Program-made: the position numbers and the translations under genes
In this document: positions 1 through 64,000 of the stretch, one piece after another
Position numbering within the stretch: position 1 is the stretch's first letter
How the letters are laid out: each line of letters begins with the position of its first letter
DNA from: Blasia pusilla
Lineage: Eukaryota
Length of the DNA: 64,000 nucleotides
Direction: 5' to 3'
Assembly: GCA_050084515.1 (NCBI GenBank)
Contig: CM114271.1
Coordinates: 7,130,001 to 7,194,000, forward strand
The notes under the pieces: generated by a model
The model's database searches: none
Seen by the model: the letters and a program-made list of their open reading frames with translations, nothing else
Told to the model about the DNA's origin: nothing

Positions 1-454
1 ACCACGTCACATCAGTCTTAAGCATCCCTTGAATCCTTGATTCACCGTTCACTGGTAATCTAGATTTTGATGTTCAGAACCGGTTTAATGACCCGTGCAG
101 GGGTTTAGAGGGGGCCTTGATTACTTACTAATTAAGTAAGTACATCTTGTGGGTAAGGATATTTTCCTTTCTGATTCACTCATAGGCTCGTACATTCTAA
201 GAGTGCATAATGTAAAGTGCACTTATCGTAAAGTCGGCGTAAACAATGATTAGAATTTGGCTTTACACGTCATCGTATTTTTTTAATATGATAGTTTTGG
301 GAAATAATTTATATATATAAGTAAAAAAGGATGGGATTTAAAGAAACCTCACCTTTTATAGTCTTTAAAGGGTTTTATTATGTTGACACATGTTTCATTT
401 TGAGAGAGGGAATTGAATTAAGGAGATATAATAAATAATTTTTTTAAATATATT

Positions 455-480
455 TTGTGCACAATACGGGCATCAGCTAG
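455..480 (+). mobile_element. Possible Helitron 3' terminus (decayed hairpin + CTAG|T)
   Basis: ttgtgcacaatacgggcatcagCTAG|t resembles the plant Helitron end (ccgtgc..gcacggg..CTAG|T), preceded by AT-rich DNA. Confidence 0.35.
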
Positions 481-1239
481 TTATTTAATACTACGCAGAT
501 GTCCCCTTAGGTTTATCCTCCCGTCCTTATTTATAACTATCCACGCATTTCAAACTAAAATGCAATATTCTCATCAATTGTTCTTAGATCCTATGATAAC
601 CATGATATAGTGCCAACGCCAATATATTGATGGTATGCTATACCGCAACCCAATTATATGAAGCCTATTCTTACACTGAATTTGGGGGCATGGGATATGC
701 ATTTTAGTATGTGGAATGCAAGAATTTAATCTATATTTTTAGCACTATATCACATAAGTTTGGAGAATTGGAAAATTATACATGGAACCTATGGAACCTT
801 AAAGGGGGTGAGAGGGAGGGGCAAGATTGCATAATGACAAAATGAGTGTGAATTTGATTCTTCTATATGGGTGAATAATTTTCTTTCAATAACTAAAATC
901 CTTTAAATCCATAACAAAGAAAATTCCAAGGGGGTGGGAAAGGGAATGAAAAATTACGGGAAAATTTTCAATAGATGCAAGTTCTTCATTTCTATTGACA
1001 TAAGTCAACGGTCTTTGACAAATCCCCATGGAACCCTATGAAATGCTTTGGTGCACCTCTTCCGAAAGAATCGCTTGAAGTTGATAAGAGTTTATCAACG
1101 TTGGTCAAATGTGTCGTGCGCATATACATCGCTACACAACATACATCGCTGTCACCGAACACACACACAAACACGCACGATCCCATGCTAACTCATGGCA
1201 TCCAAACACAAACGTGAGAAGTACCAAAATATGTCCAAT

Positions 1240-1960
1240 CACCCGCGACTTGCCTACCCTGTTGACCACAGTCAACGGTGGTCGATCATCGTGCCTCACT
1301 GCCTGTGAGCGACACCCTGGATCTAGAATGGAATCCACTAACAAATGGGAGGGGCGCTCCACTCTCGCATACGCCCCCCGTAACACCGTATGGGGCACCA
1401 AGTTGGTCCACCATAGACGCGGGCGATGGGCTCTAGAACCTACACTCGCCGCATCCAAGAACTCTGCTGGGCCCATCCAGGCACGCACCTGATGAGCGCT
1501 CGTCACCACCCGTGACCTGGAGTCTCCTAAGATCGGCACATTCTCTAGAATGTAGGCTGGAGAATGAGACTGGTGCTCCTATAACTGCCGTAAGACCCTC
1601 AACATCTCCCAGAACAGCTTGGAACGAGTCTCAGCAAACCCGCTGCCTTGTCTAGCACTCGATTGGCCTTGATATGGCCAACCGACAATAACCAAATCAA
1701 TGGTGCCTAACCGGTCTAAGTGATGCGCCCCCAACAATGAAATATCCCTCGGTAGGGAACTCTGGTACCAAGTACCATGGACGTAGACAATAAGTCGAGA
1801 AAACATAGGCGTAACTATGCCACATGTCTTAGTGAGACGCGCCTCGCAACATCATCACTCTCCACATACAATTACTGCTGCACTCGCATTCCTACATGCA
1901 AAACAACAGCTAACCCGATGCTAATCCCTCCAAAGAGATCTAACACTCAAATACCCTCCT
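1240..1960 (-). pseudogene. DNMT3-like C5-cytosine methyltransferase domain of copy 1 (disrupted)
   Basis: Motif I VLDLFGGISIG (about 1915-1945), motif IV DLVIVGWPYQG (catalytic C to Y), motif VI YILENVP (about 1535-1555), motif VIII AHRPRLWWTN. Contains stops and frameshifts. Confidence 0.85.
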
Positions 1961-4724
1961 CCAGGATACACCACACAATGGGTGTGGTATCCAAGGGTGT
2001 CATCGTAGCACTCCCTGCTACCTCGGGCTACTCAGACCCGTCACGATCCAGTGCAAACGCCTTGCTCCACTCGTTCTGCACGTGCTCATCTGCCAATCGT
2101 CGAAGCTCCTCAATCAAGCCCCACAACGGCACCTCTCCTCCATGGAATGATGCGGCTACCATAACACTCCTCTCCATAGAAATGTCAGGAACGGGAGTAT
2201 CCTCTACATGGACATGTCCCTCAATCAAATCACTAGGCCAAGTGATGGCACTGCTAAATGTTGCTAAGGTGGCCACCTCTCCTGGCTGTCGCTCGATCTC
2301 TGCACCTATGAATCAAACGGGTAACGAGCTAAGGTGCCCATCACTTGATTGCCATCCTGGTATGTAGGATGCTGACTCCTCCCAGTAATCCAGGGAAAAC
2401 CCCATCGGGTATAATACTGCTCCACCAACCAAGACGTCGTAGGACTCTGCATCAGTCACTATTGCCTTGGCTCGTACCACAGACTTATCTGTAAGATGTC
2501 TTGGGCAAATCCTCACCACGACCTCCTGTCGGGTGATATACTGTGTGGTACTTGCTCCACCCAAGGATGTTTATATCCGGAATGGATAACGCTCCACATC
2601 GGCTCTCGTCAAGCCCAATCCTTTGAATGACGCTTTCCCCAACATCAGGGGTTGTGCTCCTGAACCAACAAGCTCTACCTCCGGAACTCACCAACTGGAA
2701 GACCGCTCCTTAGTTATCCAGCAACACAACACCAGGAGAATCCATGGCATGCTCTATTGCGGATCTAGCAGGCATCTCCGCCATCCTAGCAGCCGCATCC
2801 TGCCAAGAATCTGACGTGGACGGCCCGAGCATCCGCTCAAAGGGCAGGTCCATAACCTCCTGCAATCACCTCTTAATGTGATGCAAGAACACCAACTCGA
2901 CGCTCATATAGCATAGCGGCCAGCCGCAAAGCCTCCGCGGATATATCCCCCAACGTCATAACATCGGAAGCAGAAAATAAAGGAGCGCTGTACACAATGT
3001 TGGCCGCCCCCAACAACGTGCTCGACACAAGCCCCTCCTGAGCATCAACAATAGGAGTCGTCACACTCGCTTCTCCCATCGCCCTCCGTGCGTGCACACC
3101 AACAACATCACCAACTCTCCAAGAACTATGATCAGGACTCATCGATGGGGTCCTTGTTGCCTCGGACAATGTGAAAGACTGAGGAAGCCTAGTTTGTTTC
3201 CTGGCTTCCCCTCGCTGCGGATCCAACTCTACGGCTGCTCCACGCGTCACAACTACGGCTGCCTCCATCTGGGCAACCCCACAACTATGACTGCCTTCTC
3301 ATCCGGGAACGGCTCCGTCCATGACACATAGTGTGGGTCATAGTAGAGTTGCCATGCCTCAATCTCCTGGGCATATCTGTGGGAGAACTCATGTTAATCG
3401 TCCATGGGTGCCCCCTCTAAATGCTAGAACATACCTTTCCATGCTGTAAACGGGTTGAACTCTCTAGAGTTCCTAGCGTGCTGTGAGTCACCCCAACTCC
3501 TAAACTCTGCAATGAAGTCGTGTAGCTCTATGGTGCCTACAACACCCAAAAACCTACGCGGTCCTCTACCCTGGTCGTCCATCTCGTACGCCCAACTGGT
3601 AGGACCACTCAATGTGTACGGTGGATCACTAACACACTCCTCTACACGCTCCCCCTTTTTTGAAGATGATTGAGAAGGAGATCAAGGTGGTCTCTCATGT
3701 GGAGACCCTCGAAACCTCGCATCACTCCGGATAAACCCTCGAGAGCTACTCTCACGTCCACTACCTCGTCTTTCAAAATCCTAAAAGGATGCCGTGATGG
3801 CCCTCGTGCCCCTCTCACATGATCACTCTCAACCTCTTGAGTAATCCCTCAATCACTCATCCCAAACATGCGGCACTCAATCTACACTCTCCCTCCCCAA
3901 GACGTGTAATGTGCGACAACAAGCGGCGTGGTGTGGAAAATTGACCAGACTATCATCTCATCGACAACCTACCCTCAAATCCGGACATCCCACACAGGTC
4001 TCTGTCCCCTAAACCACATACATAAATGATGCTCTCAGCATCCACACAACCGAATATCCCCAAATAAACTACCCAAATCCCAAAATCCCTCATGCGTGTA
4101 GGGTAAAGGACCAGAATGGGTAACCTGAACTCATGTCGATGTTGCTCCTCAGCAACCGCAAATCTCGACCCCAACTCGGTTGTGGAGACAACTCCTCCAA
4201 TTAGCAAGTCATACTCCTCATGTACTGACGCTGCTCAAAACTCCTCGATGGACAGTGCGGTTCCAACGGAACGGTGCGCCGTTGCAGGCGGCACAGAATG
4301 GCTACGAACGACAAGGCCCTCGATGGTGGGATGCGGCACTCGGCGTCATACCCTCCTCAATAAAAAATAAACCTACACTCTGCTCTACAATGACGGTGTG
4401 GCTCCGCAATCGAGATGGTGCGGTGCGACCACGAGCAACACTATGCACCAATCGGCGGCACGTTGCGGCTATGGGCGTCACGGCTCGGTACTCGATCATT
4501 GTCAATCGGCTACCAATCACAACATAGCTACATGAAATCAATAACGGTGGCGGCCAAAACAAAGTACGTGGTGGCGACGCAAGTCTGAGAATCAACGAAC
4601 GTCGTGGAAGACCCTCCACTCCGTAATGGCGGAAATGGCAACCAAAGAGTGGACAACGGCCGAATGTGGCTCTGAGCAACGCTGAGCAACAGCAATGGCT
4701 GATAGTGGCCGTTGGACGGTGGAT

Positions 4725-4865
4725 CGTAGACTATGACGGTTGACCGTTGACGGTGACGGTTGACCATTGATGGTGATGATGAACTGTTGACGGTGATGGT
4801 TGACTGTCAACGGTGATGGTTGACCATTGACCGGTGATGGTGACTATGACGGCGACGACCGCCGC
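4725..4865. repeat. Degenerate minisatellite (GACGGT/GATGGT/TGACC units) in the 5' leader of copy 1
   Basis: gacggttgaccgttgacggtgacggttgaccattgatggtgatg... repeated directly. Confidence 0.75.
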
Positions 4866-5439
4866 CGGCGTGGCGGCTGGTTTAGGGTTTGAACAATTTA
4901 ACCCTAAAAATCGCTTAGCAATGGCAGTTTTTCAAGACTGATCATAACTTTTTACTCGCAACTTTGAATTGCGCACCGTTTGTTGTACAATGTGCACAAC
5001 TTCATGATCTATGACGGCGTCAAAAAATATTTGGAATTAGATATTCCAGTAAAAATTGACAAGGACTGTCGTAAAGCCCAATGTTTCTTTCTCCAACACA
5101 AAATTTGGTAGCGCTTCTGCGTTGATTTCTCCCAACCAAAATGTAAAACCTGTGAAAATAAAAATCAGCAAGCTACATGGTGCTCCCGAGAGCACCGGCA
5201 TGGGGAAATCTGCCCCTATAATGAATCCCTATCAGAAATTGGGCAGCGCTTCCGCGTGCCAGTCTTCGACACGAAGAATCGGCAAATGCAAAGAACAATC
5301 AAAGCAGCCCTTGCTCTGGTGAGCATTTCCATGAGCCGCTGGACGGGGAACACGGTCTCCAACCTGCAAAAACAGCGAGTGACCAGCGAGCTCCCCCATG
5401 AAGCTCTCTCACTCTCTCATTCTCTCATTCTCTCTTTGT

Positions 5440-5955
5440 AAAGTAAGATCCAATCTCTCTCACAACACCATAGTTCTCACATGTGTACACTCTCACATGT
5501 CTCTCTCAATGTCAAACCAAACCCACTCTCTTAATGAGAGGCTTGGGTTACACACACAAGGCAAGCAAGACCATAGCTCCGTCGACTCATGCCAAGAGGT
5601 TCAACAAAGAGAGAATGAGCTCTCAAGCTCTCTCTCCTTGAGGTATACCCCTCCCCTCTCCCAAGCTCTCTCCATGGTAACCTATTCTCCCAAGTCACCT
5701 CCTTGGCTCTTGACCTGATGTAGGAGGTCAAGGGCCACTTACCAAAAATAAAAGTTGATCATATACTCAAAATGATACTTACCTAAAATAGTAAGTTCCT
5801 CAATATGGCTCCAAATGAGCCGAAACGAAAGGGAAAACTGCTCTCTCAGGTTTCACGGGGCCTCAAAAGGTCATCCTCAACCTACTGAGCCTATCCTCCA
5901 ATACTCACGAAGGCGCTCTTCTAGATCTCAGTAATCTATCCTAAACGACGTGACA
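5440..5955 (-). repeat. 5' terminal repeat (segment A only) of copy 1
   Basis: Its reverse complement aligns with 62391-62860. It lacks the B segment found at 1112-1213 and at 62890-63001. Confidence 0.75.
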
Positions 5956-6838
5956 AATATCTAGTCTCAAAGATTGTGAATTAATTTTAAATTCAATCAT
6001 ACTTGGGCAGTACTTTTGGCTTACAAAATTAGAAGTTTTTTTTTCTCATATTCTTTTTCCTCAATAACAAGCATTTTTGGTGGTAACTATGATATTGATA
6101 AATGAGCTTAAATTAATAGTACGAGGACCATAGACCTTGTCAAGAAGGACACATACTCACAATCAATAATGAAACAAGGTTTTTATTTTTTTATATCATC
6201 ATAAAATTTTGGCATAAAATTTTTTTCATGTAAGAAAAAGAAGGAAAATTTTGGTTGAAAAAAATTCATCAAAAAATAAGGATAAAAAAATCATGGATCG
6301 AATCATTTGAAAAATAAAAAGATAAAATTGGTTGTCATGGGATCCTTGAGGAATTACTGTGATAATAGTGTTTATAGTGTATACTTTAAAAAAAAACACG
6401 AATGTATTCCTTAATAGAATTCCTTCAAAATTGCCTTTGGGAACTTGATCTCCAAATTTTTTCCATGTCGCAACCAAAATCATGAAGTCTCTAATGTTTT
6501 CGAAGACTTTCATGAATATTTGATTTGACAAATAGGGCTCCACATCTTAGCATCTGGGTGGGAGGTTGAGAACATCATATGATATCATTGTCCACTATAA
6601 ACATGTACTTTATCAATTGCAACCTACTATTGGCACGATTTATTTGAGGATAAGAGACAAATAAGAGGAATTTTTCTAGCCCCTAACAAGGCTAAAATCC
6701 ATAAAATTTATGGATTCCTATGTAAGAAAATAGGTAATGACAATAATGTGTGCGTTACTACGGTTCAATGTAGATTATTACTTTGGATATCACAACTCAA
6801 TCTGAAGTCAACCTACTCCCTCCCCCCCATTAAGGTTG

Positions 6839-7488
6839 CATGGAAACCGACATGTCCGTCCATGGAACAGACAAGTCTGGACATGCTTGGATCGCACCCG
6901 AGCCCGCCACGTAGACCCGCGCTCACTGAGCCCGCACCCGTTGCATAGCCCGCAGGGCGAGCTCTAGGCAGGAAAGTGAGGCCGGTGCGGGCTCCATGCG
7001 GGCAGGTGCGGGCTAAAGCGGGCAGGCGCGGGCAAGTGCGGGCTCAGGGTTGATTGGGCGCGGGCTAGGGCGGGCAGGCACGGGCTCGGATCGGGCAAGT
7101 TTGGGCTTGAGGCAGGCAGGTGCGGGCTCGGGCGGGCAGGCGTAGGCTCAAAGTTGATTGGGCGCGGGCTCAGGATGGGCAAGGCGGGGGCAGGTGCGGG
7201 CTCAGGGCCCGCAAAATTTTGGTCCTGCCTACTAAAGTTTGGTGCGCTGGAACAAGATTTGGTCCGTTGATTCTTGTTCCAGCGTTGGAAGTATGCGAGC
7301 TTTGAGCCCGCATCCGGGCTTAGGGCGGGCCTCGAGCCTGCACCGAGCCTGCCCTAGGTTGGGCTGCAGGCCACACAACGGCCGCGGGGTGCAGGCGGGC
7401 TCGGGTGTGGGCCCCGTGCTCGGGTACCCGGGCCCGCACGGACATCTTCGTCCATAGGACGGACACGGAAAAAAATTTGACTTCCATG
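6839..7488. mobile_element. GC-rich foldback/MITE-like element
   Basis: Imperfect long terminal inverted repeats (catggaa..tgtccgtccatgga..cacccgagcccgcc versus the reverse complement at the right end) enclose tandem GCGGGC(A/T) motifs, set in AT-rich flanks. Confidence 0.55.
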
Positions 7489-8749
7489 TTTTATTATTGT
7501 TCTTATTACATTCATCACTTTTATGTTGACGGTACACATGCAGCAATGAAGAGTCTGCCACTCATGTGGATGCATGTTCTACCTTCTCTTCGTAGGGTGC
7601 ATACTTCCAAAGATGGGTGTATGAGATCCTATATTATTTAAATTTATTTTATACTCTCATCTCTAATAATCTACACAAGACATGAAGTTGTGTCATGGAT
7701 CCTTTCATACCGGATGGTATATATGAGTATTCAGGTTATCTATATAAGAATTCATTCTATTATTAGTGTTAGACTCTCTTCTCATGTCATGTGTCTTGAA
7801 AAATTGAGAAGAGAGAAGGAAATATTTAAAAAAAGAAGAAGAAATCCATAAGGAAATTTTCCTAGGGTTTTTTTCAATATGGAAGAGAAAGAGAGAAAGA
7901 GATTAATTTTCAAGAAGAGAGGACTTTATGAAAGATTTTTTTCTTTTATTTTGAATACATGTGAGGAGATAAGGTTAAATTTTGGATAAGACATGGAAGG
8001 AGAGAGTTTTAAATTTTCAACACGAATAATCTCCTCGTAATGGAAGGTAAAAGTGAGGTAATGGGGGCGGGGTTGGGGTTGCAGTATCACAACTAGAATT
8101 TGACGATGTACAAGACTTAATATGATACAATTATAAATTAGATATTATAGATAAAGTAATAATATCTCTAAATACATTTGGGTTTCATAATTGGGGGTGT
8201 CAAGGGAGAGCTCCATACAAATTTTAAGATTTCCTATTTCAGGTTAAGTCCCATACATCGTGGGTGAATGTGAGATAAGACCTGATTCTCTCTGCGGATA
8301 CTTTTGGGTTTCATAATTGGGGGTCGCAAGGGTGTGCCCCATAAAGAAAATTCTTATTTTTTTGGTTTCATGTTAAGTTCCATACATCGCGAGTGAATGA
8401 GAGATAAGACTTGATTACCTTTGCGGAAGAGGAAGAGAAAGAGAAAAAAGGGAAAATAAATTTCAATCTAAAGGGTGTTTCATATGATTAACCTTAATTT
8501 CAATAGGAGATGGGAAGTGAGGAGAAATATGAAATAAAATTTTAATAGTTGGTAATTCCTTCAAAATTCAAAAAGTGAAGTTTAAACAACAAGACATAAA
8601 AATTAGGACCATGAAGATGAAAATGGATAGACACTCTATGAAAGATGGAGGCTAGGGAAAGCCCATATAGCAAGATGTGACATACACAAAAATGCTAGTT
8701 GAATCTAAAATATTATTGCATGATGTCCCTACAATTAAGTATTGCAGTG

Positions 8750-9450
8750 GCTAAGGACAACCCATTTCTCGAGTGGAGATGATGGGGGCAATTCCTAAGG
8801 AACGAGTCAAACCTCTCCCCCATAGCCCTCTACATCTCAATAGCTAGGGGGATAAATCGATGTCCATCATGAAGTCGAATATAAATGTGGGTCTTCTTTA
8901 CCGCCGCCGCCGCCGCCACTTCTTGGAGGAATCTCCCTTGTGCCACCACTTGGGCTTGCACCGCCTCCCGCATAGGGTCCGTAACTACGACATCCCCTAC
9001 CACCACCTCAGACTCCCGCGTCATGTAGAGATCAGCACGGATAAGGGAATCCCGCATGGAGTAGTGCCTCTCTCTCTACACATGGAAGCCACTCTCCCGA
9101 GCAATAGAGAACATAATATCCCGCAATGCATCATGAGTGGGTATCCTCTCACCCCCAACTGGACACCGTGCCAAATGCACACCAAGTGGATCCAGACTCC
9201 GACTACACTGGCAATGTGTCAAACCAACCACCGATGGTTGGGGGAGGCCCAATTGGAACCACATCGCTGTAGTGTAGGTAAGTGGTGCGATGCAAAAAGC
9301 CGAGATGAGGGGGCGAGCCCCCACCCATGAGCCTGCCCCCTTTCCAGAGCAAGAGCGAATACGGGCCCAAACCTCCATGGGGATATTCCCATCCGACATA
9401 ATAGCTATGAACACTGCCTCGAAGTGGACTTCCATCAAAGAAGATTGAAG
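8750..9450 (-). mobile_element. 5'-truncated non-LTR retrotransposon (CRE-like; zinc knuckle + restriction-like endonuclease)
   Basis: ORFs 9076-9438 and 8830-9057: CQC...HLARCPVGGERIPTHD, RADL...DVVVTDP, KK..Y, FIPLAIE. Closely related to 42421-44480. Confidence 0.75.
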
Positions 9451-9962
9451 CCCACACCAAGGTTTGGGGAGATTTTTTTAAGATGCCATGTGATTACTAG
9501 TAATATATATAGTTATCCGGTTTTTTTTCTCAAGTCATCAGCTCCGACTGGAATTTTTCATTTTCCAGGTTTATTTTATGGTAAATTTCCATTTTAATTC
9601 GTGAAATTCCAAAAATTTAAAATTTTCCGCACCAAATTTCTGTCATGATCCCCGATCACCAACGAGTTTCCGGATTTTTTTTAAAGTCACCGGGAAAAAT
9701 CCGGCCGTTGAAATTTTTGTCGGTAAATTTTCGGCCAACAAGTACGGTCGGAAGATTTTCAACCAGCAAGCAACGTCCTCTCTTTCCCATTCATTCACTA
9801 TCATTACTCCAACATTCTAAGCAACCTAACTTCCAACACTCTAAAAACTTTCAACTCCAAAGACCTCATGTCACTTGGTAGTAAATCACATATCATTTAG
9901 TAAGATATCCTTGGCAGGAGTTGAACATGGGTCCTCCCACTAGTTGGGAGCCAAGGATCCTC

Positions 9963-10010
9963 CCCCTCTACAATACTTGGAGCCCCAAAGCTCCAAGTAT
10001 TGTAGAGGGG
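9963..10010. repeat. Perfect 21-bp-stem hairpin
   Basis: cccctctacaatacttggagc-cccaaa-gctccaagtattgtagagggg. Confidence 0.9.
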
Positions 10011-10040
10011 CCCTACAAGACCAACAAATCTAAATCTACT

Positions 10041-12014
10041 TCAAGTGTTGTCTCCTTCTACCTCTACTTCTACCTCTGAAGACATATATTTTTCTGGACT
10101 AGCAAAGATATATCTAAAATGAGCAGAAATTTTCCATAACACAACAGACTCACCCAACAAGTCCTCGTAATCAAAGGAAGGGTCTTCTAAGGCAATCCTA
10201 AAAACAACATCTAAGTATTTTGTAGACAACTTATTGCGAGATTTGCTCTTGATCATATTTTGAAAACTCTCTCGCAAATAGCAGTTTTCACACATTGGAC
10301 TCTAGCAATATTTTCTAAAATCAAAAAGTTTAAAAACTTACATTGCAAAGAGGGACTCCAACTTACCATAGCCCAAAGCTTCCTAAAGTTGTGATCCTTC
10401 CACTCTGTGGTAGCCATTAGTTTGAAAGACTGAAACTCTTCTTTCACAATAGGAGAGTTAATCAAAGAAGGTTGCAACTGACCTCTAAGAGGTAATTGAG
10501 CTCCAAAGAAACCACAAAAATCATCTAAATCTTTACAGCCCCAGCTATTCAATCCCACATGTCTAGAAGGCATGTGTAAGGGGTTTAGAATTTTCATTGC
10601 ACCAATAAGATGGTTATCTCGAAAGCGATCTTGCAAAGTTGAACATCCACTTTTAGCAAACTTTTCTGGAAGAATAATGCGGCCTCCAGATCCCTACCTG
10701 TTTGATCTTGAGACATCTCTATACTATGGAACCTCTTACCCCTTATCTCAGACTGTAAACGTCAAAGATAGCCACCCGAAGGCCCAAAATTAGGTAAAAT
10801 GTGATAACGTGTGTCTTCAGAAAAGGTCGATGCATTCAAGTCATGTGTTTCCATCACAAAATTCATAGTGATGGAAGCTATCTCGGAATTAACAATGCTT
10901 CCTATAGTGCTAACGTCCACAAACTTGTACCGGAAAATCTTGCTCAAATTTGCAAGCATGGAAAGGATATCAGCTAGAAAATACAACTGATAGATCATTT
11001 GGAATGATCTTAACTTGTTAAATAAATGATCAGCATTCCCATCATCCTCCAAAGGAGAAATCTCCCTAAAATAAATCAACACCAATTCTAGAGAATCACA
11101 CAATGTGGAAATGGCTTGCCACCGAGATAACCAATGTATTTTATGGTATCTCTTCATCACTCGTTTGGAATCATTGAACTTTTCTTGCAAAGTGGACAGA
11201 AGTGTTCTCTTTTTGGAGGACCTCCTGAAGTAACTAGCAACAACATTGAGAATGGAATTATTGAGAATAGAGATTGCCTTGCAATCAACAACTTTTGCAA
11301 CAGACAAAGCAACAAGATTTGTCCTATGAGCAACACAATGAATAGATAGAATATAGGGGTTCACCTTTTGCTTCATTTGTGAAGCTACCCTTGTCTGGCT
11401 ACCTACCATTGTCGAGGCACCATCAGAGCCAAAGGAAACCATTTTGGAGAATTTCAACCCTCCATCCTTGATGAGTTGCAGCAACATTTCAGTAATAATG
11501 TTTACAGAAAGCAATAACTTACACAGATTGGGAAATTTCAGAAATGGTATAGCATCCTTCGCAAGGAAGTATGCACACTTGAACAATGTTAGGAGGGCTA
11601 CTTCAAAAGTCTGGTTTGTGGTCGCAATGGCCTTGGCCATCGACTTCTTACCTCCATTAGAGCCCATGAGAGCTTGATATGCTCATTGGACTTGGCGTGG
11701 TCAATGAACGCAGAGACTTTGCAATTAATTGCCCCATCTTTAGCAAAAGCACTCTTCCCCTTCCCCTTCCTACAGACTTTACAAAAAATCCTACCAAGAC
11801 CTGAATCATAATCGATCCAATCATACATTGAGTACCACACATCCTTCCACACAATGCAAACTTTTTCAGGTAAGGCTCCAATACTATCTGACATAGGTTG
11901 TTCATCTTTATCATCAGATGAGCCAGATAATGCAATAATATCTGGCAGATCGTTTCGAGGTCCCTTATCTAAGAATGAACTCATTGTCTTTTGTCTCTTG
12001 GCCATAATAACCAA
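10041..12014 (-). pseudogene. hAT-superfamily (ZNF862/TTF-zinc-finger type) transposase, frameshifted
   Basis: TTF-like zinc finger (W...W..Y...IFCKVC...H..S.EH), FGSDGASTMVG, IHCVAHRTNL, SRWQ, and the C-terminal dimerisation region TAICERVF / IKSKSRNKL. Split over four ORFs. TIRs not identified. Confidence 0.85.
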
Positions 12015-13598
12015 GGAACTAGACTCGCATGTGAATCAATCTCTGTCTAAATTAAAACGTTTTAAACAGAGATCTGTCTACAGAAGCAAATTGACAATAA
12101 AGGCTTGTGCAAAGCTAGTACAGAGAGGTAGCTATGGAAGAAATGCAACATGTACAGATCTCTGAAAGCTTGAAACTCATTCCCCAAGAGAATTTCCAAA
12201 TAGTGGAAGGAGGACTTCCACATAGTGGGCACTAGGCAGCGCGTGACCGGTTTTTGGGGAGTCAGAAACTCAGCCAAATCTGCATAGTAACAAAAAATTA
12301 GAACAAAAATTGAGAATGATTGAGTGGAGTCACAAAGCTGCGGAGACACAATAGAGATGGGGGCACTTTAGAACTTCTTTTGAGCAGGACTCCATGCAGC
12401 TAAGAGAGAAGGCACCATTGCGGAGTCCAGGAGAACAACCTACGGAGTCACAAAGCCCAACCTAGAGAACAGCCTAGTCCCAAGCTCAATGAAGCTACGA
12501 CTTTGTAATGAAGAGAAGTTGCGGCTAACCGTGAAGCTCGCGGAAGCCAAAACTTCGCAACTACGAACACGAGTTGCGGATTCGGGGAGCCAAAGTGCAA
12601 AGTACGTTGGGGAGCCAACATAGAAGAGAAAAAAACTAAAGAAAAGGTACGGAGTGGAGAGAAAACAAGCTGGGAAACGCACAAATCTGCTGCACACATA
12701 CAAACTCGCAGAGTCCAGGAGAAGACGACATGCTTCAATGCAGGTTTGTTGTGGAATGCTTCGAAGTCAGCAATGAGGAAACTATGATCAGTTGAGGAGA
12801 GGGAGGAGTCTAGACTCCAGAGCGTAGCAAAAATCTATGCATCATCGAGCAACAATGGAGTCAGGTCCTTCTGGGAGAATCGGAGTTGTGGAGAGACGGG
12901 TACTTGGAGTTGGGGGGGGGGGGGGGGTTGGTATTCTGGCAGGATAGAGGAAGAGAGGAGAGTCTCTCTTAAAAAAAAAGGGCCAAATCCGCCTCCTCTC
13001 TTCAAAACTTTTTGACATATTTGAAATTTTTGTTTGCTTTCAAATTCATGAAATCTTTAGAAGAGAGTAGGTAGTGGTCCATATTCGGGCCTTAAGAAAC
13101 CTCCTTTTTTCAAGGGGCGAAAACAAGTAGACATCATAAGACCACTCCAAACATTTTTCCATCACTCTCCATATGAGCCTAAGTTCCTTCACATTTCCTG
13201 TCTCTGTCTACAATAAGCTATGCCCAGGGCTATTTTTTTTGGAGGACCATTGGCAAATAATGTGACGAGAAGTAGCAATCTCATCTCAATGAAAGGTTCA
13301 AATAAAGACCAACTTTGTGAAATGTGAACACAAGAGACGATAATTAAACCAAAATATTGCTAGCTGTCTGGAGTAAAGAGAAAATGATGTCCCTTCATTC
13401 AGAACCTAAATCTGATAAACCGAGAAGCTCCACCCCTCTCAACCCGTCGAAATTTTACAGGTTCCAACTCTTGCAAACCGTCGGAATCGGATGGCTTACA
13501 CCCTTTGCAAGCAAGCTCACCATAACAAAGGAAAGATTTTGAGAAGTGATTCCATTCCATCCTGCACCCACAAAAATTCAACTGTTTGGGAATCCGAA

Positions 13599-14684
13599 AT
13601 GGCAATCCGACAGGTTATAGGAATCCAGCACGTCTTAGAGAAGAAAAGAAGCCTAAGACTGGTTTGACGATACTGGGGGAACAAGCCAAAAGTGAAGAAG
13701 CCCGTCACAATGCCTCAGAATTTGGTCTCCCATGGAAAGAATCCGATCACTCAAGCAGCCAACCTCTCGGAATCCGACAGCTTGCCTGGAAATGGTTGAA
13801 AAGTTGCAGTGGTCAAAAAGTGAAAAGTTGCAACCCGTCGGAATTCGACGGGTTGAAAAATTGTAATTTTGAGTAGCTAGACGAACACAATCCACAAGTC
13901 CAAAAAAATTATTCAGCAAAATTTTACAAACACCATTATCGGCTGAAAAAATCTCGTCCTTTATTACATCCGAAGGAATCTCGGAAATGTACATTTTATC
14001 TAGTCTATGATTTCTTCAGCCTCGTCATCTACAAATTTGCTCCAAACTCTCCTAGGTTCCTACACAAAAGGAATGTCCTGGGATACAAGTGGCTCCTCTG
14101 GCCGATTGTAGACGGGGATCGAAAATGTTGGCAAATTCGAGAGCCTTGGCCCCCCCCTAGGTACACCATAACGGTCCCATGTAACCTGATTTGAGTCCCA
14201 TCGCCTTCCTCGGAAGTATATCTTGTACGCTTTGCAATGTGACACCCATCCAATATCAATATGTGCTCCTTCCTTGGAAATACCATGATGGAAATCCCAC
14301 AGGTAATAGGAATCCAACATGTCTTAGAGAAGAGAAGAAGCCTACGCCTTGTTTGAAGATACTAGGGGAAGGTGCCAAAGTGAAGAAGCCCGCCAGAATG
14401 CCTCTAAAGAGTCCAAAAGAGTCCGATCACTCACGCAGCCAACTTATCCGAATCCGACACGTTTCCTGGAAGTGGTTAAAAAGGTGCAGTGGTCAAAAAG
14501 TGAAAAGTTGCAAGCCGTGGAAATCTAGCGGGTTGCAAAATAGAAGTCCTCGGAGTACATAAACGATCACATTCGACAAGACCAAAAAAGATATTCAGCA
14601 AAATTTTACAAACACCATCATCGTTCGGAAAAAATCTTGTCCTTTATTACATCTGAAAGAAGCTCGGAACTGTACATTTTATCT
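13599..14684 (+). repeat. Two diverged ~400-bp direct repeats (13599-14001 and 14288-14684)
   Basis: Both begin atgg(c/a)aatcc..caggt..taggaatcca and end gtacattttatcta; each contains copies of the palindrome. Confidence 0.85.
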
Positions 14685-17600
14685 ATTCTATGAAATCTTT
14701 TGCCTCATCATCAAATAAATCCCTACTCCAAACGTTGTAGTCAAGCTGGGTCCTTGAGTTCTTTGAACTCACTAGCTCGTCATCATCCGAGAGCTCTTCC
14801 AAGATTATTGTCGGCCTTGCCCTCTCGACTTTCGGAATCGTGGGAAGTGACGATGGTGTCACTATCAATGGTGGGTCTGGAACCGGAGCTCTCGGCTTCG
14901 GAGGAGAGTTGTACGCCCCAACTAGCCTGTCGTTATCTGCCTTTGCCTCCTTGCAAAGGTCAAATAGTTGCTGCCTTCCCTCAAGGCAGAGAATGTTCCT
15001 ACCACTCTTCTAGGCACTTCTCATACTCGCCCCTGAAAGGCCCACTAAGTCGAACACCAAGTCACCCGGCCTTGAGCAGAGCTCGATGAGCGTTTGCATC
15101 AAGGCTGGCGACTTTTCCCTTCCTCCAAGTAAGGGGGTACCATCTTGAATGTAATGTAAATCCCCGGGGGGGGGGAATTGTATAAACTATCTAAGTTGTA
15201 CCCATCGGAGCATAGATCCACAGGATCTTAAACACCTGGAATTTGTGCTCGGGCCGAACAAAGCAATAAACATAGGATTGGTCCATTTGTAAAGAAACAC
15301 GTTGGAAACAATGTCAGCAACAAGAAAGAGATACTTGACCACTCGTCTACTCTCAGTATGGTGACATAATGTGCAACACGTCCCCAAAGAACTTCGCATC
15401 ATAATCCTAACATTGGAGCAACCTGTCGGAGTCCGACCCGGTTTTTTTACAAGTGTTAGTGATTTTTTGTTTCCATGAGCAACCCGTCGAAAGGCGACAT
15501 GTTGCTGGCTTAGAGCAGCCCATGGTTGGCTAAGAGCCACCCGTCGCTTTCAGACAGGTTGCATCATTCCAGAAACACAAGGGAAAAGCATGAGCACTTG
15601 CAACCCGTCATGTTCCGACGAGTTGCATTCACCCAATGGAGACTTGCGGTAAATTTGCAACCCGTCTCTTGGATTGCACCACCGAAGTCTCTAGCTCAAA
15701 CAATCCGACAGGTTGCATGCAGAGATGCAACCTGTCGGAGAAAGAAAATTTGGATACAAATTTATAGCCCTTACCCAAATTTGACTCGTGGCGGATCGGA
15801 GTGGGTACTCGTTCTTGATGATCCACGACTGCGTAGTCCTCCACTTCAGGGACCTCTTGACGCACTGGAGGTTGAAGAGCCAGTCAAAACTAAGAAAAAG
15901 TCCTTGTCACTGAGATAAGCGTCTGCAAAGGAAAATAGGAGCGTGATCTGGTCATAAGAAAGAGGGACATTCCAGTCTGGGACCCCGTCGGACGGATTCT
16001 CGTCCCACAAGCGCAACCCTGAGGGCAAATCAGCGACGAGGAGATCCACCGCCACCTCTCCGACCTCCCCATGGACCGTCCAGGGAGCGTGCCCATTTCA
16101 TTGAAGCTTTCGTCCCAGTGTTGTCAATTTCTCGATGGCGAGTGTCGACGCTTGGGAACTGAAAATTTTCAGCTCATCCAGAAGATTCGTGCAGTGAATG
16201 ATGACGCTTGTCCGGGTCGTTGTTTCTCTATGTCTTCCCAAGGATGATGGAGTGTATTCCACATCTTGTTCTGCTCTCTGGGACAACCCTGGTGCCTCTC
16301 GCTTCCGCTTCTCCCGAGTTTGCGGTCGGCTTGTTGGGATCTCTATGACCTCAGACTCTGGTGGAGTTTTTTTTGCGGAGGACCTGGTCCGACCCTCTCT
16401 CCCAGCTCGCCTGGACGATTCCGGCTCTTGCCTTGAATTTTCAGCCTCTCTTTGGGAAGACTCGGCCTCGGAATTCTTCGATCCCCTCGCCTTGGCTTTG
16501 AGACCCACTGTAGATTTGTCCTTGGCGGTGACGACCTTGGACACCAACTCCGCTATCTCGAGGGCTTGCTCCTCCGCATCTCCTTCGAAAAAGTCTTCTT
16601 GCTGCACAAAATTGGGGATGTCATCCCTACCTGCGGCCACTGCATCATAGAGCAGGCGTAGATCTTTCTCGGTTATGTCCTCAGGGTCGTTGAAGTCTAG
16701 CCAAATCGGGCAATTCTCCACCTCCCAATCGGACATGTTTTGAGCCATCTCCATGTCGTACATGGAAAATGTCTCTCCATCAGGCGGAGAAGCCCACAAT
16801 TTGTAGGGTGCCAGTATTTTTTTCCTGTTACCTGCATTCTTACAATGGACGAGGTACCTGAACACCATGCGTTGGGCAGCTCTTAGTTGAGATGCATCGG
16901 CCGCCTGCTCCTAAAGATCTCGCTTCTTCTTTGCGAAATCCCTTTTTTTTGCTTCTATTTCTTCGTCAAGGTCTGCCTGAGGGAGGATGCGATCCTTGAA
17001 CATCGTCATGGAACCTGGGTTTTTTATGGGCTTGTTCCGCATGTCATCCAGTCAAAGTTCAAAATCTTCAGCGCCCTCCAGGTTTGCTTCCTCTGGAACT
17101 GGCTCTATTCTTTTCAGCTCCGCTTGGAGACCCACGAGCATGGACTTCCCGAGAAGCCGCAACGCATCCCAAAATGACCATTCACGGAGCCAGTGGGAGA
17201 TCACTGGATCATAGATTCTCGAAGGATGGTGTGCCGCCCTCTATTGGACCTCTTTGCCCTCGAGACTGATTTTCATCAGTCGGATTCTCCTAAATTCGCT
17301 AATTTCAGACAAGGCAAATCAATGCACGCCATCGAGAGACACTTTCTCCCCAATCCGACCTTGCGGATCTTCATCCCTCTTCTGCTGGCGTTTGATTATC
17401 GCCTTCAGCTCCTTGTAGAAATCACGGCCAAGTTCGGGGTTGAGAATGGCGATGTAGCGCTGCATCTTGCTTGCCGTGTACTTCATAGCTGCAGATATTG
17501 CAGCTTGGATGAACTTTGCACGCTCAGACATAGACACTTTCTCCCTCCGCTCCAGCTCCAATGCAACGCTCTTCTTGGCGGCTTGTATCTTCGACCAGCA

Positions 17601-19900
17601 AAGGATTGTCACGGCTGCATCTTGGGAAATAAATTTATTTGCCCAAGTCTTTTTTTTTATTTGAGCACCCTTTGCCAGCATCTGATTTACAAGGGCGTCG
17701 CCCAAGAACCCCTTGTACTCTGCCGGGTGGGTCGTTAGCACTTTCTTCACTCGATCGCAATCCTGGATCCAGTGGTGGCTCACATTCCCCTCCGATATAA
17801 TCCTGCACATCCAAACTCAATATAAGAAATTTTGCAAGGTACATGGGTTCCTGCAACCCGTCGGAATCCGACCGGTTGTCACAGCTCATGGTCGGAATGG
17901 TAGCTACGAGCTAAATTTTGCAACCCACCAGAGTCAGACGGATTGCATTCAGATTTGTGATTGCCTGGTTTCAACCCATCGGACTCCGATGGGTTGTCAG
18001 ATAATTTGTATTTAGAGAGTGGTTACCGAGAGGAAAGTGAACATATCAACCCGTCGGAGTCCGACAGGTTGCGCAATTTCAATTAAAGCTGCAATTTGAT
18101 GCCAAAAATGTAGCTCCCCTACCTCCAAATGCAACCTGTCGGACTTCGGCGAGTTGCTTTTGGCCAAAAACATCAAAAAAACATCCAAAAACAGTTGTGA
18201 GTCAAGCAACCCGTCAGACTCCGACGAGTTGCTTTCTTCAGAAAACATCGAAAAACATCGGCCAGTCAAGCAACTCGTCGGACTGCGACGAGTTGCTTTC
18301 GGCCAAAAACATCCTAAACCTGTGGTCGGTTGAACAACTCGTCGGACTCCGACGAGTTGCTTTCGGCCAAAAACATCCTAAACCAGTGATCAGTCGAACA
18401 ACTCGTCAGACTCCGATGAGTTGCTTTCGGCCAAAAACATCCCAAAAATAGTGGCGACTCAAACAACTTGTCGGAGTCCGACGGTTTGCAGCAAGAGGAA
18501 ACTTACGTGTTCATGGCATGCTTGGCCATCTCCACCATCGCCATGTGATGAGGGTATGGATTTAGCACGACTTCCTTCACGCAAAAATGTGCCTCCAATG
18601 AGTTTGGGCGCTCCTTTGCAAACTGGGTCCATGCCATAAACCAGTGGTTTCCATCCCAGATGAAGAAATATAGGTTCCGCATCCGGTTGAATTATGTACC
18701 CTCTATCGCCCTTTTGAATTCCTCATCTCTCATCCTCCAGAATGTGTCGAGCGCTTCCAAGTCCTCCTCTGTAACCTGCGCTTGGGTTCCATGCTCATCG
18801 TAAGGCTGAACATAGAACGGAGGGAAGCTGTCGACGTAGGATGCTATCGGTGCCGATTGTTTTTGCTTTGCAATATCCTCGTCAGACTAAATTTCGCGGA
18901 CGTACTCCATTGTTTGCAATCGGCAAAGTGGAATTCTCGGGGCGTTTTTGCCCTCCATCAGTGCCATCTGCTTTACCACCTGTCACAACGAGGACAAGGT
19001 CAATAAGCTACAATGAATTGCCATTGAATTGCAACATGGGCGTTCACATAACTCAAAGAACACAGATCCTCTCTTACCCGCTCGAAGATTGGGTGGGGTG
19101 TCTTCTTGACCAAGCGCTTTGGGACAGCAGCTGGCAAGTCCATTGGAAACTCGTCGATCCGATAGAAGTCAATTTCTTCTGCCGGGCTTAGAGACGAGGA
19201 TGACCGCTCTCTTGCTTCTTCAGCGATGTCCACCATCTCCACGCTGGCGGTCCTCATGACCTCATCGTCCGTCACTTGAACTTTGGCCGTTTTCGCTATA
19301 TTGATTGTGTCCCCGGACTTCATCAGGGATATTTCTTGCATCTCAACACTTTTGGTTGGACGGGCAAGGCTTTCTTCAATGGCAATGGCTTTTTCCCTCC
19401 GAGATTTTTCCAATTCTGCTCTCCTCACCGACGCATCCAGACACTTCTTTTCACGTTTTCGCCGGCGATCCTTTTCTTCAAGGCCTGCGACGCCTCAGCC
19501 TCTGCTTTCTATTTTTCGAGCACCTCATTTACACATTTTGCAAGAAGCTCTTGCATGTGCATCTCTGCTTCCCTTTCCCACTCCTTGATTTCTTGCTACC
19601 TTATCTCATTGGCCGAACGAGGCCTCGGAGATGGTGACGCAAGAGTCCTCATGGACTTAGGAGTGAAGCTCCTAGCCCTGGTTGCTTGAGATTTTTTCCT
19701 CATCATTGTTCCCGAAATTGCCTCTTATGGACAAGGAAATTGCTCTCTATGCATGATGAATCGGCTCGAGGAATCTCCTTGATGAGTTGCCTTACTGATG
19801 TCGCCTTGATGAGTAGCTCAAATAGTCTCGCGATCGTTCGCTCGAATCGTCTTGCGATGAGTCGCTGTGTAAAGCGCCCCTTGGTATCTGGTCAGCTGTT
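14683..19900 (-). pseudogene. Intron-containing gene: ParB/Srx-like domain + helical region + beta-class N4C/N6A DNA-methyltransferase-like domain (in-frame stops)
   Basis: Exon at about 18505-18980 translates IPLCRL..VRE...YFFIWDGNHW (18641-18655). One frame runs from 17810 to about 15850 through stops and contains VDLLVADLPSGL (16020-16031 = DLPS). The last exon reads GGREKSPALMQTLIELCSRPGDLVFDLVGLSGASMRSA*KSGRNILCLE (15126-14980), with the stop at 14683. The 5' boundary is approximate. Confidence 0.72.
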
Positions 19901-21200
19901 GCGCGAAAGAGCAATTGAGATCGCGAAACAAAAAACCGGAAATGAGCGAACCTTCGCCTATTTATACTTTTCGAGCCGTTGGGCTGACCTTTGGGTCGCA
20001 TCGTCCTTCCGATGGCGACGTGCCGGCCGTTATGGAAGTCTGGACGTGAAAAAAACTAGTTCGACGACTTCGACGGGTTGCACGCTTCCCGAGGGTTCAA
20101 GGCATCCGTCCTCGTGGCATCCCGTCGGAGACCAACAGGTTGCACGCCTCCGCCGTCTTTGGACAAGAACATGAGGTACCCGTGCAACCCATCAGAGACC
20201 GACACGTTGCGCGCCTATGCCATCTTCGGACAAGAACGCTAGGTACCCGCACAACCCGTCGGAGACCGGTGGGTTGCACGCTTCCCTCGTCTTGGGATAA
20301 CAAGGCGGGCTTCCCGCGCAACTCGTCGGAGGCCGACAAGTTGCACGCTTCCTTCATGTAAGCATTACAAGGCGAGGCACTTGCGCAACCCGTCTGAGGT
20401 TGAAGGGTTGCGCGCCTCCGCCGTCTTTGGGCAAGAAGGTGCGTCATCCGCGCAACTTGTCGGAAATAGACGGGTTGCTCGCTTCCTTAATGTAAGTGTT
20501 ACAAGGTGAGGCACTTGCGCAACCCGTCTGAGGCCACGGGTTGCGCGCCTCCGCCGTCTTCGGGCAAGAAGGCGCGGCACCCGCGCAACTCGTCGGAAAC
20601 AGACGGGTTGCACGCTTCCTTCATGTTAGCGTTACAATGTGAGGTAGAAGCGCACAACCCGTCCAAAGCCGACGGGTTGCATGCTTTGCTTATCTTGGGT
20701 TAATAGGCGAGTTACTAGGGCAACCCGTCGGTTATCGACAGGTTGCACGCCTTTCTATCCCTCGGGTAACAATGCGACAACGCATAGTTCCGAGGCAAGC
20801 CATTGCAATCCGACGGGTCACAAGATCTACCTTGAGTTGGACAATCCCGCAAAAGTCCCCAATGATTGGTTGCCTTAGCATATGCAAGTGATATCTTGTG
20901 TTTGATGCTATCTTGTGTTTGATCTTTTTTTTGGAACCCGTTCAAAGCCGACGGGTTCCAAAAAAAAGAAGTGCATGCTTTGCAACCAACGTCTCTAATT
21001 CCCAAATTCTGCAACCCACCTAACTCGGACAGGTTGCAACAGAATTGAATCCATTGTGTCTGACATTTTCACCTACCAAACTTCATCTTGACAGTCAAAT
21101 TCTGTCAGGAGAATCTGAGTCCCTATTCACTATAAATTAAACATTATCATTCTCATTCTCATACCAATTCTCTCTCTCCTCCTGGTGGAATCTTCGGGGA

Positions 21201-22516
21201 ATGGATAATTATGTGAAGCTCACTTGTGGCAATCATCTAGCGGCCCTTCCTCAATTAGAAATCGTTCGACCGCAAGCTCGTGAGTCTTTCATAGCAATGG
21301 ATGAAAATTTTCTCTCAGTTCGATTTCTTCTCCAAATTGGAACCATCTTTGTATCCAAGGATGTTAGGGTGGACGGTACGGAGGACATAATTGGTGAGAC
21401 AGTCCAGCCAGTGATTGCAGACCGTAAAGTATGGAATCTCCTATCTCTAGCAAATGGTCAATATAGAGTTTACGGCTTGCCCCTGAATTCCTTTGTTTCC
21501 CAAGTAGACTGTCGAGAATTTCTTAGTGCACCGAGCTCTACCTTTGCAACTCCTAGCTCAGTAGATCCGGCTTCGACTCCAACTTCACACGCTCATAACA
21601 GTGTTGTACTTCCTGAAGACATTCCAGATGTTGTCAACCTCAGTGGATATGTTGGACACCAACCGGGCCCTCTGTCCGCCTACTCGTTCCTCTTGCAAGT
21701 ATCAGGCAATAGTTTGCTATCGTCTTTGGCCTTGAAAATGTTCAAGCACATTCTTGTCGACAAGCTGCCGCCCACGTACGATGGTAATTGCATTTTTGAG
21801 TTGCCTCCACTTGCTGCTCCTGCTCAAAAGAAAGATGGAGGACGCTTGAAGGGTATGGAAAGAAAGTCTGATTGTCATCGATGGTGTAGGCTTCAACGGA
21901 CTAGTGCTTCAATTCCATATGGTCCTTGGATTGTCTCCTGCCGCCAATGCGTTGGAGCCTTGGAGTGTAGAAGTCCAGCATGCCCGTATCTAGAGCGCAA
22001 CGGGCGAGTCAATACCTCGCAATTCCCCCCCAAGAATGCAGAAAATCCATATGAGGTCGGTGCCACCGTACCCCCGGGAGGCCATCGATGTCCTCATTCT
22101 CAAGCATCCCCCTTCTGCGTTGGAGCGTGTCCTGCATACTTATTTTTCATTGTCCACGACTTGGACTCCATGTCAGATTACACAAGGCTGGAAGTTCATG
22201 TTGGCTGCCATACTCATCTTGTGACCGATGCAATTCAGAGACACATCAAGGAGGATGTGGCAAAGAAAGTTGTCGAGGTCTACAGAAACTCTCCGGGTTC
22301 AAATCTTGGAGTGATTAAGCTAACAACAGCAATATAAATTTATGAACAATTGCTTGGAATCCCTAGACAAGGCAAGATCATGGCTGCTGAGGAGAAACAA
22401 CTCTGGGAAAATCTCGCATTTCTCGTTGATCCTAAATACTGCCGGAATTTGCTGCGTAAAAAATGGGTACTGGATGGAAAGACGGCCGAAATGGATGCCA
22501 TTTCCAGAATCAAGGT
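21201..22516 (+). pseudogene. Probable Mutator-like transposase N-terminus with GCM/WRKY-like zinc-binding domain, truncated by the Ty3 insertion
   Basis: 378-aa ORF with DCHRW...TS...CVGALECRSPAC...N.SQF...C...CVGAC.A...R.EVHVGCHTH, continuing by frameshift into ORF 22350 up to the retroelement boundary. No catalytic DDE domain is visible. Confidence 0.5.
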
Positions 22517-23096
22517 TTTGTGCGAATCCACATCGTCATACAATATACATCGCTGACATACCATACTCACATACATACATAACATAGACGAGAGCATCCA
22601 CAAACACAAGTGTACCACAAGTGAAATCCGTGAAAGACCTACTATCATAAAACACGTATAGAATCACATACAATCGAGCCAAACCCACTCCACGATGGGA
22701 GAATCTAGGTCGAAGCTTGCGGGAAACACCATAGCCAAGAGCTCTACTCACTACCAAGGCTAACTCCCAACGCAATAGGCTCAACTCAAAGAACTGACTG
22801 TTCTTTGAGTGCACTCCACCTTATATCCTCCAACCTAAGAGCGGGCCCTACTGGAAAGCTCACCCTCAATTGAGTAACCCCCAACCCTATGTATGAAATC
22901 GCATCTCTACCTAGACAATGCGGCCCTACATAAGGTATGGCCTCTACTAGCACACTATACTCTACGACATAATCCGTATGGTCATGACAGTTGTCGTGCG
23001 AATCCACATCGTTATACAACATACATCGCTAACATACCATACTCACATACATACATAACATAGACGAGAGCATCCACAAACACAAGTGTGCCACAA
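22517..23096 (-). repeat. 3' terminal structure B-ac-A-B of copy 2
   Basis: Direct comparison: 22996-23096 matches 22520-22620, and 22621-22989 matches 31969-32337. The internal junction on the plus strand is CATGACA-gt-TGTCGTG. Confidence 0.9.
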
Positions 23097-23110
23097 CTCG
23101 CCCCCCTAAC
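23097..23110 (-). promoter_or_regulatory. Polypurine tract
   Basis: Minus-strand GTTAGGGGGGCGAG directly abuts the inner B repeat. Confidence 0.7.
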
Positions 23111-23274
23111 TGGCGGTTAGGTCCCTCTAACTCCCAGGTAGCCCTATACATCTACTACATGCTATACACCTTCTTGGTGCACGAATCAGAAGGCCGGATG
23201 CTAGGTTGCCCCATCGTTAGTCTCACATCTGTAATCCATATCATGCAAATATCAAGTCATCTACCCCTCCTAAG

Positions 23275-23410
23275 TACATCAAGGACAAACCCACCTTCCA
23301 GTAGGAACAACATCCATACATGGAGTCAAACACATCATGTGCCAACCCCTAGAACACCGATTATACACCAACATACGTGCTGCGATACCAGCGGACCCAC
23401 ACAACATTCA
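23275..23410 (-). pseudogene. PHD finger at the integrase C-terminus
   Basis: Read-through after ORF 23408-23992: *MLCGSAGIAARMLVYNRCSRGWHMMCLTPCMDVVPTGRWVCP*C, a C4HC3 pattern with two Cys positions mutated. Confidence 0.82.
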
Positions 23411-24560
23411 CCTCAAGCTAGCACTTATCATGGCTAAACTTGGGTCAACAGAACCATCCACATTTGGAAGATGACATGGCGCACAATTACGCACATGGTC
23501 CTTCCAAACAACTCCATCACGACCCTCCAACATGAGAACTCCATAAGCTAACACCTTGCGTACTCGTAAAATAGTGCGGCCTGCCGTCACATCCAACGTT
23601 GTCGGTGCAATCTGCTGCAAATAGACATAGTCCCCCACATGGAACCTACGAATCGGTGGTCGAAAACCTCCACCCGGAATGGTTGCATACCGCAACGTAT
23701 CCCTGTGTTGAGCAATGGCAAGATTCTCAAAGGATGTTGGAAAAACTCTCCGAAAGAGCTCTGCCCGCTGAGAACACACTCTCATCCACATCTCTGGGTC
23801 ATCAAGGTTCACCACCTCACTAGACTCCCGACGAATTGCTGCTGGAAAGTCTGGATCTCGGCCGTATAACAAAAAATAATGTGAGAAGGAAGCCAAGGAT
23901 GCTTGACGACTGAACCTATACCCCATGGCTAACCATGGAAACTGAATATCCCAGTCTCCAAGATGCCCCTTCTGTAGGCTATACTTGCGCAATGCCCTCT
24001 TCAGCGTCTAAACCACACTCTCAGCCAAACCATCCGCCTCTAGATGATCTCGAGACGTGGTCCGATGATCAATCAACGCCTTGTCACACAAGATCTGAAA
24101 CTCACCCTGAAACTCTGTACCCTGGTGGGTCAGCACTTCAGCTGGTGCACCAAAATGACTAAGCACTCTATCAAGAAACGCGTACGCCGTTCCCTCACTT
24201 GCCTTGTCAGGTAATGCCACTAACTCAATCCACTTGGAGAAGTGCTCCACCATCACCAACACATATCGATGATGTCGTACAATCAACGGTAACGGTCCCG
24301 CAAAGTCCACACTCCAACGTTAATCCAACCCCATAATAGGCAAGGGGTGTAACTGTGGTGTAGGGGCATTGAATGATGCCCTCACCCGGTCACAAACCAT
24401 ACAACATGACACCAACTGCTGCACCTGAGTATGCATGCCACGCCACCAATACTGACCAAGGAGTAAGCTATACGTACGCTTTATCCCAAAATGTCCCAAC
24501 TCCTCATGGGCATGTCGCACAATGCGCTCTCTCTGAGCCAAATGCGGCACTACTCGTACT
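23408..24560 (-). pseudogene. Retroviral-type DDE integrase
   Basis: HEELGH...CMVC zinc motif, DFAGPLP, VMVEHFSKW, EVLTHQGTEF, ADGLAE, WDIQFPWLAMGYR. Confidence 0.92.
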
Positions 24561-24962
24561 CTACCATCCTCCCACACACGGAGAATATGTGTTCCCTCCA
24601 ATCGATACCTCTTAGCACGTTGAAGAACACGGTCTCGCTCCTTGGCACTCACTATGCCTGGCATCCTACTGGTCCGTAGGAACTCCAACACCAACGCATC
24701 ATCATGAATATCATGCTGATCCGTACCACCATCTCCAACCTTAGGATCTGAAGGCTGGCCATCTTCCCTCTGACTAGAGTAAGATACCATGTGGTCCTCC
24801 ATACTAGAGTCCACCCCTAACCAACATAAAAAGGCGGATGCATGCCAACCTGGCACCATCTCCTCATCAACCTCGCCATGCCATCTAGCCCCAGTTGTAT
24901 CCTCTTGGCTAGTACATGGGTTCCTACTCAACCCATCAAAGCATCAAGGTTGGCAACCAGGT

Positions 24963-26260
24963 CTATGTACCACCGGAAGTCATACTCTGTAAGATAAGAG
25001 CCCACCGTGCAAGCTTCCCTGTAAGCTTGTCAGACTCCATCAACCACTTGAGCGGCTGGTGATCAGTAACAAGGGTAAATTGTGTGCCAAACAAGTAACA
25101 CCTAAAGTGTGCCATAGCCCACACTACTGCCAAGCACTCTCCCTCATATGAACTATAACGCGACTCCGTTGCATTATTCGAACGACTTGCGTAGGCCACC
25201 ACAAACTCCATGTGCTCATCATCATGTTGTGTCAACACCGCTCCAAGTCCCAACCTACTCCAATTAGTGTGTAATTGAAATGGGCGCTCTCTGATAGGTC
25301 TCCTCAAGATAGGCGCCGCCACCAACTGGGCCTTAAGCTCCACAAAAGATCTCTCCTAATCATCTCCCCAATGCCACTCTTGATCTGATTTCAGCAATTG
25401 GTTCAAAGGCTTTGCCATAGCACTAAATCCCTTCACATACCTCCGATAGTAGTTCGCCAATCCCATGAATGCCCGAACTCTACTCACATCTACCGGACGC
25501 GGAATAAGTGCAATAGCCTCCACCTTTGCTTGCTGAACTCCCAAACCACCTGGATAGATCACGTGACCCAAGTACTCAACATCCTTATGGAAGAACTTAC
25601 ACTTTCCTGGATGCAAACGTAGACCATGAGCTTTCAACCGCTCAAACACCATCTGCAAATATATCTGATGCTCCTCCACCGTGTTACTGAACACCAAGAT
25701 ATCATCAATGTAACACCGAACAAAATCCAACCCTGGTAGGATCCTGTCCATCACTCTCTGAAACTCGGCAGGTGCATTCTTCAACCCAAAGGGTAAGAAT
25801 TTCCACTAGTACAAACAATCCTTGCCATGAGAGTTGACACGCCATTTGCTATCTTGGCCTTGTCACTCTCCCGAATCGGCAATTGATGGTATCCTGCCCA
25901 AAGATCCAAAGTACTGAAAATCTTTGCCTGTCCGACCACATCAAAGATCTCCTCATGTGTAGGCATGGCATACCTATCGGCCTTGGTTTGCCGATTGATA
26001 GGACAATAATCTCCACACATCCGCCTATCCGTGTAGTTGCCATGCATATCCTTTTTAGGAGGCATGATAGTGGCTGATGCATACTCTCCATGCGACAACT
26101 CCACTAATCCAACCTCCAAAAGGTCCAACGTCCTACTCTGAATCAGGTCCCTCTCCATATCACTATATCGGTAGGGACGACGGAAGATTGGCGTATCAAT
26201 AGCCAAATCAATCCGTATACCGGGTCCAACCAAAGAACCCAACTCCTTCATGGTAAAGGC
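24963..26260 (-). pseudogene. Reverse transcriptase and RNase H (Ty3/Gypsy type)
   Basis: RMCGDYCPIN, FSTLDLWAGYHQ, KNAPAEFQRVM, CYIDDILVFS, YLGHVI, FQLHTNWS, YSSYEGECLAVVW, FTLVTDHQPLKWL. Confidence 0.95.
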
Positions 26261-26629
26261 AAAACAACTCTTATAAGCACGTAGGAACTGTGTCAAGCAT
26301 TGTTTTTCACCTCCCGTAAGCTTGGGCCCAAGTAATGGCTCCCAAGTCTCCTCCACTGGCACACTAGAGGGAGAGGACGATGCCATTGGGTGCTACGCAA
26401 CCCCCTCACAAGATGGTACATCCTTAGCTACGCCATCATCTAAGCAAATAACTCCTCCACCAGCATGAGCAACCAACTCCACCTGCCCAGCCATTACATC
26501 CCATTTACTCCAAGGATGCAAAATACTACTCTCCTTGCCCCCACCGGATGCCTCTACCGTCCCGGTAGCCATCGAGCTCATTACAAGGGGTGGAAGACCC
26601 ACAGACATAGTCCGAAGTCGACGCTGCTC

Positions 26630-27600
26630 GGCCATACCAAGACTCAAAATCCAAGTCAAACAATTCAGGTCCATGGCCTGACCCAACACATGACGTCGTG
26701 AAGCCTCAGAAATGGAAGCAACCATTTGTCACACCAGTAGCAAATCCCATCGCACGCTGTCTCTCATCAGCGTTAGGCTCCACCAACTGTCGCACATGAG
26801 AATCCCATACAAGCGCGGGACCACCTTCCCTGTATGCATGTGACGAGGGAAAACTCATAAATGTGGGTAGTGCCATCCTAGGCTGGCTTACACGGTTCAC
26901 CACTGCCATGGGTGACTGATCAATAACCCTCACCACCTGAGAAATTTGCCCTGTATCCAAGATACTATCCACTGTAAGGCAAGGATCCCGCTGCACTGCA
27001 TCATGTGCTCGACATAGAACCTCCCTAGGCAAAAAGTTTGTCCACCACAAGCGTGGACGATGTGCACGCTGAGCCAATCAAGCGCCAGATCCAACAACAC
27101 CGCTGGTCCAATCCAAGACCGCACCTCATGAACACTCGCCATCATCCGGGTCCGAGTGTCACCCAACAATGGAACATTCTCGAGAATGTAAGCTAGAGCA
27201 CGTGCCTGATGAACCTGAAGATGTCGTAACACCCGTAACATCTCCCAAAACAATCGAGAGCTAGGGTTGTGTAATCCCTCACAACGACCAGCATGTGTAT
27301 GACCCTGACATGGCCATCCAACAATCACCAAATCCACAGGACCAACCCTCTCAAGGTCCTGCGCCTCCAACAATGCAATGTGTGACGGAAAAGCACGTTG
27401 GTACCCACGAATAGCTGATGGCGGTAACAACTCAGGATATCTCCGCATCAACTGACCAATATGTCGAGATGAGACTCTCTGGGCCATCTCATCTCGCTCC
27501 ACATACACGTATCTCTGCACATGAATACCGGCTGCAACACTGCAGCCAAACCAGTGTTAATCCCACCAAAGAGATCTAACACACAAATGCCCTCCAGCGG
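26630..27600 (-). pseudogene. DNMT3-like C5-cytosine methyltransferase domain between PR and RT
   Basis: Motifs in linear order: I VLDLFGGINTG, II YVYVERDE, IV DLVIVGWPCQG, VI YILENVP, VIII AHRPRLWWTN, IX ERQRAMGF, X RRHVLGQAMD. Split by frameshifts. Confidence 0.93.
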
Positions 27601-27812
27601 ATACTGCCATACAAGGGGTGTAGTATCCAAAGGGGATAACCCAACTGGACCAAAAGTAGGAGTCCGCCGTGGGGCCTCCTCTTCCTCGTGAGGTATAACA
27701 GCCTCACACCAAGCCTCCTGCACTAGGCGATCAGCCTCCTGCCGTAGTGCACGGCTTGAACTCCAAAGTGGCACATCCAACGATGAGGATGCCATTGCTA
27801 CAAAAATAGGGA

Positions 27813-28520
27813 CTACGGCAGGAGGCTGATCGCCAACCTCCTAATAGGGACCTCCTCTACCTCCTCATGCACATGAGAATCCATAACAGAAACATTACCC
27901 TCCAAAAAGTATCCTGGCCAAGTGACTACTCCACTAAAACCAGCCACAGATGCTAACACTGTTGGGGAAGACCCTCCTGGTCGAGCCCCATAAATAAATC
28001 TCACAGGAACTTGGCTCATACATCCATCCCCAGACTCCCAACCAGGTCTATAAGACGTTGTCTCAGTCCAGTAATCCATCTGAAAACCCATCGGGTACAA
28101 TACTGCTCCTCCAACTAGTACATCATACGACTCGGCTAATGTGACTACCGCAGATACTCCCAACCGGGAGCTATCAGTCGCATGATCTGGTCTCAACTGT
28201 ACATAAAACTTCTCCCGTGTCATGAATTGAGACCTATCATTGGCTCCTCCAAGTGATGTTTGAATCTGGAATGGGCAAGGCTCAAGCTCTGACCTCCGAA
28301 TACCCAAACCAATATATGCCGCCTTTCCCAACATCAAAGGTTGGGCACCAGAGTCTAACAAGACTCTATCTGGTCTATACACCTGTCCTATAGGACTCAC
28401 CAATCGAAATATCCCACTCCGGTTGTCCAACATACATACACCAGGTGAGCCTCTCACGATCAATGGCTGGCCGGGCTGGTAATGCATCCATCTTCGCCGC
28501 TGATGCCTGCCAAGTAGCAC
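27813..28520 (-). pseudogene. Aspartic protease
   Basis: VLLDSGAQPLMLG ... YDVLVGG. Confidence 0.85.
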
Positions 28521-29035
28521 TGGTACTCAATGCTACACCTGACATAGAGGGTCGCTCCACCGCAACACCCTCATCCACCTCAGCACGTGTAGCAGTAACA
28601 TCCCCACATTCACACAACGTGGGTGCTAGCTGAAATACAGGAGCTAAGTCAACTCCTAAAGCCATCAGCTCTGTGGCCGAAAACAATGGGGATCCCAACA
28701 CTGAAGTTGCCATCCGCAATATTGCATTGGATGTTGCATCTGTGTCTACTACACGCGATGTAGATGCCTCAGTCTCCACTTTCGGCTCAATAGGCTGCGT
28801 AGGAACCATGGATGGAGTCCTAAGCACCTCAGACAACAAGAATGACTGGGGAAGCCTAGCCTACCTCCCAGCCTCACCCCTCCGTGGGTCCAACTCCACA
28901 GTAGCACCACGTGGCTCTGACCCTCGAGTGGCTCCTCTCGTAACTGCAATTGATGCCTCAACCTGTGCTGCACTCGCCATATAAGAGAGATCATCCCCTC
29001 CATAAGAGGTGGGAGCCCCTGCTCCTGAACCTGAT

Positions 29036-30343
29036 CTATCTTTGGATACGACCATAGTAGCCAACCGCTCCAATCTGCTCAATCTGGGACCATAGCGACT
29101 CTGTCGTAGTGGTAGGGGTAGCCACTGTAGGCTCTCCAACCACGGGTCCACCTCTACCACCTCTACCATCTTGGCCTCTCGGAGCTACTCCACCACGGCC
29201 GCGGCCTGATCTCAACTGTGGATGAAGATCAAAGCAACGCTCTCGAGGATGACTTGGTCTCCCGCAATAATCACACTGAGTTGGGGCCGACTGAGGCCCA
29301 TCCTCCAAAGTCCGTCTCCCATCCTCTTGGGGACAAAACTTCCTAACATGATCACCTCCACATGTCCAACATGATCGCCTTCTGCCGCAGGCAGCAAATG
29401 AAGGCAATGGTCTTTGCGCAAGTGTCCCTCTAAGACCTGACTGAGGTCGTGTGTACCCCCCACGACTCCCACTACTACTACCACCACCACTACTATGAGA
29501 CTGTGAGGTGGGCTGCTGAACACGAGAAGTAGTAGTTGTATCCCTATTGAATGCGGATGTCACCACTCTCTCCTTCACCATGTTAAGCTCAATCTTCTCA
29601 GATAGAGCAAACACATGGGTCAATGTGGGTGAATCATCACTCATAAGAGTAGCATCACGTACCCTACGGCGCAACTCTCTATCCAAGATCCCATACCAAA
29701 ACTGGATTTCCTGAGCCTCAGTCACACCCTGGGTAACTGAAATCAAGCGTCGCATACAAGTGTATGCCTCACGAAGACTTTCACCAGTCTTTCGCTCAAA
29801 TTCTTGAAGACTTCTCAACTTCTCTATCCTCACTCCCTGATAGTTCGTCGTTAACCTCTTGAAGAACTCTGCAACCGGGCTAAACGATGGTGGGGCACTA
29901 GTACCTCCACTAGTACCCCCACTGGTACCTCCATGGGTACCTCCACTGGTACCCCCACTCCGGCTCGTACTCGTACCACTCAACGTCGGGTTGGCTGGCA
30001 TAGTAGGAGCACTACTACCAATACCACCATGGGTGATAGACACATAGCCTGAAGACCAATATTGTCTCCATGCCTCAATCTCAGCAACATGGTCCTTCCT
30101 AAACTCATGGTAATCATCCATGGGTGGTCCCTCCAAGTGCTGAAACAACCCCTTCCAAGCCAAGAAGGGTGTAAACAACGTGGCGTTCCGCAACATCTGC
30201 ATATCACACCACGTATCAAACTCCTGCATGAAGTCCTCCAACTCAATGGTGCCCACTGCACCCGAGTATCGTCGTGGGCCCTTCATGGCCCCATATATCC
30301 CGTCCATGTCCCAAATCAATGGAGCTGCAACACTCGATAACAA
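29036..30343 (-). CDS. Gag-like protein with two CCHC zinc knuckles
   Basis: 435-aa ORF; GESLREAY, CWTCGGDHVRKFC, CDYCGRPSHPRERC. Confidence 0.85.
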   Translation of the reverse strand: MLSSVAAPLIWDMDGIYGAMKGPRRYSGAVGTIELEDFMQEFDTWCDMQMLRNATLFTPFLAWKGLFQHLEGPPMDDYHEFRKDHVAEIEAWRQYWSSGYVSITHGGIGSSAPTMPANPTLSGTSTSRSGGTSGGTHGGTSGGTSGGTSAPPSFSPVAEFFKRLTTNYQGVRIEKLRSLQEFERKTGESLREAYTCMRRLISVTQGVTEAQEIQFWYGILDRELRRRVRDATLMSDDSPTLTHVFALSEKIELNMVKERVVTSAFNRDTTTTSRVQQPTSQSHSSGGGSSSGSRGGYTRPQSGLRGTLAQRPLPSFAACGRRRSCWTCGGDHVRKFCPQEDGRRTLEDGPQSAPTQCDYCGRPSHPRERCFDLHPQLRSGRGRGGVAPRGQDGRGGRGGPVVGEPTVATPTTTTESLWSQIEQIGAVGYYGRIQR

Positions 30344-31957
30344 CGTAGAAGACTCGGTGTTTGGAACACCCTCGTCCTCCTCTTCATCAACTGTCGGAAG
30401 TGGAAAAGGTAGCCGATACCCAAATCCACTCCGTGTAAAACCACCACTGTCCGCACCACGGTCCCCAACCAGACCACCCGACAGCTACGTGATGACCAAC
30501 GCCGATGCCGCACCACCACCAAATTACCACCACTAAGTAACCAAGTGACGTCGATGTCGCTATACTATTCTAGCTCTACTAGCTATGGGTGTAGGCAACC
30601 TAACCTGTCATCACCACCTGAAGCCTCCCACAGTCTACTGGTCATCACTCCAGCCTCACTATCGGTAGCACACAGGAGTAACACTACTATGGAAATCAGC
30701 GTCAACCCTAACAATGGGCGCGCAAGCAAGAAGAAACGATGGAGGGGATCCAAACACAGGAAGTCCAACGACAACCCTCCAATTGCAAATGGAAATCAAG
30801 GTAACACAATCCACAAACGTGGCGCCCCCTGAATCCACAAAAACCACCACACAATTCTAACGCAATAGCTACTCCGCCGCTGGTCGATGACGTGCTAGTC
30901 GAACTCGCAGCACCTGAAAATATCACCTGCATGGAGAGGCTACACCGTACTATGCGCTAGAGGCACATCAACCAAAAACCTGAGATGCATAAAGTGCCTA
31001 ACACATCTCCGAAGAACACCAAATGAGCTACAACAGTGTGTACACTAGCATAGTTAAGAACTCAGCAGTTAAGCGTCCTCCATGCAGAATAGCCCAAAGA
31101 TGGGTGACCAGTTATGCAACACTCAAATCACAAATCCTGCAAAAATTGCCTCACGCCCAAGCAAGCAAGCTTGCTCCTTACTCCGCCTCTCACGCCCACT
31201 CGCCCCGAGTTGCCTCGAAGCCTGAAAACGCCGAGAAATGCTCGAGACATGCCCCTATCGCCCCGTTTGCCATGCTTCGCTATGGAGAGAGAGGCCCAAC
31301 CAGGGCACCCCCAACGGGATAAGCGTCTCCAATAATGAACAAGCCCCTCCGATCCGCTCTCCACCATAGCTAGTTTGCAAAATTTCGATCAAAAATTACT
31401 CCACAAATCCTTGACCAAAATTTAATCTGTTTTGACCAGAATTCAATTGACCACCATAGCTATCTCTCCACAAAAAATCAGCTACAACCAAACTCTATAC
31501 TCTGAGCTAAAAAACAGACAAACTTGCTGTCCATACACCTCCAGAATCGCAAATCCAACAGCGCTTCCGCCCAGTTTCATGCACGCAGAAATCCGCAACG
31601 CTCCACACACTCAAGCACATAGCTTCACATGAAATCACAATACAAGTAGCAATAGGAACCTCTCATCCGATCTGGATAACTTCAACAGAGCTTCCGCACT
31701 CCAAGCTCTCCACATCAGAAAACCGTCGAACACGAATCAGAATCTTCAATCCTTGATAACTTCCAACTCCCTTAACGAAATCCGGCGATCTAAAGTACGT
31801 TGCAAAGCTCTCAGCAAGGCGCTTCTTTCCCAATCAACCACGCACCAGATTGAAACCTCCAATATAGGCCACAAGCCACGAACATCCACGGCCGAGTACA
31901 CAATCAGCCCTAACAAGATCCTACTGATCCACAATCGAAGCTACCATCGATCTACTC

Positions 31958-31970
31958 CAGTTCTTTGAGT
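31958..31970 (-). promoter_or_regulatory. Putative self-priming primer-binding site
   Basis: 13 nt immediately inside repeat A, perfectly complementary to 32132-32144, which lies 29 nt downstream of a minus-strand TATAAG (32173). Confidence 0.7.
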
Positions 31971-32337
31971 GAAATTTGTGAAAGACCTATTGTCATAAAA
32001 CATGTATAGAATCACATACAATCGAGCCAAACCCACTCCACGATGGGAGAATCTAGGTCGAAGCTTGCGGGAAACACCATAGCCAAGAGCTCTACTCACT
32101 ACCAAGGCTAACTCCCAACGCAACAGGCTCAACTCAAAGAACTGAATTTTCTTTGAGTGCACTCCACCTTATATCCTCCAACCTAAGAGCAGGCCCTACT
32201 GGAAAGCTCACCCTCAACTGAGTAACCCCCAACCCTATGTATGAAATCGCATCTCTACCTAGACACTGCGGCCCTACTGAAGGTATGGCCTCTACTAGCA
32301 CACTATACTCTACGACATAATCCGTATGGTCATGACA
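31969..32337 (-). repeat. 5' terminal repeat (segment A only) of copy 2
   Basis: Same length (369 bp) as, and high similarity to, 22621-22989; begins TGTCATG on the minus strand. Confidence 0.93.
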
Positions 32338-32342
32338 AAGGT

Positions 32343-33352
32343 CCTTTGCGTATTGAACAACAAGCTTTTGTTGATTGGTTATTGGAAGTAGGAGAGGGTC
32401 GTGTTCCTTTGCACCCTAATGTGGGAGAAGACTTCATACATTTATCATATGGAATTGTTCCTCGGAGTAACAAGATATGCAATCTTATTGATTTGATCTA
32501 TGGCAATTCTCCCATCTGATTCTAAGACAATTGATTTCTTGAGAGATACAACTATTTTGATACTGAGAAATAAGGTTGTTGACGAAATAAATGGAGATGT
32601 TATGTCTTGATTTCCTGGACAGATCATCCTCTTAACATGCATATATATATATATATATATATAGAGCAATGCTTTGTTATTGGGTATTTTGGATGATAAT
32701 ATAACTTCTTCTTACCAATTCACTACGTATTGTGTCCAGGAGCATATTTACGTCAGCGTCGACTCTATTCCAAATGAGAGGATGAGTCATATCTATCCAA
32801 CTGAATTTTTAAACACATGTTTGCCTTCTGAACTACCTCCACATCGTTTGTGTTTGAAGATTGGTGCACCAATCATGCTCTTACGAAACATGAATGGTTC
32901 ACATGGACAAGCAAATGGGACTAGATTGGTGATTCGTGGATTTATGCAACATTGCATAGATGCTGAAATCATCACATGGAAGAATATTGGAGATCAAGTT
33001 TTTATTCCACGTATCCCATTAATTTCATCTGAATGTGGTTTACCATTTGATTTACGTAGGTTTCAATTCCCTATTCGGTCAACTTTCGCCATGACTATTA
33101 AAAGTCTCCGGGTCAAACTTTACATAAGGTTGGCATTTACTTGCCCACTCATATGTTCTTTCACGGTCAATTATACGCAGCATTATCTAAAATAGGGGAA
33201 AAAAATTCCATCCACAATACCATTAGAAATGACAAACATTCCAAAAAAATATCATACGAAATATAATATATAAAAAAACACTTATAGATAAAATAAATTT
33301 TTTAAATTATATCCATGATCAAATCGTTGACCTTAGCACGGCACCTCACTAG
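32343..33352 (+). mobile_element. Helitron 3' fragment (PIF1-like helicase C-terminus + CTAG end)
   Basis: FVDWLLEVGEG, YPTEFLN, LPPHRLCLKIGAPIMLLRN, NGTRL, FIPRIPL, RRFQFPIRSTFAMTI, GQ; gcacgg..CTAG|T at 33349-33353. Confidence 0.88.
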
Positions 33353-36300
33353 TAAAAAGAAAAGAAGAATGAGTAATGAATGCTACACCACCCGTCGTCC
33401 ATATCCTTCTCGCTACAACGGATATCAGGTAGAAGCGTAGTATAGATATGCATATCCTACTGATAGTGGCTGGCGGCAACAGAGGGACGGCGCAGCGTGA
33501 AGATGTTGGAAGTACCGGAAGTACGCGCGGGTAGGTAGGTCAGTCCGTTTGGACTGATGGAGCCGGAAGAGGGAACGAATCTGTCCATCCATCCAGACCG
33601 ACGGACGGACGGACGGACTTGTCAGGAGTAATTGTTAAAGGACGGTTGCCGCATTCCAGCCCAGCAAGATGGATACATCGCTGGAGTTCGTTCAAACGGA
33701 GAGAGGATGGGATGTAACGTGATTGTTAAAAGGGGTATTTTTTTTCCCCCTTTCTCATTTAATTCGTCATTTGGATGGACGCGACTTTAAAGAGGAAGAG
33801 CAATGCTTCTTATGGAACGGAAATGTGTGACGTATTTGGTTCTCTCGAATGGTGACTTTTTAGATAATACTTTTTCCAGCTTTTTTCTTTTCTTAGTTTC
33901 CATAGTTTCCTTCTCCTTGTTACTCGATAAAATCACAATTGGAGCAAGAAGGTCAACCCCTTACCTTATTGGCAAGTAATTAATAGACCCCATTTCTTTT
34001 GAGATTTGGGTAGACAACACCCACAATCCAAAACGAGGTATGTCTGTGCCACTGCGAGTGTCACGCTTGGGGTTTCAGCGATTCAAAAAACATTGCCTAA
34101 ATTCTCCCGATATTTGTTTACTTTTATCAAAGAGAAGATATTTTTTAATTTAGAAATAAATACTAGTTTTTCTATATTTATAACCTACACGTGTGGTTAA
34201 TGGCAGGTAAATGCACCTACCGCAGGTCAGAGTCACCCTCGCACAACTTGACTTTGATATTTATGTGGTGGTAGACGCATTCAATCCTGGATACACTTAT
34301 GATAGAACTTGGAAGCTGTCGGGAGGCTGTGTTAGAAGCTTCTTATAATTTTATTATAGTCCTCCATCAGAATGATTAATAGATTTGCAAAATGACACAG
34401 TAGTAAAATTATGACTCCTCTAATATAAGTATAGTCGAGTCTAAGTCGACTCTTAAGATAGAGCTTCTAGGAAAGAGGCGTTTTTCCTCGATGCAAAAAC
34501 GATGATGGAACTATTTACAGGTCGGGAGTCTAGGCTTTTCTATGAAATGGCTTGCCATGGGATTGCTTAAGATCTCTTCAAACTCCATCACGGTTACCAA
34601 TGGGAGTAGGTGGTGCTAAATGGAACAACTAATAATCGTAGTCAGAACCAGGAGAGGTTTTAGAGATACCCATCTCTCCAAGGATCTTCCATCAAGATAG
34701 CTTCCTGGACTCGCATCAAAGACCTGACGATATGACTGAAGAAGGGAAAGGGAAAGGATCAGGGTCATATCTGCTTCCAAGAAGAGGGGCAATTTGCAAC
34801 CTAAGAATCTCGAAACGATATACCAATCGGAGCCAAAATCAAGAGAGGCTCTAGAGATCCTACTCCAGAAGGATCTTCCATCAACATAAGTTTACGAGAC
34901 ACCAAAGAAGTTGCAAGGAGACAAGATGCAGTTCATCTTGTCTGATTCGAGTGTAAAGACGTTTCACGTGATGTACAAGAACTCGTCAAACAATGTGAAG
35001 TGATCTCGATGTAGATCAAATAGATAGATAGACATGGAACAGCGACATGGTACAACCGCTTTGAAAATTAAGTGTCCTCCAGTTCTAATAGTAAACTCTG
35101 ATGAGAAATATTCGAAGCCAATTAGCAAACAGGAACACTCGAAGATTAAGCTGGTGACGAAGAAGACTACCATCTGCTCTTCAACAAGTTGTCCCCTTGT
35201 AGGTTTGCATTGAGCCCACTCGTCCCAAGCACTCCACCAAGAGTGTGGACGAGTGTTTGATTCACCAGAATTCCCACTCTTTTCTACTTCAGTTTGGTAA
35301 ACTTTGGCTAACGGTATGTACAAACAGGTGCGTCATTTTCAAGGCCGAAGGTCGGACTGTATGCAACTATAGTGGCTACTAACCACTCGGCAAAACAAGA
35401 TTTGTAAATTACATTTTGACTGGTAGGGCACTAGTGTTCTACAAGTAGAGTGCTCCCACCATTCTCCATATGTGCCGTGTTCTGCACAGATATGACCAAG
35501 AGTTCACTATATCATGAGCACATGCACTTAGTAACAGGCAGACACGACAAACTATAGACCCCAAGAACCCACAGAAGTGTACGTGACATTCCAGAGATTT
35601 GAACATACAGCTACTCATGATCTTCCTCCCAGAATGCAAAGGGAATTAATTATCCAACAGACCAACAAAAATTGTGTGGGAACAAAAGTTCACGGACTAT
35701 CGAGCTAGTAGACCATAAGACTCTTGGATCCAGAAAGCAGGAAACACAGTGTAGAAGCCCATTCGCCAAGTTGTAAAATACTAGAGCAGAGAACATCATG
35801 TACATCAACATATTCTCTGGTTTACACTCTTCAACCACCAAGATGACGCATCAAGAAAGTCACACAACTTGAGGTAGCACAATTCATTCTCTTGCTATAC
35901 AATACTCCGCAGAGATGATCTGCACTCCGTAGAGGTGATCTTTACACTAAGACAGACATGAAGGAGTGCTATTCAGGTGGGATACCAACCAAGTACGTTT
36001 AGACATACTTTCATCCCATATGAAAAGGTGGACCCTCAAGCCATTGAAAGATGCCCAGAGAACGGAACACACTAAAGTAAAAAAGGTTAAAAAATCTTGC
36101 CAGGGCCCTCAACTTTACAATGGGCAAATTATTACCACTTTCTGATTTTACATCACGTACTGGCTGGGTGACACAGAAGCCAATATTTTCCTCATCAGTA
36201 ATTCTACAACTGCTTCCTAAATTCGTGTATGAAGCTTTACTCTTTGGAAGACATGTCCTTCCCATTCACTTTCCCCCCTTCTTTTACAATCAGAGCTGAC

Positions 36301-36699
36301 GTAGACACAAAGAAGAGCACATCCCTATGTGCACCTTTTACTGAAAGCATCCTACTCAATTATTTGGTACAAAATGGTCCCAGTAGTAGCAACAGAAACC
36401 AGATAGCCTCTTATCATGGCTTAGTTAGGGACGCACCTACTCATGCCTACCTTTCCTCTCATCCAACCTGCCAACAAAGTTGAGCCTTGCTAGGTTTAGC
36501 AGTGCTTTACTTCAAGTGCACGCCCAATGGTGATGGTGTTGCGGTGATCATGAGTGTTGACAGTGAGTCAATTTGATAAGTTGAACTTCCTTGCCAACCA
36601 CATCTCACAAGAACTTTTGTCCTCGAAGAAACTGGCCTTGCCAACCACATCTCACTAGGACTTCGGACTTTGCAGAAGCTGGCCACACGAAATCAGACA

Positions 36700-39326
36700 T
36701 TATGTTTGAAGGAGTTGTTTGCGATCCACATTATGATGATTCTCAAGCTTTACTCCTTTGCTTGGAGGGTGCTCTAGCTTCACGCCATTCATGCCCAGAA
36801 CATCCGAAAGATCGCCAGAAGAGTCTTCGTCAACAAAAAACTCCTCATCCTCGTACAACATATCACCCTGCGCAAGTGCCAATGTAGAGTGAGCGACGAC
36901 CATCGAAGTCCTATGGCAACAATTCAATAGGTATACCTATAACTACAGCCAAGACAATCGAGTTGCACCTCACGCTCATATTCATATCAAGGGCATTAGT
37001 TGAAATGCTCAGCTATGAGTGATAGAACTGAGTTATACCTCTTCCTCATCCTCATCCTCATGCTTTGCTTTCATCAAAGACGGTTCCCCCACCTCATCAT
37101 TCTTGGCAAACCGTCCTCTTACTCGAGGACGACTATCTGCAAGAGTCTTCCGGCACGCATACTGCATACAATTGGGAAGTAATTTTTAAATGTAATGAAA
37201 ACTTTTTCAGCAAACAAGAGCATCCAGTAAGATTTCTAGGCTCACTACCAAGAGCCAGCAAGAAAGCAAGACGTCGCTAGTGTTTCACATGTATGGAGAT
37301 TCACATCTCTTATCATCAGGCATTATATTCCATACCATGATCATACCACGATTCAATCATTCACCTTGATCTTCTTGTTGAAGTTCCTCTGTGTCCGCTT
37401 CTGTTGGTATCTATGTATCCTTATTTTCCGCTCCTCTATGGTGTATCGACCAATCTTGAAACCACCTTCTTCATAGCTCCGGTCCAATGCAGATGGACTG
37501 CTTGGTCCTCCGGCCAATCCATTCAGTGTCTGTCCCACGAATCATGTCCCAACACAAAGCTTAAAAACAGAGGGATGACAAGTCTATGGGGTAGCGCACA
37601 GCTCGTGGAATGTGCAAGATAAAGAAACGGCAAGAGTTCAATAGATCAGTTTGAACACGTGCCATAGAACCATTGGGACGACCCCGGATTGTATGGGTGC
37701 TACAAGTACACGATGAGCATGTAGCTGCCCAGCATAGGGCAGACGAAAGCACAAATTCCAATCGCGTCGATATCCAGTGATAATCTCTAGATTGTGAGTA
37801 AGCGAATTCCGCAATTTACACATCTATTTTCCTGAAAGAAATGAAACCAACAACTGAAGCACGATGTGAGTGTATTCCACTGACAGTCCCTCCAGAGTCT
37901 ACCTGTATGTCTCCAGTGCTGTGCACCCGTCTCATGGACTGCATAAGAGGGCGCATTTGAATGTTTTGTAACTCCGACATCTGAGGATGCATAAGTGGAC
38001 TCCCACTTCCATTACTTAAGCGACTAGGTGCATCCACAGCACTCATTCGTGTGAAGTTCGTCGTCTGGTCAGACCCATGTTGAGAAGGCGCTAACGTTCT
38101 GAGTTGCCCAAGGGCATGGCTGCTGAAGCTTCTTTGCATGATAGGCGGTCGAGAAGGGTGCTGCATGGGAGGCAGTGGCCTCAGTGCATCTCCGCTGGGA
38201 TCGACTTGGGTTACAAATCCAGGACTATCTACGGCAGGACTCAACCTGTGAGCTAACCCGGGAGTTGACATGAAAGCATGCTTATTCGGTTGAATCTTCA
38301 GGCTGCTCTCTGGACCGAGCAGACCATCCACGGAATCCTTCGTATCCGCGGAGGCGCCCGGCAAGCTACGGGGAGAAGCTCCGTCGGCTGAGTGAACAGC
38401 TTGGGAAGTTGAATGCATACCATCGGAGGATGTCATGGTACTGCCGGACATATCCTGACCAGCACTGCTGGAAACAAAGGGAGAGATTCCATTCGAATTG
38501 CTCTGTGAAACTGCAGCCTGTACAGTGGGTGAGGACAAAGGAGAAGAGCAGAAGCGCTTATCTCCTGGACTGTGCGGCAGCACGCCACCAGGAGAATAAG
38601 GGCCGCCCTTAGAAAATGCTCTGGACACATTCCCTTTCACATCAAACGGTGACTGCCGATAAGCGTTATACCCCATTTGATCCAGTGACAGGGAATTGAG
38701 CTTCTCGGAAGTGGCTCCGGGCGAGAGCATGCCACTTGATTTCAACGCCGGTGAAGTGGGAGAAGCCAGAGCCGTCATTCCATTCCTCTGCATGTACATG
38801 TCTGTTGCAAAGCCAGGGTTCATGTGGGCCAGGTTGATGGACGGCTTCTGGAAGTTGCCATAAGGAGGCATAATTTGACCAGTCGCGAAGGGCTTCATGT
38901 GCGCGGGAGATGGCGGTACTGCCAAGCCGGCTTTATTCTCAACATCGACGCCGAAGGGCGTTCCCTCACCGAGGTCCGACTGTCGTAACCGAGGGAACAC
39001 ATCCTGTCCCTCTAATTCCGCTATCAAGTCATCTCCTCCCATGGTCTCATAAGTGTTGCCCTGCATTCACCCATCCCAGTTGCAATTTAGAGCTCGACAA
39101 AGCAACACGGGAGCTTCTAGCCAGACAAGAGATTGAAGGCCAGGATGCGCAATCAGGGAGACGGGGAAATTCCATGCAACGACGGACTCACATTGAGGCC
39201 ACTGGAATGGTTGAGATCATCGGAGAAGAAATCCTTCGTGAAGTCAAGCTCGTCACCATTATCAGTGAGGTCCGGGAACAGCAGGCCGGCCGATTGGGAG
39301 AATAGGTCGTCACTTTCCCCAGACAT
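36700..39326 (-). CDS. CCT-motif-family (CMF, CONSTANS-type CCT domain without B-box) protein, ~582 aa, 5 exons
   Basis: Exons 39326-39192, 39060-37903, 37529-37365, 37161-37039 and 36867-36700 are all GT-AG and phase 0. The CCT domain ERKIRIHRYQQKRTQRNFNKKIK|YACRKTLADSRPRVRGRFAKN spans exons 3-4; MRRVHSTGDIQ motif is present. Confidence 0.92.
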
Positions 39327-42300
39327 TCAGAGAGATGGCACACACCTCACTCGCCTCCGAACTCGTCCTACTCCGTGCCGTATCTCACACCCTGTATCCC
39401 ATCTTACCAACTTTCCCCTCCCGAATCTTCCACGCTCGTGCGTCTCTGGAACTCACCTTCCCTTCCCCTCTCCTCTCCTCTCCTCTCCTGCTGGGACTCA
39501 AGGGCACAGGCATGGAGCAACCGGCGCTCCACTCAGACGCAGCAGAATGTGCGACACAACTCTGCACATCACCCGCCTCGAACCTCCTCTGTCACCACAG
39601 TGCGGCCCTATCCTCGCGAACCAACCTCACCCAACGGGAAGCCTCGCACACACACGGATGGATGAGGAGCGGAGAGAGAGAGAAATCAAACGTCGAGCAG
39701 CGCAGCGCAGGGGAGATGAAAGGAGCCGAGTTGCTTCGGTACGGGGAGCGCGACACACGAGCAGCGCCTCAATGTTCGCGAAGCAGACGACAGGAGAGCG
39801 CAGGAGAGTCTGGAGCGAGAAGGGACGAAGCGGAGGGGAGGGATCGCCGGGGAGAGGCGAAAGCGAGCTGAGCCTAAGACGATTGGTGGAAGGGACGGGA
39901 AGGAAAGGGAAGAAGAAGGAGAGGCCACAAATGAGTGGAGGAGTGCTGCGCAGGATGTGGAGGGAGAGGGGGAAGAGCAGCAACAACAACGGAAGGGAAA
40001 TCTGGCGTCTCCTCACCTTGCCCTGCCACCTCCAGGAAGCGAGAAAGAAAGAAATGAATCCAACAATCACTCGAGCGCAGAGCATGCTGCCCCTCCTCCG
40101 TCCCCCCGCCGGTCTCCCCTACCGTTCCGGGCTCACGGAAAGGGAAAAAAACCGATGCCAATCTGTCGCTCCGGCGATCACCCCACCAGGCCCGAAACGA
40201 CAAGCCTATCGGCCCTGCCTCCAAACTTTGCCTCCCCTCCGCTTGGCTCCATCGCCCCGTCCACAGCACTGCCCTGCCCTGCCCGTACTACGCAGGCTGC
40301 TCGGGCTCTCCCTATAGTGCCACTCGCGCTGGACCTTCTCCGGAAGCTAAAAAGCGAGAGGGTGGGTGGCCCTGCGATCCAAGAAAGCGAGAATTCCCCC
40401 GCGAAGAGAATATAGCATCGATCTCCTCCGTTCCGTTCCGCTCTGCGGTGCACTGCCAGCACCGGCCGGGCATTCCTCGGGGCCGCGACGACGGAGGAGG
40501 GGTGTTTTTATCCCGACCTCTGTCGCGGCTGCAGTGGCGAGTCAGGCGACCAAACGTGGAAGGAAAGACGTCGGAGCAAGTCCAAATTAATGGCCATACC
40601 GACGTTTCCTTCAATGCTTGAGATTGTACGAAAACATTTTCCTACAGCTTCATAAAGCGATCCCCACTTCTATTTCGGGTAAAATCGGTGCCGCACCTTT
40701 TATGCGGATTTAAGAGAGAGCCCGTTCCAAACCACCAAAAGGGTAAAAGTGAAGAGCGAGAGGAAAACACATCAATCTGCGAACGGACCATTATTGATTG
40801 ATTATTATTTACTATTTATTATTCTCACTGCCGAGGCTGAGCCGAAAACTGCCCGGGAGGGGTTAACAATAGTGCGACTGTGGAAGGGATCCGGCCAAGG
40901 TGTAAAAGAAGACAAAAAGATGAATGGGACCCGCATCAGGGATTAAAATAGAAAATAAAAAGGGAAGTTTCTTGGAAGAGTCAGGAGTCGGAATTGAAGC
41001 CATGCATGCCCACTGCCTATGCTGCTGCTACAGTGGTGGACTTGCGAACGATCGCCGTCAGTTCGGACGTCGCTTCTCGACGGTGCACACTGCTCGAACC
41101 GCGACGGCGACGCCTCCGTCCCACACGTCTTATCTTACACCGCAATTGCAAACCTCCTATGGGGGAGACACAGACAAACAAAGAGACCTGGTTCGTTCTT
41201 TCTTTCTTTCTTTCTCGACCGGGGGCAGTCGGAGCCGTCCGTCCAAGGAAGGCTCTCCCGCCTCATCACCGGGCGCCATGATTGGAGGGAGCCGCTGCTC
41301 CACCGCGCACCCACCCTCGGCGGTGACCTTCTCCGCCCTGTTCACGTCAACACGTCAACGACGACCACGTCTCGAAGTCCTTCCTTGGTACCCCTTCGCT
41401 ACTTCATTCCCTCCCCCCCCCGCCCACGAATCACAACTCGCGATGGCGGGCGGGGCAGCCAGGGAGGGCAGAAAAGACGACAAGGAGTGAGCTCGTTCAT
41501 GCATGCATGTATATGTCTGCAATATGCGGGGCATGAACCTCGAGGCGTCACCACCAATTATCCGGTGCTGATCCCATACATGCATGGATCCATGCGATGG
41601 CATTGCATGTATTGTATTGGTACACGAAGAGTATTGTACTATGGTATCCACCAGTCACGTGGATTCCAACGCACTTTACTTTGACTGCTCTACTGACCAC
41701 TGTAATGACCCCCGCAGGTTAAATACGCCTCTCTTTTTTTATTCCTGACATATCTATTCGTATGTGTCTTTTGCATGTATCACCATCGCGTCTTTTCCAC
41801 GCCCCCACGTAAACTCCTGCTCCCATAATTTGCGGAACGCTCTGCTCCCTAATAACACTGAGATCTGCCCCATTCCAAGTCCCGACTCCCGATTGACAAC
41901 TTTTCTTCATTAACTTCCTCCTAATGGTATTCAGATTATCAGATATGATTCCATTCCCTGCCCTCACTACTATTTTTAGACACCTCGATTTTCCTCTCGA
42001 TTTAGAACCTCCATATGCCGTGCTCTTCACGCATTGGTCCGCTGTCTGCTGCCCGTCCCGCTGGATATTAAACGCACCACTCACTTTTACGAATCCTCTC
42101 ACTTCGCCGCTAACGTGCGTAAAATAAAAAAAATATCCCTGTCCTCTAATAGCATCTCCATCCCAAGACACTAAGTGGGGTGCCGAGTTTGCCCCCCGAC
42201 GGGTAAAAATCTACTCACCCTCCAGGTCCGGAGAAAACTGGACGTCCGTCATTCGGCTCCCACACAGGACTTGATAAAAGGCAACGATAAAAGTTCTGCA

Positions 42301-42420
42301 CTACAAGTCGGCTGCTGCTGCGTCTGATACCTGGACAAGTAGGACTATACAGGGTGTCATAAAAGACGACAATCGTAGTGGCATTCAAAGTTTGACGGTG
42401 TCCCTCCTTTGACATAGATT

Positions 42421-44600
42421 TTGGTTAGGGATAGATCGTTACTTTTACAGTACGTTTCCCGGGTTGAGGATGGTATTTTCCCACTTCAATCTTCACTCAC
42501 AGCTTGTAGAGACTCCCTTCTTGTTGAGGCTAGAGCAGTTCTTCCCGCTTTCTCTTCCCTAGTTACCTCCGGACAGTCTCGGCTCCAATCTTCTTTGATG
42601 GAAGCCCACTTTGATGCATTGTTTAGAGCAACTATGTCGGACGGGAATATCCCCATGGAGGTTCGGGCCCGTATTCGCTCTTGCTCCGGAAAGGGGGCAA
42701 GCTCATGGATGGGGGCTCGTCCCCTCATCCCGGCTTTCCGCATCGCACCACTTACCTACACTACAGCGATGAGGTTCCGAATGGGCCTGCCCCAACCAAC
42801 GGTGGTTGGTTCGACACATTGCGAGTGTCGCCGGAGTCTAGATCCATTTGGTGTACATTTGGCACGGTGTCCAGTTGGGGGTGATGCAGTGCGGGATATT
42901 ATGTTCTCTATTGCTCGAGAGAGTGGATTCCATGTACAAAGAGAGAGGCACTACTCCATGCGGGATTCCCTTATCCGTGTCGATCTCTACATGACGAGGG
43001 AGTCTGAGGTGGTGGTAGCGGATGTTGTAGTGACGGATCCTACGCGGGAGGCGGTGCGAGCCCAAGTTGTCGTGCGCCTACTCTCCTTGAACGTTAATCT
43101 TGTTTGTTGCGGAAGCGTGCGTTCAGTAGGTCACGCTCTCAACGTTGATCTGCATCCAAACACGCACTTTGGTTAGCCGGGACTTGGATCAATCAGCGGG
43201 ATTACTTTCCGAGTTCTCGTCTCGAACTCTCTCTTCAAGCTCAACCTTCCTAGTTTCACGGTTTCCAACACGGGCAAATCTCGAAAGACTTGGGACAGAC
43301 TTTCTGGTCGGTTCGGGAACCTGAAACGGCGTTTCGCGCCTAGCGGTTCCAACCGTCCGATGAACATCCAATGAGTTCCTCACCAAGACTCGCACGAAGT
43401 GAATGTCGGGTTGGAATCCAAGTGTGGCGTACAAAGTCCACTCCCTTGGATCAGGTTTGGGTTTCGGGTTTCCGCGCCAAACTCCCGTTTCATCTCGTGC
43501 CTCTGAAACGCCGTTTGGCGCCCAAAGTGGGGTTTCGTTTCCCGAGACATCTCAGAGAAGGTACTCCCCTTACTAGTACTTCTGGGGATTTCCGGGAGCC
43601 CCCTACATTTAGGGAAAGACACCCGGGCCCCTCCAATTGGCCCTCAACCCGATTGCTCTCTGAATCGTTTTCGGCCAATATCTCAGCCTGTACTTATGCG
43701 TTTGCTGAGATCTTTAGTGCGTTGGAAGCGTCTCAAGATCAGCTTTCCAACGCGCCCTTATTTGTCCCGAACGCATCTTGGAGCTCAACGTTATGGTCCT
43801 AAACACAGTCAGATTCTCCCAAACGCTAGTCGTGTTCCAAACTGGTTCTCACCTCTTTGGCAACCAACCTCCAATGACTCAACTCATCTCAAGTCTCGGC
43901 TCGCGTTTGGTCTAGGTTACCTGGTCGCGACCACTAACGCATGAAACGCACAACTCTGTTTCGCGTTTCGTCTCTTAGACTTTTCCAAGAGACTCTTCCA
44001 AACGCCTCTCCAAAGCGCAAACCTCACGGCGTGAGTTCCTTTGAGTTCTGATGTTTCGCTTGGCGTGTATTTGGTGTTGTTTGGTTATGAGGGTCGCGAC
44101 ACAAGTGGTAGCACAAGGGAGATTGCTACAAGGAGCGGCGGCAGTGGCGGCGGTCAAGAAGACCCACATTTATAGTCGACTTCATGACGGACATCGATTT
44201 ATCCCCCTAGCCATTGAGATGTACGGGGCCATGGGGGAGAGGTTTGACTCCTTCCTTACAAATTGCGCCCATCATCTCCAGTCGAGAAATGGGTTGTCTT
44301 TAGCCACTACGATACTTTATTGTAGGCAACGGGTCTCCATAGCTTTGCAGCGCACCCAGGAAAATGGCTTATGCGGCGGGATCAGGCGGTTGGAGAGGCC
44401 AATGCTAGAGGCCCACTTAGAGTAGTCATAGTTCTCTAGGTGTTGCTGATATTGTCTATGCTGTTGGTGATTTTGGTTGTTAGGGGGGAAGACCCTCTTC
44501 TTTCTCCTCTAGGCCGGTTCTGGCCCCTTGAGGTCTATTTTTTGGCTCGCTATGCCCCCTCTTTTGTATCGTGATAGGTTTCCCATCCTTTTTCTACATA
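42421..44600 (+). mobile_element. 5'-truncated CRE-like non-LTR retrotransposon interrupted by a solo LTR
   Basis: ORF 42421 (CEC...HLARCPVGG, RVDL, DVVVTDP) resumes after 44101 (KKTHIY, FIPLAIEMYG). Colinear with the copy at 8750-9450. Confidence 0.8.
43068..44101. mobile_element. Solo LTR (1034 bp) with 5-bp TSD CAAGT
   Basis: TGTCG...CGACA ends; CAAGT at 43063-43067 and 44102-44106. The paralogous empty site near 8945-8955 has a single CAAGT. Confidence 0.9.
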
Positions 44601-47600
44601 TATATTTTTTATTCTTTTTTATTGACATAACGAATCCGAGACGATGTCTTCACGTGCCAAATTACTACGTGTATTCGATGAGAAGGAAAGAATGAGTGTG
44701 GTGAAGAATCACATTCCTTGTTTTCAAGCTCTTCTATTTATGCGGAATCTTCAAGTTTGTGTACAAGGATTCCGTGATGCAGATACCTTCAAGTTTTACT
44801 ACTTCGGTTCTAATTAGAAAGTTTGTCTCTATAACCTAATCTTGCATTCCCTTCCAAAATAAGGAGAGTATTTCAAACTGAGATATCTTGGAAGGAATAT
44901 GGCATGGAGGGATGGAATGGTTGTTAATTGATCCTAGGCGATGATACCATATGCACGCCAATGTCGGTGTTGAGTTCTTTGAGTTTCAGATTTAGGGTTC
45001 TCCCAGTGGTTACAACCGTGGAATGAGCACTCACATCTTAATGCAAGATCAATACTGGTACGGATGGCCCTCGATCATGTCCATATAGGCGATGGTTGTA
45101 TGTTATATTTCTTTGACGAAACAACGAATTTTTTTTTAATATTCTTTTGCTCTCCAAAGAAGTAATATTACATTTCTTATCTCTTGGGGACGAAAATGTA
45201 ACTTCAGCCATTTGAATTCAATATCAAACTATGAACTTTTTTTTGAGTGTTCTTAGCTGGTGGGAAACAACAAATGAGGCAATCCTCTAAGTTTCTCTCT
45301 CCAAATCTTATCACATGGAGGAATCTATCCAGATTACTAACTTGGTTACTACTTCCAATGGTGAACTCATTACTTTCACCAAGTGTCTAAAATCTTTAAG
45401 CTTCTTTCCTAGACGGTAGGAGGACATCCCTACTTCTACATGTCCTTTCCGAGAGTAAAGAATAATTCATGACATGAATACAAGAAAATGGGGAACCCAT
45501 CGAAAGCATAAGGGGGACTAACAAAGTTGGGGAACAACAAAACCAAACACGTAGGGACCCTACTAAGAAAGAAGGGGGAAATATATATGGAGGGATGGAG
45601 AGAAAAGGGACGGAGGGGGGAGGAAAGAGCCTTCAATAGGTGGCTTCAATAAGAGCCTTAAACCTTAAACCTCTCCGTCCCTCGTCACTAGGGACCTACT
45701 TCTCCTTCTGATAGACTCTTTTGATGCGACAATGTTTAATATTACTGAAAGCAAAAAAAAACTCACACGTCCATGATATGACACCCGTATTATTCTCACT
45801 TGCTCACACACACACTCTCTCTATCTTTTTTCCATTTCTTATTATTTTATATCCGATTCTTACAAAATATGAACACTTGAAGAAAGGAAAAGGTACGTCT
45901 ACGTCACAAGAGGGGCAAAATCGTTGTTACGGCTACGTTTCCCATGTTCAAAGGAGATATCTTATTTCTTCTTTATTTATTTATTTTACAGTATTGAATA
46001 AGGACACTAGGTACCGGGTCCCCAAGGTGACGTATAGCAAAGCGGCGCGTGCCAGGCCACGTCACGTGGAGAAAATTGGACATCACAAGTGTACAAGTGC
46101 CTTTGCAGTTTCCCTTGAAAGCTGGAAGACCCATGGGATTCAACCAATCAAGGTTATATACAGGAAATGAGAAAAAAATGGTTTTTAATTCCTTTATAAT
46201 AAATAAATAGAGATCCTCGCCAGCCTCCCTTCCGTGCATGTCCGTCCAGCCGGGTTTGTCATCGACTGTTTAACGTCCGTTCATGTTTGTTTTCTATGTT
46301 TGTTTGTTGTCGTGTTTTTTACCCGTTTATCCACGTCCCCGTTTTCTATCTATTCACGTAGCATACCGCCCCACTTGGATCTCCGTCCAGCTATCCCCCT
46401 TACCTACTCATGTTCATGTTCTATTTACCTTTCTTAACGGGCATTCTTTCGCCACCTCCAAAAATCTGACGGAAATTTAGCAATAAAAATTAGGAAACTC
46501 ATTACCACGGTCCGTCCCTCCCGTGGACGACTGTGGAAGCATAGGCGGAAGGAAAAAGGACGTTAGAAGCGATGTCCGGGGAGAATCGGGGTTACGTGTT
46601 GAGATAGCCGGTAGAATTGCCGATTCGGTTTCTCACTTACCGGCCAACAATCGACGGCGTCCTTCGTATTCGTATATGTTTAGTCGGCCGGCATAAAAAA
46701 AAAGTCGAAAATTGCCGCTCAGTTTTATAGAAACCAGGAATGTACCAGTTGTCACGAAAAACAACTCCCCGGACCCTGATTAGAAGAGCAGGAAAATCGA
46801 TGGAGACGCCTTCTCTCCGTCCATCTTTCCCGTATAACGATGGAACGGCGGACGAGACGGACTCAAGCGAGGGGCTAGTCAGAAGTGACTAGCGTTCTCA
46901 CCGTCCATCCATGGCATCCAACGGTGGAAGCCAGGAAAAAAAGTGCATATAGAAGAAATGGCTGACTTTTAGAAGAATTTAGAAGAATCATAGAGGGATG
47001 AGCTTTCTGTCCGTCCATCTTCACATCGAACGGTGAAAGGGCGGAGTTTGGAGCGTTAGGAGAACAATCCAACAGATAATTAACTACCACCGAGTTTACG
47101 ACACGAGCTTTCCCGCCGCTCATCTTTCTCATCCTACGGTCGGAGCGAGAGCAAGAAGCGTGTTGGAAAGAATCAACCATCTTCAAGTCAAACGCGACAG
47201 ACAAAGTTTCCCTCCGTCCATCTACCATCTCCCACATCCAAGTTCCAACGGCCAAAGAAAGAACAGAAAACAAAAGAGTGAGTCGGAACGACGAAGAACT
47301 GACTGAGGGATAATTAGAAATTAGAAGGGAGAGTTCAAGGAATGCGAAACTAAGAGCGATTTAACTTCGTACGTGTCCCCTCCCTCCGTCCACCTCCCGT
47401 ATCCAACGGAATAAAAAGTGCGAGTTTTGCAAGAACTAGCTAGCTCGCTGACAGATACCTACGAGGAAGGGACGAGTCAGCTCCTCGTGTGACTGACTTA
47501 CAGCCCATGCGAAATTAAGAGCGATTTACTTACCTGGATAACTTCGTACGTGTTGAAGCGAAGCGTAAGCTGCGTAACTAGCAGCGACGACTAGTTCTCC

Positions 47601-48439
47601 TCCTACTAGAGACTACGACTGTTAAAAAACTGAGAGTTTTCCACTTTTAAGAGAGAGTGAGCGAATGCCATTAAATGGTCACGAAAGACACACTCAAATC
47701 TTTGTTGCCACATCAGAATCTTTTTTGTCGGGCTATCATGGACACGATTTCCCACTTTTGTTCTAGCGCTGCACTTAATGTCCTCTCTTTTACGTCCACC
47801 GACTGACTGAGTCAATTTTAGATTAATGTGCTCGTCCGATAAAGTGATCCAGCCGAAGTCCTATCATGCCCTCAATCATGCGTCCAGCGGTAAGTTTAGG
47901 CAGTAATGGGCACCTCCTCCATTGCGTTCGATATCATATCATAGATAATCAAACTATGATTGGGATGTTCACCCGTTTGGCCAAAATCCTCATCCATCGT
48001 GTTCGGGCAGGGCAGGGCAAAACCTTCAGCATTTCGGACAGCGACTCGTTCGCCCCCCTCCGGATTGTTTACCCTTGCTCGCCCCCAATTATGCTTCGAC
48101 ATTATCCCATCCCAGCCGACGACTCACGGTACATGTAACTTGAGAAAATGGGTGCTATAGCTTGAGAAAGTTATAGCACCCATTTCATACTTGCAATTGT
48201 GGCACTATGGTAAGATGTGGTCCACATGTGGATATGGTGAGGCCAATAGACGCGCACCGTATGCATGCGGAAGTTGCCCAAGAGTGTTGGGACACATCTC
48301 AAGCACAACCATAGAGGGCGCTCATGATCCATGTACTCATCAGAATCTAGAGGAAGTGGATGGATGCATAAAGAGTCCATGGAAGTTGTCGTCGATTGAA
48401 CATGCACCTATGATACATGTATGCGACGACAATGTTGTT

Positions 48440-50170
48440 CATTCCCAAATCCGACTTTGGGTTGGTGTGAAATGTGCGACAACCCACACTACAACCAAGC
48501 ACTCACCCTCATACGACCTATACTTCTCCTTTGCATCGTTTTTCGAGCGACTAGCGTAAGCCACCACGAACTCTCTACCATCATCGTCGTGTTGGGTGAG
48601 CATGGCTCTAAGCCCCAACATGCTCCAATCGGTATGCAACTGGAAAGAACGCCCCCTGATTGGTCTCCTCAATATCGGCTCGGACGTCAATCTGTCCTTG
48701 AGGAGCTGAAATGCTCTCTCCTGCTCATCCCCCCAATGCCACTCCTCATCCACCTTGGTCAGCAAGGTTAGCGGCTTTGCAATCGAACTGAAACCCTTGA
48801 CGTACTGTCGATAGAAGTTCGCCAGTCCCATGAATGCACAAACTCGACTCACATCTGTAGGGCGTGGAATACATGAAATAGCCTCTACCTTCGTTTGTTG
48901 CACACCAAGGGCCCCCCGGGAATATCGTATGACCCAAGTACTCAATCTGGTCGTAGAAGAACTTGCACTTGCCTGGATGTAGCTTCAGCCCATGTAAATG
49001 CAATTGTCAAAACACCTCCTCTAGATGTCGATCATGCTCCTCAACCGTGGCGCTAAAGACTACCATGTCATCAATATAACACCTAGCCAAATCCAGAACT
49101 GCCAATATCCTATCCATGACCCTATGAAACTCTACCAGGGCGTTCTTTGACCCAAATGGTAAGAACCGCCACTGGTTAAAAAAAAAAACCTTCCCGTCAG
49201 GATCGATACCCCAAAATGATGTCTCTTGCCTGTTCTCCAATCTGATAGGCTGTTGATGATATGCGGCTCGAAGATCTAACGAATTGAAGACCTTTGCATG
49301 CCCAATAGCATCAAAGATCTCCTCATGGGTGGGCATGGCATACCTATCGGACTTTGTCTGCCGATTGATAGGTCGATAATCTCCACACATCCGCCTATCC
49401 GTCTAGTTGCCATGCACATCCTTCTTGGCGGGTATGATACTGGCAGATGCATACTTTCCATGCAACATCTCCACTAGTCGTGCTCCAACCAAGTCCTCGC
49501 TCCTACTCTAAATCAGAGCCCTCTCCATATTACTATACCTATAGGGTTGTCGGAAGATCGGCGTGTCACTCGACAACTCAATGCAAATCCTTGGACCCTT
49601 CAACATACCCAAATCATGCATACTAAATGCAAAACAGCTCCTATAACTCCTTAGGACTGATGTATCCGGCGCCGCTCTCCTCCTGTCAACTTAGGGCCCA
49701 TATCTAGCTCCCAAGTCTCCCTCGTGACTTCAGTAGGACTCTTCGGCGCGGGTGTAGGTGGTTGGTATGGTGCAACCCTGTCTCAAACAACAGAATTTGA
49801 CTGCTCCCCTACAGCCAACTGCGAAATCATATCTCCATATGCAGTACCCGGCACCACGCTCGATGTTGTGGCTACCATCTCCTGGCGTACCTACAAAACA
49901 TCCCAAGAAGTCCAAGGGTGTCTCTCCCGATCACCCCTAGTGTGTCAATCTCCTCGGGTCTCGCCCCCAGCCACTGCCTCAACCGTCTCGGTAGGCATGG
50001 GGCTCACCAACGCAAAAGTTGTGATCTGTCGCATCCGCAAACAACGCTACTCAACTACTTCTAAGCTGAAAATCCATGTCAAGCAATTCAGGTCCATCAT
50101 CGGACCCTAGACATGGCGTCGTGATGCCTTTGATACTAGCAGAACTGCCGTCACTCCTATGGGGAATCCT
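48440..50170 (-). mobile_element. Ty3/Gypsy MTase family, copy 3 fragment (MTase motif X, RT, RH)
   Basis: SRRHV*GPMMDLNCLTWIF near 50070-50125; MCGDYRPIN, CYIDDMVVF, FQLHTDWS, SYEGECL. Confidence 0.9.
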
Positions 50171-51541
50171 CTAGTGTAGTGTCCTCACGACCCATAGGTG
50201 TCGTTGGACTTCTTGCATCCAAAACTTTTGGGCGTAAGAAATGTCCAACATCCTCGCAAATGTCTTAAGTGGAAATTGGAATAAACAATGGATTTTGCTG
50301 TATTTTCCAATAGTAAAATGAATCATTCCAATATCTCATTGAAAAAATTAGTTGCTACAACCCACACTGGTGTCCATGGGATCTGGCCCTTATTGCATGT
50401 CGAATAACGGATTGGAAGGAGTCGTATATATTCCGGTCATCCCTTCTCCCTTCCACATGTAACAACTAGTTTGGAAGCGTGCTAAGTCCATCAGAAGGCC
50501 AATCCTTGCAAGGCGAAGCTAAATGAATATTTCAAGGGCGAAAAAAATATCAGTTTTCCTAGCTTGGGCAAATAAATCGATATTTTACCTTGTTATCACT
50601 AAAGTTGTATTCTCTCTCTAATTAGTTGGAATTGAGTTTTCACTGGAGAGCTCCTTGGTTTCTAGAGCAGGATGGTTGGTTTAGGTTTTTTCTTCGTGAA
50701 ACATTGTGTTTCTCTTAAGAAAATAGGTTTTTATGTTGCAAACAATGTTTTTTTGAAATATGATAAAAACTTATAAGTCTTTGTCAATCCCCCCACTTGC
50801 CTCCGTGTTCCATACTTTCTCATTTTTTCTCCCTGCCCCCTTATTGCCCCACTTGCCCTTGCCTTGCCTTCCATTATGAACTGTAAGTGTGCGTCCCACC
50901 TCTTGCAATCCATGTCCATGGATATGTCAAGACTTATCCGTTTTTGTGCAACCATGCCTCAAAGGACATATGTCAATCTTTGAAGGAGGGATTGTGCAAA
51001 TCCACCCTCCCTTAATAGTATAGATTGAAGGCTTGTTTAAACATGTTGGGAGCAATCATTTATTATTTCTTGAGATGATGTTTGAGGTTGAAGTGATTAT
51101 CATCCAGAGAATAACTAAATGTACAAATGATATTTATTTATTGAAGATGTGACATCCCCTATTCTTATAATATGTGCTAAGCCAACTCCTTTGGTTGATT
51201 TTTACCGATCATTGTGATTATGGATTCAATTAATTTTTTCAAGTCTCTCTTTATTGGACATTAGATATCCTCCCTTCTATACAAAGTACTTTTTCTCATA
51301 AGATCTCAATCAAAATTTTGACTAAGCCATTTTTTGTAGTTTCAAGCTTTATTCTCACTTGCTAAGCTTCAAAATTTGAATCATATGGTATTCCATTTTA
51401 AATGAGCATAGGTATCCTAATAAATTTGGAGGTGATCTTAAATTTTACAATATTTTTCCGCTGAAATAAATCTTTATTATTGAGTTTTGAGAAATCTACA
51501 CACAATTATTCCACATACATTCTCTATGGTAGAAAAGACTA

Positions 51542-51738
51542 CTAGTATTAGCCAGTGCCATGCATGGGTTTAAATTACTTCCCAAAGTTAACTCTTAAAA
51601 TTCTCATGTGTTATTTTTAATTAATTCTGAGCGATCGTATTAGTTCAAAAGGTATGTGATTCTATTGGCTGAATGTGCCAAATGTCAAGAGGAGAGGAGT
51701 TTGCAAAATATAGGATCACTCTCCAATAATAATATAGA
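51542..51738 (-). mobile_element. Small non-autonomous Helitron
   Basis: Minus strand A|TCTATATTATT ... cccatgcatggcactgg..CTAG|T: TC start, subterminal hairpin, CTAG end, A|T target. Confidence 0.6.
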
Positions 51739-53805
51739 TGTGAGTTTTGAAAGCATGAATTATATCCCTATCATAAACCTCTTGTGAATTGAATTAAAGT
51801 TAGTCTCCTCGTAACCAACTATACTAAACAAGACATGTTTGCACTTGTGTTCCTACGTTTCTGGAACTAGGAGTATGATTACGCTTGTAAAACTTGTTTA
51901 AGTTCAAAGGTGGAGAAACAAACACATATTGTTACACTCTACATGTTAGATTCTCTCAAGGACCGATTATATACCAACAATTGTGCTTAATTTCAACCAA
52001 ATGAAGACAATCGTACTTTTTCTTGGCCCTAGAGAATCCTGAGAAAAATATATTTTTGACTACCAATGTGGTCCAAATGAATTGTATTTGATACACACAA
52101 TTAAAATTATGCTCCATTGAATAATTTGTATGTGAAAGTGGTATTCAATGATTACAAGAAGGCACTAAAATATCTCTTGCACATACACTACATATAACTA
52201 AAAGAAAATTGCAAATACATCTATGGAAATGTAGCAAACTATAGAAAAACTAAAAGACGCACTTTATTTTATTCCACCAAAATTTTTCCCATACAAAAGC
52301 AAACCCTAAATCATATGTACCTCAAGATAAAATTTCCTTCCTTTCAACCAAAGCTCCAAAATTTGTCGATATTTTCCTTCCATCCGACCAACCTGTTTCC
52401 ATAACCCATTTCACCAATCTTTGACATACCTTCCTTTGATTTTATATATATATATATATATTCAAAGGTAGTAGAGTCAATAGCTAAAAATCAACTTTAG
52501 ATGTTCAAGCCTCGAATCATAATCTAGAGCGGGTATATAACTAAGTGATACTCTTGCTAATCTAGGCTCATAGGCCAAGGGGTGCAAACTCCAAGAGCAT
52601 CTTTCTTTGGCCTTTTCCCCCTGCTGCTTAGTTAATTATGGAAGCCTACGTGGCCTAATAAGGTATTTTCCGATTTCCTATGGGTAACATGTGAACCCTT
52701 GGATGGGGGAACGAGGTAAGTTAAAATTTACACCTTCAGGTTTCATCCACGCAACCTTTAGGCTATGAGGGAAAAAAAATGCTTTGTTTTCATTTTTAGA
52801 TCGTGTGAAAATAAGGAGGAAACGTCTTTACTTTGTTCCACTATATAAAAAATAAATTAATCATGGTTGATTGATTGTCTCATAACTTGCACAATCACTG
52901 CCTAAGCGTGGAGGCTATCATCATTTGGGGGGACCTCTGCCCAATGCATGTGCGTGTTTTTTGGTCTAGGGTTCCCTTTTTTGTCATAGTAGGATGATTG
53001 TTCCCCATAAACGAGGATTGCTTGACACATATTTTTTGAAGGAAGGAAAACCTTTGAAAGTTGGAGTTCGATCTTGTCTCTTGAAATTTGAAAAAAACAT
53101 GTCATGTCCTCTCTAAAATATTCGATAATATTGAGGATATCAATATTTCCGCTTGTGTTTTCTTGATAGGCCCATGGGGGGAACCTTTGTTCCTTGCTAT
53201 CACCCATCAAAGAAAATGTTTGCACTTGTGGTGTTATTTTTGTCCAAGGATCCTAGCGACAAAAGAATTACCTGGCCCCATCAAGAAAATTACCTGATAG
53301 TGTCGAGATATGATGGCACTCTATAAGAAAGGCTACTTTACTTTAAACTCTATAAGAACTTAAGAAAGGACAACTTGAAGCCATAAAGGATTAAAAGCAG
53401 CAAAATCCATCAATGGAAGCGATTAGGTGAATGACGAACCCTAAAAAGAATTCAACACCACTACCTAGCATATCTAACACTTCGTGAATAAGTTCAGATA
53501 TCTCCTTTCAAAAACATTTATAATCACGGATTCGAACATATGGTTATAATCTATGTACTAATGAGAGGATTTATTTTTTTATGTTTACGTGGTCCTAAAA
53601 TACATCTTGAGATTATTAGCAACCATTTTAAGGTTGAAAAAAAAGCTCATGAGTGGGAGTCATTAAAGATGATGAGGGACTTGTGTGGATCGAACGGGAC
53701 CTCTTAGGGCACCTTACTAGTGACACATATAGTAAGATCGCCACACACACGACTAATATCTCGAAATAAGTGAACTTCTTGTGATTTTAGGTACTTACTA
53801 CCATG

Positions 53806-54098
53806 GATTCTCTAGGAGTAACTAAGGGTACCATGGCAGTAAGTAAGTGAACTTCTTGTGGATTCCTTTTTATCTTAGTCTTCTAGCATTCTTGTCCTGT
53901 TAACGGATGGACCTGTTCCACTTTCTCTTATGTGCACGGATTCCTTTTCACGTCCCCATTAAAAACCTAAACCTTATTTCTATAATCATGTGGAGTGGGT
54001 CAACTCCAACCAAATAAATAAATAAAAATAGAAGCCATGGTACCCTTAGTTCTTTAAGCTTTTACTGCCATGGTACCCTTAGTTACTCCTAGAGAATC
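53806..54098. repeat. Perfect 37-bp inverted repeat pair
   Basis: gattctctaggagtaactaagggtaccatggcagtaa (53806-53842) and its reverse complement (54062-54098). Confidence 0.85.
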
Positions 54099-57000
54099 GG
54101 ACCTACTTCTCATGCAATGGAGTGCAAAATTGAGAGTCCTATATTTCACTCAAGGTAGTCATATCCCCATTTGGAGAAATGGTTGCAATTAATAGGTCCT
54201 CTACGTCTAAATTAGTATGGTTTGTAGGCACATATGTAAAAGGCAAGGGAAACTTGGAGATATCGTGGATTCCAAATCTACAAGTTTGAATTTTCTTTTG
54301 TTTTCCTTATGTGCAGGTTTTCCACAATCAGTTCCCACACCATCTTCGCCTCCTAACCATGAGGTTCGACTATTGTGTCCCAATTTTTGTGGGGCTTTTG
54401 AAGCCAAATAACCCATAAGTATCCCTTTGGATACGAGGATCTTTTGAGCTTTCCAAACTTGGATTGTAGCAATCATTTTGACATTTTGTAAAGCTTTTGG
54501 AAATCGCTTTTGGGGCGTAAGTGAGTGTACTAATAACCGTCTGCCAGGGGCAATATAAGAATGGGGTGTCTCGCCGGACGCACTAATGTGAGAAAAACCA
54601 GAAAGAACAGTTTTTTATTTTTTCAATATGAAAGTAAAGACGGATGTCGTACTATCCACCCAATAAATCACGAATCCAATAACTTATCAGAAATTCCACA
54701 ATAAATATAAAAAATTCGCATGACTACGATACATATGGGATAATAATGCAGTTTTTTTATGGGAGTGGATATACATAAAAACAATTTGTCCATTCTCTCT
54801 ACTTTAAAACTCAAAATAAAAGTAGCTAACTTATCACATCCTTACGATGATGGGCATATTTTTATTGATTTGTGAAGCTTTGAAAAAAGTTCTTACTTTG
54901 AATGATATATATATATATATAATTTATTTTTTTCCATGTTGCACGAGGCCTCTCGAGATTTGTGTGGTTAAAGTGTCCATGAGTACCACATAAATCAACT
55001 TTGGTACTTCCCATAGAATAAATTTGTCGACAAATTCGGAATACATTAATAGGGTAAAATGGAATCATCTAATCCCCATCAATCATTAATCTTGGGAAAG
55101 ACCCACTTAACCGTCCTTCGATCCAAACCACTGTTTTACTTGCCCCAAATCCCAACAGTTCTACTACTTATTCATCCTGCCCTCTAGAGAAGGGAAGTAA
55201 TTGTGGGAGCACAAATTTATCTCCAAATCTTGCTTGAGAAAATAGTGTGCATTGTAAAAGCTTACTCATGTTCCTTAGCTACCTAGGCGTGACACAAACA
55301 AGGAGGCGATATTATGTGAAAGTGGACTTGCCAACGCCAACAATATTGGACACTATCAATTTGTGGGTATGGGGGATGTAAGTGTGAATGAAAACTATAT
55401 GACCCACTAGAAACCATGGAATCTAGGATAGTGTGTGCAAGTTTGGTTGAAAATTGGGATAGTGAGCACAAACTATTTGACATATTTAGAGCCCGTGGGC
55501 CTATTGGCGATTCAAATTTGGACCGACGCACTACTTTGGTGTGCGAATGGAGCCTGCAAGCTCTCTCCCTCCCAACTCTAGAAGTATCTCCAACATTTCT
55601 TGACTTATAGTGGTAGAGAAAACACATCTCCCACACAACCCATAGACAAGCATTGTTGACATGGACTCGTTTATGTGGGGGTTCCTCGACTCTTTTATGT
55701 AATTATGGTATCCTTTCTACTTTTAACAATGCGTAAGATGCAATCTATGTTATTTTTCATTGAAATAAAAATGGTTGACACAATCATCCACCTACTATTT
55801 GTATGGAGGGTATCCAAACCTCCTTCATATTGGCCACAATGATTTTTTCTCTAGAATTCAATATCTTTCTCCATAAACACTTTCGGTTGGTTGGTGAATA
55901 AGACATACCTCCTAATCACATCAACTAGAGAGGTGTTTGCAAATCAAGGAGGCACTCTCCCATAATAATATAGATGAAAGTGCATTAAATTACTATTAAA
56001 TTTTAGGAGTCTTTGAAGGACGGGGAAGTTTTCTTCTCGAAAACGGTACTTTTCTTGCATAGGGTCAGACAATAATTTTTTTAATTCCATTCAATTTGGA
56101 TCGACTATTTAATATTAAACGCACAGAGACCCCTTAATTCTAGTCGTCAATACGTTACCTGGCTCCTACATGTAGAAGGTCTTCTTTGCAAAGGTTTTGA
56201 AATTTTTAGTTAGAGTGATGGTTAATTATCAACTTTCTCTTCTCATTTGGAATATTACAATGGTCCCCATGTACAAGATGGAAGTGGGAGAATCTTCCAT
56301 ATACGATGTGAAAAATTGGAACTTCTTTGTGATTGTGAACAGGTTATACTAATAGTACGGAAATTTTCCATTTAGTGCATGTGACAACTTGTTGCTTTAG
56401 AAGGCAAAGAGTGAAGATGGCATTTATAAGGGCAAATGGAGCATGTGTCAGTTCCATTACCAACTAATCCCTCTTATCAAGTCGGGCACACGTAGGAATG
56501 AGGCCTACAAGATGGCTTGTATTAGTTACTTTTTCCTCTCTTTTTTCCCCTTTTCCTTCTTTCGTCCATTTATTGGCATATTGTTATCCTACTTGCGATA
56601 GTGTGCCTTTGTTAGTCTACTTACTCTAAATTGGTTCAAAACAAATCTTTCTTTCCTTGCTTCATTCTCTTGTATTGTTTAATAATATTTGGAAATTTTA
56701 TCTAAAATATATATTATTATCTTGAAATAAAATAATTGACTTATGATCTCATGTTCAATCTACATATATATTTCATACTTATAGAACTTTAATCCATAAC
56801 ACATCTTAATCTAAAATATTCTTTCTTGTTTGTCATCATTTGATCTTTCCATGACTTTTTTCCACGGTACGGATCCTTCGATGCACTTGTTGGATCACGT
56901 CCATCATGAAAATTTGATTTTCATAAAAATCAATGATTGAGGTTTAATTTCTCACCTAAACTATGGTGCATAGCCATACATTGCAGTCAATGTATCTGTT

Positions 57001-59149
57001 GTCATTGTCATTATCTCTTGGTTTCCTTATTGTAGCTCTTGTCCCAATGGCACTTTTTTTTAAATTCTTGGATCTTTAATTACCCTATGTCTTCTATGTA
57101 TATGTTTCCATTGTAATCCTAGATGAGAGATTGAGTGTGAGATATTATGAATTTTGGAGCATTTGTGAATTCCTCATGTTTGTCTAGAGTTTGGACTCCC
57201 CTTTGAGTGCTCTTTGTAGAACTCTATCTACTTTTTGAATCCCGCTTCATGTCCTTTGGTTTCATATTGAGTATGTGATTGAAAGCATTTTTTTGTGTCT
57301 ACTCACCTCTTCTTTTGTTCGGCCTTGCCTAGCTCAAACGTTATTGTGTTATGTAGCACCTACTCTCCCATCCTCTTTGTGCAAACTATGAAAAAACATC
57401 CTCTTTCAATCTTTTTCATGGCGTTTTTTTAAATCTTGAGATTGCAAAGGATCATGTGAATACTTTCAACTTGGTAACTATCCATTTTTTAGCTATTTTT
57501 TGATTTTATACATGATATTTTCTTACATAGGTACTCTATATTATTTCTTATTTTATTTATGCCTCATTTGAGGATGGGAGAGAATGGTTTTAAAAACATG
57601 ATATCAATACTAAACTCGGAGTTAGATATAAATGTAATTTACCCCAAATCCTTACAAGTGTGTCATAAAACACATGTTTATTGGTTAGGTTCAAACACCA
57701 CCTACACTCTACCATCCTTGCATATCCATAAGATGTATGTCGACTCCAACTTGAACATTCGGGCTTGCTATAGGAACCAATTTGAATCATGCGTTTATAC
57801 ATCGCCACATAATATACATATATAATAGGTGTAAGAATTAAGAAAAAAAAGACCACACATAAAAAATATTAACCATTTTATGGAAGGTCATATAATTGAA
57901 ATAAAATTTGACACAAATTTATCACTCTCTTAATCAATGGATAAAGATTGAGCCAAATCCATCCTCAATATGAAGAAATACAAGTGTAATACATTATAAC
58001 TACTATAAGAAGCACCTTGCCCTAACATGTGCTTTGAAGGCTTAAGTATAGAACAAAGAGCCTCTTTAACTCTTTCCTTGGTATATGCCCTTCTCCAAAG
58101 CTCCAAGAATGTATAATGTATATGCATATCATCCAAAAATATATGGTATGTTACAAATTAAATTAAATTAAGAAAAATCAAGAATGTTCCAAGAAAGATC
58201 TAAAGTAACCTATACACACATATCACTAAGGACGACTAGCTAGATCACTTTTTGCGTCTACACTCCTTACTACACATATAGCCCCTATAATGAGCTACAC
58301 TCTCTACTCTCACTCAACTTCAATAATGATGATAATTATCTTACACATACACATCGCCATACAACATTCATTATTTTCACAAAGATACACTCATAAAAAA
58401 TTGATTAAAAAATAAGATATCAAAATAATGTATACACTATCATGTTAGAGGCCACATAATCCCTAGCATAATAACCCTTCAATGGTGGTTGGATCACTCC
58501 GACTCAAATAATCAATGGCCCCATCTAGAATAACATGCATATTTGTTATATTAGGATCATGACGTTAGGTGTTATGTTTTCCCATGTTAATTGTCCGCCT
58601 GAATTGTTAGATTCTCAACATCTATTTCTTATTATGCACCATTCACCTAAGCATCCCCCTTTTATGAGAAGAAGCCTAGATTTATGGTTCCAACTTAGAC
58701 ATCCAAGGAATTATAATAATGTGATGTAGGTGGTTTAAGAAGTAGCATTTTTCGGTTGATCTAACCCTATATTGCATAAAGGTTCTCCGCATCTTGATGC
58801 AATATATGGTTAGATCAAACTATTAATATAAATGAAGAAAATAGGTCAAAAACCCTAGTTTCCCAAGTTTTCAAATAGTTGGGTAGCCATAGTGCCAGCG
58901 TAGTTTTGTATGTTGAATTATCTCTATGTTTAAATTCCATGGAAGCTCTATTGTGAGTCCATGGACGAATTAGGACACTTTATATCTTCAAGATTTGTAA
59001 CATATTCTAGTATTGTAGTCAAATTTTGTATTGTTACATGATATTAAAGAAATAGGTTTTCTACAATTTTGTATCTAGAAATCTATTGTATATGCATATA
59101 TTTTTTAGAGAGATACCTACTTCTTTGTTAGTTTGTGCTCGCCCTCCTC

Positions 59150-60880
59150 TGTTAGATTAAGGGAAGTTAAATGGATCTAAATATACGCTATGGACGTTCA
59201 AAATGAGAATTTTCCTTCAATTATTTGAGATATGGGAGACATCCATAAGGATTGATTCGAATCCATAAGCTATTTTGAGTTTTTCATGTTTATCGTCATT
59301 TGGTGATATCGATCATGTTTTACAGAAATGCTTATGCTTTAAATGCAAATGTTACAAATAGAATTGATTGTGTCATGAATCTCATTCAACATACGACCAC
59401 TATAGATGAGGTATGGAATATTCAAAATAATTAATATGAAACCAACAATGATATTCAAATTCAAAATTTGGAGAATCAACTTAAGTTCGATAATTTTTCA
59501 AAAGAAGACAACGTGGAGAAATTCCATACCACGATCAAGAAAATTAAAGATTAGATTGAGTCAGTAGGAATTCCCAAGTCAAGCAAAGATTTGGCCCGTA
59601 CTTGCACAAGGATTATGCCTCTAAGGTATGATTGTTTGGTCACAACGTTGCATACTCAAATAAGACCAATGCCGTTGACTTTTGAAAATTTTATTACAAT
59701 ATTGAAGAGAAAATATGTTTCAAAGATAGAGATGGAAATTATGCCATATTTTTTACTAAAATACATAGAGGAAGGAATTCAGTTAACAATTCAAGTGTGA
59801 AGAAGAAATTTCCAAAGAAAACCTTAAAGTGCTTATATTGTGGTAAGATAGGTCAAATTATAAAGGATTATAGAAAGAGGAGTCAAGATGAAAATAATGG
59901 ATGTTTAAGACCTAAGAAGGAGAGTAGAAATTTTTTAGAATTGGAAGAACATTAGGTAGATGCTTGGGTAGCAATTGAAGAAGATGTATGGGTGCTCAAT
60001 AGTGGAGCATCTAGCCTTATGACTAATGAGAAGGATTGATAGAGCTCCTTATAGCCTCTATAAGAGCCCATTTTTGTAAATGTACGGAAGGATGCAAATT
60101 TCCCAATAGAAGGGAAAGGGAAATTTTTTGTAGGCGCATAAAAAAACGATGATGAGAAATTAATTAATGTACTGTACTTATTAGGTTTGAAGAAAAAAAT
60201 GCTGTTAGTAGCGAGGTTAGTTGGAGTATTATGTGATTGTAACTTAGAAGGCCGCTTCAAGAAATATGAAGCACTTATTGAGTATGCCAATAGGAAAGTA
60301 GTGGATAAAGGTATCGAAAATGAAAATACCTACAAGGTGTATGCTTTCACATCAAATATAAGTATAGATTTTGGTACTGGTAGTTATGGCATGAGAGATT
60401 TTGTCACTTAAGCTTTCCCCTACTTAGTCAAATGCAAAAATTTAGCATTGTTGTTGATTTATCAAAAAAATTTTGAATATCAGATACATGTGAAGCCTAT
60501 ATGATGAGCAAGCAACATCGATAAGCATTCCGAAAAGAGTAAAAAAATATAGCAAAGGCTACTCTAGAGATGATCATTTTGTCATATGTTGTAAAAGATG
60601 AAGTGTGGCATTAAGGGATTCCTCCTACTTTCTTTTAGTTATCGACGATAATAGTAGAAAGACGTGGGTATATTTCCTTTGGAATAAGGCATGTGCTATT
60701 AAAAATTTGAAGAATCGCACAAGCTGGTTGAGAATGAGATATGAAAGAAAGTATGCATGCTTCATATCAATCGAGGAGGAGAATTCTTATTGATAGAATT
60801 CGACAAATATCTAGGAGAGCATGGAATTAAGCGATAGTTAACCATGATACATATCTAACAAAATAGAGTTTTTGAGGGTC
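59150..60880 (+). mobile_element. Decayed Ty1/Copia internal region (Gag-PR-INT)
   Basis: KLNGSKYTLW..KM, CLYCGKIG zinc knuckle, VWVLNSGAS, SYFLLVIDDNSRKTWVYFL. Many stops. Confidence 0.8.
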
Positions 60881-61149
60881 AAAACCAACATAACCCACAA
60901 TTGGAAAAAATGTGGTACCACTCAATCCCTACTACATCCCATTACACAACATTAATTAGCACTAATATCAACGACAATATCGCCAATAATCCATACTTGC
61001 AAACAACTAACACAACTACCACCTCAAAGCCATTCGTATCTATACCATACTAATTCCTCCCAATTGTCTAGCGTGCATCCCATGTGATAAAAAAAAAGAT
61101 CACTAACTAACATGATTATCTAAGCTTTCACCATAGACCTATTAGTAGG

Positions 61150-63960
61150 GTGCTCTAGTTGCACCTTCACCATCAACTCCCACAAATTTTTCAAATACAC
61201 TGCACTAAAACCATAAAGGGCTCTCTAGATGGATAATGGACACTTGCGAACTCTCCAAATTCAAACTCAACGATTCTAAACCTATAATTGTCTCCCTACC
61301 GGTCCAACATAAAGGGTTGTGGTCAAGAGTTTAGGAGCATGCATTCTGGTCTGCACATAGCACCATAGGGCCCAACAAAAAATATGCCCACATTGTTGTC
61401 CAATAGGAGAGCACCATGGGTTTCCCGATCACCTTCAATTGTTGATCATGCAGGTTTTTGTTTCCATTAGAGTTTTTCATTTTGCCACATACTTCTTAAC
61501 TCCATCGATGTTGATAAGTCACACATAGTTTCATAACGAAAAGCCACCACCGCATCTTGAACAAACTCAAAACATAATACTAAAATACTATAACTCTCAC
61601 TAAGTATGGCCGCTAAATGGATTATCTCAACTAGTCCATATCATTTGTTCCACAAATATACTTGGTCAAAGCTCCTCATGAGCTTTTGCACCCTTCCCGT
61701 ACCAGTTGACGTACTTAGTCTCCCAAAAAATACCATAGTAACTCAATCAAGACCCATTGATGGAGTCCTCTATATCTCAAATAATAGGAAAGACTATGGA
61801 AATTATGTCTACCAATTCGCTTCTCCTTGATATGGGTCTAACTCCATAACTACAAATTATGGCACAAATTCCCTCTTTGCGCCAAGGGTCATTATGGCAC
61901 TCATATCCACTAGCACAACATCACATGTAGACCCAAAGAGTACGGTGTCATTTCTTGAGGTTGTAAACCTCGAGAAATGACACTATACTCCTTACAATAC
62001 TATAAGCTAGCATTGGCTAGTTTATTTAGAGTAGACAAGACCACCACTTGTTTCTTTACTCATTGGATTGATATCATGTCATAGAGTTATTGAGCCGCCA
62101 TAACACCTCCAATGGTCAAAATATATGGAAGATCCAATTTCCTCATTACCCGTGGGCATTAACACTAGTGGCTCACCTTGGTATTAAAGTAAAACATACT
62201 ATTGATGAGAACAACTGCATATTCAACAACTTAACCCAATATCCGATTGTCTTGCAAAAGACGGAACAAACCTCACTAGTATGATCCATCATGACCATTA
62301 TGGCCCTAGAGTACATTGGTCCTAACATGCGATGTGCATTGCAATGGTCACACCACTACCAATACTTTGTTATATGTTAACTAGCTCCCTTGTCACATCT
62401 TTTGGGATAGATCGAAGATTTTTGGTAGAGCACCTTTAAGGATATTGGAGGATAGCCTCATGAGGTCAAGGATGACTTATTGAGGCCTTGGATAACCTAA
62501 GAGAGTATGTTTCCCCTTCATTGTGGCTTATTTGGAGCTATATTGATTAACATACTATTTTGGGTAAATTTGTGTTCTGAGTAAAGTTTACTTTCCACTT
62601 TAAGAATTAGCCATTGACCCCCTATATCAAGTCTAGAACCAAGGAGGTGACATACGAGCATAGGTTACCATGGAGAGACCTTGGGAGAGGGAAGGGGGCA
62701 TACTCACGGAGAGAATGCTTTGGAGCTCATTCTTTCTTTGTTGAACTTCTAATATGAGGCAATGGAATTATGATTCTCCTTGTCTTGTGAGTAACCCAAG
62801 CCGCTCATTAAGAAAGTGGGTTTGATTTGACATGAGACATATGTAGTTGTATGCATATTACAAGACCTTTTGAGTGCTTGTGATTTAATTGGAGATATTT
62901 TGGTACCATATGATCCAGATCGTCTTGATGTTTAGATACCATGAGTTAGTATGGTATCTTGTGTGTCTTCACGATGTATAGTGGTGTGTATGTGTACAAC
63001 ACCCTCCAAAGTTAGACACCATATCAAATTTTAGCTAGGTAGCGTTGAGCTCAATCTAGTCACATGCTTCAAAATTGGCTCCTCTAGTAGGGTCATCAAC
63101 ACACAATCTCATCTACCACATACCAAAAGATATTGAAGAAAGGTCCATACTATTATTCCATTGCCTATGCCTTGGTTACTCTTCAAGTGGCCTTAAATAG
63201 GTAAATCATAAACTTAAATATCTCTCTTAGGTTTTTTTCCAATGTCCGATGAAACTCTTGCAACTCTTGAAGTTTGTTAGTCCTCATCCTCTAACGGTTC
63301 TTCCCCAACATGTGGAAGAACTAAACCTTAGGGTTGAACTAAGACCATATATGTCTTCATTAATATGATGTGTTGGTGCTCTCGACATCACTCATCTTAG
63401 CATTAGTTGTAGATGACTCTTTGTTGTTGAAGTCATACTATGTCAGGAATCCCTTGGGATTAAATATCACAAATACCAATAAGGTTTCCAAGTTTGGATC
63501 AGATGCCGTTCATTTAATTCCCCTTAATTAGCTATTAATGCATCCTCTGAGTACTTAAAAATTCCTTACCATGAAAGGAGTGAACACCAAAGGACTTTGA
63601 ATCCTTAATGGCACATGCTATACATCAACTCCCATATGAAGTCACTCAATCGTGCCAACTACTCTTAAGAAGTGGAATTGGTCATGTTTGGGCCCATACA
63701 CCTCACCATATTTATCATCCAACAACATGGTGAACTCATGACTTTGGCACTAACCAATGACATCTCTATCCCTATTATCAACTAACTAGATGTATTTTTT
63801 TGGTTGGCACCCATTTGTTTATGAAGGTTGCAAAACTAACTCTCTCAAATCTTGGATGGAAATTTAGAGTGGCGAAATTTTTTGAACCCATATTTTCTAA
63901 CATTAGTACCATAGCTAAATCACAAGACACGCATCTACTAGAAATGGATGCTCATAACAA
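61150..63960 (-). mobile_element. Highly decayed copy 4 of the Ty3 family (PR and Gag regions), interrupted by a solo LTR
   Basis: By-eye nucleotide similarity: 61210-61400 to 28230-28420, 61740-61870 to 28790-28915, 63540-63690 to 30120-30280. Confidence 0.55.
62391..63001 (+). mobile_element. Solo A+B terminal repeat of the copy-1 subfamily
   Basis: TGTCAC...CAACA ends. The left part matches the reverse complement of 5490-5955 and the right part matches the reverse complement of 1112-1240. CCCT lies on both flanks. Confidence 0.8.
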
Positions 63961-64000
63961 TCATGTTGAGTAGGTCATACTTGCCCATATACAAAGACAC

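Follow-up and report, generated by a model that had tools for sequence, protein, structure and literature searches.

On the minus strand of the window (the whole 64,000-nt stretch of Blasia pusilla DNA analyzed here), positions 32337 to 22516 hold a retroelement of the layout A–PBS…PPT–B–ac–A–B, which encodes Gag, protease, a DNMT3-like methylase, RT, RNase H, a DDE integrase, and a PHD finger (Table 1). It is a decayed member of a high-copy Ty3/Gypsy retrotransposon lineage in which permuted terminal repeats are the rule. This layout had been proposed in an earlier note made from the sequence alone, and the repeats, junctions, priming site (PBS), and polypurine tract (PPT) were all located. 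The span given there, 22517-32337, holds at 32337, but the other terminus is set at 22516 because the outer B ends in CACAAAA, a mutated form of CACGACA.

Table 1. Features of the element, in element order (plus-strand coordinates of the window; the element is read on the minus strand).
Feature	Position	Strand	Basis or remark
5′ target-site duplication copy, CCTT on the element strand	32338..32341	-	identical 4 bases follow the outer B end
A1 (5′ repeat), starts TGTCATG	31971..32337	-	repeat comparison
Predicted self-priming PBS ACTCAAAGAACTG	31958..31970	-	13-nt perfect complement of a site in A
Gag CCHC zinc knuckle (CWTCGGDHVRKFCP)	29330..29371	-	motif in translation; without a Pfam match in the decayed window copy
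Aspartic protease motif LLDSGA	28329..28361	-	Pfam Asp_protease_2 at the same place in intact relative L040
DNMT3-like C5 cytosine methyltransferase domain	27146..27579	-	PF00145; motif I LDLFGG, IV PCQ, VI ENV
RT (C-terminal half, YIDD) and RNase H	24984..25820	-	Pfam
Integrase: H2C2 zinc domain and DDE core	24053..24538	-	Pfam rve, Integrase_H2C2
PHD finger at the integrase C-terminus	23276..23404	-	E 0.0013; E 2.6e-10 in L040
Polypurine tract region GTTAGGGGGGCGAG	23097..23110	-	AGGGGGG (23107-23101) plus CGAG, directly before inner B
B1 (inner B), starts TTGTGG directly after the PPT, ends CACGACA	22992..23096	-	
2-nt spacer "ac" separating the abutted integrase-type ends	22990..22991	-	
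A2 (3′ copy of A)	22623..22989	-	repeat comparison
2 nt at the A|B joint	22621..22622	-	AC here; AG or AA in most relatives
B2 (outer B), 3′ terminus of the element, ends CACAAAA	22516..22620	-	
3′ target-site duplication copy, CCTT	22512..22515	-	

Coding domains and neighboring copies

Gag, protease, RT, RNase H, and DDE integrase follow one another in the order of Ty3/Gypsy elements both in the window copy and in the intact relative L040, and the insertion boundaries carry a short target duplication and TG…CA inverted termini. The two complete, identical end LTRs of such an element are absent, as the 5′ end consists of A only and the unit bounded by the PPT and the PBS (B-NN-A) is complete near the 3′ end only. 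In the lineage, the polyprotein runs Gag-PR-DNMT3-RT-RH-IN-PHD, which L040 divides into ORF1 (Gag-PR-DNMT) and ORF2 (RT-RH-IN-PHD). The coding region of the window copy is badly decayed, and its DNMT3-like domain is split by frameshifts. PF00145 is found within the Gypsy polyprotein of both the window copy and L040, and the solved structures closest to the L040 methylase are DNMT3A/3B/3C (E about 2e-7). In both copies, a PHD finger occupies the C-terminus of the integrase in place of a chromodomain; together with the DNMT3 domain, it is relevant to the ways in which retrotransposons cope with host chromatin. No tyrosine recombinase family was matched in six frames of the element at E 0.1, and no Phage_integrase was present in the two long ORFs of L040, whereas rve and Integrase_H2C2 were matched, as expected from the earlier reading of the element as carrying a DDE integrase and no recombinase. 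A scan of viral contigs with the L040 RT-IN protein gave six pattern matches and no relatives.

Two further copies had been recognized previously, and both exist. Copy 1 (5956-1112, minus strand), whose 5′ repeat lacks B, ends in B alone, while a solo A-B flanked by CCCT lies at 62390-63001, starting one base before the 62391 first proposed. Both belong to a different subfamily, their A giving no BLAST match to that of the element at E 1e-5, so that the exact subfamily of the element is represented in the window by a single copy. The window thereby holds one example each of the A…B, A…BAB, and solo A-B forms. The right flank of the element is a Pif1/Helitron-like helicase. On the other side, paralogues of the left flank supply 395 reads that run on at 22515 into sequence that is neither the right flank nor present in the window. 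This continuation resembles the right flank at the protein level only, when read in frame, and for this reason an empty insertion site in these reads is not confirmed at the DNA level.

Permuted repeats, termini, and priming sites

In the window copy, A1 and A2 differ at 13 of 367 nt (3.5%), and B1 and B2 at 6 of 105 nt without gaps (5.7%). The spacer between B1 and A2 is flanked by CACGACA (22998-22992) and TGTCATG (22989-22983), confirming that TG…CA termini abut head to tail inside the element at 22983-22998. At position 22991, 567 of 913 raw reads from the same organism carry the other purine, making the spacer "gc." These integrase-type termini, the start of A and the end of B, form a 7-nt inverted repeat in which six of seven positions match (TGTCATG against the reverse complement of CACGACA). 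They, and not the cDNA ends, are the ends of integration, and the 4-bp target duplication adjoins them. At the other junction, the end of A2 (22623) leads through "ac" (22622-22621) to the B start TTGTGG at 22620; the last base before the PBS is thus joined to the bases after the PPT, bearing out the view of this joint as a PBS-defined end fused to a PPT-defined start.

Directly after the 5′ A comes the PBS (31970-31958) rather than B. The site in A that it complements, CAGTTCTTTGAGT (32144-32132), lies 29 nt past a TATA motif (TATAAG, 32173-32168) and is the putative RNA start. None of 500 shuffles reached the 13-nt complementarity. A perfect complement of at least 10 nt to the same place in A is found at 10 of 16 5′ ends, a length reached by at most four of 500 shuffles, and the two sites covary among relatives, with CTAT/ATAG in L048 and two compensatory changes preserving the pairing in L021. 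From sequence complementarity, the PBS is a predicted self-priming site like that of Tf1, pairing with the putative RNA 5′ end; a tRNA priming site was rejected, given that the PBS complements the element's own A. The PPT is conserved as CTAGGGGGGCGAG in seven relatives. The ends defined by RT are therefore the start of B (at the PPT) and the end of A (at the PBS). In the Tf1/sushi group and the plant Tcn1 clade, the PBS also complements the start of the element's own RNA, which here is putative, and a self-priming PBS has been predicted for Tcn1 elements of mosses and club-mosses (Neumann et al., 2019; PMC6317226). Their LTRs, however, are ordinary and they carry a chromodomain, whereas split repeats, a DNMT3 domain, and a PHD finger are found in this lineage.

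The split-repeat layout across the family

An ordinary LTR element could have come to look like this through a one-off rearrangement, in which the 5′ LTR lost its B and the 3′ end underwent a partial tandem duplication, or through an assembly error, and the window, with a single, badly decayed copy of the exact subfamily, would agree with such an origin. The raw reads of run X24, from the same organism, cover the B-NN-A junction at 22991 to a depth of 913, compared with about 1,000-1,300 in the interior. Since an interior depth of about 1,000 was obtained from 1% of the WGS run, the family fills a sizeable part of the genome. At the inner B end, 362 clipped reads have a variable flank (agreement 0.32); this read-end evidence comprises the six best-supported loose-end classes per run. 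Runs X7 and X15, which carry other organism labels, contain low-depth interior pieces and add nothing on the junctions.

Among 80 metagenome loci with relatives, PPT-B-NN-A-B occurs in nine distinct loci counting the window (the others being L006, L021, L037, L048, L056, L071, L073, and L079); L018 and L020 are cut inside A2, and L052 is a deleted derivative. All 16 of the 5′ ends (15 distinct loci) read flank|A-PBS, and B stands upstream of A in none. The prediction that A…BAB with target duplications is the family rule, and that copies with two ordinary LTRs should not predominate, is thus upheld, though the evidence against canonical LTR copies (flank|B-start, A-end|flank) comes from contigs only, and the reads are compatible with their presence. 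Perfect 4-bp target duplications accompany seven of the nine elements with both ends (CCTT, TCTC, AAGG, TACA, ATTA, TACA, and ATGC), and the remaining two match at three of four bases. The perfect duplication at the A-start and outer B-end, the read depth, the eight further loci in other assemblies, and the 16 5′ ends together refute a rearrangement or assembly error, which retains a negligible probability.

Copies that end PPT-B|flank, without A2-B2, are commoner than BAB copies in the metagenome contigs, with 14 distinct loci and L035, to which copy 1 of the window is added. Such copies may be primary products or may result from deletions between B1 and B2; assembly collapse could account for part of them.

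In all 11 loci, the spacer of B-NN-A measures 2 nt. The A|B joint consists of the A-end, then AG, AA, or AC, then TTGTGG in 8 of 10 loci, where AG corresponds to the two bases that separate the PPT from TTGTGG. Longer joints in L056 (GAA) and L006 (21 nt ending CCGAG) both contain extra PPT-side bases, resembling aberrant circle junctions. As the loose regular expression used for joints returned mostly noise, only rows coinciding with the module map were counted. The expected contrast between an invariant B-ac-A junction and an indel-prone joint is thus realized for the spacer length, but at the joint it is limited to two of 10 loci, the other eight being nearly uniform.

No class-specific columns distinguish B1 from B2 (0/115), as would be the case if a single template gave rise to both copies in every cycle, and the five of 388 that distinguish A1 from A2 are all weak. 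B pairs with its own partner as nearest neighbor only in this window and L037, and A only in this window, L006, and L048, a test that is uninformative for most of the old copies, since the nearest neighbors of the decayed ones are in every case the least mutated copies.

Replication, integration, and known systems

The claim that this arrangement was unknown for integrase-bearing elements does not stand. The polyprotein of KnitGypsy-Dnmt3, a Gypsy element of the green alga Klebsormidium nitens, includes a DNMT3-type methyltransferase (de Mendoza et al., 2018, Nat Commun; PMC5890265), and the legend of Figure 4c and section 9 of that paper describe Gypsy domains with repeats "the same as that of a DIRS retrotransposon" (A-coding-B-A-B). 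The passages on this element give no mechanism, target duplications, termini, or priming sites, and beyond PMC5890265 no integrase elements with A…B-A-B repeats were found described in the literature. The window element is a further member of this known but barely described kind, from a different host; it shares the DNMT3 domain in the polyprotein and the A-coding-B-A-B order, a likeness of descriptions rather than of the algal sequences. The name Klebsormidium is absent among the 45 matches listed in a protein search with the DNMT part.

The most satisfactory joint account, to which we give about an even chance, combines a permuted-repeat Gypsy element, self-primed reverse transcription, integrase acting at the inner half-sites, and a joined-end intermediate. 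Transcription would start in A, about 29 nt past the TATA motif, and the first bases of the RNA would pair with the PBS after A1 to start minus-strand synthesis in the manner of Tf1, with the PPT before B1 priming the plus strand. Self-priming at these positions would make the LTR of the cDNA B-NN-A, so that each LTR would contain the half-sites TGTCATG and CACGACA in head-to-tail order with 2 nt between them. A replication-competent A…B-NN-A|B copy would then require the U5 end of the cDNA (the A-end) to be joined to the U3 end (the B-start) before or during integration, most simply as a 2-LTR circle opened at the LTR junction on the PBS side. If integrase used the inner pair of half-sites in a linear cDNA, or acted on a 1-LTR circle, dead A…B copies would result, and recombination between A1 and A2 would give solo A-B. 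We infer the RNA ends, the joined intermediate, and the action of integrase on abutted ends.

In IS3, IS30, and IS911, the abutted ends of the circle junction are the substrate of the DDE enzyme. At these junctions and in retroviral 2-LTR circles alike, the ends meet head to tail across a 2-3-nt spacer, and cleavage of LTR-LTR junctions by integrase is reported for foamy virus and HIV-1 (PMC1180852, PMC1905944, and PMC4372172). In retroviruses, abutted ends are known to arise only by joining of cDNA ends and the route is optional, whereas here every LTR would contain them from the outset and joining of the cDNA ends would create the other junction, A|B. On this basis, it is possible, though somewhat short of an even chance, that RT and integration use different, circularly permuted ends, that a joined-end cDNA (a 2-LTR circle or equivalent) is obligatory, that integrase acts on built-in abutted ends in the manner of IS3/IS30 transposases, and that split repeats evolved independently of tyrosine recombinases. 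If so, joined-end cDNA would be an obligatory intermediate rather than a dead end, and the regeneration of split repeats would be explained.

The circle model of the earlier note is plausible and partly supported: the structure, the joint, the spacer, and the target duplications favor it, but the reciprocal form and the frequency of A…B copies speak against it. A 2-LTR circle contains two identical B-NN-A junctions, and opening the other one should yield A|B-NN-A-PBS…B. This A-B-NN-A…B form was sought among the 16 5′ ends and found in none, against nine distinct A…BAB loci. Faster collapse of its 340-bp A-A direct repeat into A…B might account for the deficit, though this is only a guess.

An extended linear cDNA, without a circle, avoids this difficulty. 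RT at the A-end would switch end to end onto the B-start, adding at least one B to the right end, and integrase would excise any segment from an A-start to a later B-end, in the manner of a cut-and-paste transposase. Exactly the three observed forms would result (A…B, A…BAB, and solo A-B) without A-B-A…B, and the precise U5|U3 joint would fit; however, a long extension would again permit A-B-A…B, and the ends to be processed by integrase would lie 100-370 nt within the DNA, a reaction not known for retroelement integrases. This route appears unlikely.

TOC1 has the A1…B1-A2-B2 layout, and the DIRS order, whose enzyme is a tyrosine recombinase, makes no target-site duplication. The window element instead has a DDE integrase (rve, Integrase_H2C2), with no recombinase found, together with 4-bp target duplications, TG…CA inverted termini, a PPT, and a predicted self-priming PBS. 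PAT-like, Ngaro, and TOC1-type elements have an RT related to that of Gypsy, and some have methyltransferase domains. The split direct repeats A1…B1-A2-B2, as outlined for PAT-like and Ngaro elements in PMC4157794, are identical in layout to those found here, and SymbioDIRS-Dnmt3 is described in PMC5890265 with the same layout and a DNMT3 domain. The joint might therefore be templated as in PAT/Ngaro/DIRS, with RNA running from inside A1 into B2 and the cDNA ends completed and bridged on B1-NN-A2, so that A2|B2 is parental rather than end-joined and the new B-NN-A junction is resolved by the DDE integrase in place of a tyrosine recombinase. The exchange of modules between DIRS and Gypsy elements, as reported in bioRxiv 10.64898/2026.05.21.726589, and the constant length of the A|B joint in 8 of 10 loci agree with this, and a near-uniform joint of 2 nt is also what a templated origin would give. 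Nevertheless, a PBS exactly at the end of A1 and a PPT exactly at the start of B1 predict ordinary strong-stop synthesis in which B2 is never copied, and separately inherited B1 and B2 should diverge as classes, which none of the 115 columns do. Extra PPT-side bases in two joints, the target duplications, and the empty six-frame search for a recombinase add to these objections, and a templated joint is improbable.

Because two equal LTRs are what standard LTR finders look for, such programs would mis-delimit or miss this family. The element separates the ends made by RT from those used by integrase; circular or joined cDNA, commonly regarded as a by-product, would become a necessary step that can be tested, and an integrase-based model is offered for the regeneration of split direct repeats, a problem still unsolved for PAT/Ngaro. 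Experiments are feasible with the ORF-bearing relatives L040 and L045 and with relatives in Marchantia polymorpha, whose proteins are the named relatives and share 42-47% identity in the DNMT part. An Atlas cluster is labeled Streptophyta, which serves as a lead.

Anatomy and coding content of the element

A repeat search and a self-comparison of the window by BLAST both recover the split-repeat arrangement A–interior–B–ac–A–B that the earlier note had read in this decayed Ty3/Gypsy copy, with A1 (5′ A), the interior, B1 (inner B), ac, A2 (3′ A) and B2 (outer B) following one another on the minus strand. Over 367 positions, A1 and A2 show 13 differences; B1 and B2, which align without gaps, show 6 over 105. 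CCTT stands on both sides of the element, before A1 (32341-32338) and after B2 (22515-22512), whose terminus at 22516 is CACAAAA. The abutted integrase-type termini claimed for the inside of the element are likewise found. At 22998-22983, the B1 end CACGACA, two nucleotides (ac) and the A start TGTCATG are arranged head-to-tail, with the two termini forming inverted repeats at 6 of 7 positions.

Features of the element and of the surrounding window (plus-strand numbering)
Feature	Position	Strand	Basis
B2 (outer B)	22516-22620	minus	repeat finding, window self-BLAST
A2	22623-22989	minus	repeat finding, window self-BLAST
B1 (inner B)	22992-23096	minus	repeat finding, window self-BLAST
Interior	~8.9 kb between B1 and A1	minus	
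A1	31971-32337	minus	repeat finding, window self-BLAST
PHD finger, after integrase	23276-23404	minus	
DNMT3-like methyltransferase domain, between protease and RT	27146-27579	minus	
Segment with 38 nt absent from most family members	27804-27845		
Leader segment of low read depth	31148-31485		
Insertion site, helicase pseudogene	22340-22515 and 32338-33195	plus	
Copy 1	1112-5956	minus	
Solo A-B	62390-63001	plus	
Third RT-RNase H fragment	48439-50129	minus	
Tandem arrays	18131-18489 and 20075-20756		
Inverted copies of another repeat family	8728-9457 and 42576-44326		
Direct duplication	13599-14712		

The reading frames contain many stops and at least 7 frameshifts. In a Pfam search with stops treated as X, the element strand matched RVT_1, RT_RNaseH, Integrase_H2C2, rve, a C5 DNA methylase segment and a PHD finger, and a CCHC knuckle and DSG protease motif are readable in the translation. 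The three opposite-strand frames matched zero Pfam families, and no recombinase family was matched in any of the six frames; together with the rve and Integrase_H2C2 matches, this upholds the claim of a DDE integrase without a recombinase. Whereas chromoviruses carry a chromodomain after the integrase, the window element has a PHD finger in that place. In L040, a relative with open frames on a metagenome contig, positions 976-8226 encode ORF1 (1,369 aa; Gag, protease and DNA_methylase) and ORF2 (1,047 aa; RT, RNase H, integrase and PHD), separated by a single stop codon. The closest solved structures to its methylase part are DNMT3A/3B/3C, and the named relatives are Marchantia polymorpha hypothetical proteins (42-47% identity).

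Occurrence of the split repeats across the family

Used as a query against metagenome contigs in one scan, the RT-RNase H protein yielded 80 loci (46-86% identity), which were scored in a module map for A, B, leader and PPT region. All 16 rows with a 5′ end (15 distinct loci) read flank, A and primer-binding site (PBS), and neither B-NN upstream of A (NN being the 2-nt spacer) nor A-B-NN-A-PBS was found at any of these 16 ends. With L075 (contig end), L028 and L072 (B truncated) left out and L012/L013 and L042/L057/L059 merged by their common flanks, 3′ ends of the form PPT-B-NN-A-B occur at nine distinct loci (the window, L006, L021=L022, L037, L048, L056, L071, L073 and L079), and 3′ ends in which PPT-B is followed by unrelated DNA occur in 17 evaluable rows from 14 distinct loci. 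The B-only form is also present in L035, L018/L020 terminate inside A2, and L052 is a deleted derivative that retains the A|B joint. The more distant relatives L040 and L045 (open frames, 70% identity) also read PPT – B …ACACGACA – NN – TGTCACG…. Among the nine elements with both ends, the 4-bp duplication at the A start and terminal B end is perfect in seven and matches at 3/4 bases in two.

The earlier note had proposed testing whether A…BAB with a target duplication is the family rule, with two ordinary LTRs in most copies as the contrary outcome. The nine loci, the uniform 5′ ends and the perfect duplications (7/9) support the rule. The contrary outcome is not what the copies show, B before A being seen at 0/16 5′ ends. 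That the structure of the element is an accident, a one-off rearrangement, is highly improbable.

Raw whole-genome reads bearing the same organism label (run X24) were aligned to the element at 90% likeness, drawing in ~1% of the run. Interior depth is ~800-1,300, and at spacer base 22991 the other purine is present in 567 of 913 reads, indicating a 'gc' spacer in most copies. Among the best six loose-end classes per run, which leave room for other end types, 362 reads are clipped precisely at the inner B end; agreement of the clipped parts is only 0.32, so the B end adjoins unrelated DNA in many copies. The leader segment has a depth of ~150 against ~700-900 on both sides and is private to the window copy or a small subfamily. 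Two adjacent 38-nt skips at 27804-27845 are carried by 255 and 169 reads.

The window element belongs to a kind noted once before, in KnitGypsy-Dnmt3 of Klebsormidium nitens, whose repeats are described as 'the same as that of a DIRS retrotransposon' alongside Gypsy domains (de Mendoza et al., 2018; PMC5890265, Figure 4c legend); the text of section 9 of that article adds no mechanism. A 2026 preprint mentions 'streptophytes (Gypsy-DNMT3)' (bioRxiv 10.64898/2026.05.21.726589). A search of the literature for Gypsy elements with split or DIRS-like repeats returned no account beyond PMC5890265. As far as these searches show, the target duplications, termini, priming sites, junction behaviour and abundance in a second host group are new.

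Priming sites, junctions and a proposed route of integration

ACTCAAAGAACTG, directly 3′ of A1, is the perfect complement of CAGTTCTTTGAGT, which lies inside A, 29 nt past TATAAG. This would be the self-priming arrangement of Tf1, and self-priming has also been predicted for moss and club-moss elements of the Tcn1 clade (PMC6317226). Of 16 5′ ends, from the window plus 15 metagenome contigs, 10 are perfectly complementary over 10-17 nt to the corresponding position in A, a length reached in at most 4 of 500 shuffles; one 10-nt match elsewhere in A is left out of the count. Three decayed copies show no complement. The pairing in L021/L022 is only 8 nt, yet is formed via two compensatory changes, and covariation is also observed in the window (CTG/CAG) and L048 (CTAT/ATAG). 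A purine tract (…AGGGGGGCGAG) lies immediately upstream of B1 and is kept in seven relatives. With the PBS right after A1 and the PPT right before B1, the unit duplicated by reverse transcription should run from B start to A end, that is, B-NN-A, as judged from sequence with the RNA ends deduced.

A 2-nt B-NN-A spacer is present in 11/11 loci (AC in four, AT in two, GC in four and GT in one). The A|B joint consists of the A end, two nucleotides and TTGTGG in 8/10 loci (AG in five, AA in two and AC in the window), and is longer in the other two, in keeping with the predicted variable joint beside an invariant spacer: L056 has one additional PPT-side base (GAA), and L006 has 21 additional bases ending in CCGAG (PPT-side) after an incomplete repeat of the A end. 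TTGTGG is separated from the PPT by 'AG' as well, so the joint is the last pre-PBS base fused to the first post-PPT bases. A templated joint of the PAT kind is improbable. As classes, B1 and B2 differ at 0/115 columns (22 versus 8 sequences) and A1 and A2 at 5/388, each polymorphic in both classes, so it seems that a single template serves to renew the two copies of a repeat. This fits LTR-type synthesis, not separate inheritance of B1 and B2.

Integration takes place at the A start and B end, and its 4-bp stagger is the mark of a DDE integrase. The cDNA would read B-NN-A – PBS … PPT – B-NN-A. Use of its two inner half-sites would give an A…B copy, which, having no downstream R, would not replicate further, and A…B-NN-A|B would require the A end to be joined to the B start. 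The simplest route would be that of the earlier note, in which integrase opens a 2-LTR circle where the termini abut in the LTR on the PBS side. For foamy virus and HIV-1, cleavage of LTR-LTR junctions by integrase has been reported (PMC1180852, PMC1905944 and PMC4372172). This interpretation is partly supported. Against it, the two junctions of such a circle are equal, but none of the 16 5′ ends shows what opening of the second would produce, and in the contigs copies with B alone are more numerous than BAB copies. Rapid deletion between the A copies (340 bp) of A-B-A…B, a deletion from B1 to B2, or 1-LTR circles might account for this. A linear cDNA extended at its right end by end-to-end template switching would yield exactly the three forms seen, though it is considered unlikely. 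Integration via a cDNA with joined ends, in which abutted integrase sites are built in, stands at even chances; that such an intermediate is obligatory, and that integrase works on the built-in abutted ends, is somewhat less probable.

At 8540-9317 of L040, a PBS-like site that follows A is complementary to a hairpin within A, so that the contig reads PPT-B-NN-A-PBS. This could reflect an assembly that runs across identical A copies, terminally redundant RNA that overlaps, or a circle.

Relatives and other repeats in the window

Copy 1, a relative from another subfamily, carries an internal deletion; its 5′ A, with a self-complementary PBS of its own, is followed by gag and a portion of the DNMT region. 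Its 3′ end is a B ending in CGCACGACA beside unrelated DNA, without A2-B2, and 3/4 bases match between its flanks. The solo A-B belongs to the same subfamily (76% identical to the A of copy 1) and is surrounded by the 4-bp duplication CCCT. The third RT-RNase H fragment is ~73% identical to that of the element, and no terminal repeats are detectable around it.

A Pif1/Helitron-like helicase pseudogene (Pif1_2B_dom, E 2.3e-16) surrounds the element. The flank to the left of the element is of high copy, with 395 paralogue reads running past 22515 into sequence unlike the right flank at the DNA level. Upstream of the insertion, a GC-richer stretch holds the tandem arrays (periods ~64 and ~67 bp). 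The inverted copies of another repeat family are 87-92% identical, and the direct duplication spans 680 bp at 82%.

Follow-up and report, generated by a model that had tools for sequence, protein, structure and literature searches.

A 9.8-kb Ty3/Gypsy element occupies positions 22516-32337 on the minus strand of a 64,000-nucleotide stretch of Blasia pusilla DNA, referred to here as the window. In coding order, this element (copy 2) carries Gag, protease (PR), a C5-cytosine methyltransferase (MTase), an in-frame TAG, reverse transcriptase (RT), RNase H (RH), integrase (IN), and the remnant of a PHD finger. The minus-strand stop-to-stop open reading frames (ORFs) between 22.4 and 32.4 kb hold Gag, protease, the MTase as four pieces, RT, RNase H, and integrase. 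Coordinates are reported in Table 1. The order Gag, protease, RT, RNase H, and DDE integrase is that of Ty3/Gypsy elements. The protease piece of the window has no Pfam match of its own; Asp_protease_2 and gag-asp_proteas score in relatives. Integrase_H2C2 and rve were found by Pfam in the related copies L043 and L025, and the C-terminal PHD finger of L043 ORF2 matches PF00628 at 2.6e-10. Assignment to DIRS-like elements was rejected on the basis of an rve integrase, not a tyrosine recombinase, and 4-bp target duplications.

Table 1. Features of the retroelement (copy 2) and of two further family copies in the Blasia pusilla window
Feature	Position	Strand	Remarks
Target-site duplication CCTT, upstream copy	32338..32341	-	identical 4 nt at 22512-22515
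Repeat A1, 5' long repeat, begins TGTCATGACC	31968..32337	-	370 nt, 96.5% identical to 22620-22989
Gag region with CCHC-type knuckles	29036..30484	-	ORF; tblastn to Marchantia P0175: residues 1-365 at 64% and 401-606 at 59% identity, one frame change
Aspartic protease region	27849..28487	-	P0175 residues 592-806, 71% identity
DNMT3-like C5-cytosine MTase domain and C-terminal tail	26450..27621	-	motifs I, IV, VI, VIII, IX, X; three frame changes
In-frame TAG ending ORF1, followed by CAC CCA; RT continues in the same frame	26393..26395	-	
RT and RNase H	24990..26344	-	P0173 residues 696-1095, 79-82% identity; RVT_1 and RT_RNaseH in relatives
Integrase, zinc-binding domain and DDE core, internal stops	23421..24700	-	tblastn with L043 ORF2, 61% identity over 474 residues
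Degenerate PHD finger at integrase C-terminus, two stops	23276..23420	-	aligns to the PHD finger of L043 ORF2
Polypurine-like tract GGGGGGCGAG, directly upstream of B1	23097..23106	-	same tract before B1 in L011 and L046
Repeat B1, about 105 nt	22990..23096	-	96% identical to 22520-22620
Repeat A2	22620..22989	-	
Repeat B2, right element end, ends ...GCACAAAA	22516..22619	-	
Target-site duplication CCTT, downstream copy	22512..22515	-	
Copy 1	1174..3567	-	partial Gag, protease, MTase motifs I-VIII; catalytic Cys replaced by Tyr (PYQ)
Copy 3	48463..50169	-	last ~55 MTase residues with a stop; stop ahead of RT, same frame; RT and RNase H; cut off upstream of 50169

The first-pass annotation had described the main C5-MTase motifs in unpermuted order with catalytic PCQ and ENV, and the translation of copy 2 bears this out. 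Read across three frames, copy 2 has motif I (VLDLFGG), motif IV (VIVGWPCQG), motif VI (ILENV), motif VIII (AHRPRLWWTN), ERQRAMGF, and motif X (SRRHVLGQAMD), in the order I-IV-VI-VIII-IX-X. Alignment to a Marchantia relative using tblastn places six frame changes across ORF1, three of them in the MTase at about 27532, 27104, and 26719. Seven ORF pieces were searched with Pfam and one scored, at 26930-27556 on the minus strand (PF00145, E 1.8e-8; 34.6 bits, cut-off 22).

Copy 1 matches copy 2 at 67.6% of nucleotides over 614 nt; copy 3 does so at 72.6% over 1265 nt and at 82.8% over 64 nt. The MTase of copy 1 spans 1174-1985 and is without motifs IX and X because the copy ends near 1174-1222. 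The remnant in copy 3 (50005-50169) reads SRRHV*G..MDLNCLTW, followed by RT. All three copies are dead: copy 2 is frameshifted, copy 1 is truncated and has PYQ, and copy 3 retains the C-terminal end of the MTase only. The MTase had been placed at the same position in all three. It does lie between protease and RT wherever that part of a copy is visible, but this amounts to about 55 C-terminal residues in copy 3 and a PYQ domain in copy 1. Queries with 85 diverse family domains revealed no fourth MTase site in the window. Chance is excluded by the E-values and by recurrence elsewhere. A far more distant Gag/protease-like stretch lies at 60985-63338 on the minus strand, has 26-38% identity to Marchantia ORF1 and no MTase match, and may be another Gypsy family.

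A profile of 17 diverse relatives was searched against PDB sequences. The matches included DNMT3A (5e-28), DNMT3C (3e-26), DNMT3B (~1e-24), M.HhaI (2e-8), and DNMT2 (2e-4). DRM was matched at 1e-13 to 1e-10, with only profile positions 77-204 aligned, to the C-terminal part of the DRM chain; a partial match is expected because DRM is permuted. DNMT1 was not among the listed profile matches at 0.01 or better. The single Marchantia sequence P0175 matched DNMT3A at 1.7e-8 and DRM at 2.6e-3 in the PDB sequences, and ORF1 of L043 scores 51.1 bits for PF00145. An AlphaFold model of the relative P0163 (pLDDT 85.5, pTM 0.87) was searched with Foldseek, and every listed match was DNMT3A, DNMT3B, or DNMT3C (E 1.5e-18, TM 0.82-0.83 on the target). 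Judged by sequence and modelled fold, the domain is DNMT3-like and unpermuted, in line with the original preference for DNMT3 over permuted DRM. Identity as a DRM was rejected, since motifs VI-X do not precede I-V and DRM chains match only part of the profile. The catalytic domains of animal DNMT3A/3B/3C are the best sequence and fold matches and have the same motif order, but they are 20-23% identical and the bryophyte domain sits in a retroelement polyprotein. Plant DRM2 is a distant relative from the same superfamily that is circularly permuted, whereas the bryophyte domain is not. No PWWP or ADD domain was detected by Pfam in the scanned relatives.

In element orientation, copy 2 is arranged as A1, coding region, polypurine tract, B1, A2, and B2, with CCTT on both outer sides. 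L046 has the same A1-coding-B1-A2-B2 layout with AAGG at both equivalent places, and L011 shows it for the 3' part. The window element and L046 have TG..CA ends and a 4-bp duplication, but their repeats are laid out A-coding-B-A-B and not as two equal LTRs. To our knowledge, no standard LTR replication scheme produces A-coding-B-A-B with a DDE integrase. The inner B1/A2 junction, GACA-AC-TGTC, resembles two element ends abutted. Differences between the paired repeats number 13 in A and 7 in B, without a clear CpG excess. Observed/expected CpG is 0.62 in the element and 0.48-0.85 in the background; the element is not below parts of the background and so bears no footprint of self-methylation.

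Relatives were sought by phmmer over 1.84 billion representatives, which gave 765 matches at E 1e-3 or better. Of the 150 best, which were listed, 23 were scanned with Pfam. In nineteen, Pfam recognised domains of retroelements (a Gag knuckle, protease, RT, RNase H, integrase, or Copia-type RT); the MTase stands alone in four, and none of the 23 has a host-type companion domain. Among the 32 proteins from a first protein search, 18 are named: 14 from Marchantia, 2 from Calypogeia, and 2 from Sphagnum. Named close relatives with 60-78% identity are from Marchantia polymorpha, M. paleacea, Riccia sorocarpa, Calypogeia fissa, Sphagnum troendelagicum, S. tenellum, and S. fallax. These hosts are liverworts and Sphagnum mosses, and the land-plant lineage proposed from the window alone is upheld. 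No protein from vascular plants or Klebsormidium was among the listed matches of the protein searches, and neither these searches nor the 150 listed representatives yielded a Klebsormidium or host DNMT3 sequence. Two Marchantia proteins, P0175 with 1278 aa and P0172 with 1248 aa, read as uninterrupted Gag-PR-DNMT and end at the place of the TAG in the window.

Metagenome contigs were searched with a 5-row alignment, and 72 loci with the MTase, all fetched with the MTase as bait, were obtained. The MTase frame is open in 7 of the 63 loci uncut by contig ends; the remaining 56 include about six weak, partial matches that are perhaps not members. In the DNMT tree, only ~0.3 changes per site separate the MTase domain of Sphagnum P0194 from those of Marchantia P0172/P0182, a distance that seems short given the age of the host lineages; it may stem from horizontal transfer or from mixed assemblies. 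A search of the literature outside subscription journals and supplements found no description of DNMT-carrying elements in bryophytes or other land plants, and the passages checked in PMC6453930, PMC5784723, PMC11982613, and PMC8616336 do not mention such elements.

The MTase and RT are separated by a stop codon in most relatives as well as in the window. TAG or TAA stands at the homologous place in 41 of the 43 loci with both flanks, and the other two are degenerate there. Across the 43 loci, the stop is TAG in 31 and TAA in 12. The six bases that follow it in 41 loci are CAACCC (35), CAGTTA (2), and CAACCA, CAACCT, CAACTC, and CAATCA (1 each). L043 encodes an ORF1 of 1369 aa and an ORF2 of 1047 aa in one frame. 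The MTase had been assigned to Pol, between protease and RT. Its placement stands, but it ends ORF1 (Gag-PR-DNMT), and the conserved in-frame stop precedes RT-RH-IN. UAG followed by CARYYA is described as the type I readthrough signal of plant viruses (PMC5382211). The bryophyte loci resemble the tobamovirus signal in having TAG or TAA, then CAA or CAG and pyrimidines, at the gag-pro/pol boundary. They differ from it in that most copies have CAA-CCC and 12 of 43 have TAA, and readthrough is here inferred from sequence. Of the 43 loci, 4 match CARYYA exactly after the stop, the 35 CAACCC loci depart at the last base, and the window copy has TAG CACCCA.

The feature is very probably the MTase module of a bryophyte Ty3/Gypsy LTR family, in which ORF1 encodes Gag-PR-DNMT3-like and is followed by a conserved TAG/TAA with CAA-CCC and then by RT-RNase H-integrase-PHD. 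ORF1 would be the main translation product, with RT-RH-IN-PHD made by occasional readthrough. The MTase would thus be made in Gag-like excess, and could enter the particle within a Gag-PR-DNMT precursor and be freed by the protease.

Three RNA runs with the same species label as the source DNA were mapped to the element (4419, 4382, and 4714 reads). Reads at least 99% alike to copy 2 number 37, 38, and 33 per run; being so few, they place the RNA with relatives and not demonstrably with copy 2. In the labelled organism there is transcription of relatives that are 90-99% alike. Over the MTase bins, coverage is 39-79x where the first mate lies on the plus strand and 0-6x where it lies on the minus strand; this fits sense-strand transcription provided that the libraries follow the usual stranded design. 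About 30% of the reads differ from copy 2 by one base in length at 26724, an out-of-frame place. Some reads connect 23744 with 24751 through an insert of 7 other letters (16, 25, and 38 per run), and 5-7 reads connect 23660 with 30221. These junctions look like transcribed deletion derivatives and not splicing, because their ends are not GT..AG on the element strand.

Several residues of the MTase are invariant in all 17 rows of an alignment of members with 33-76% identity. These are F53, C140, Q141, E183, E321-R322-E323, and R343, and they map to the motif I Phe, the PCQ Cys-Gln, the ENV Glu, the ERE triplet, and the motif X Arg. Between the open copies L043 and L045 (dS ~0.25), dN/dS is 0.15 for the DNMT (341 codons), 0.18 for the protease, and 0.064 for RT. 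In the window, where dS is saturated, it is 0.23 for the DNMT and 0.21 for the protease, both between copies 1 and 2, and 0.16 for RT-RH between copies 2 and 3. Purifying selection acts on the MTase at about the strength seen for the protease; the dN/dS comparison among copies that had been set as a check gave 0.15-0.23. A near-identical pair, L004/L006, has a dN/dS of 0.97 at dS 0.05, which is read as neutral decay after insertion and not as a lineage without selection.

Trees were built by quick maximum likelihood with SH-aLRT support only and are unrooted. The DNMT tree kept 85 rows of 104 and the RT tree 42 of 44. The fetched proteins have two MTase placements, PR-DNMT-RT and RT-RH-DNMT-IN-PHD, the latter including Cymbomonas and Haematococcus. 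PR-DNMT-RT proteins lie on one side of a single branch in both trees (32 against 37 rows with SH-aLRT 97 for DNMT; 8 against 34 with SH-aLRT 100 for RT), and the trees contain the same two sub-clades. The MTase travelled with the element, since the DNMT and RT trees agree. The first-pass annotation had called for MTase and RT phylogenies that set the family against charophyte elements and host DNMT3/DRM; the trees built here cover the fetched family sequences and their relatives, and agree with each other. Its view of the MTase as a family trait and not a one-time capture is confirmed by the three window copies, the 72 metagenome loci, the annotated bryophyte proteins, selection, and tree agreement. 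P0139 represents a third module placement: in this Copia-type polyprotein (RVT_2), a related MTase lies close to the N-terminus.

The same evidence bears on whether the MTase could be a decaying passenger or a chance juxtaposition, that is, a host DNMT3 pseudogene beside a retrotransposon or an assembly artefact. The broken state of all window copies would suit such an origin, but it is made barely conceivable by an identical placement in the three window copies, the 43 loci flanked on both sides, and annotated proteins from seven named bryophyte species. It was rejected on this recurrent placement, the dN/dS values, and open ORF1s of 1278-1369 aa.

DNMT-carrying retrotransposons are known so far from dinoflagellates and one charophyte alga. 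KnitGypsy-Dnmt3 of Klebsormidium nitens has the repeat structure of a DIRS element according to the legend of Fig. 4c, a structure denoted A-coding-B-A-B in that paper, and its Ka/Ks is below 0.2 (de Mendoza et al. 2018, PMC5890265). The bryophyte family shares with it the Gypsy domain set, an unpermuted DNMT3-type MTase in the coding region, A-coding-B-A-B, a streptophyte host, and a similar Ka/Ks (0.15-0.23 here). The hosts differ, being land plants (liverworts and Sphagnum) in the present case. In the bryophyte element, the MTase ends the Gag-PR ORF before the conserved stop and a PHD finger is carried on the integrase, points that may set it apart from KnitGypsy-Dnmt3. The bryophyte family most likely belongs to the same lineage as KnitGypsy-Dnmt3, on the basis of repeat geometry and the figure legend. 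This kinship is argued mainly from the A-coding-B-A-B layout that is common to both. SymbioDIRS-Dnmt3 likewise has a DNMT3-type MTase in a retroelement, but it is a DIRS element with a tyrosine recombinase, whereas the bryophyte element has a DDE integrase and a 4-bp target duplication.

Other Gypsy elements resemble the family in different ways. Chromoviruses are Gypsy elements with a chromodomain on the integrase; they too have a chromatin-reader module at the integrase C-terminus, and the reader in the bryophyte element is a PHD finger. The RT-RH-DNMT-IN-PHD elements of Cymbomonas tetramitiformis (CYMTET_32294), Haematococcus lacustris, and metagenomes are homologous to the family in MTase (34-42% identity), RT, integrase, and the PHD finger at the C-terminus. 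Their MTase is instead located inside pol, between RNase H and integrase, and one branch divides the placements in both trees. The shared DNMT, RT, and IN-PHD together with this one-branch split point to one old lineage that extends from chlorophytes to bryophytes. Alternatively, the bryophyte family took up its MTase independently and its likeness to KnitGypsy-Dnmt3 is convergent. This would agree with the published wording of an acquisition "in the K. nitens lineage" (PMC5890265), and with protein searches that have no Klebsormidium protein among their listed matches. It is nevertheless unlikely, given the unusual A-coding-B-A-B geometry common to both elements and the DNMT, RT, and IN-PHD shared by PR-DNMT-RT and RT-RH-DNMT-IN-PHD elements, each of which forms one side of a branch.

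The placement of the MTase suggests a mechanism of cDNA methylation. As the likeliest mechanism, and along the lines of the first-pass inference, the enzyme may tentatively be proposed to methylate the new double-stranded cDNA or the fresh insertion of the element de novo with SAM, while the integrase PHD reads histone tails to pick the landing site. The main alternative, though a somewhat doubtful one, is an active MTase that works in trans inside the nucleus, its substrate being host chromatin or resident family copies and not particle cDNA. It might then mimic host silencing marks or saturate them, or act with the PHD-integrase to mark the surroundings of the insertion. The complete DNMT3-type catalytic domain, by sequence and model, and the chromatin-reader-type PHD finger on the integrase are compatible with action in trans, and a leaky stop would make ORF1 abundant; location of the MTase in a particle-forming polyprotein favours packaging instead.

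Evidence on activity comes from published yeast assays. SymbioDIRS-Dnmt3 domains from Symbiodinium established CG methylation de novo, and no methylation was detected with the catalytic domain of KnitGypsy-Dnmt3, a result its authors call inconclusive (PMC5890265). The latter could indicate a non-DNA or non-catalytic role, such as RNA m5C, nucleic-acid binding, or a DNMT3L-like partnership with host DNMT3. Such a role is improbable for the bryophyte MTase, as the PCQ Cys, ENV Glu, and ERE/RR motifs do not vary among the 17 diverse members aligned and DNMT2-type RNA enzymes are far worse profile matches than DNMT3A (2e-4 against 5e-28).

The proposed cDNA methylation can be joined with lineage and repeat layout in a broader scenario, which as a whole is speculative and rather unlikely to hold in every part. 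An old Gypsy lineage of green algae and bryophytes would carry a DNMT3-type writer and a PHD reader. In bryophytes, the writer would have moved from pol to the Gag-protease ORF before a leaky stop, and MTase-loaded particles would methylate their own cDNA. DDE integration from a circle-junction-like substrate would give A-coding-B-A-B with target duplications. A DDE integrase would then be working with a replication geometry known until now from tyrosine-recombinase elements. Retrotransposon MTases might also add to de novo methylation in Marchantia polymorpha, because open copies are present there. 

With this family, the range of Gypsy-DNMT3 elements reaches liverworts and mosses of the genus Sphagnum, and the model plant M. 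polymorpha has open frames. Land-plant hosts allow methylomes, transformation, and extrachromosomal DNA to be studied, and open, transcribed relatives make function testable. The stop before RT provides a handle on dosage, the integrase PHD on targeting, and the repeat layout on replication.

Nine other long ORFs in the window were searched with Pfam for a host gene family, and the sole scorer was a Pif1 helicase fragment. This ORF has a Pif1 helicase 2B domain (32665-33195 on the plus strand, 2.3e-16), lies just outside the element, and is possibly a Helitron fragment. A 398-aa open frame without a Pfam match (21141-22337, plus strand) adjoins the right end of the element. Tandem arrays are found at 18177-18432 (period ~64 nt) and 20137-20654 (~67 nt).
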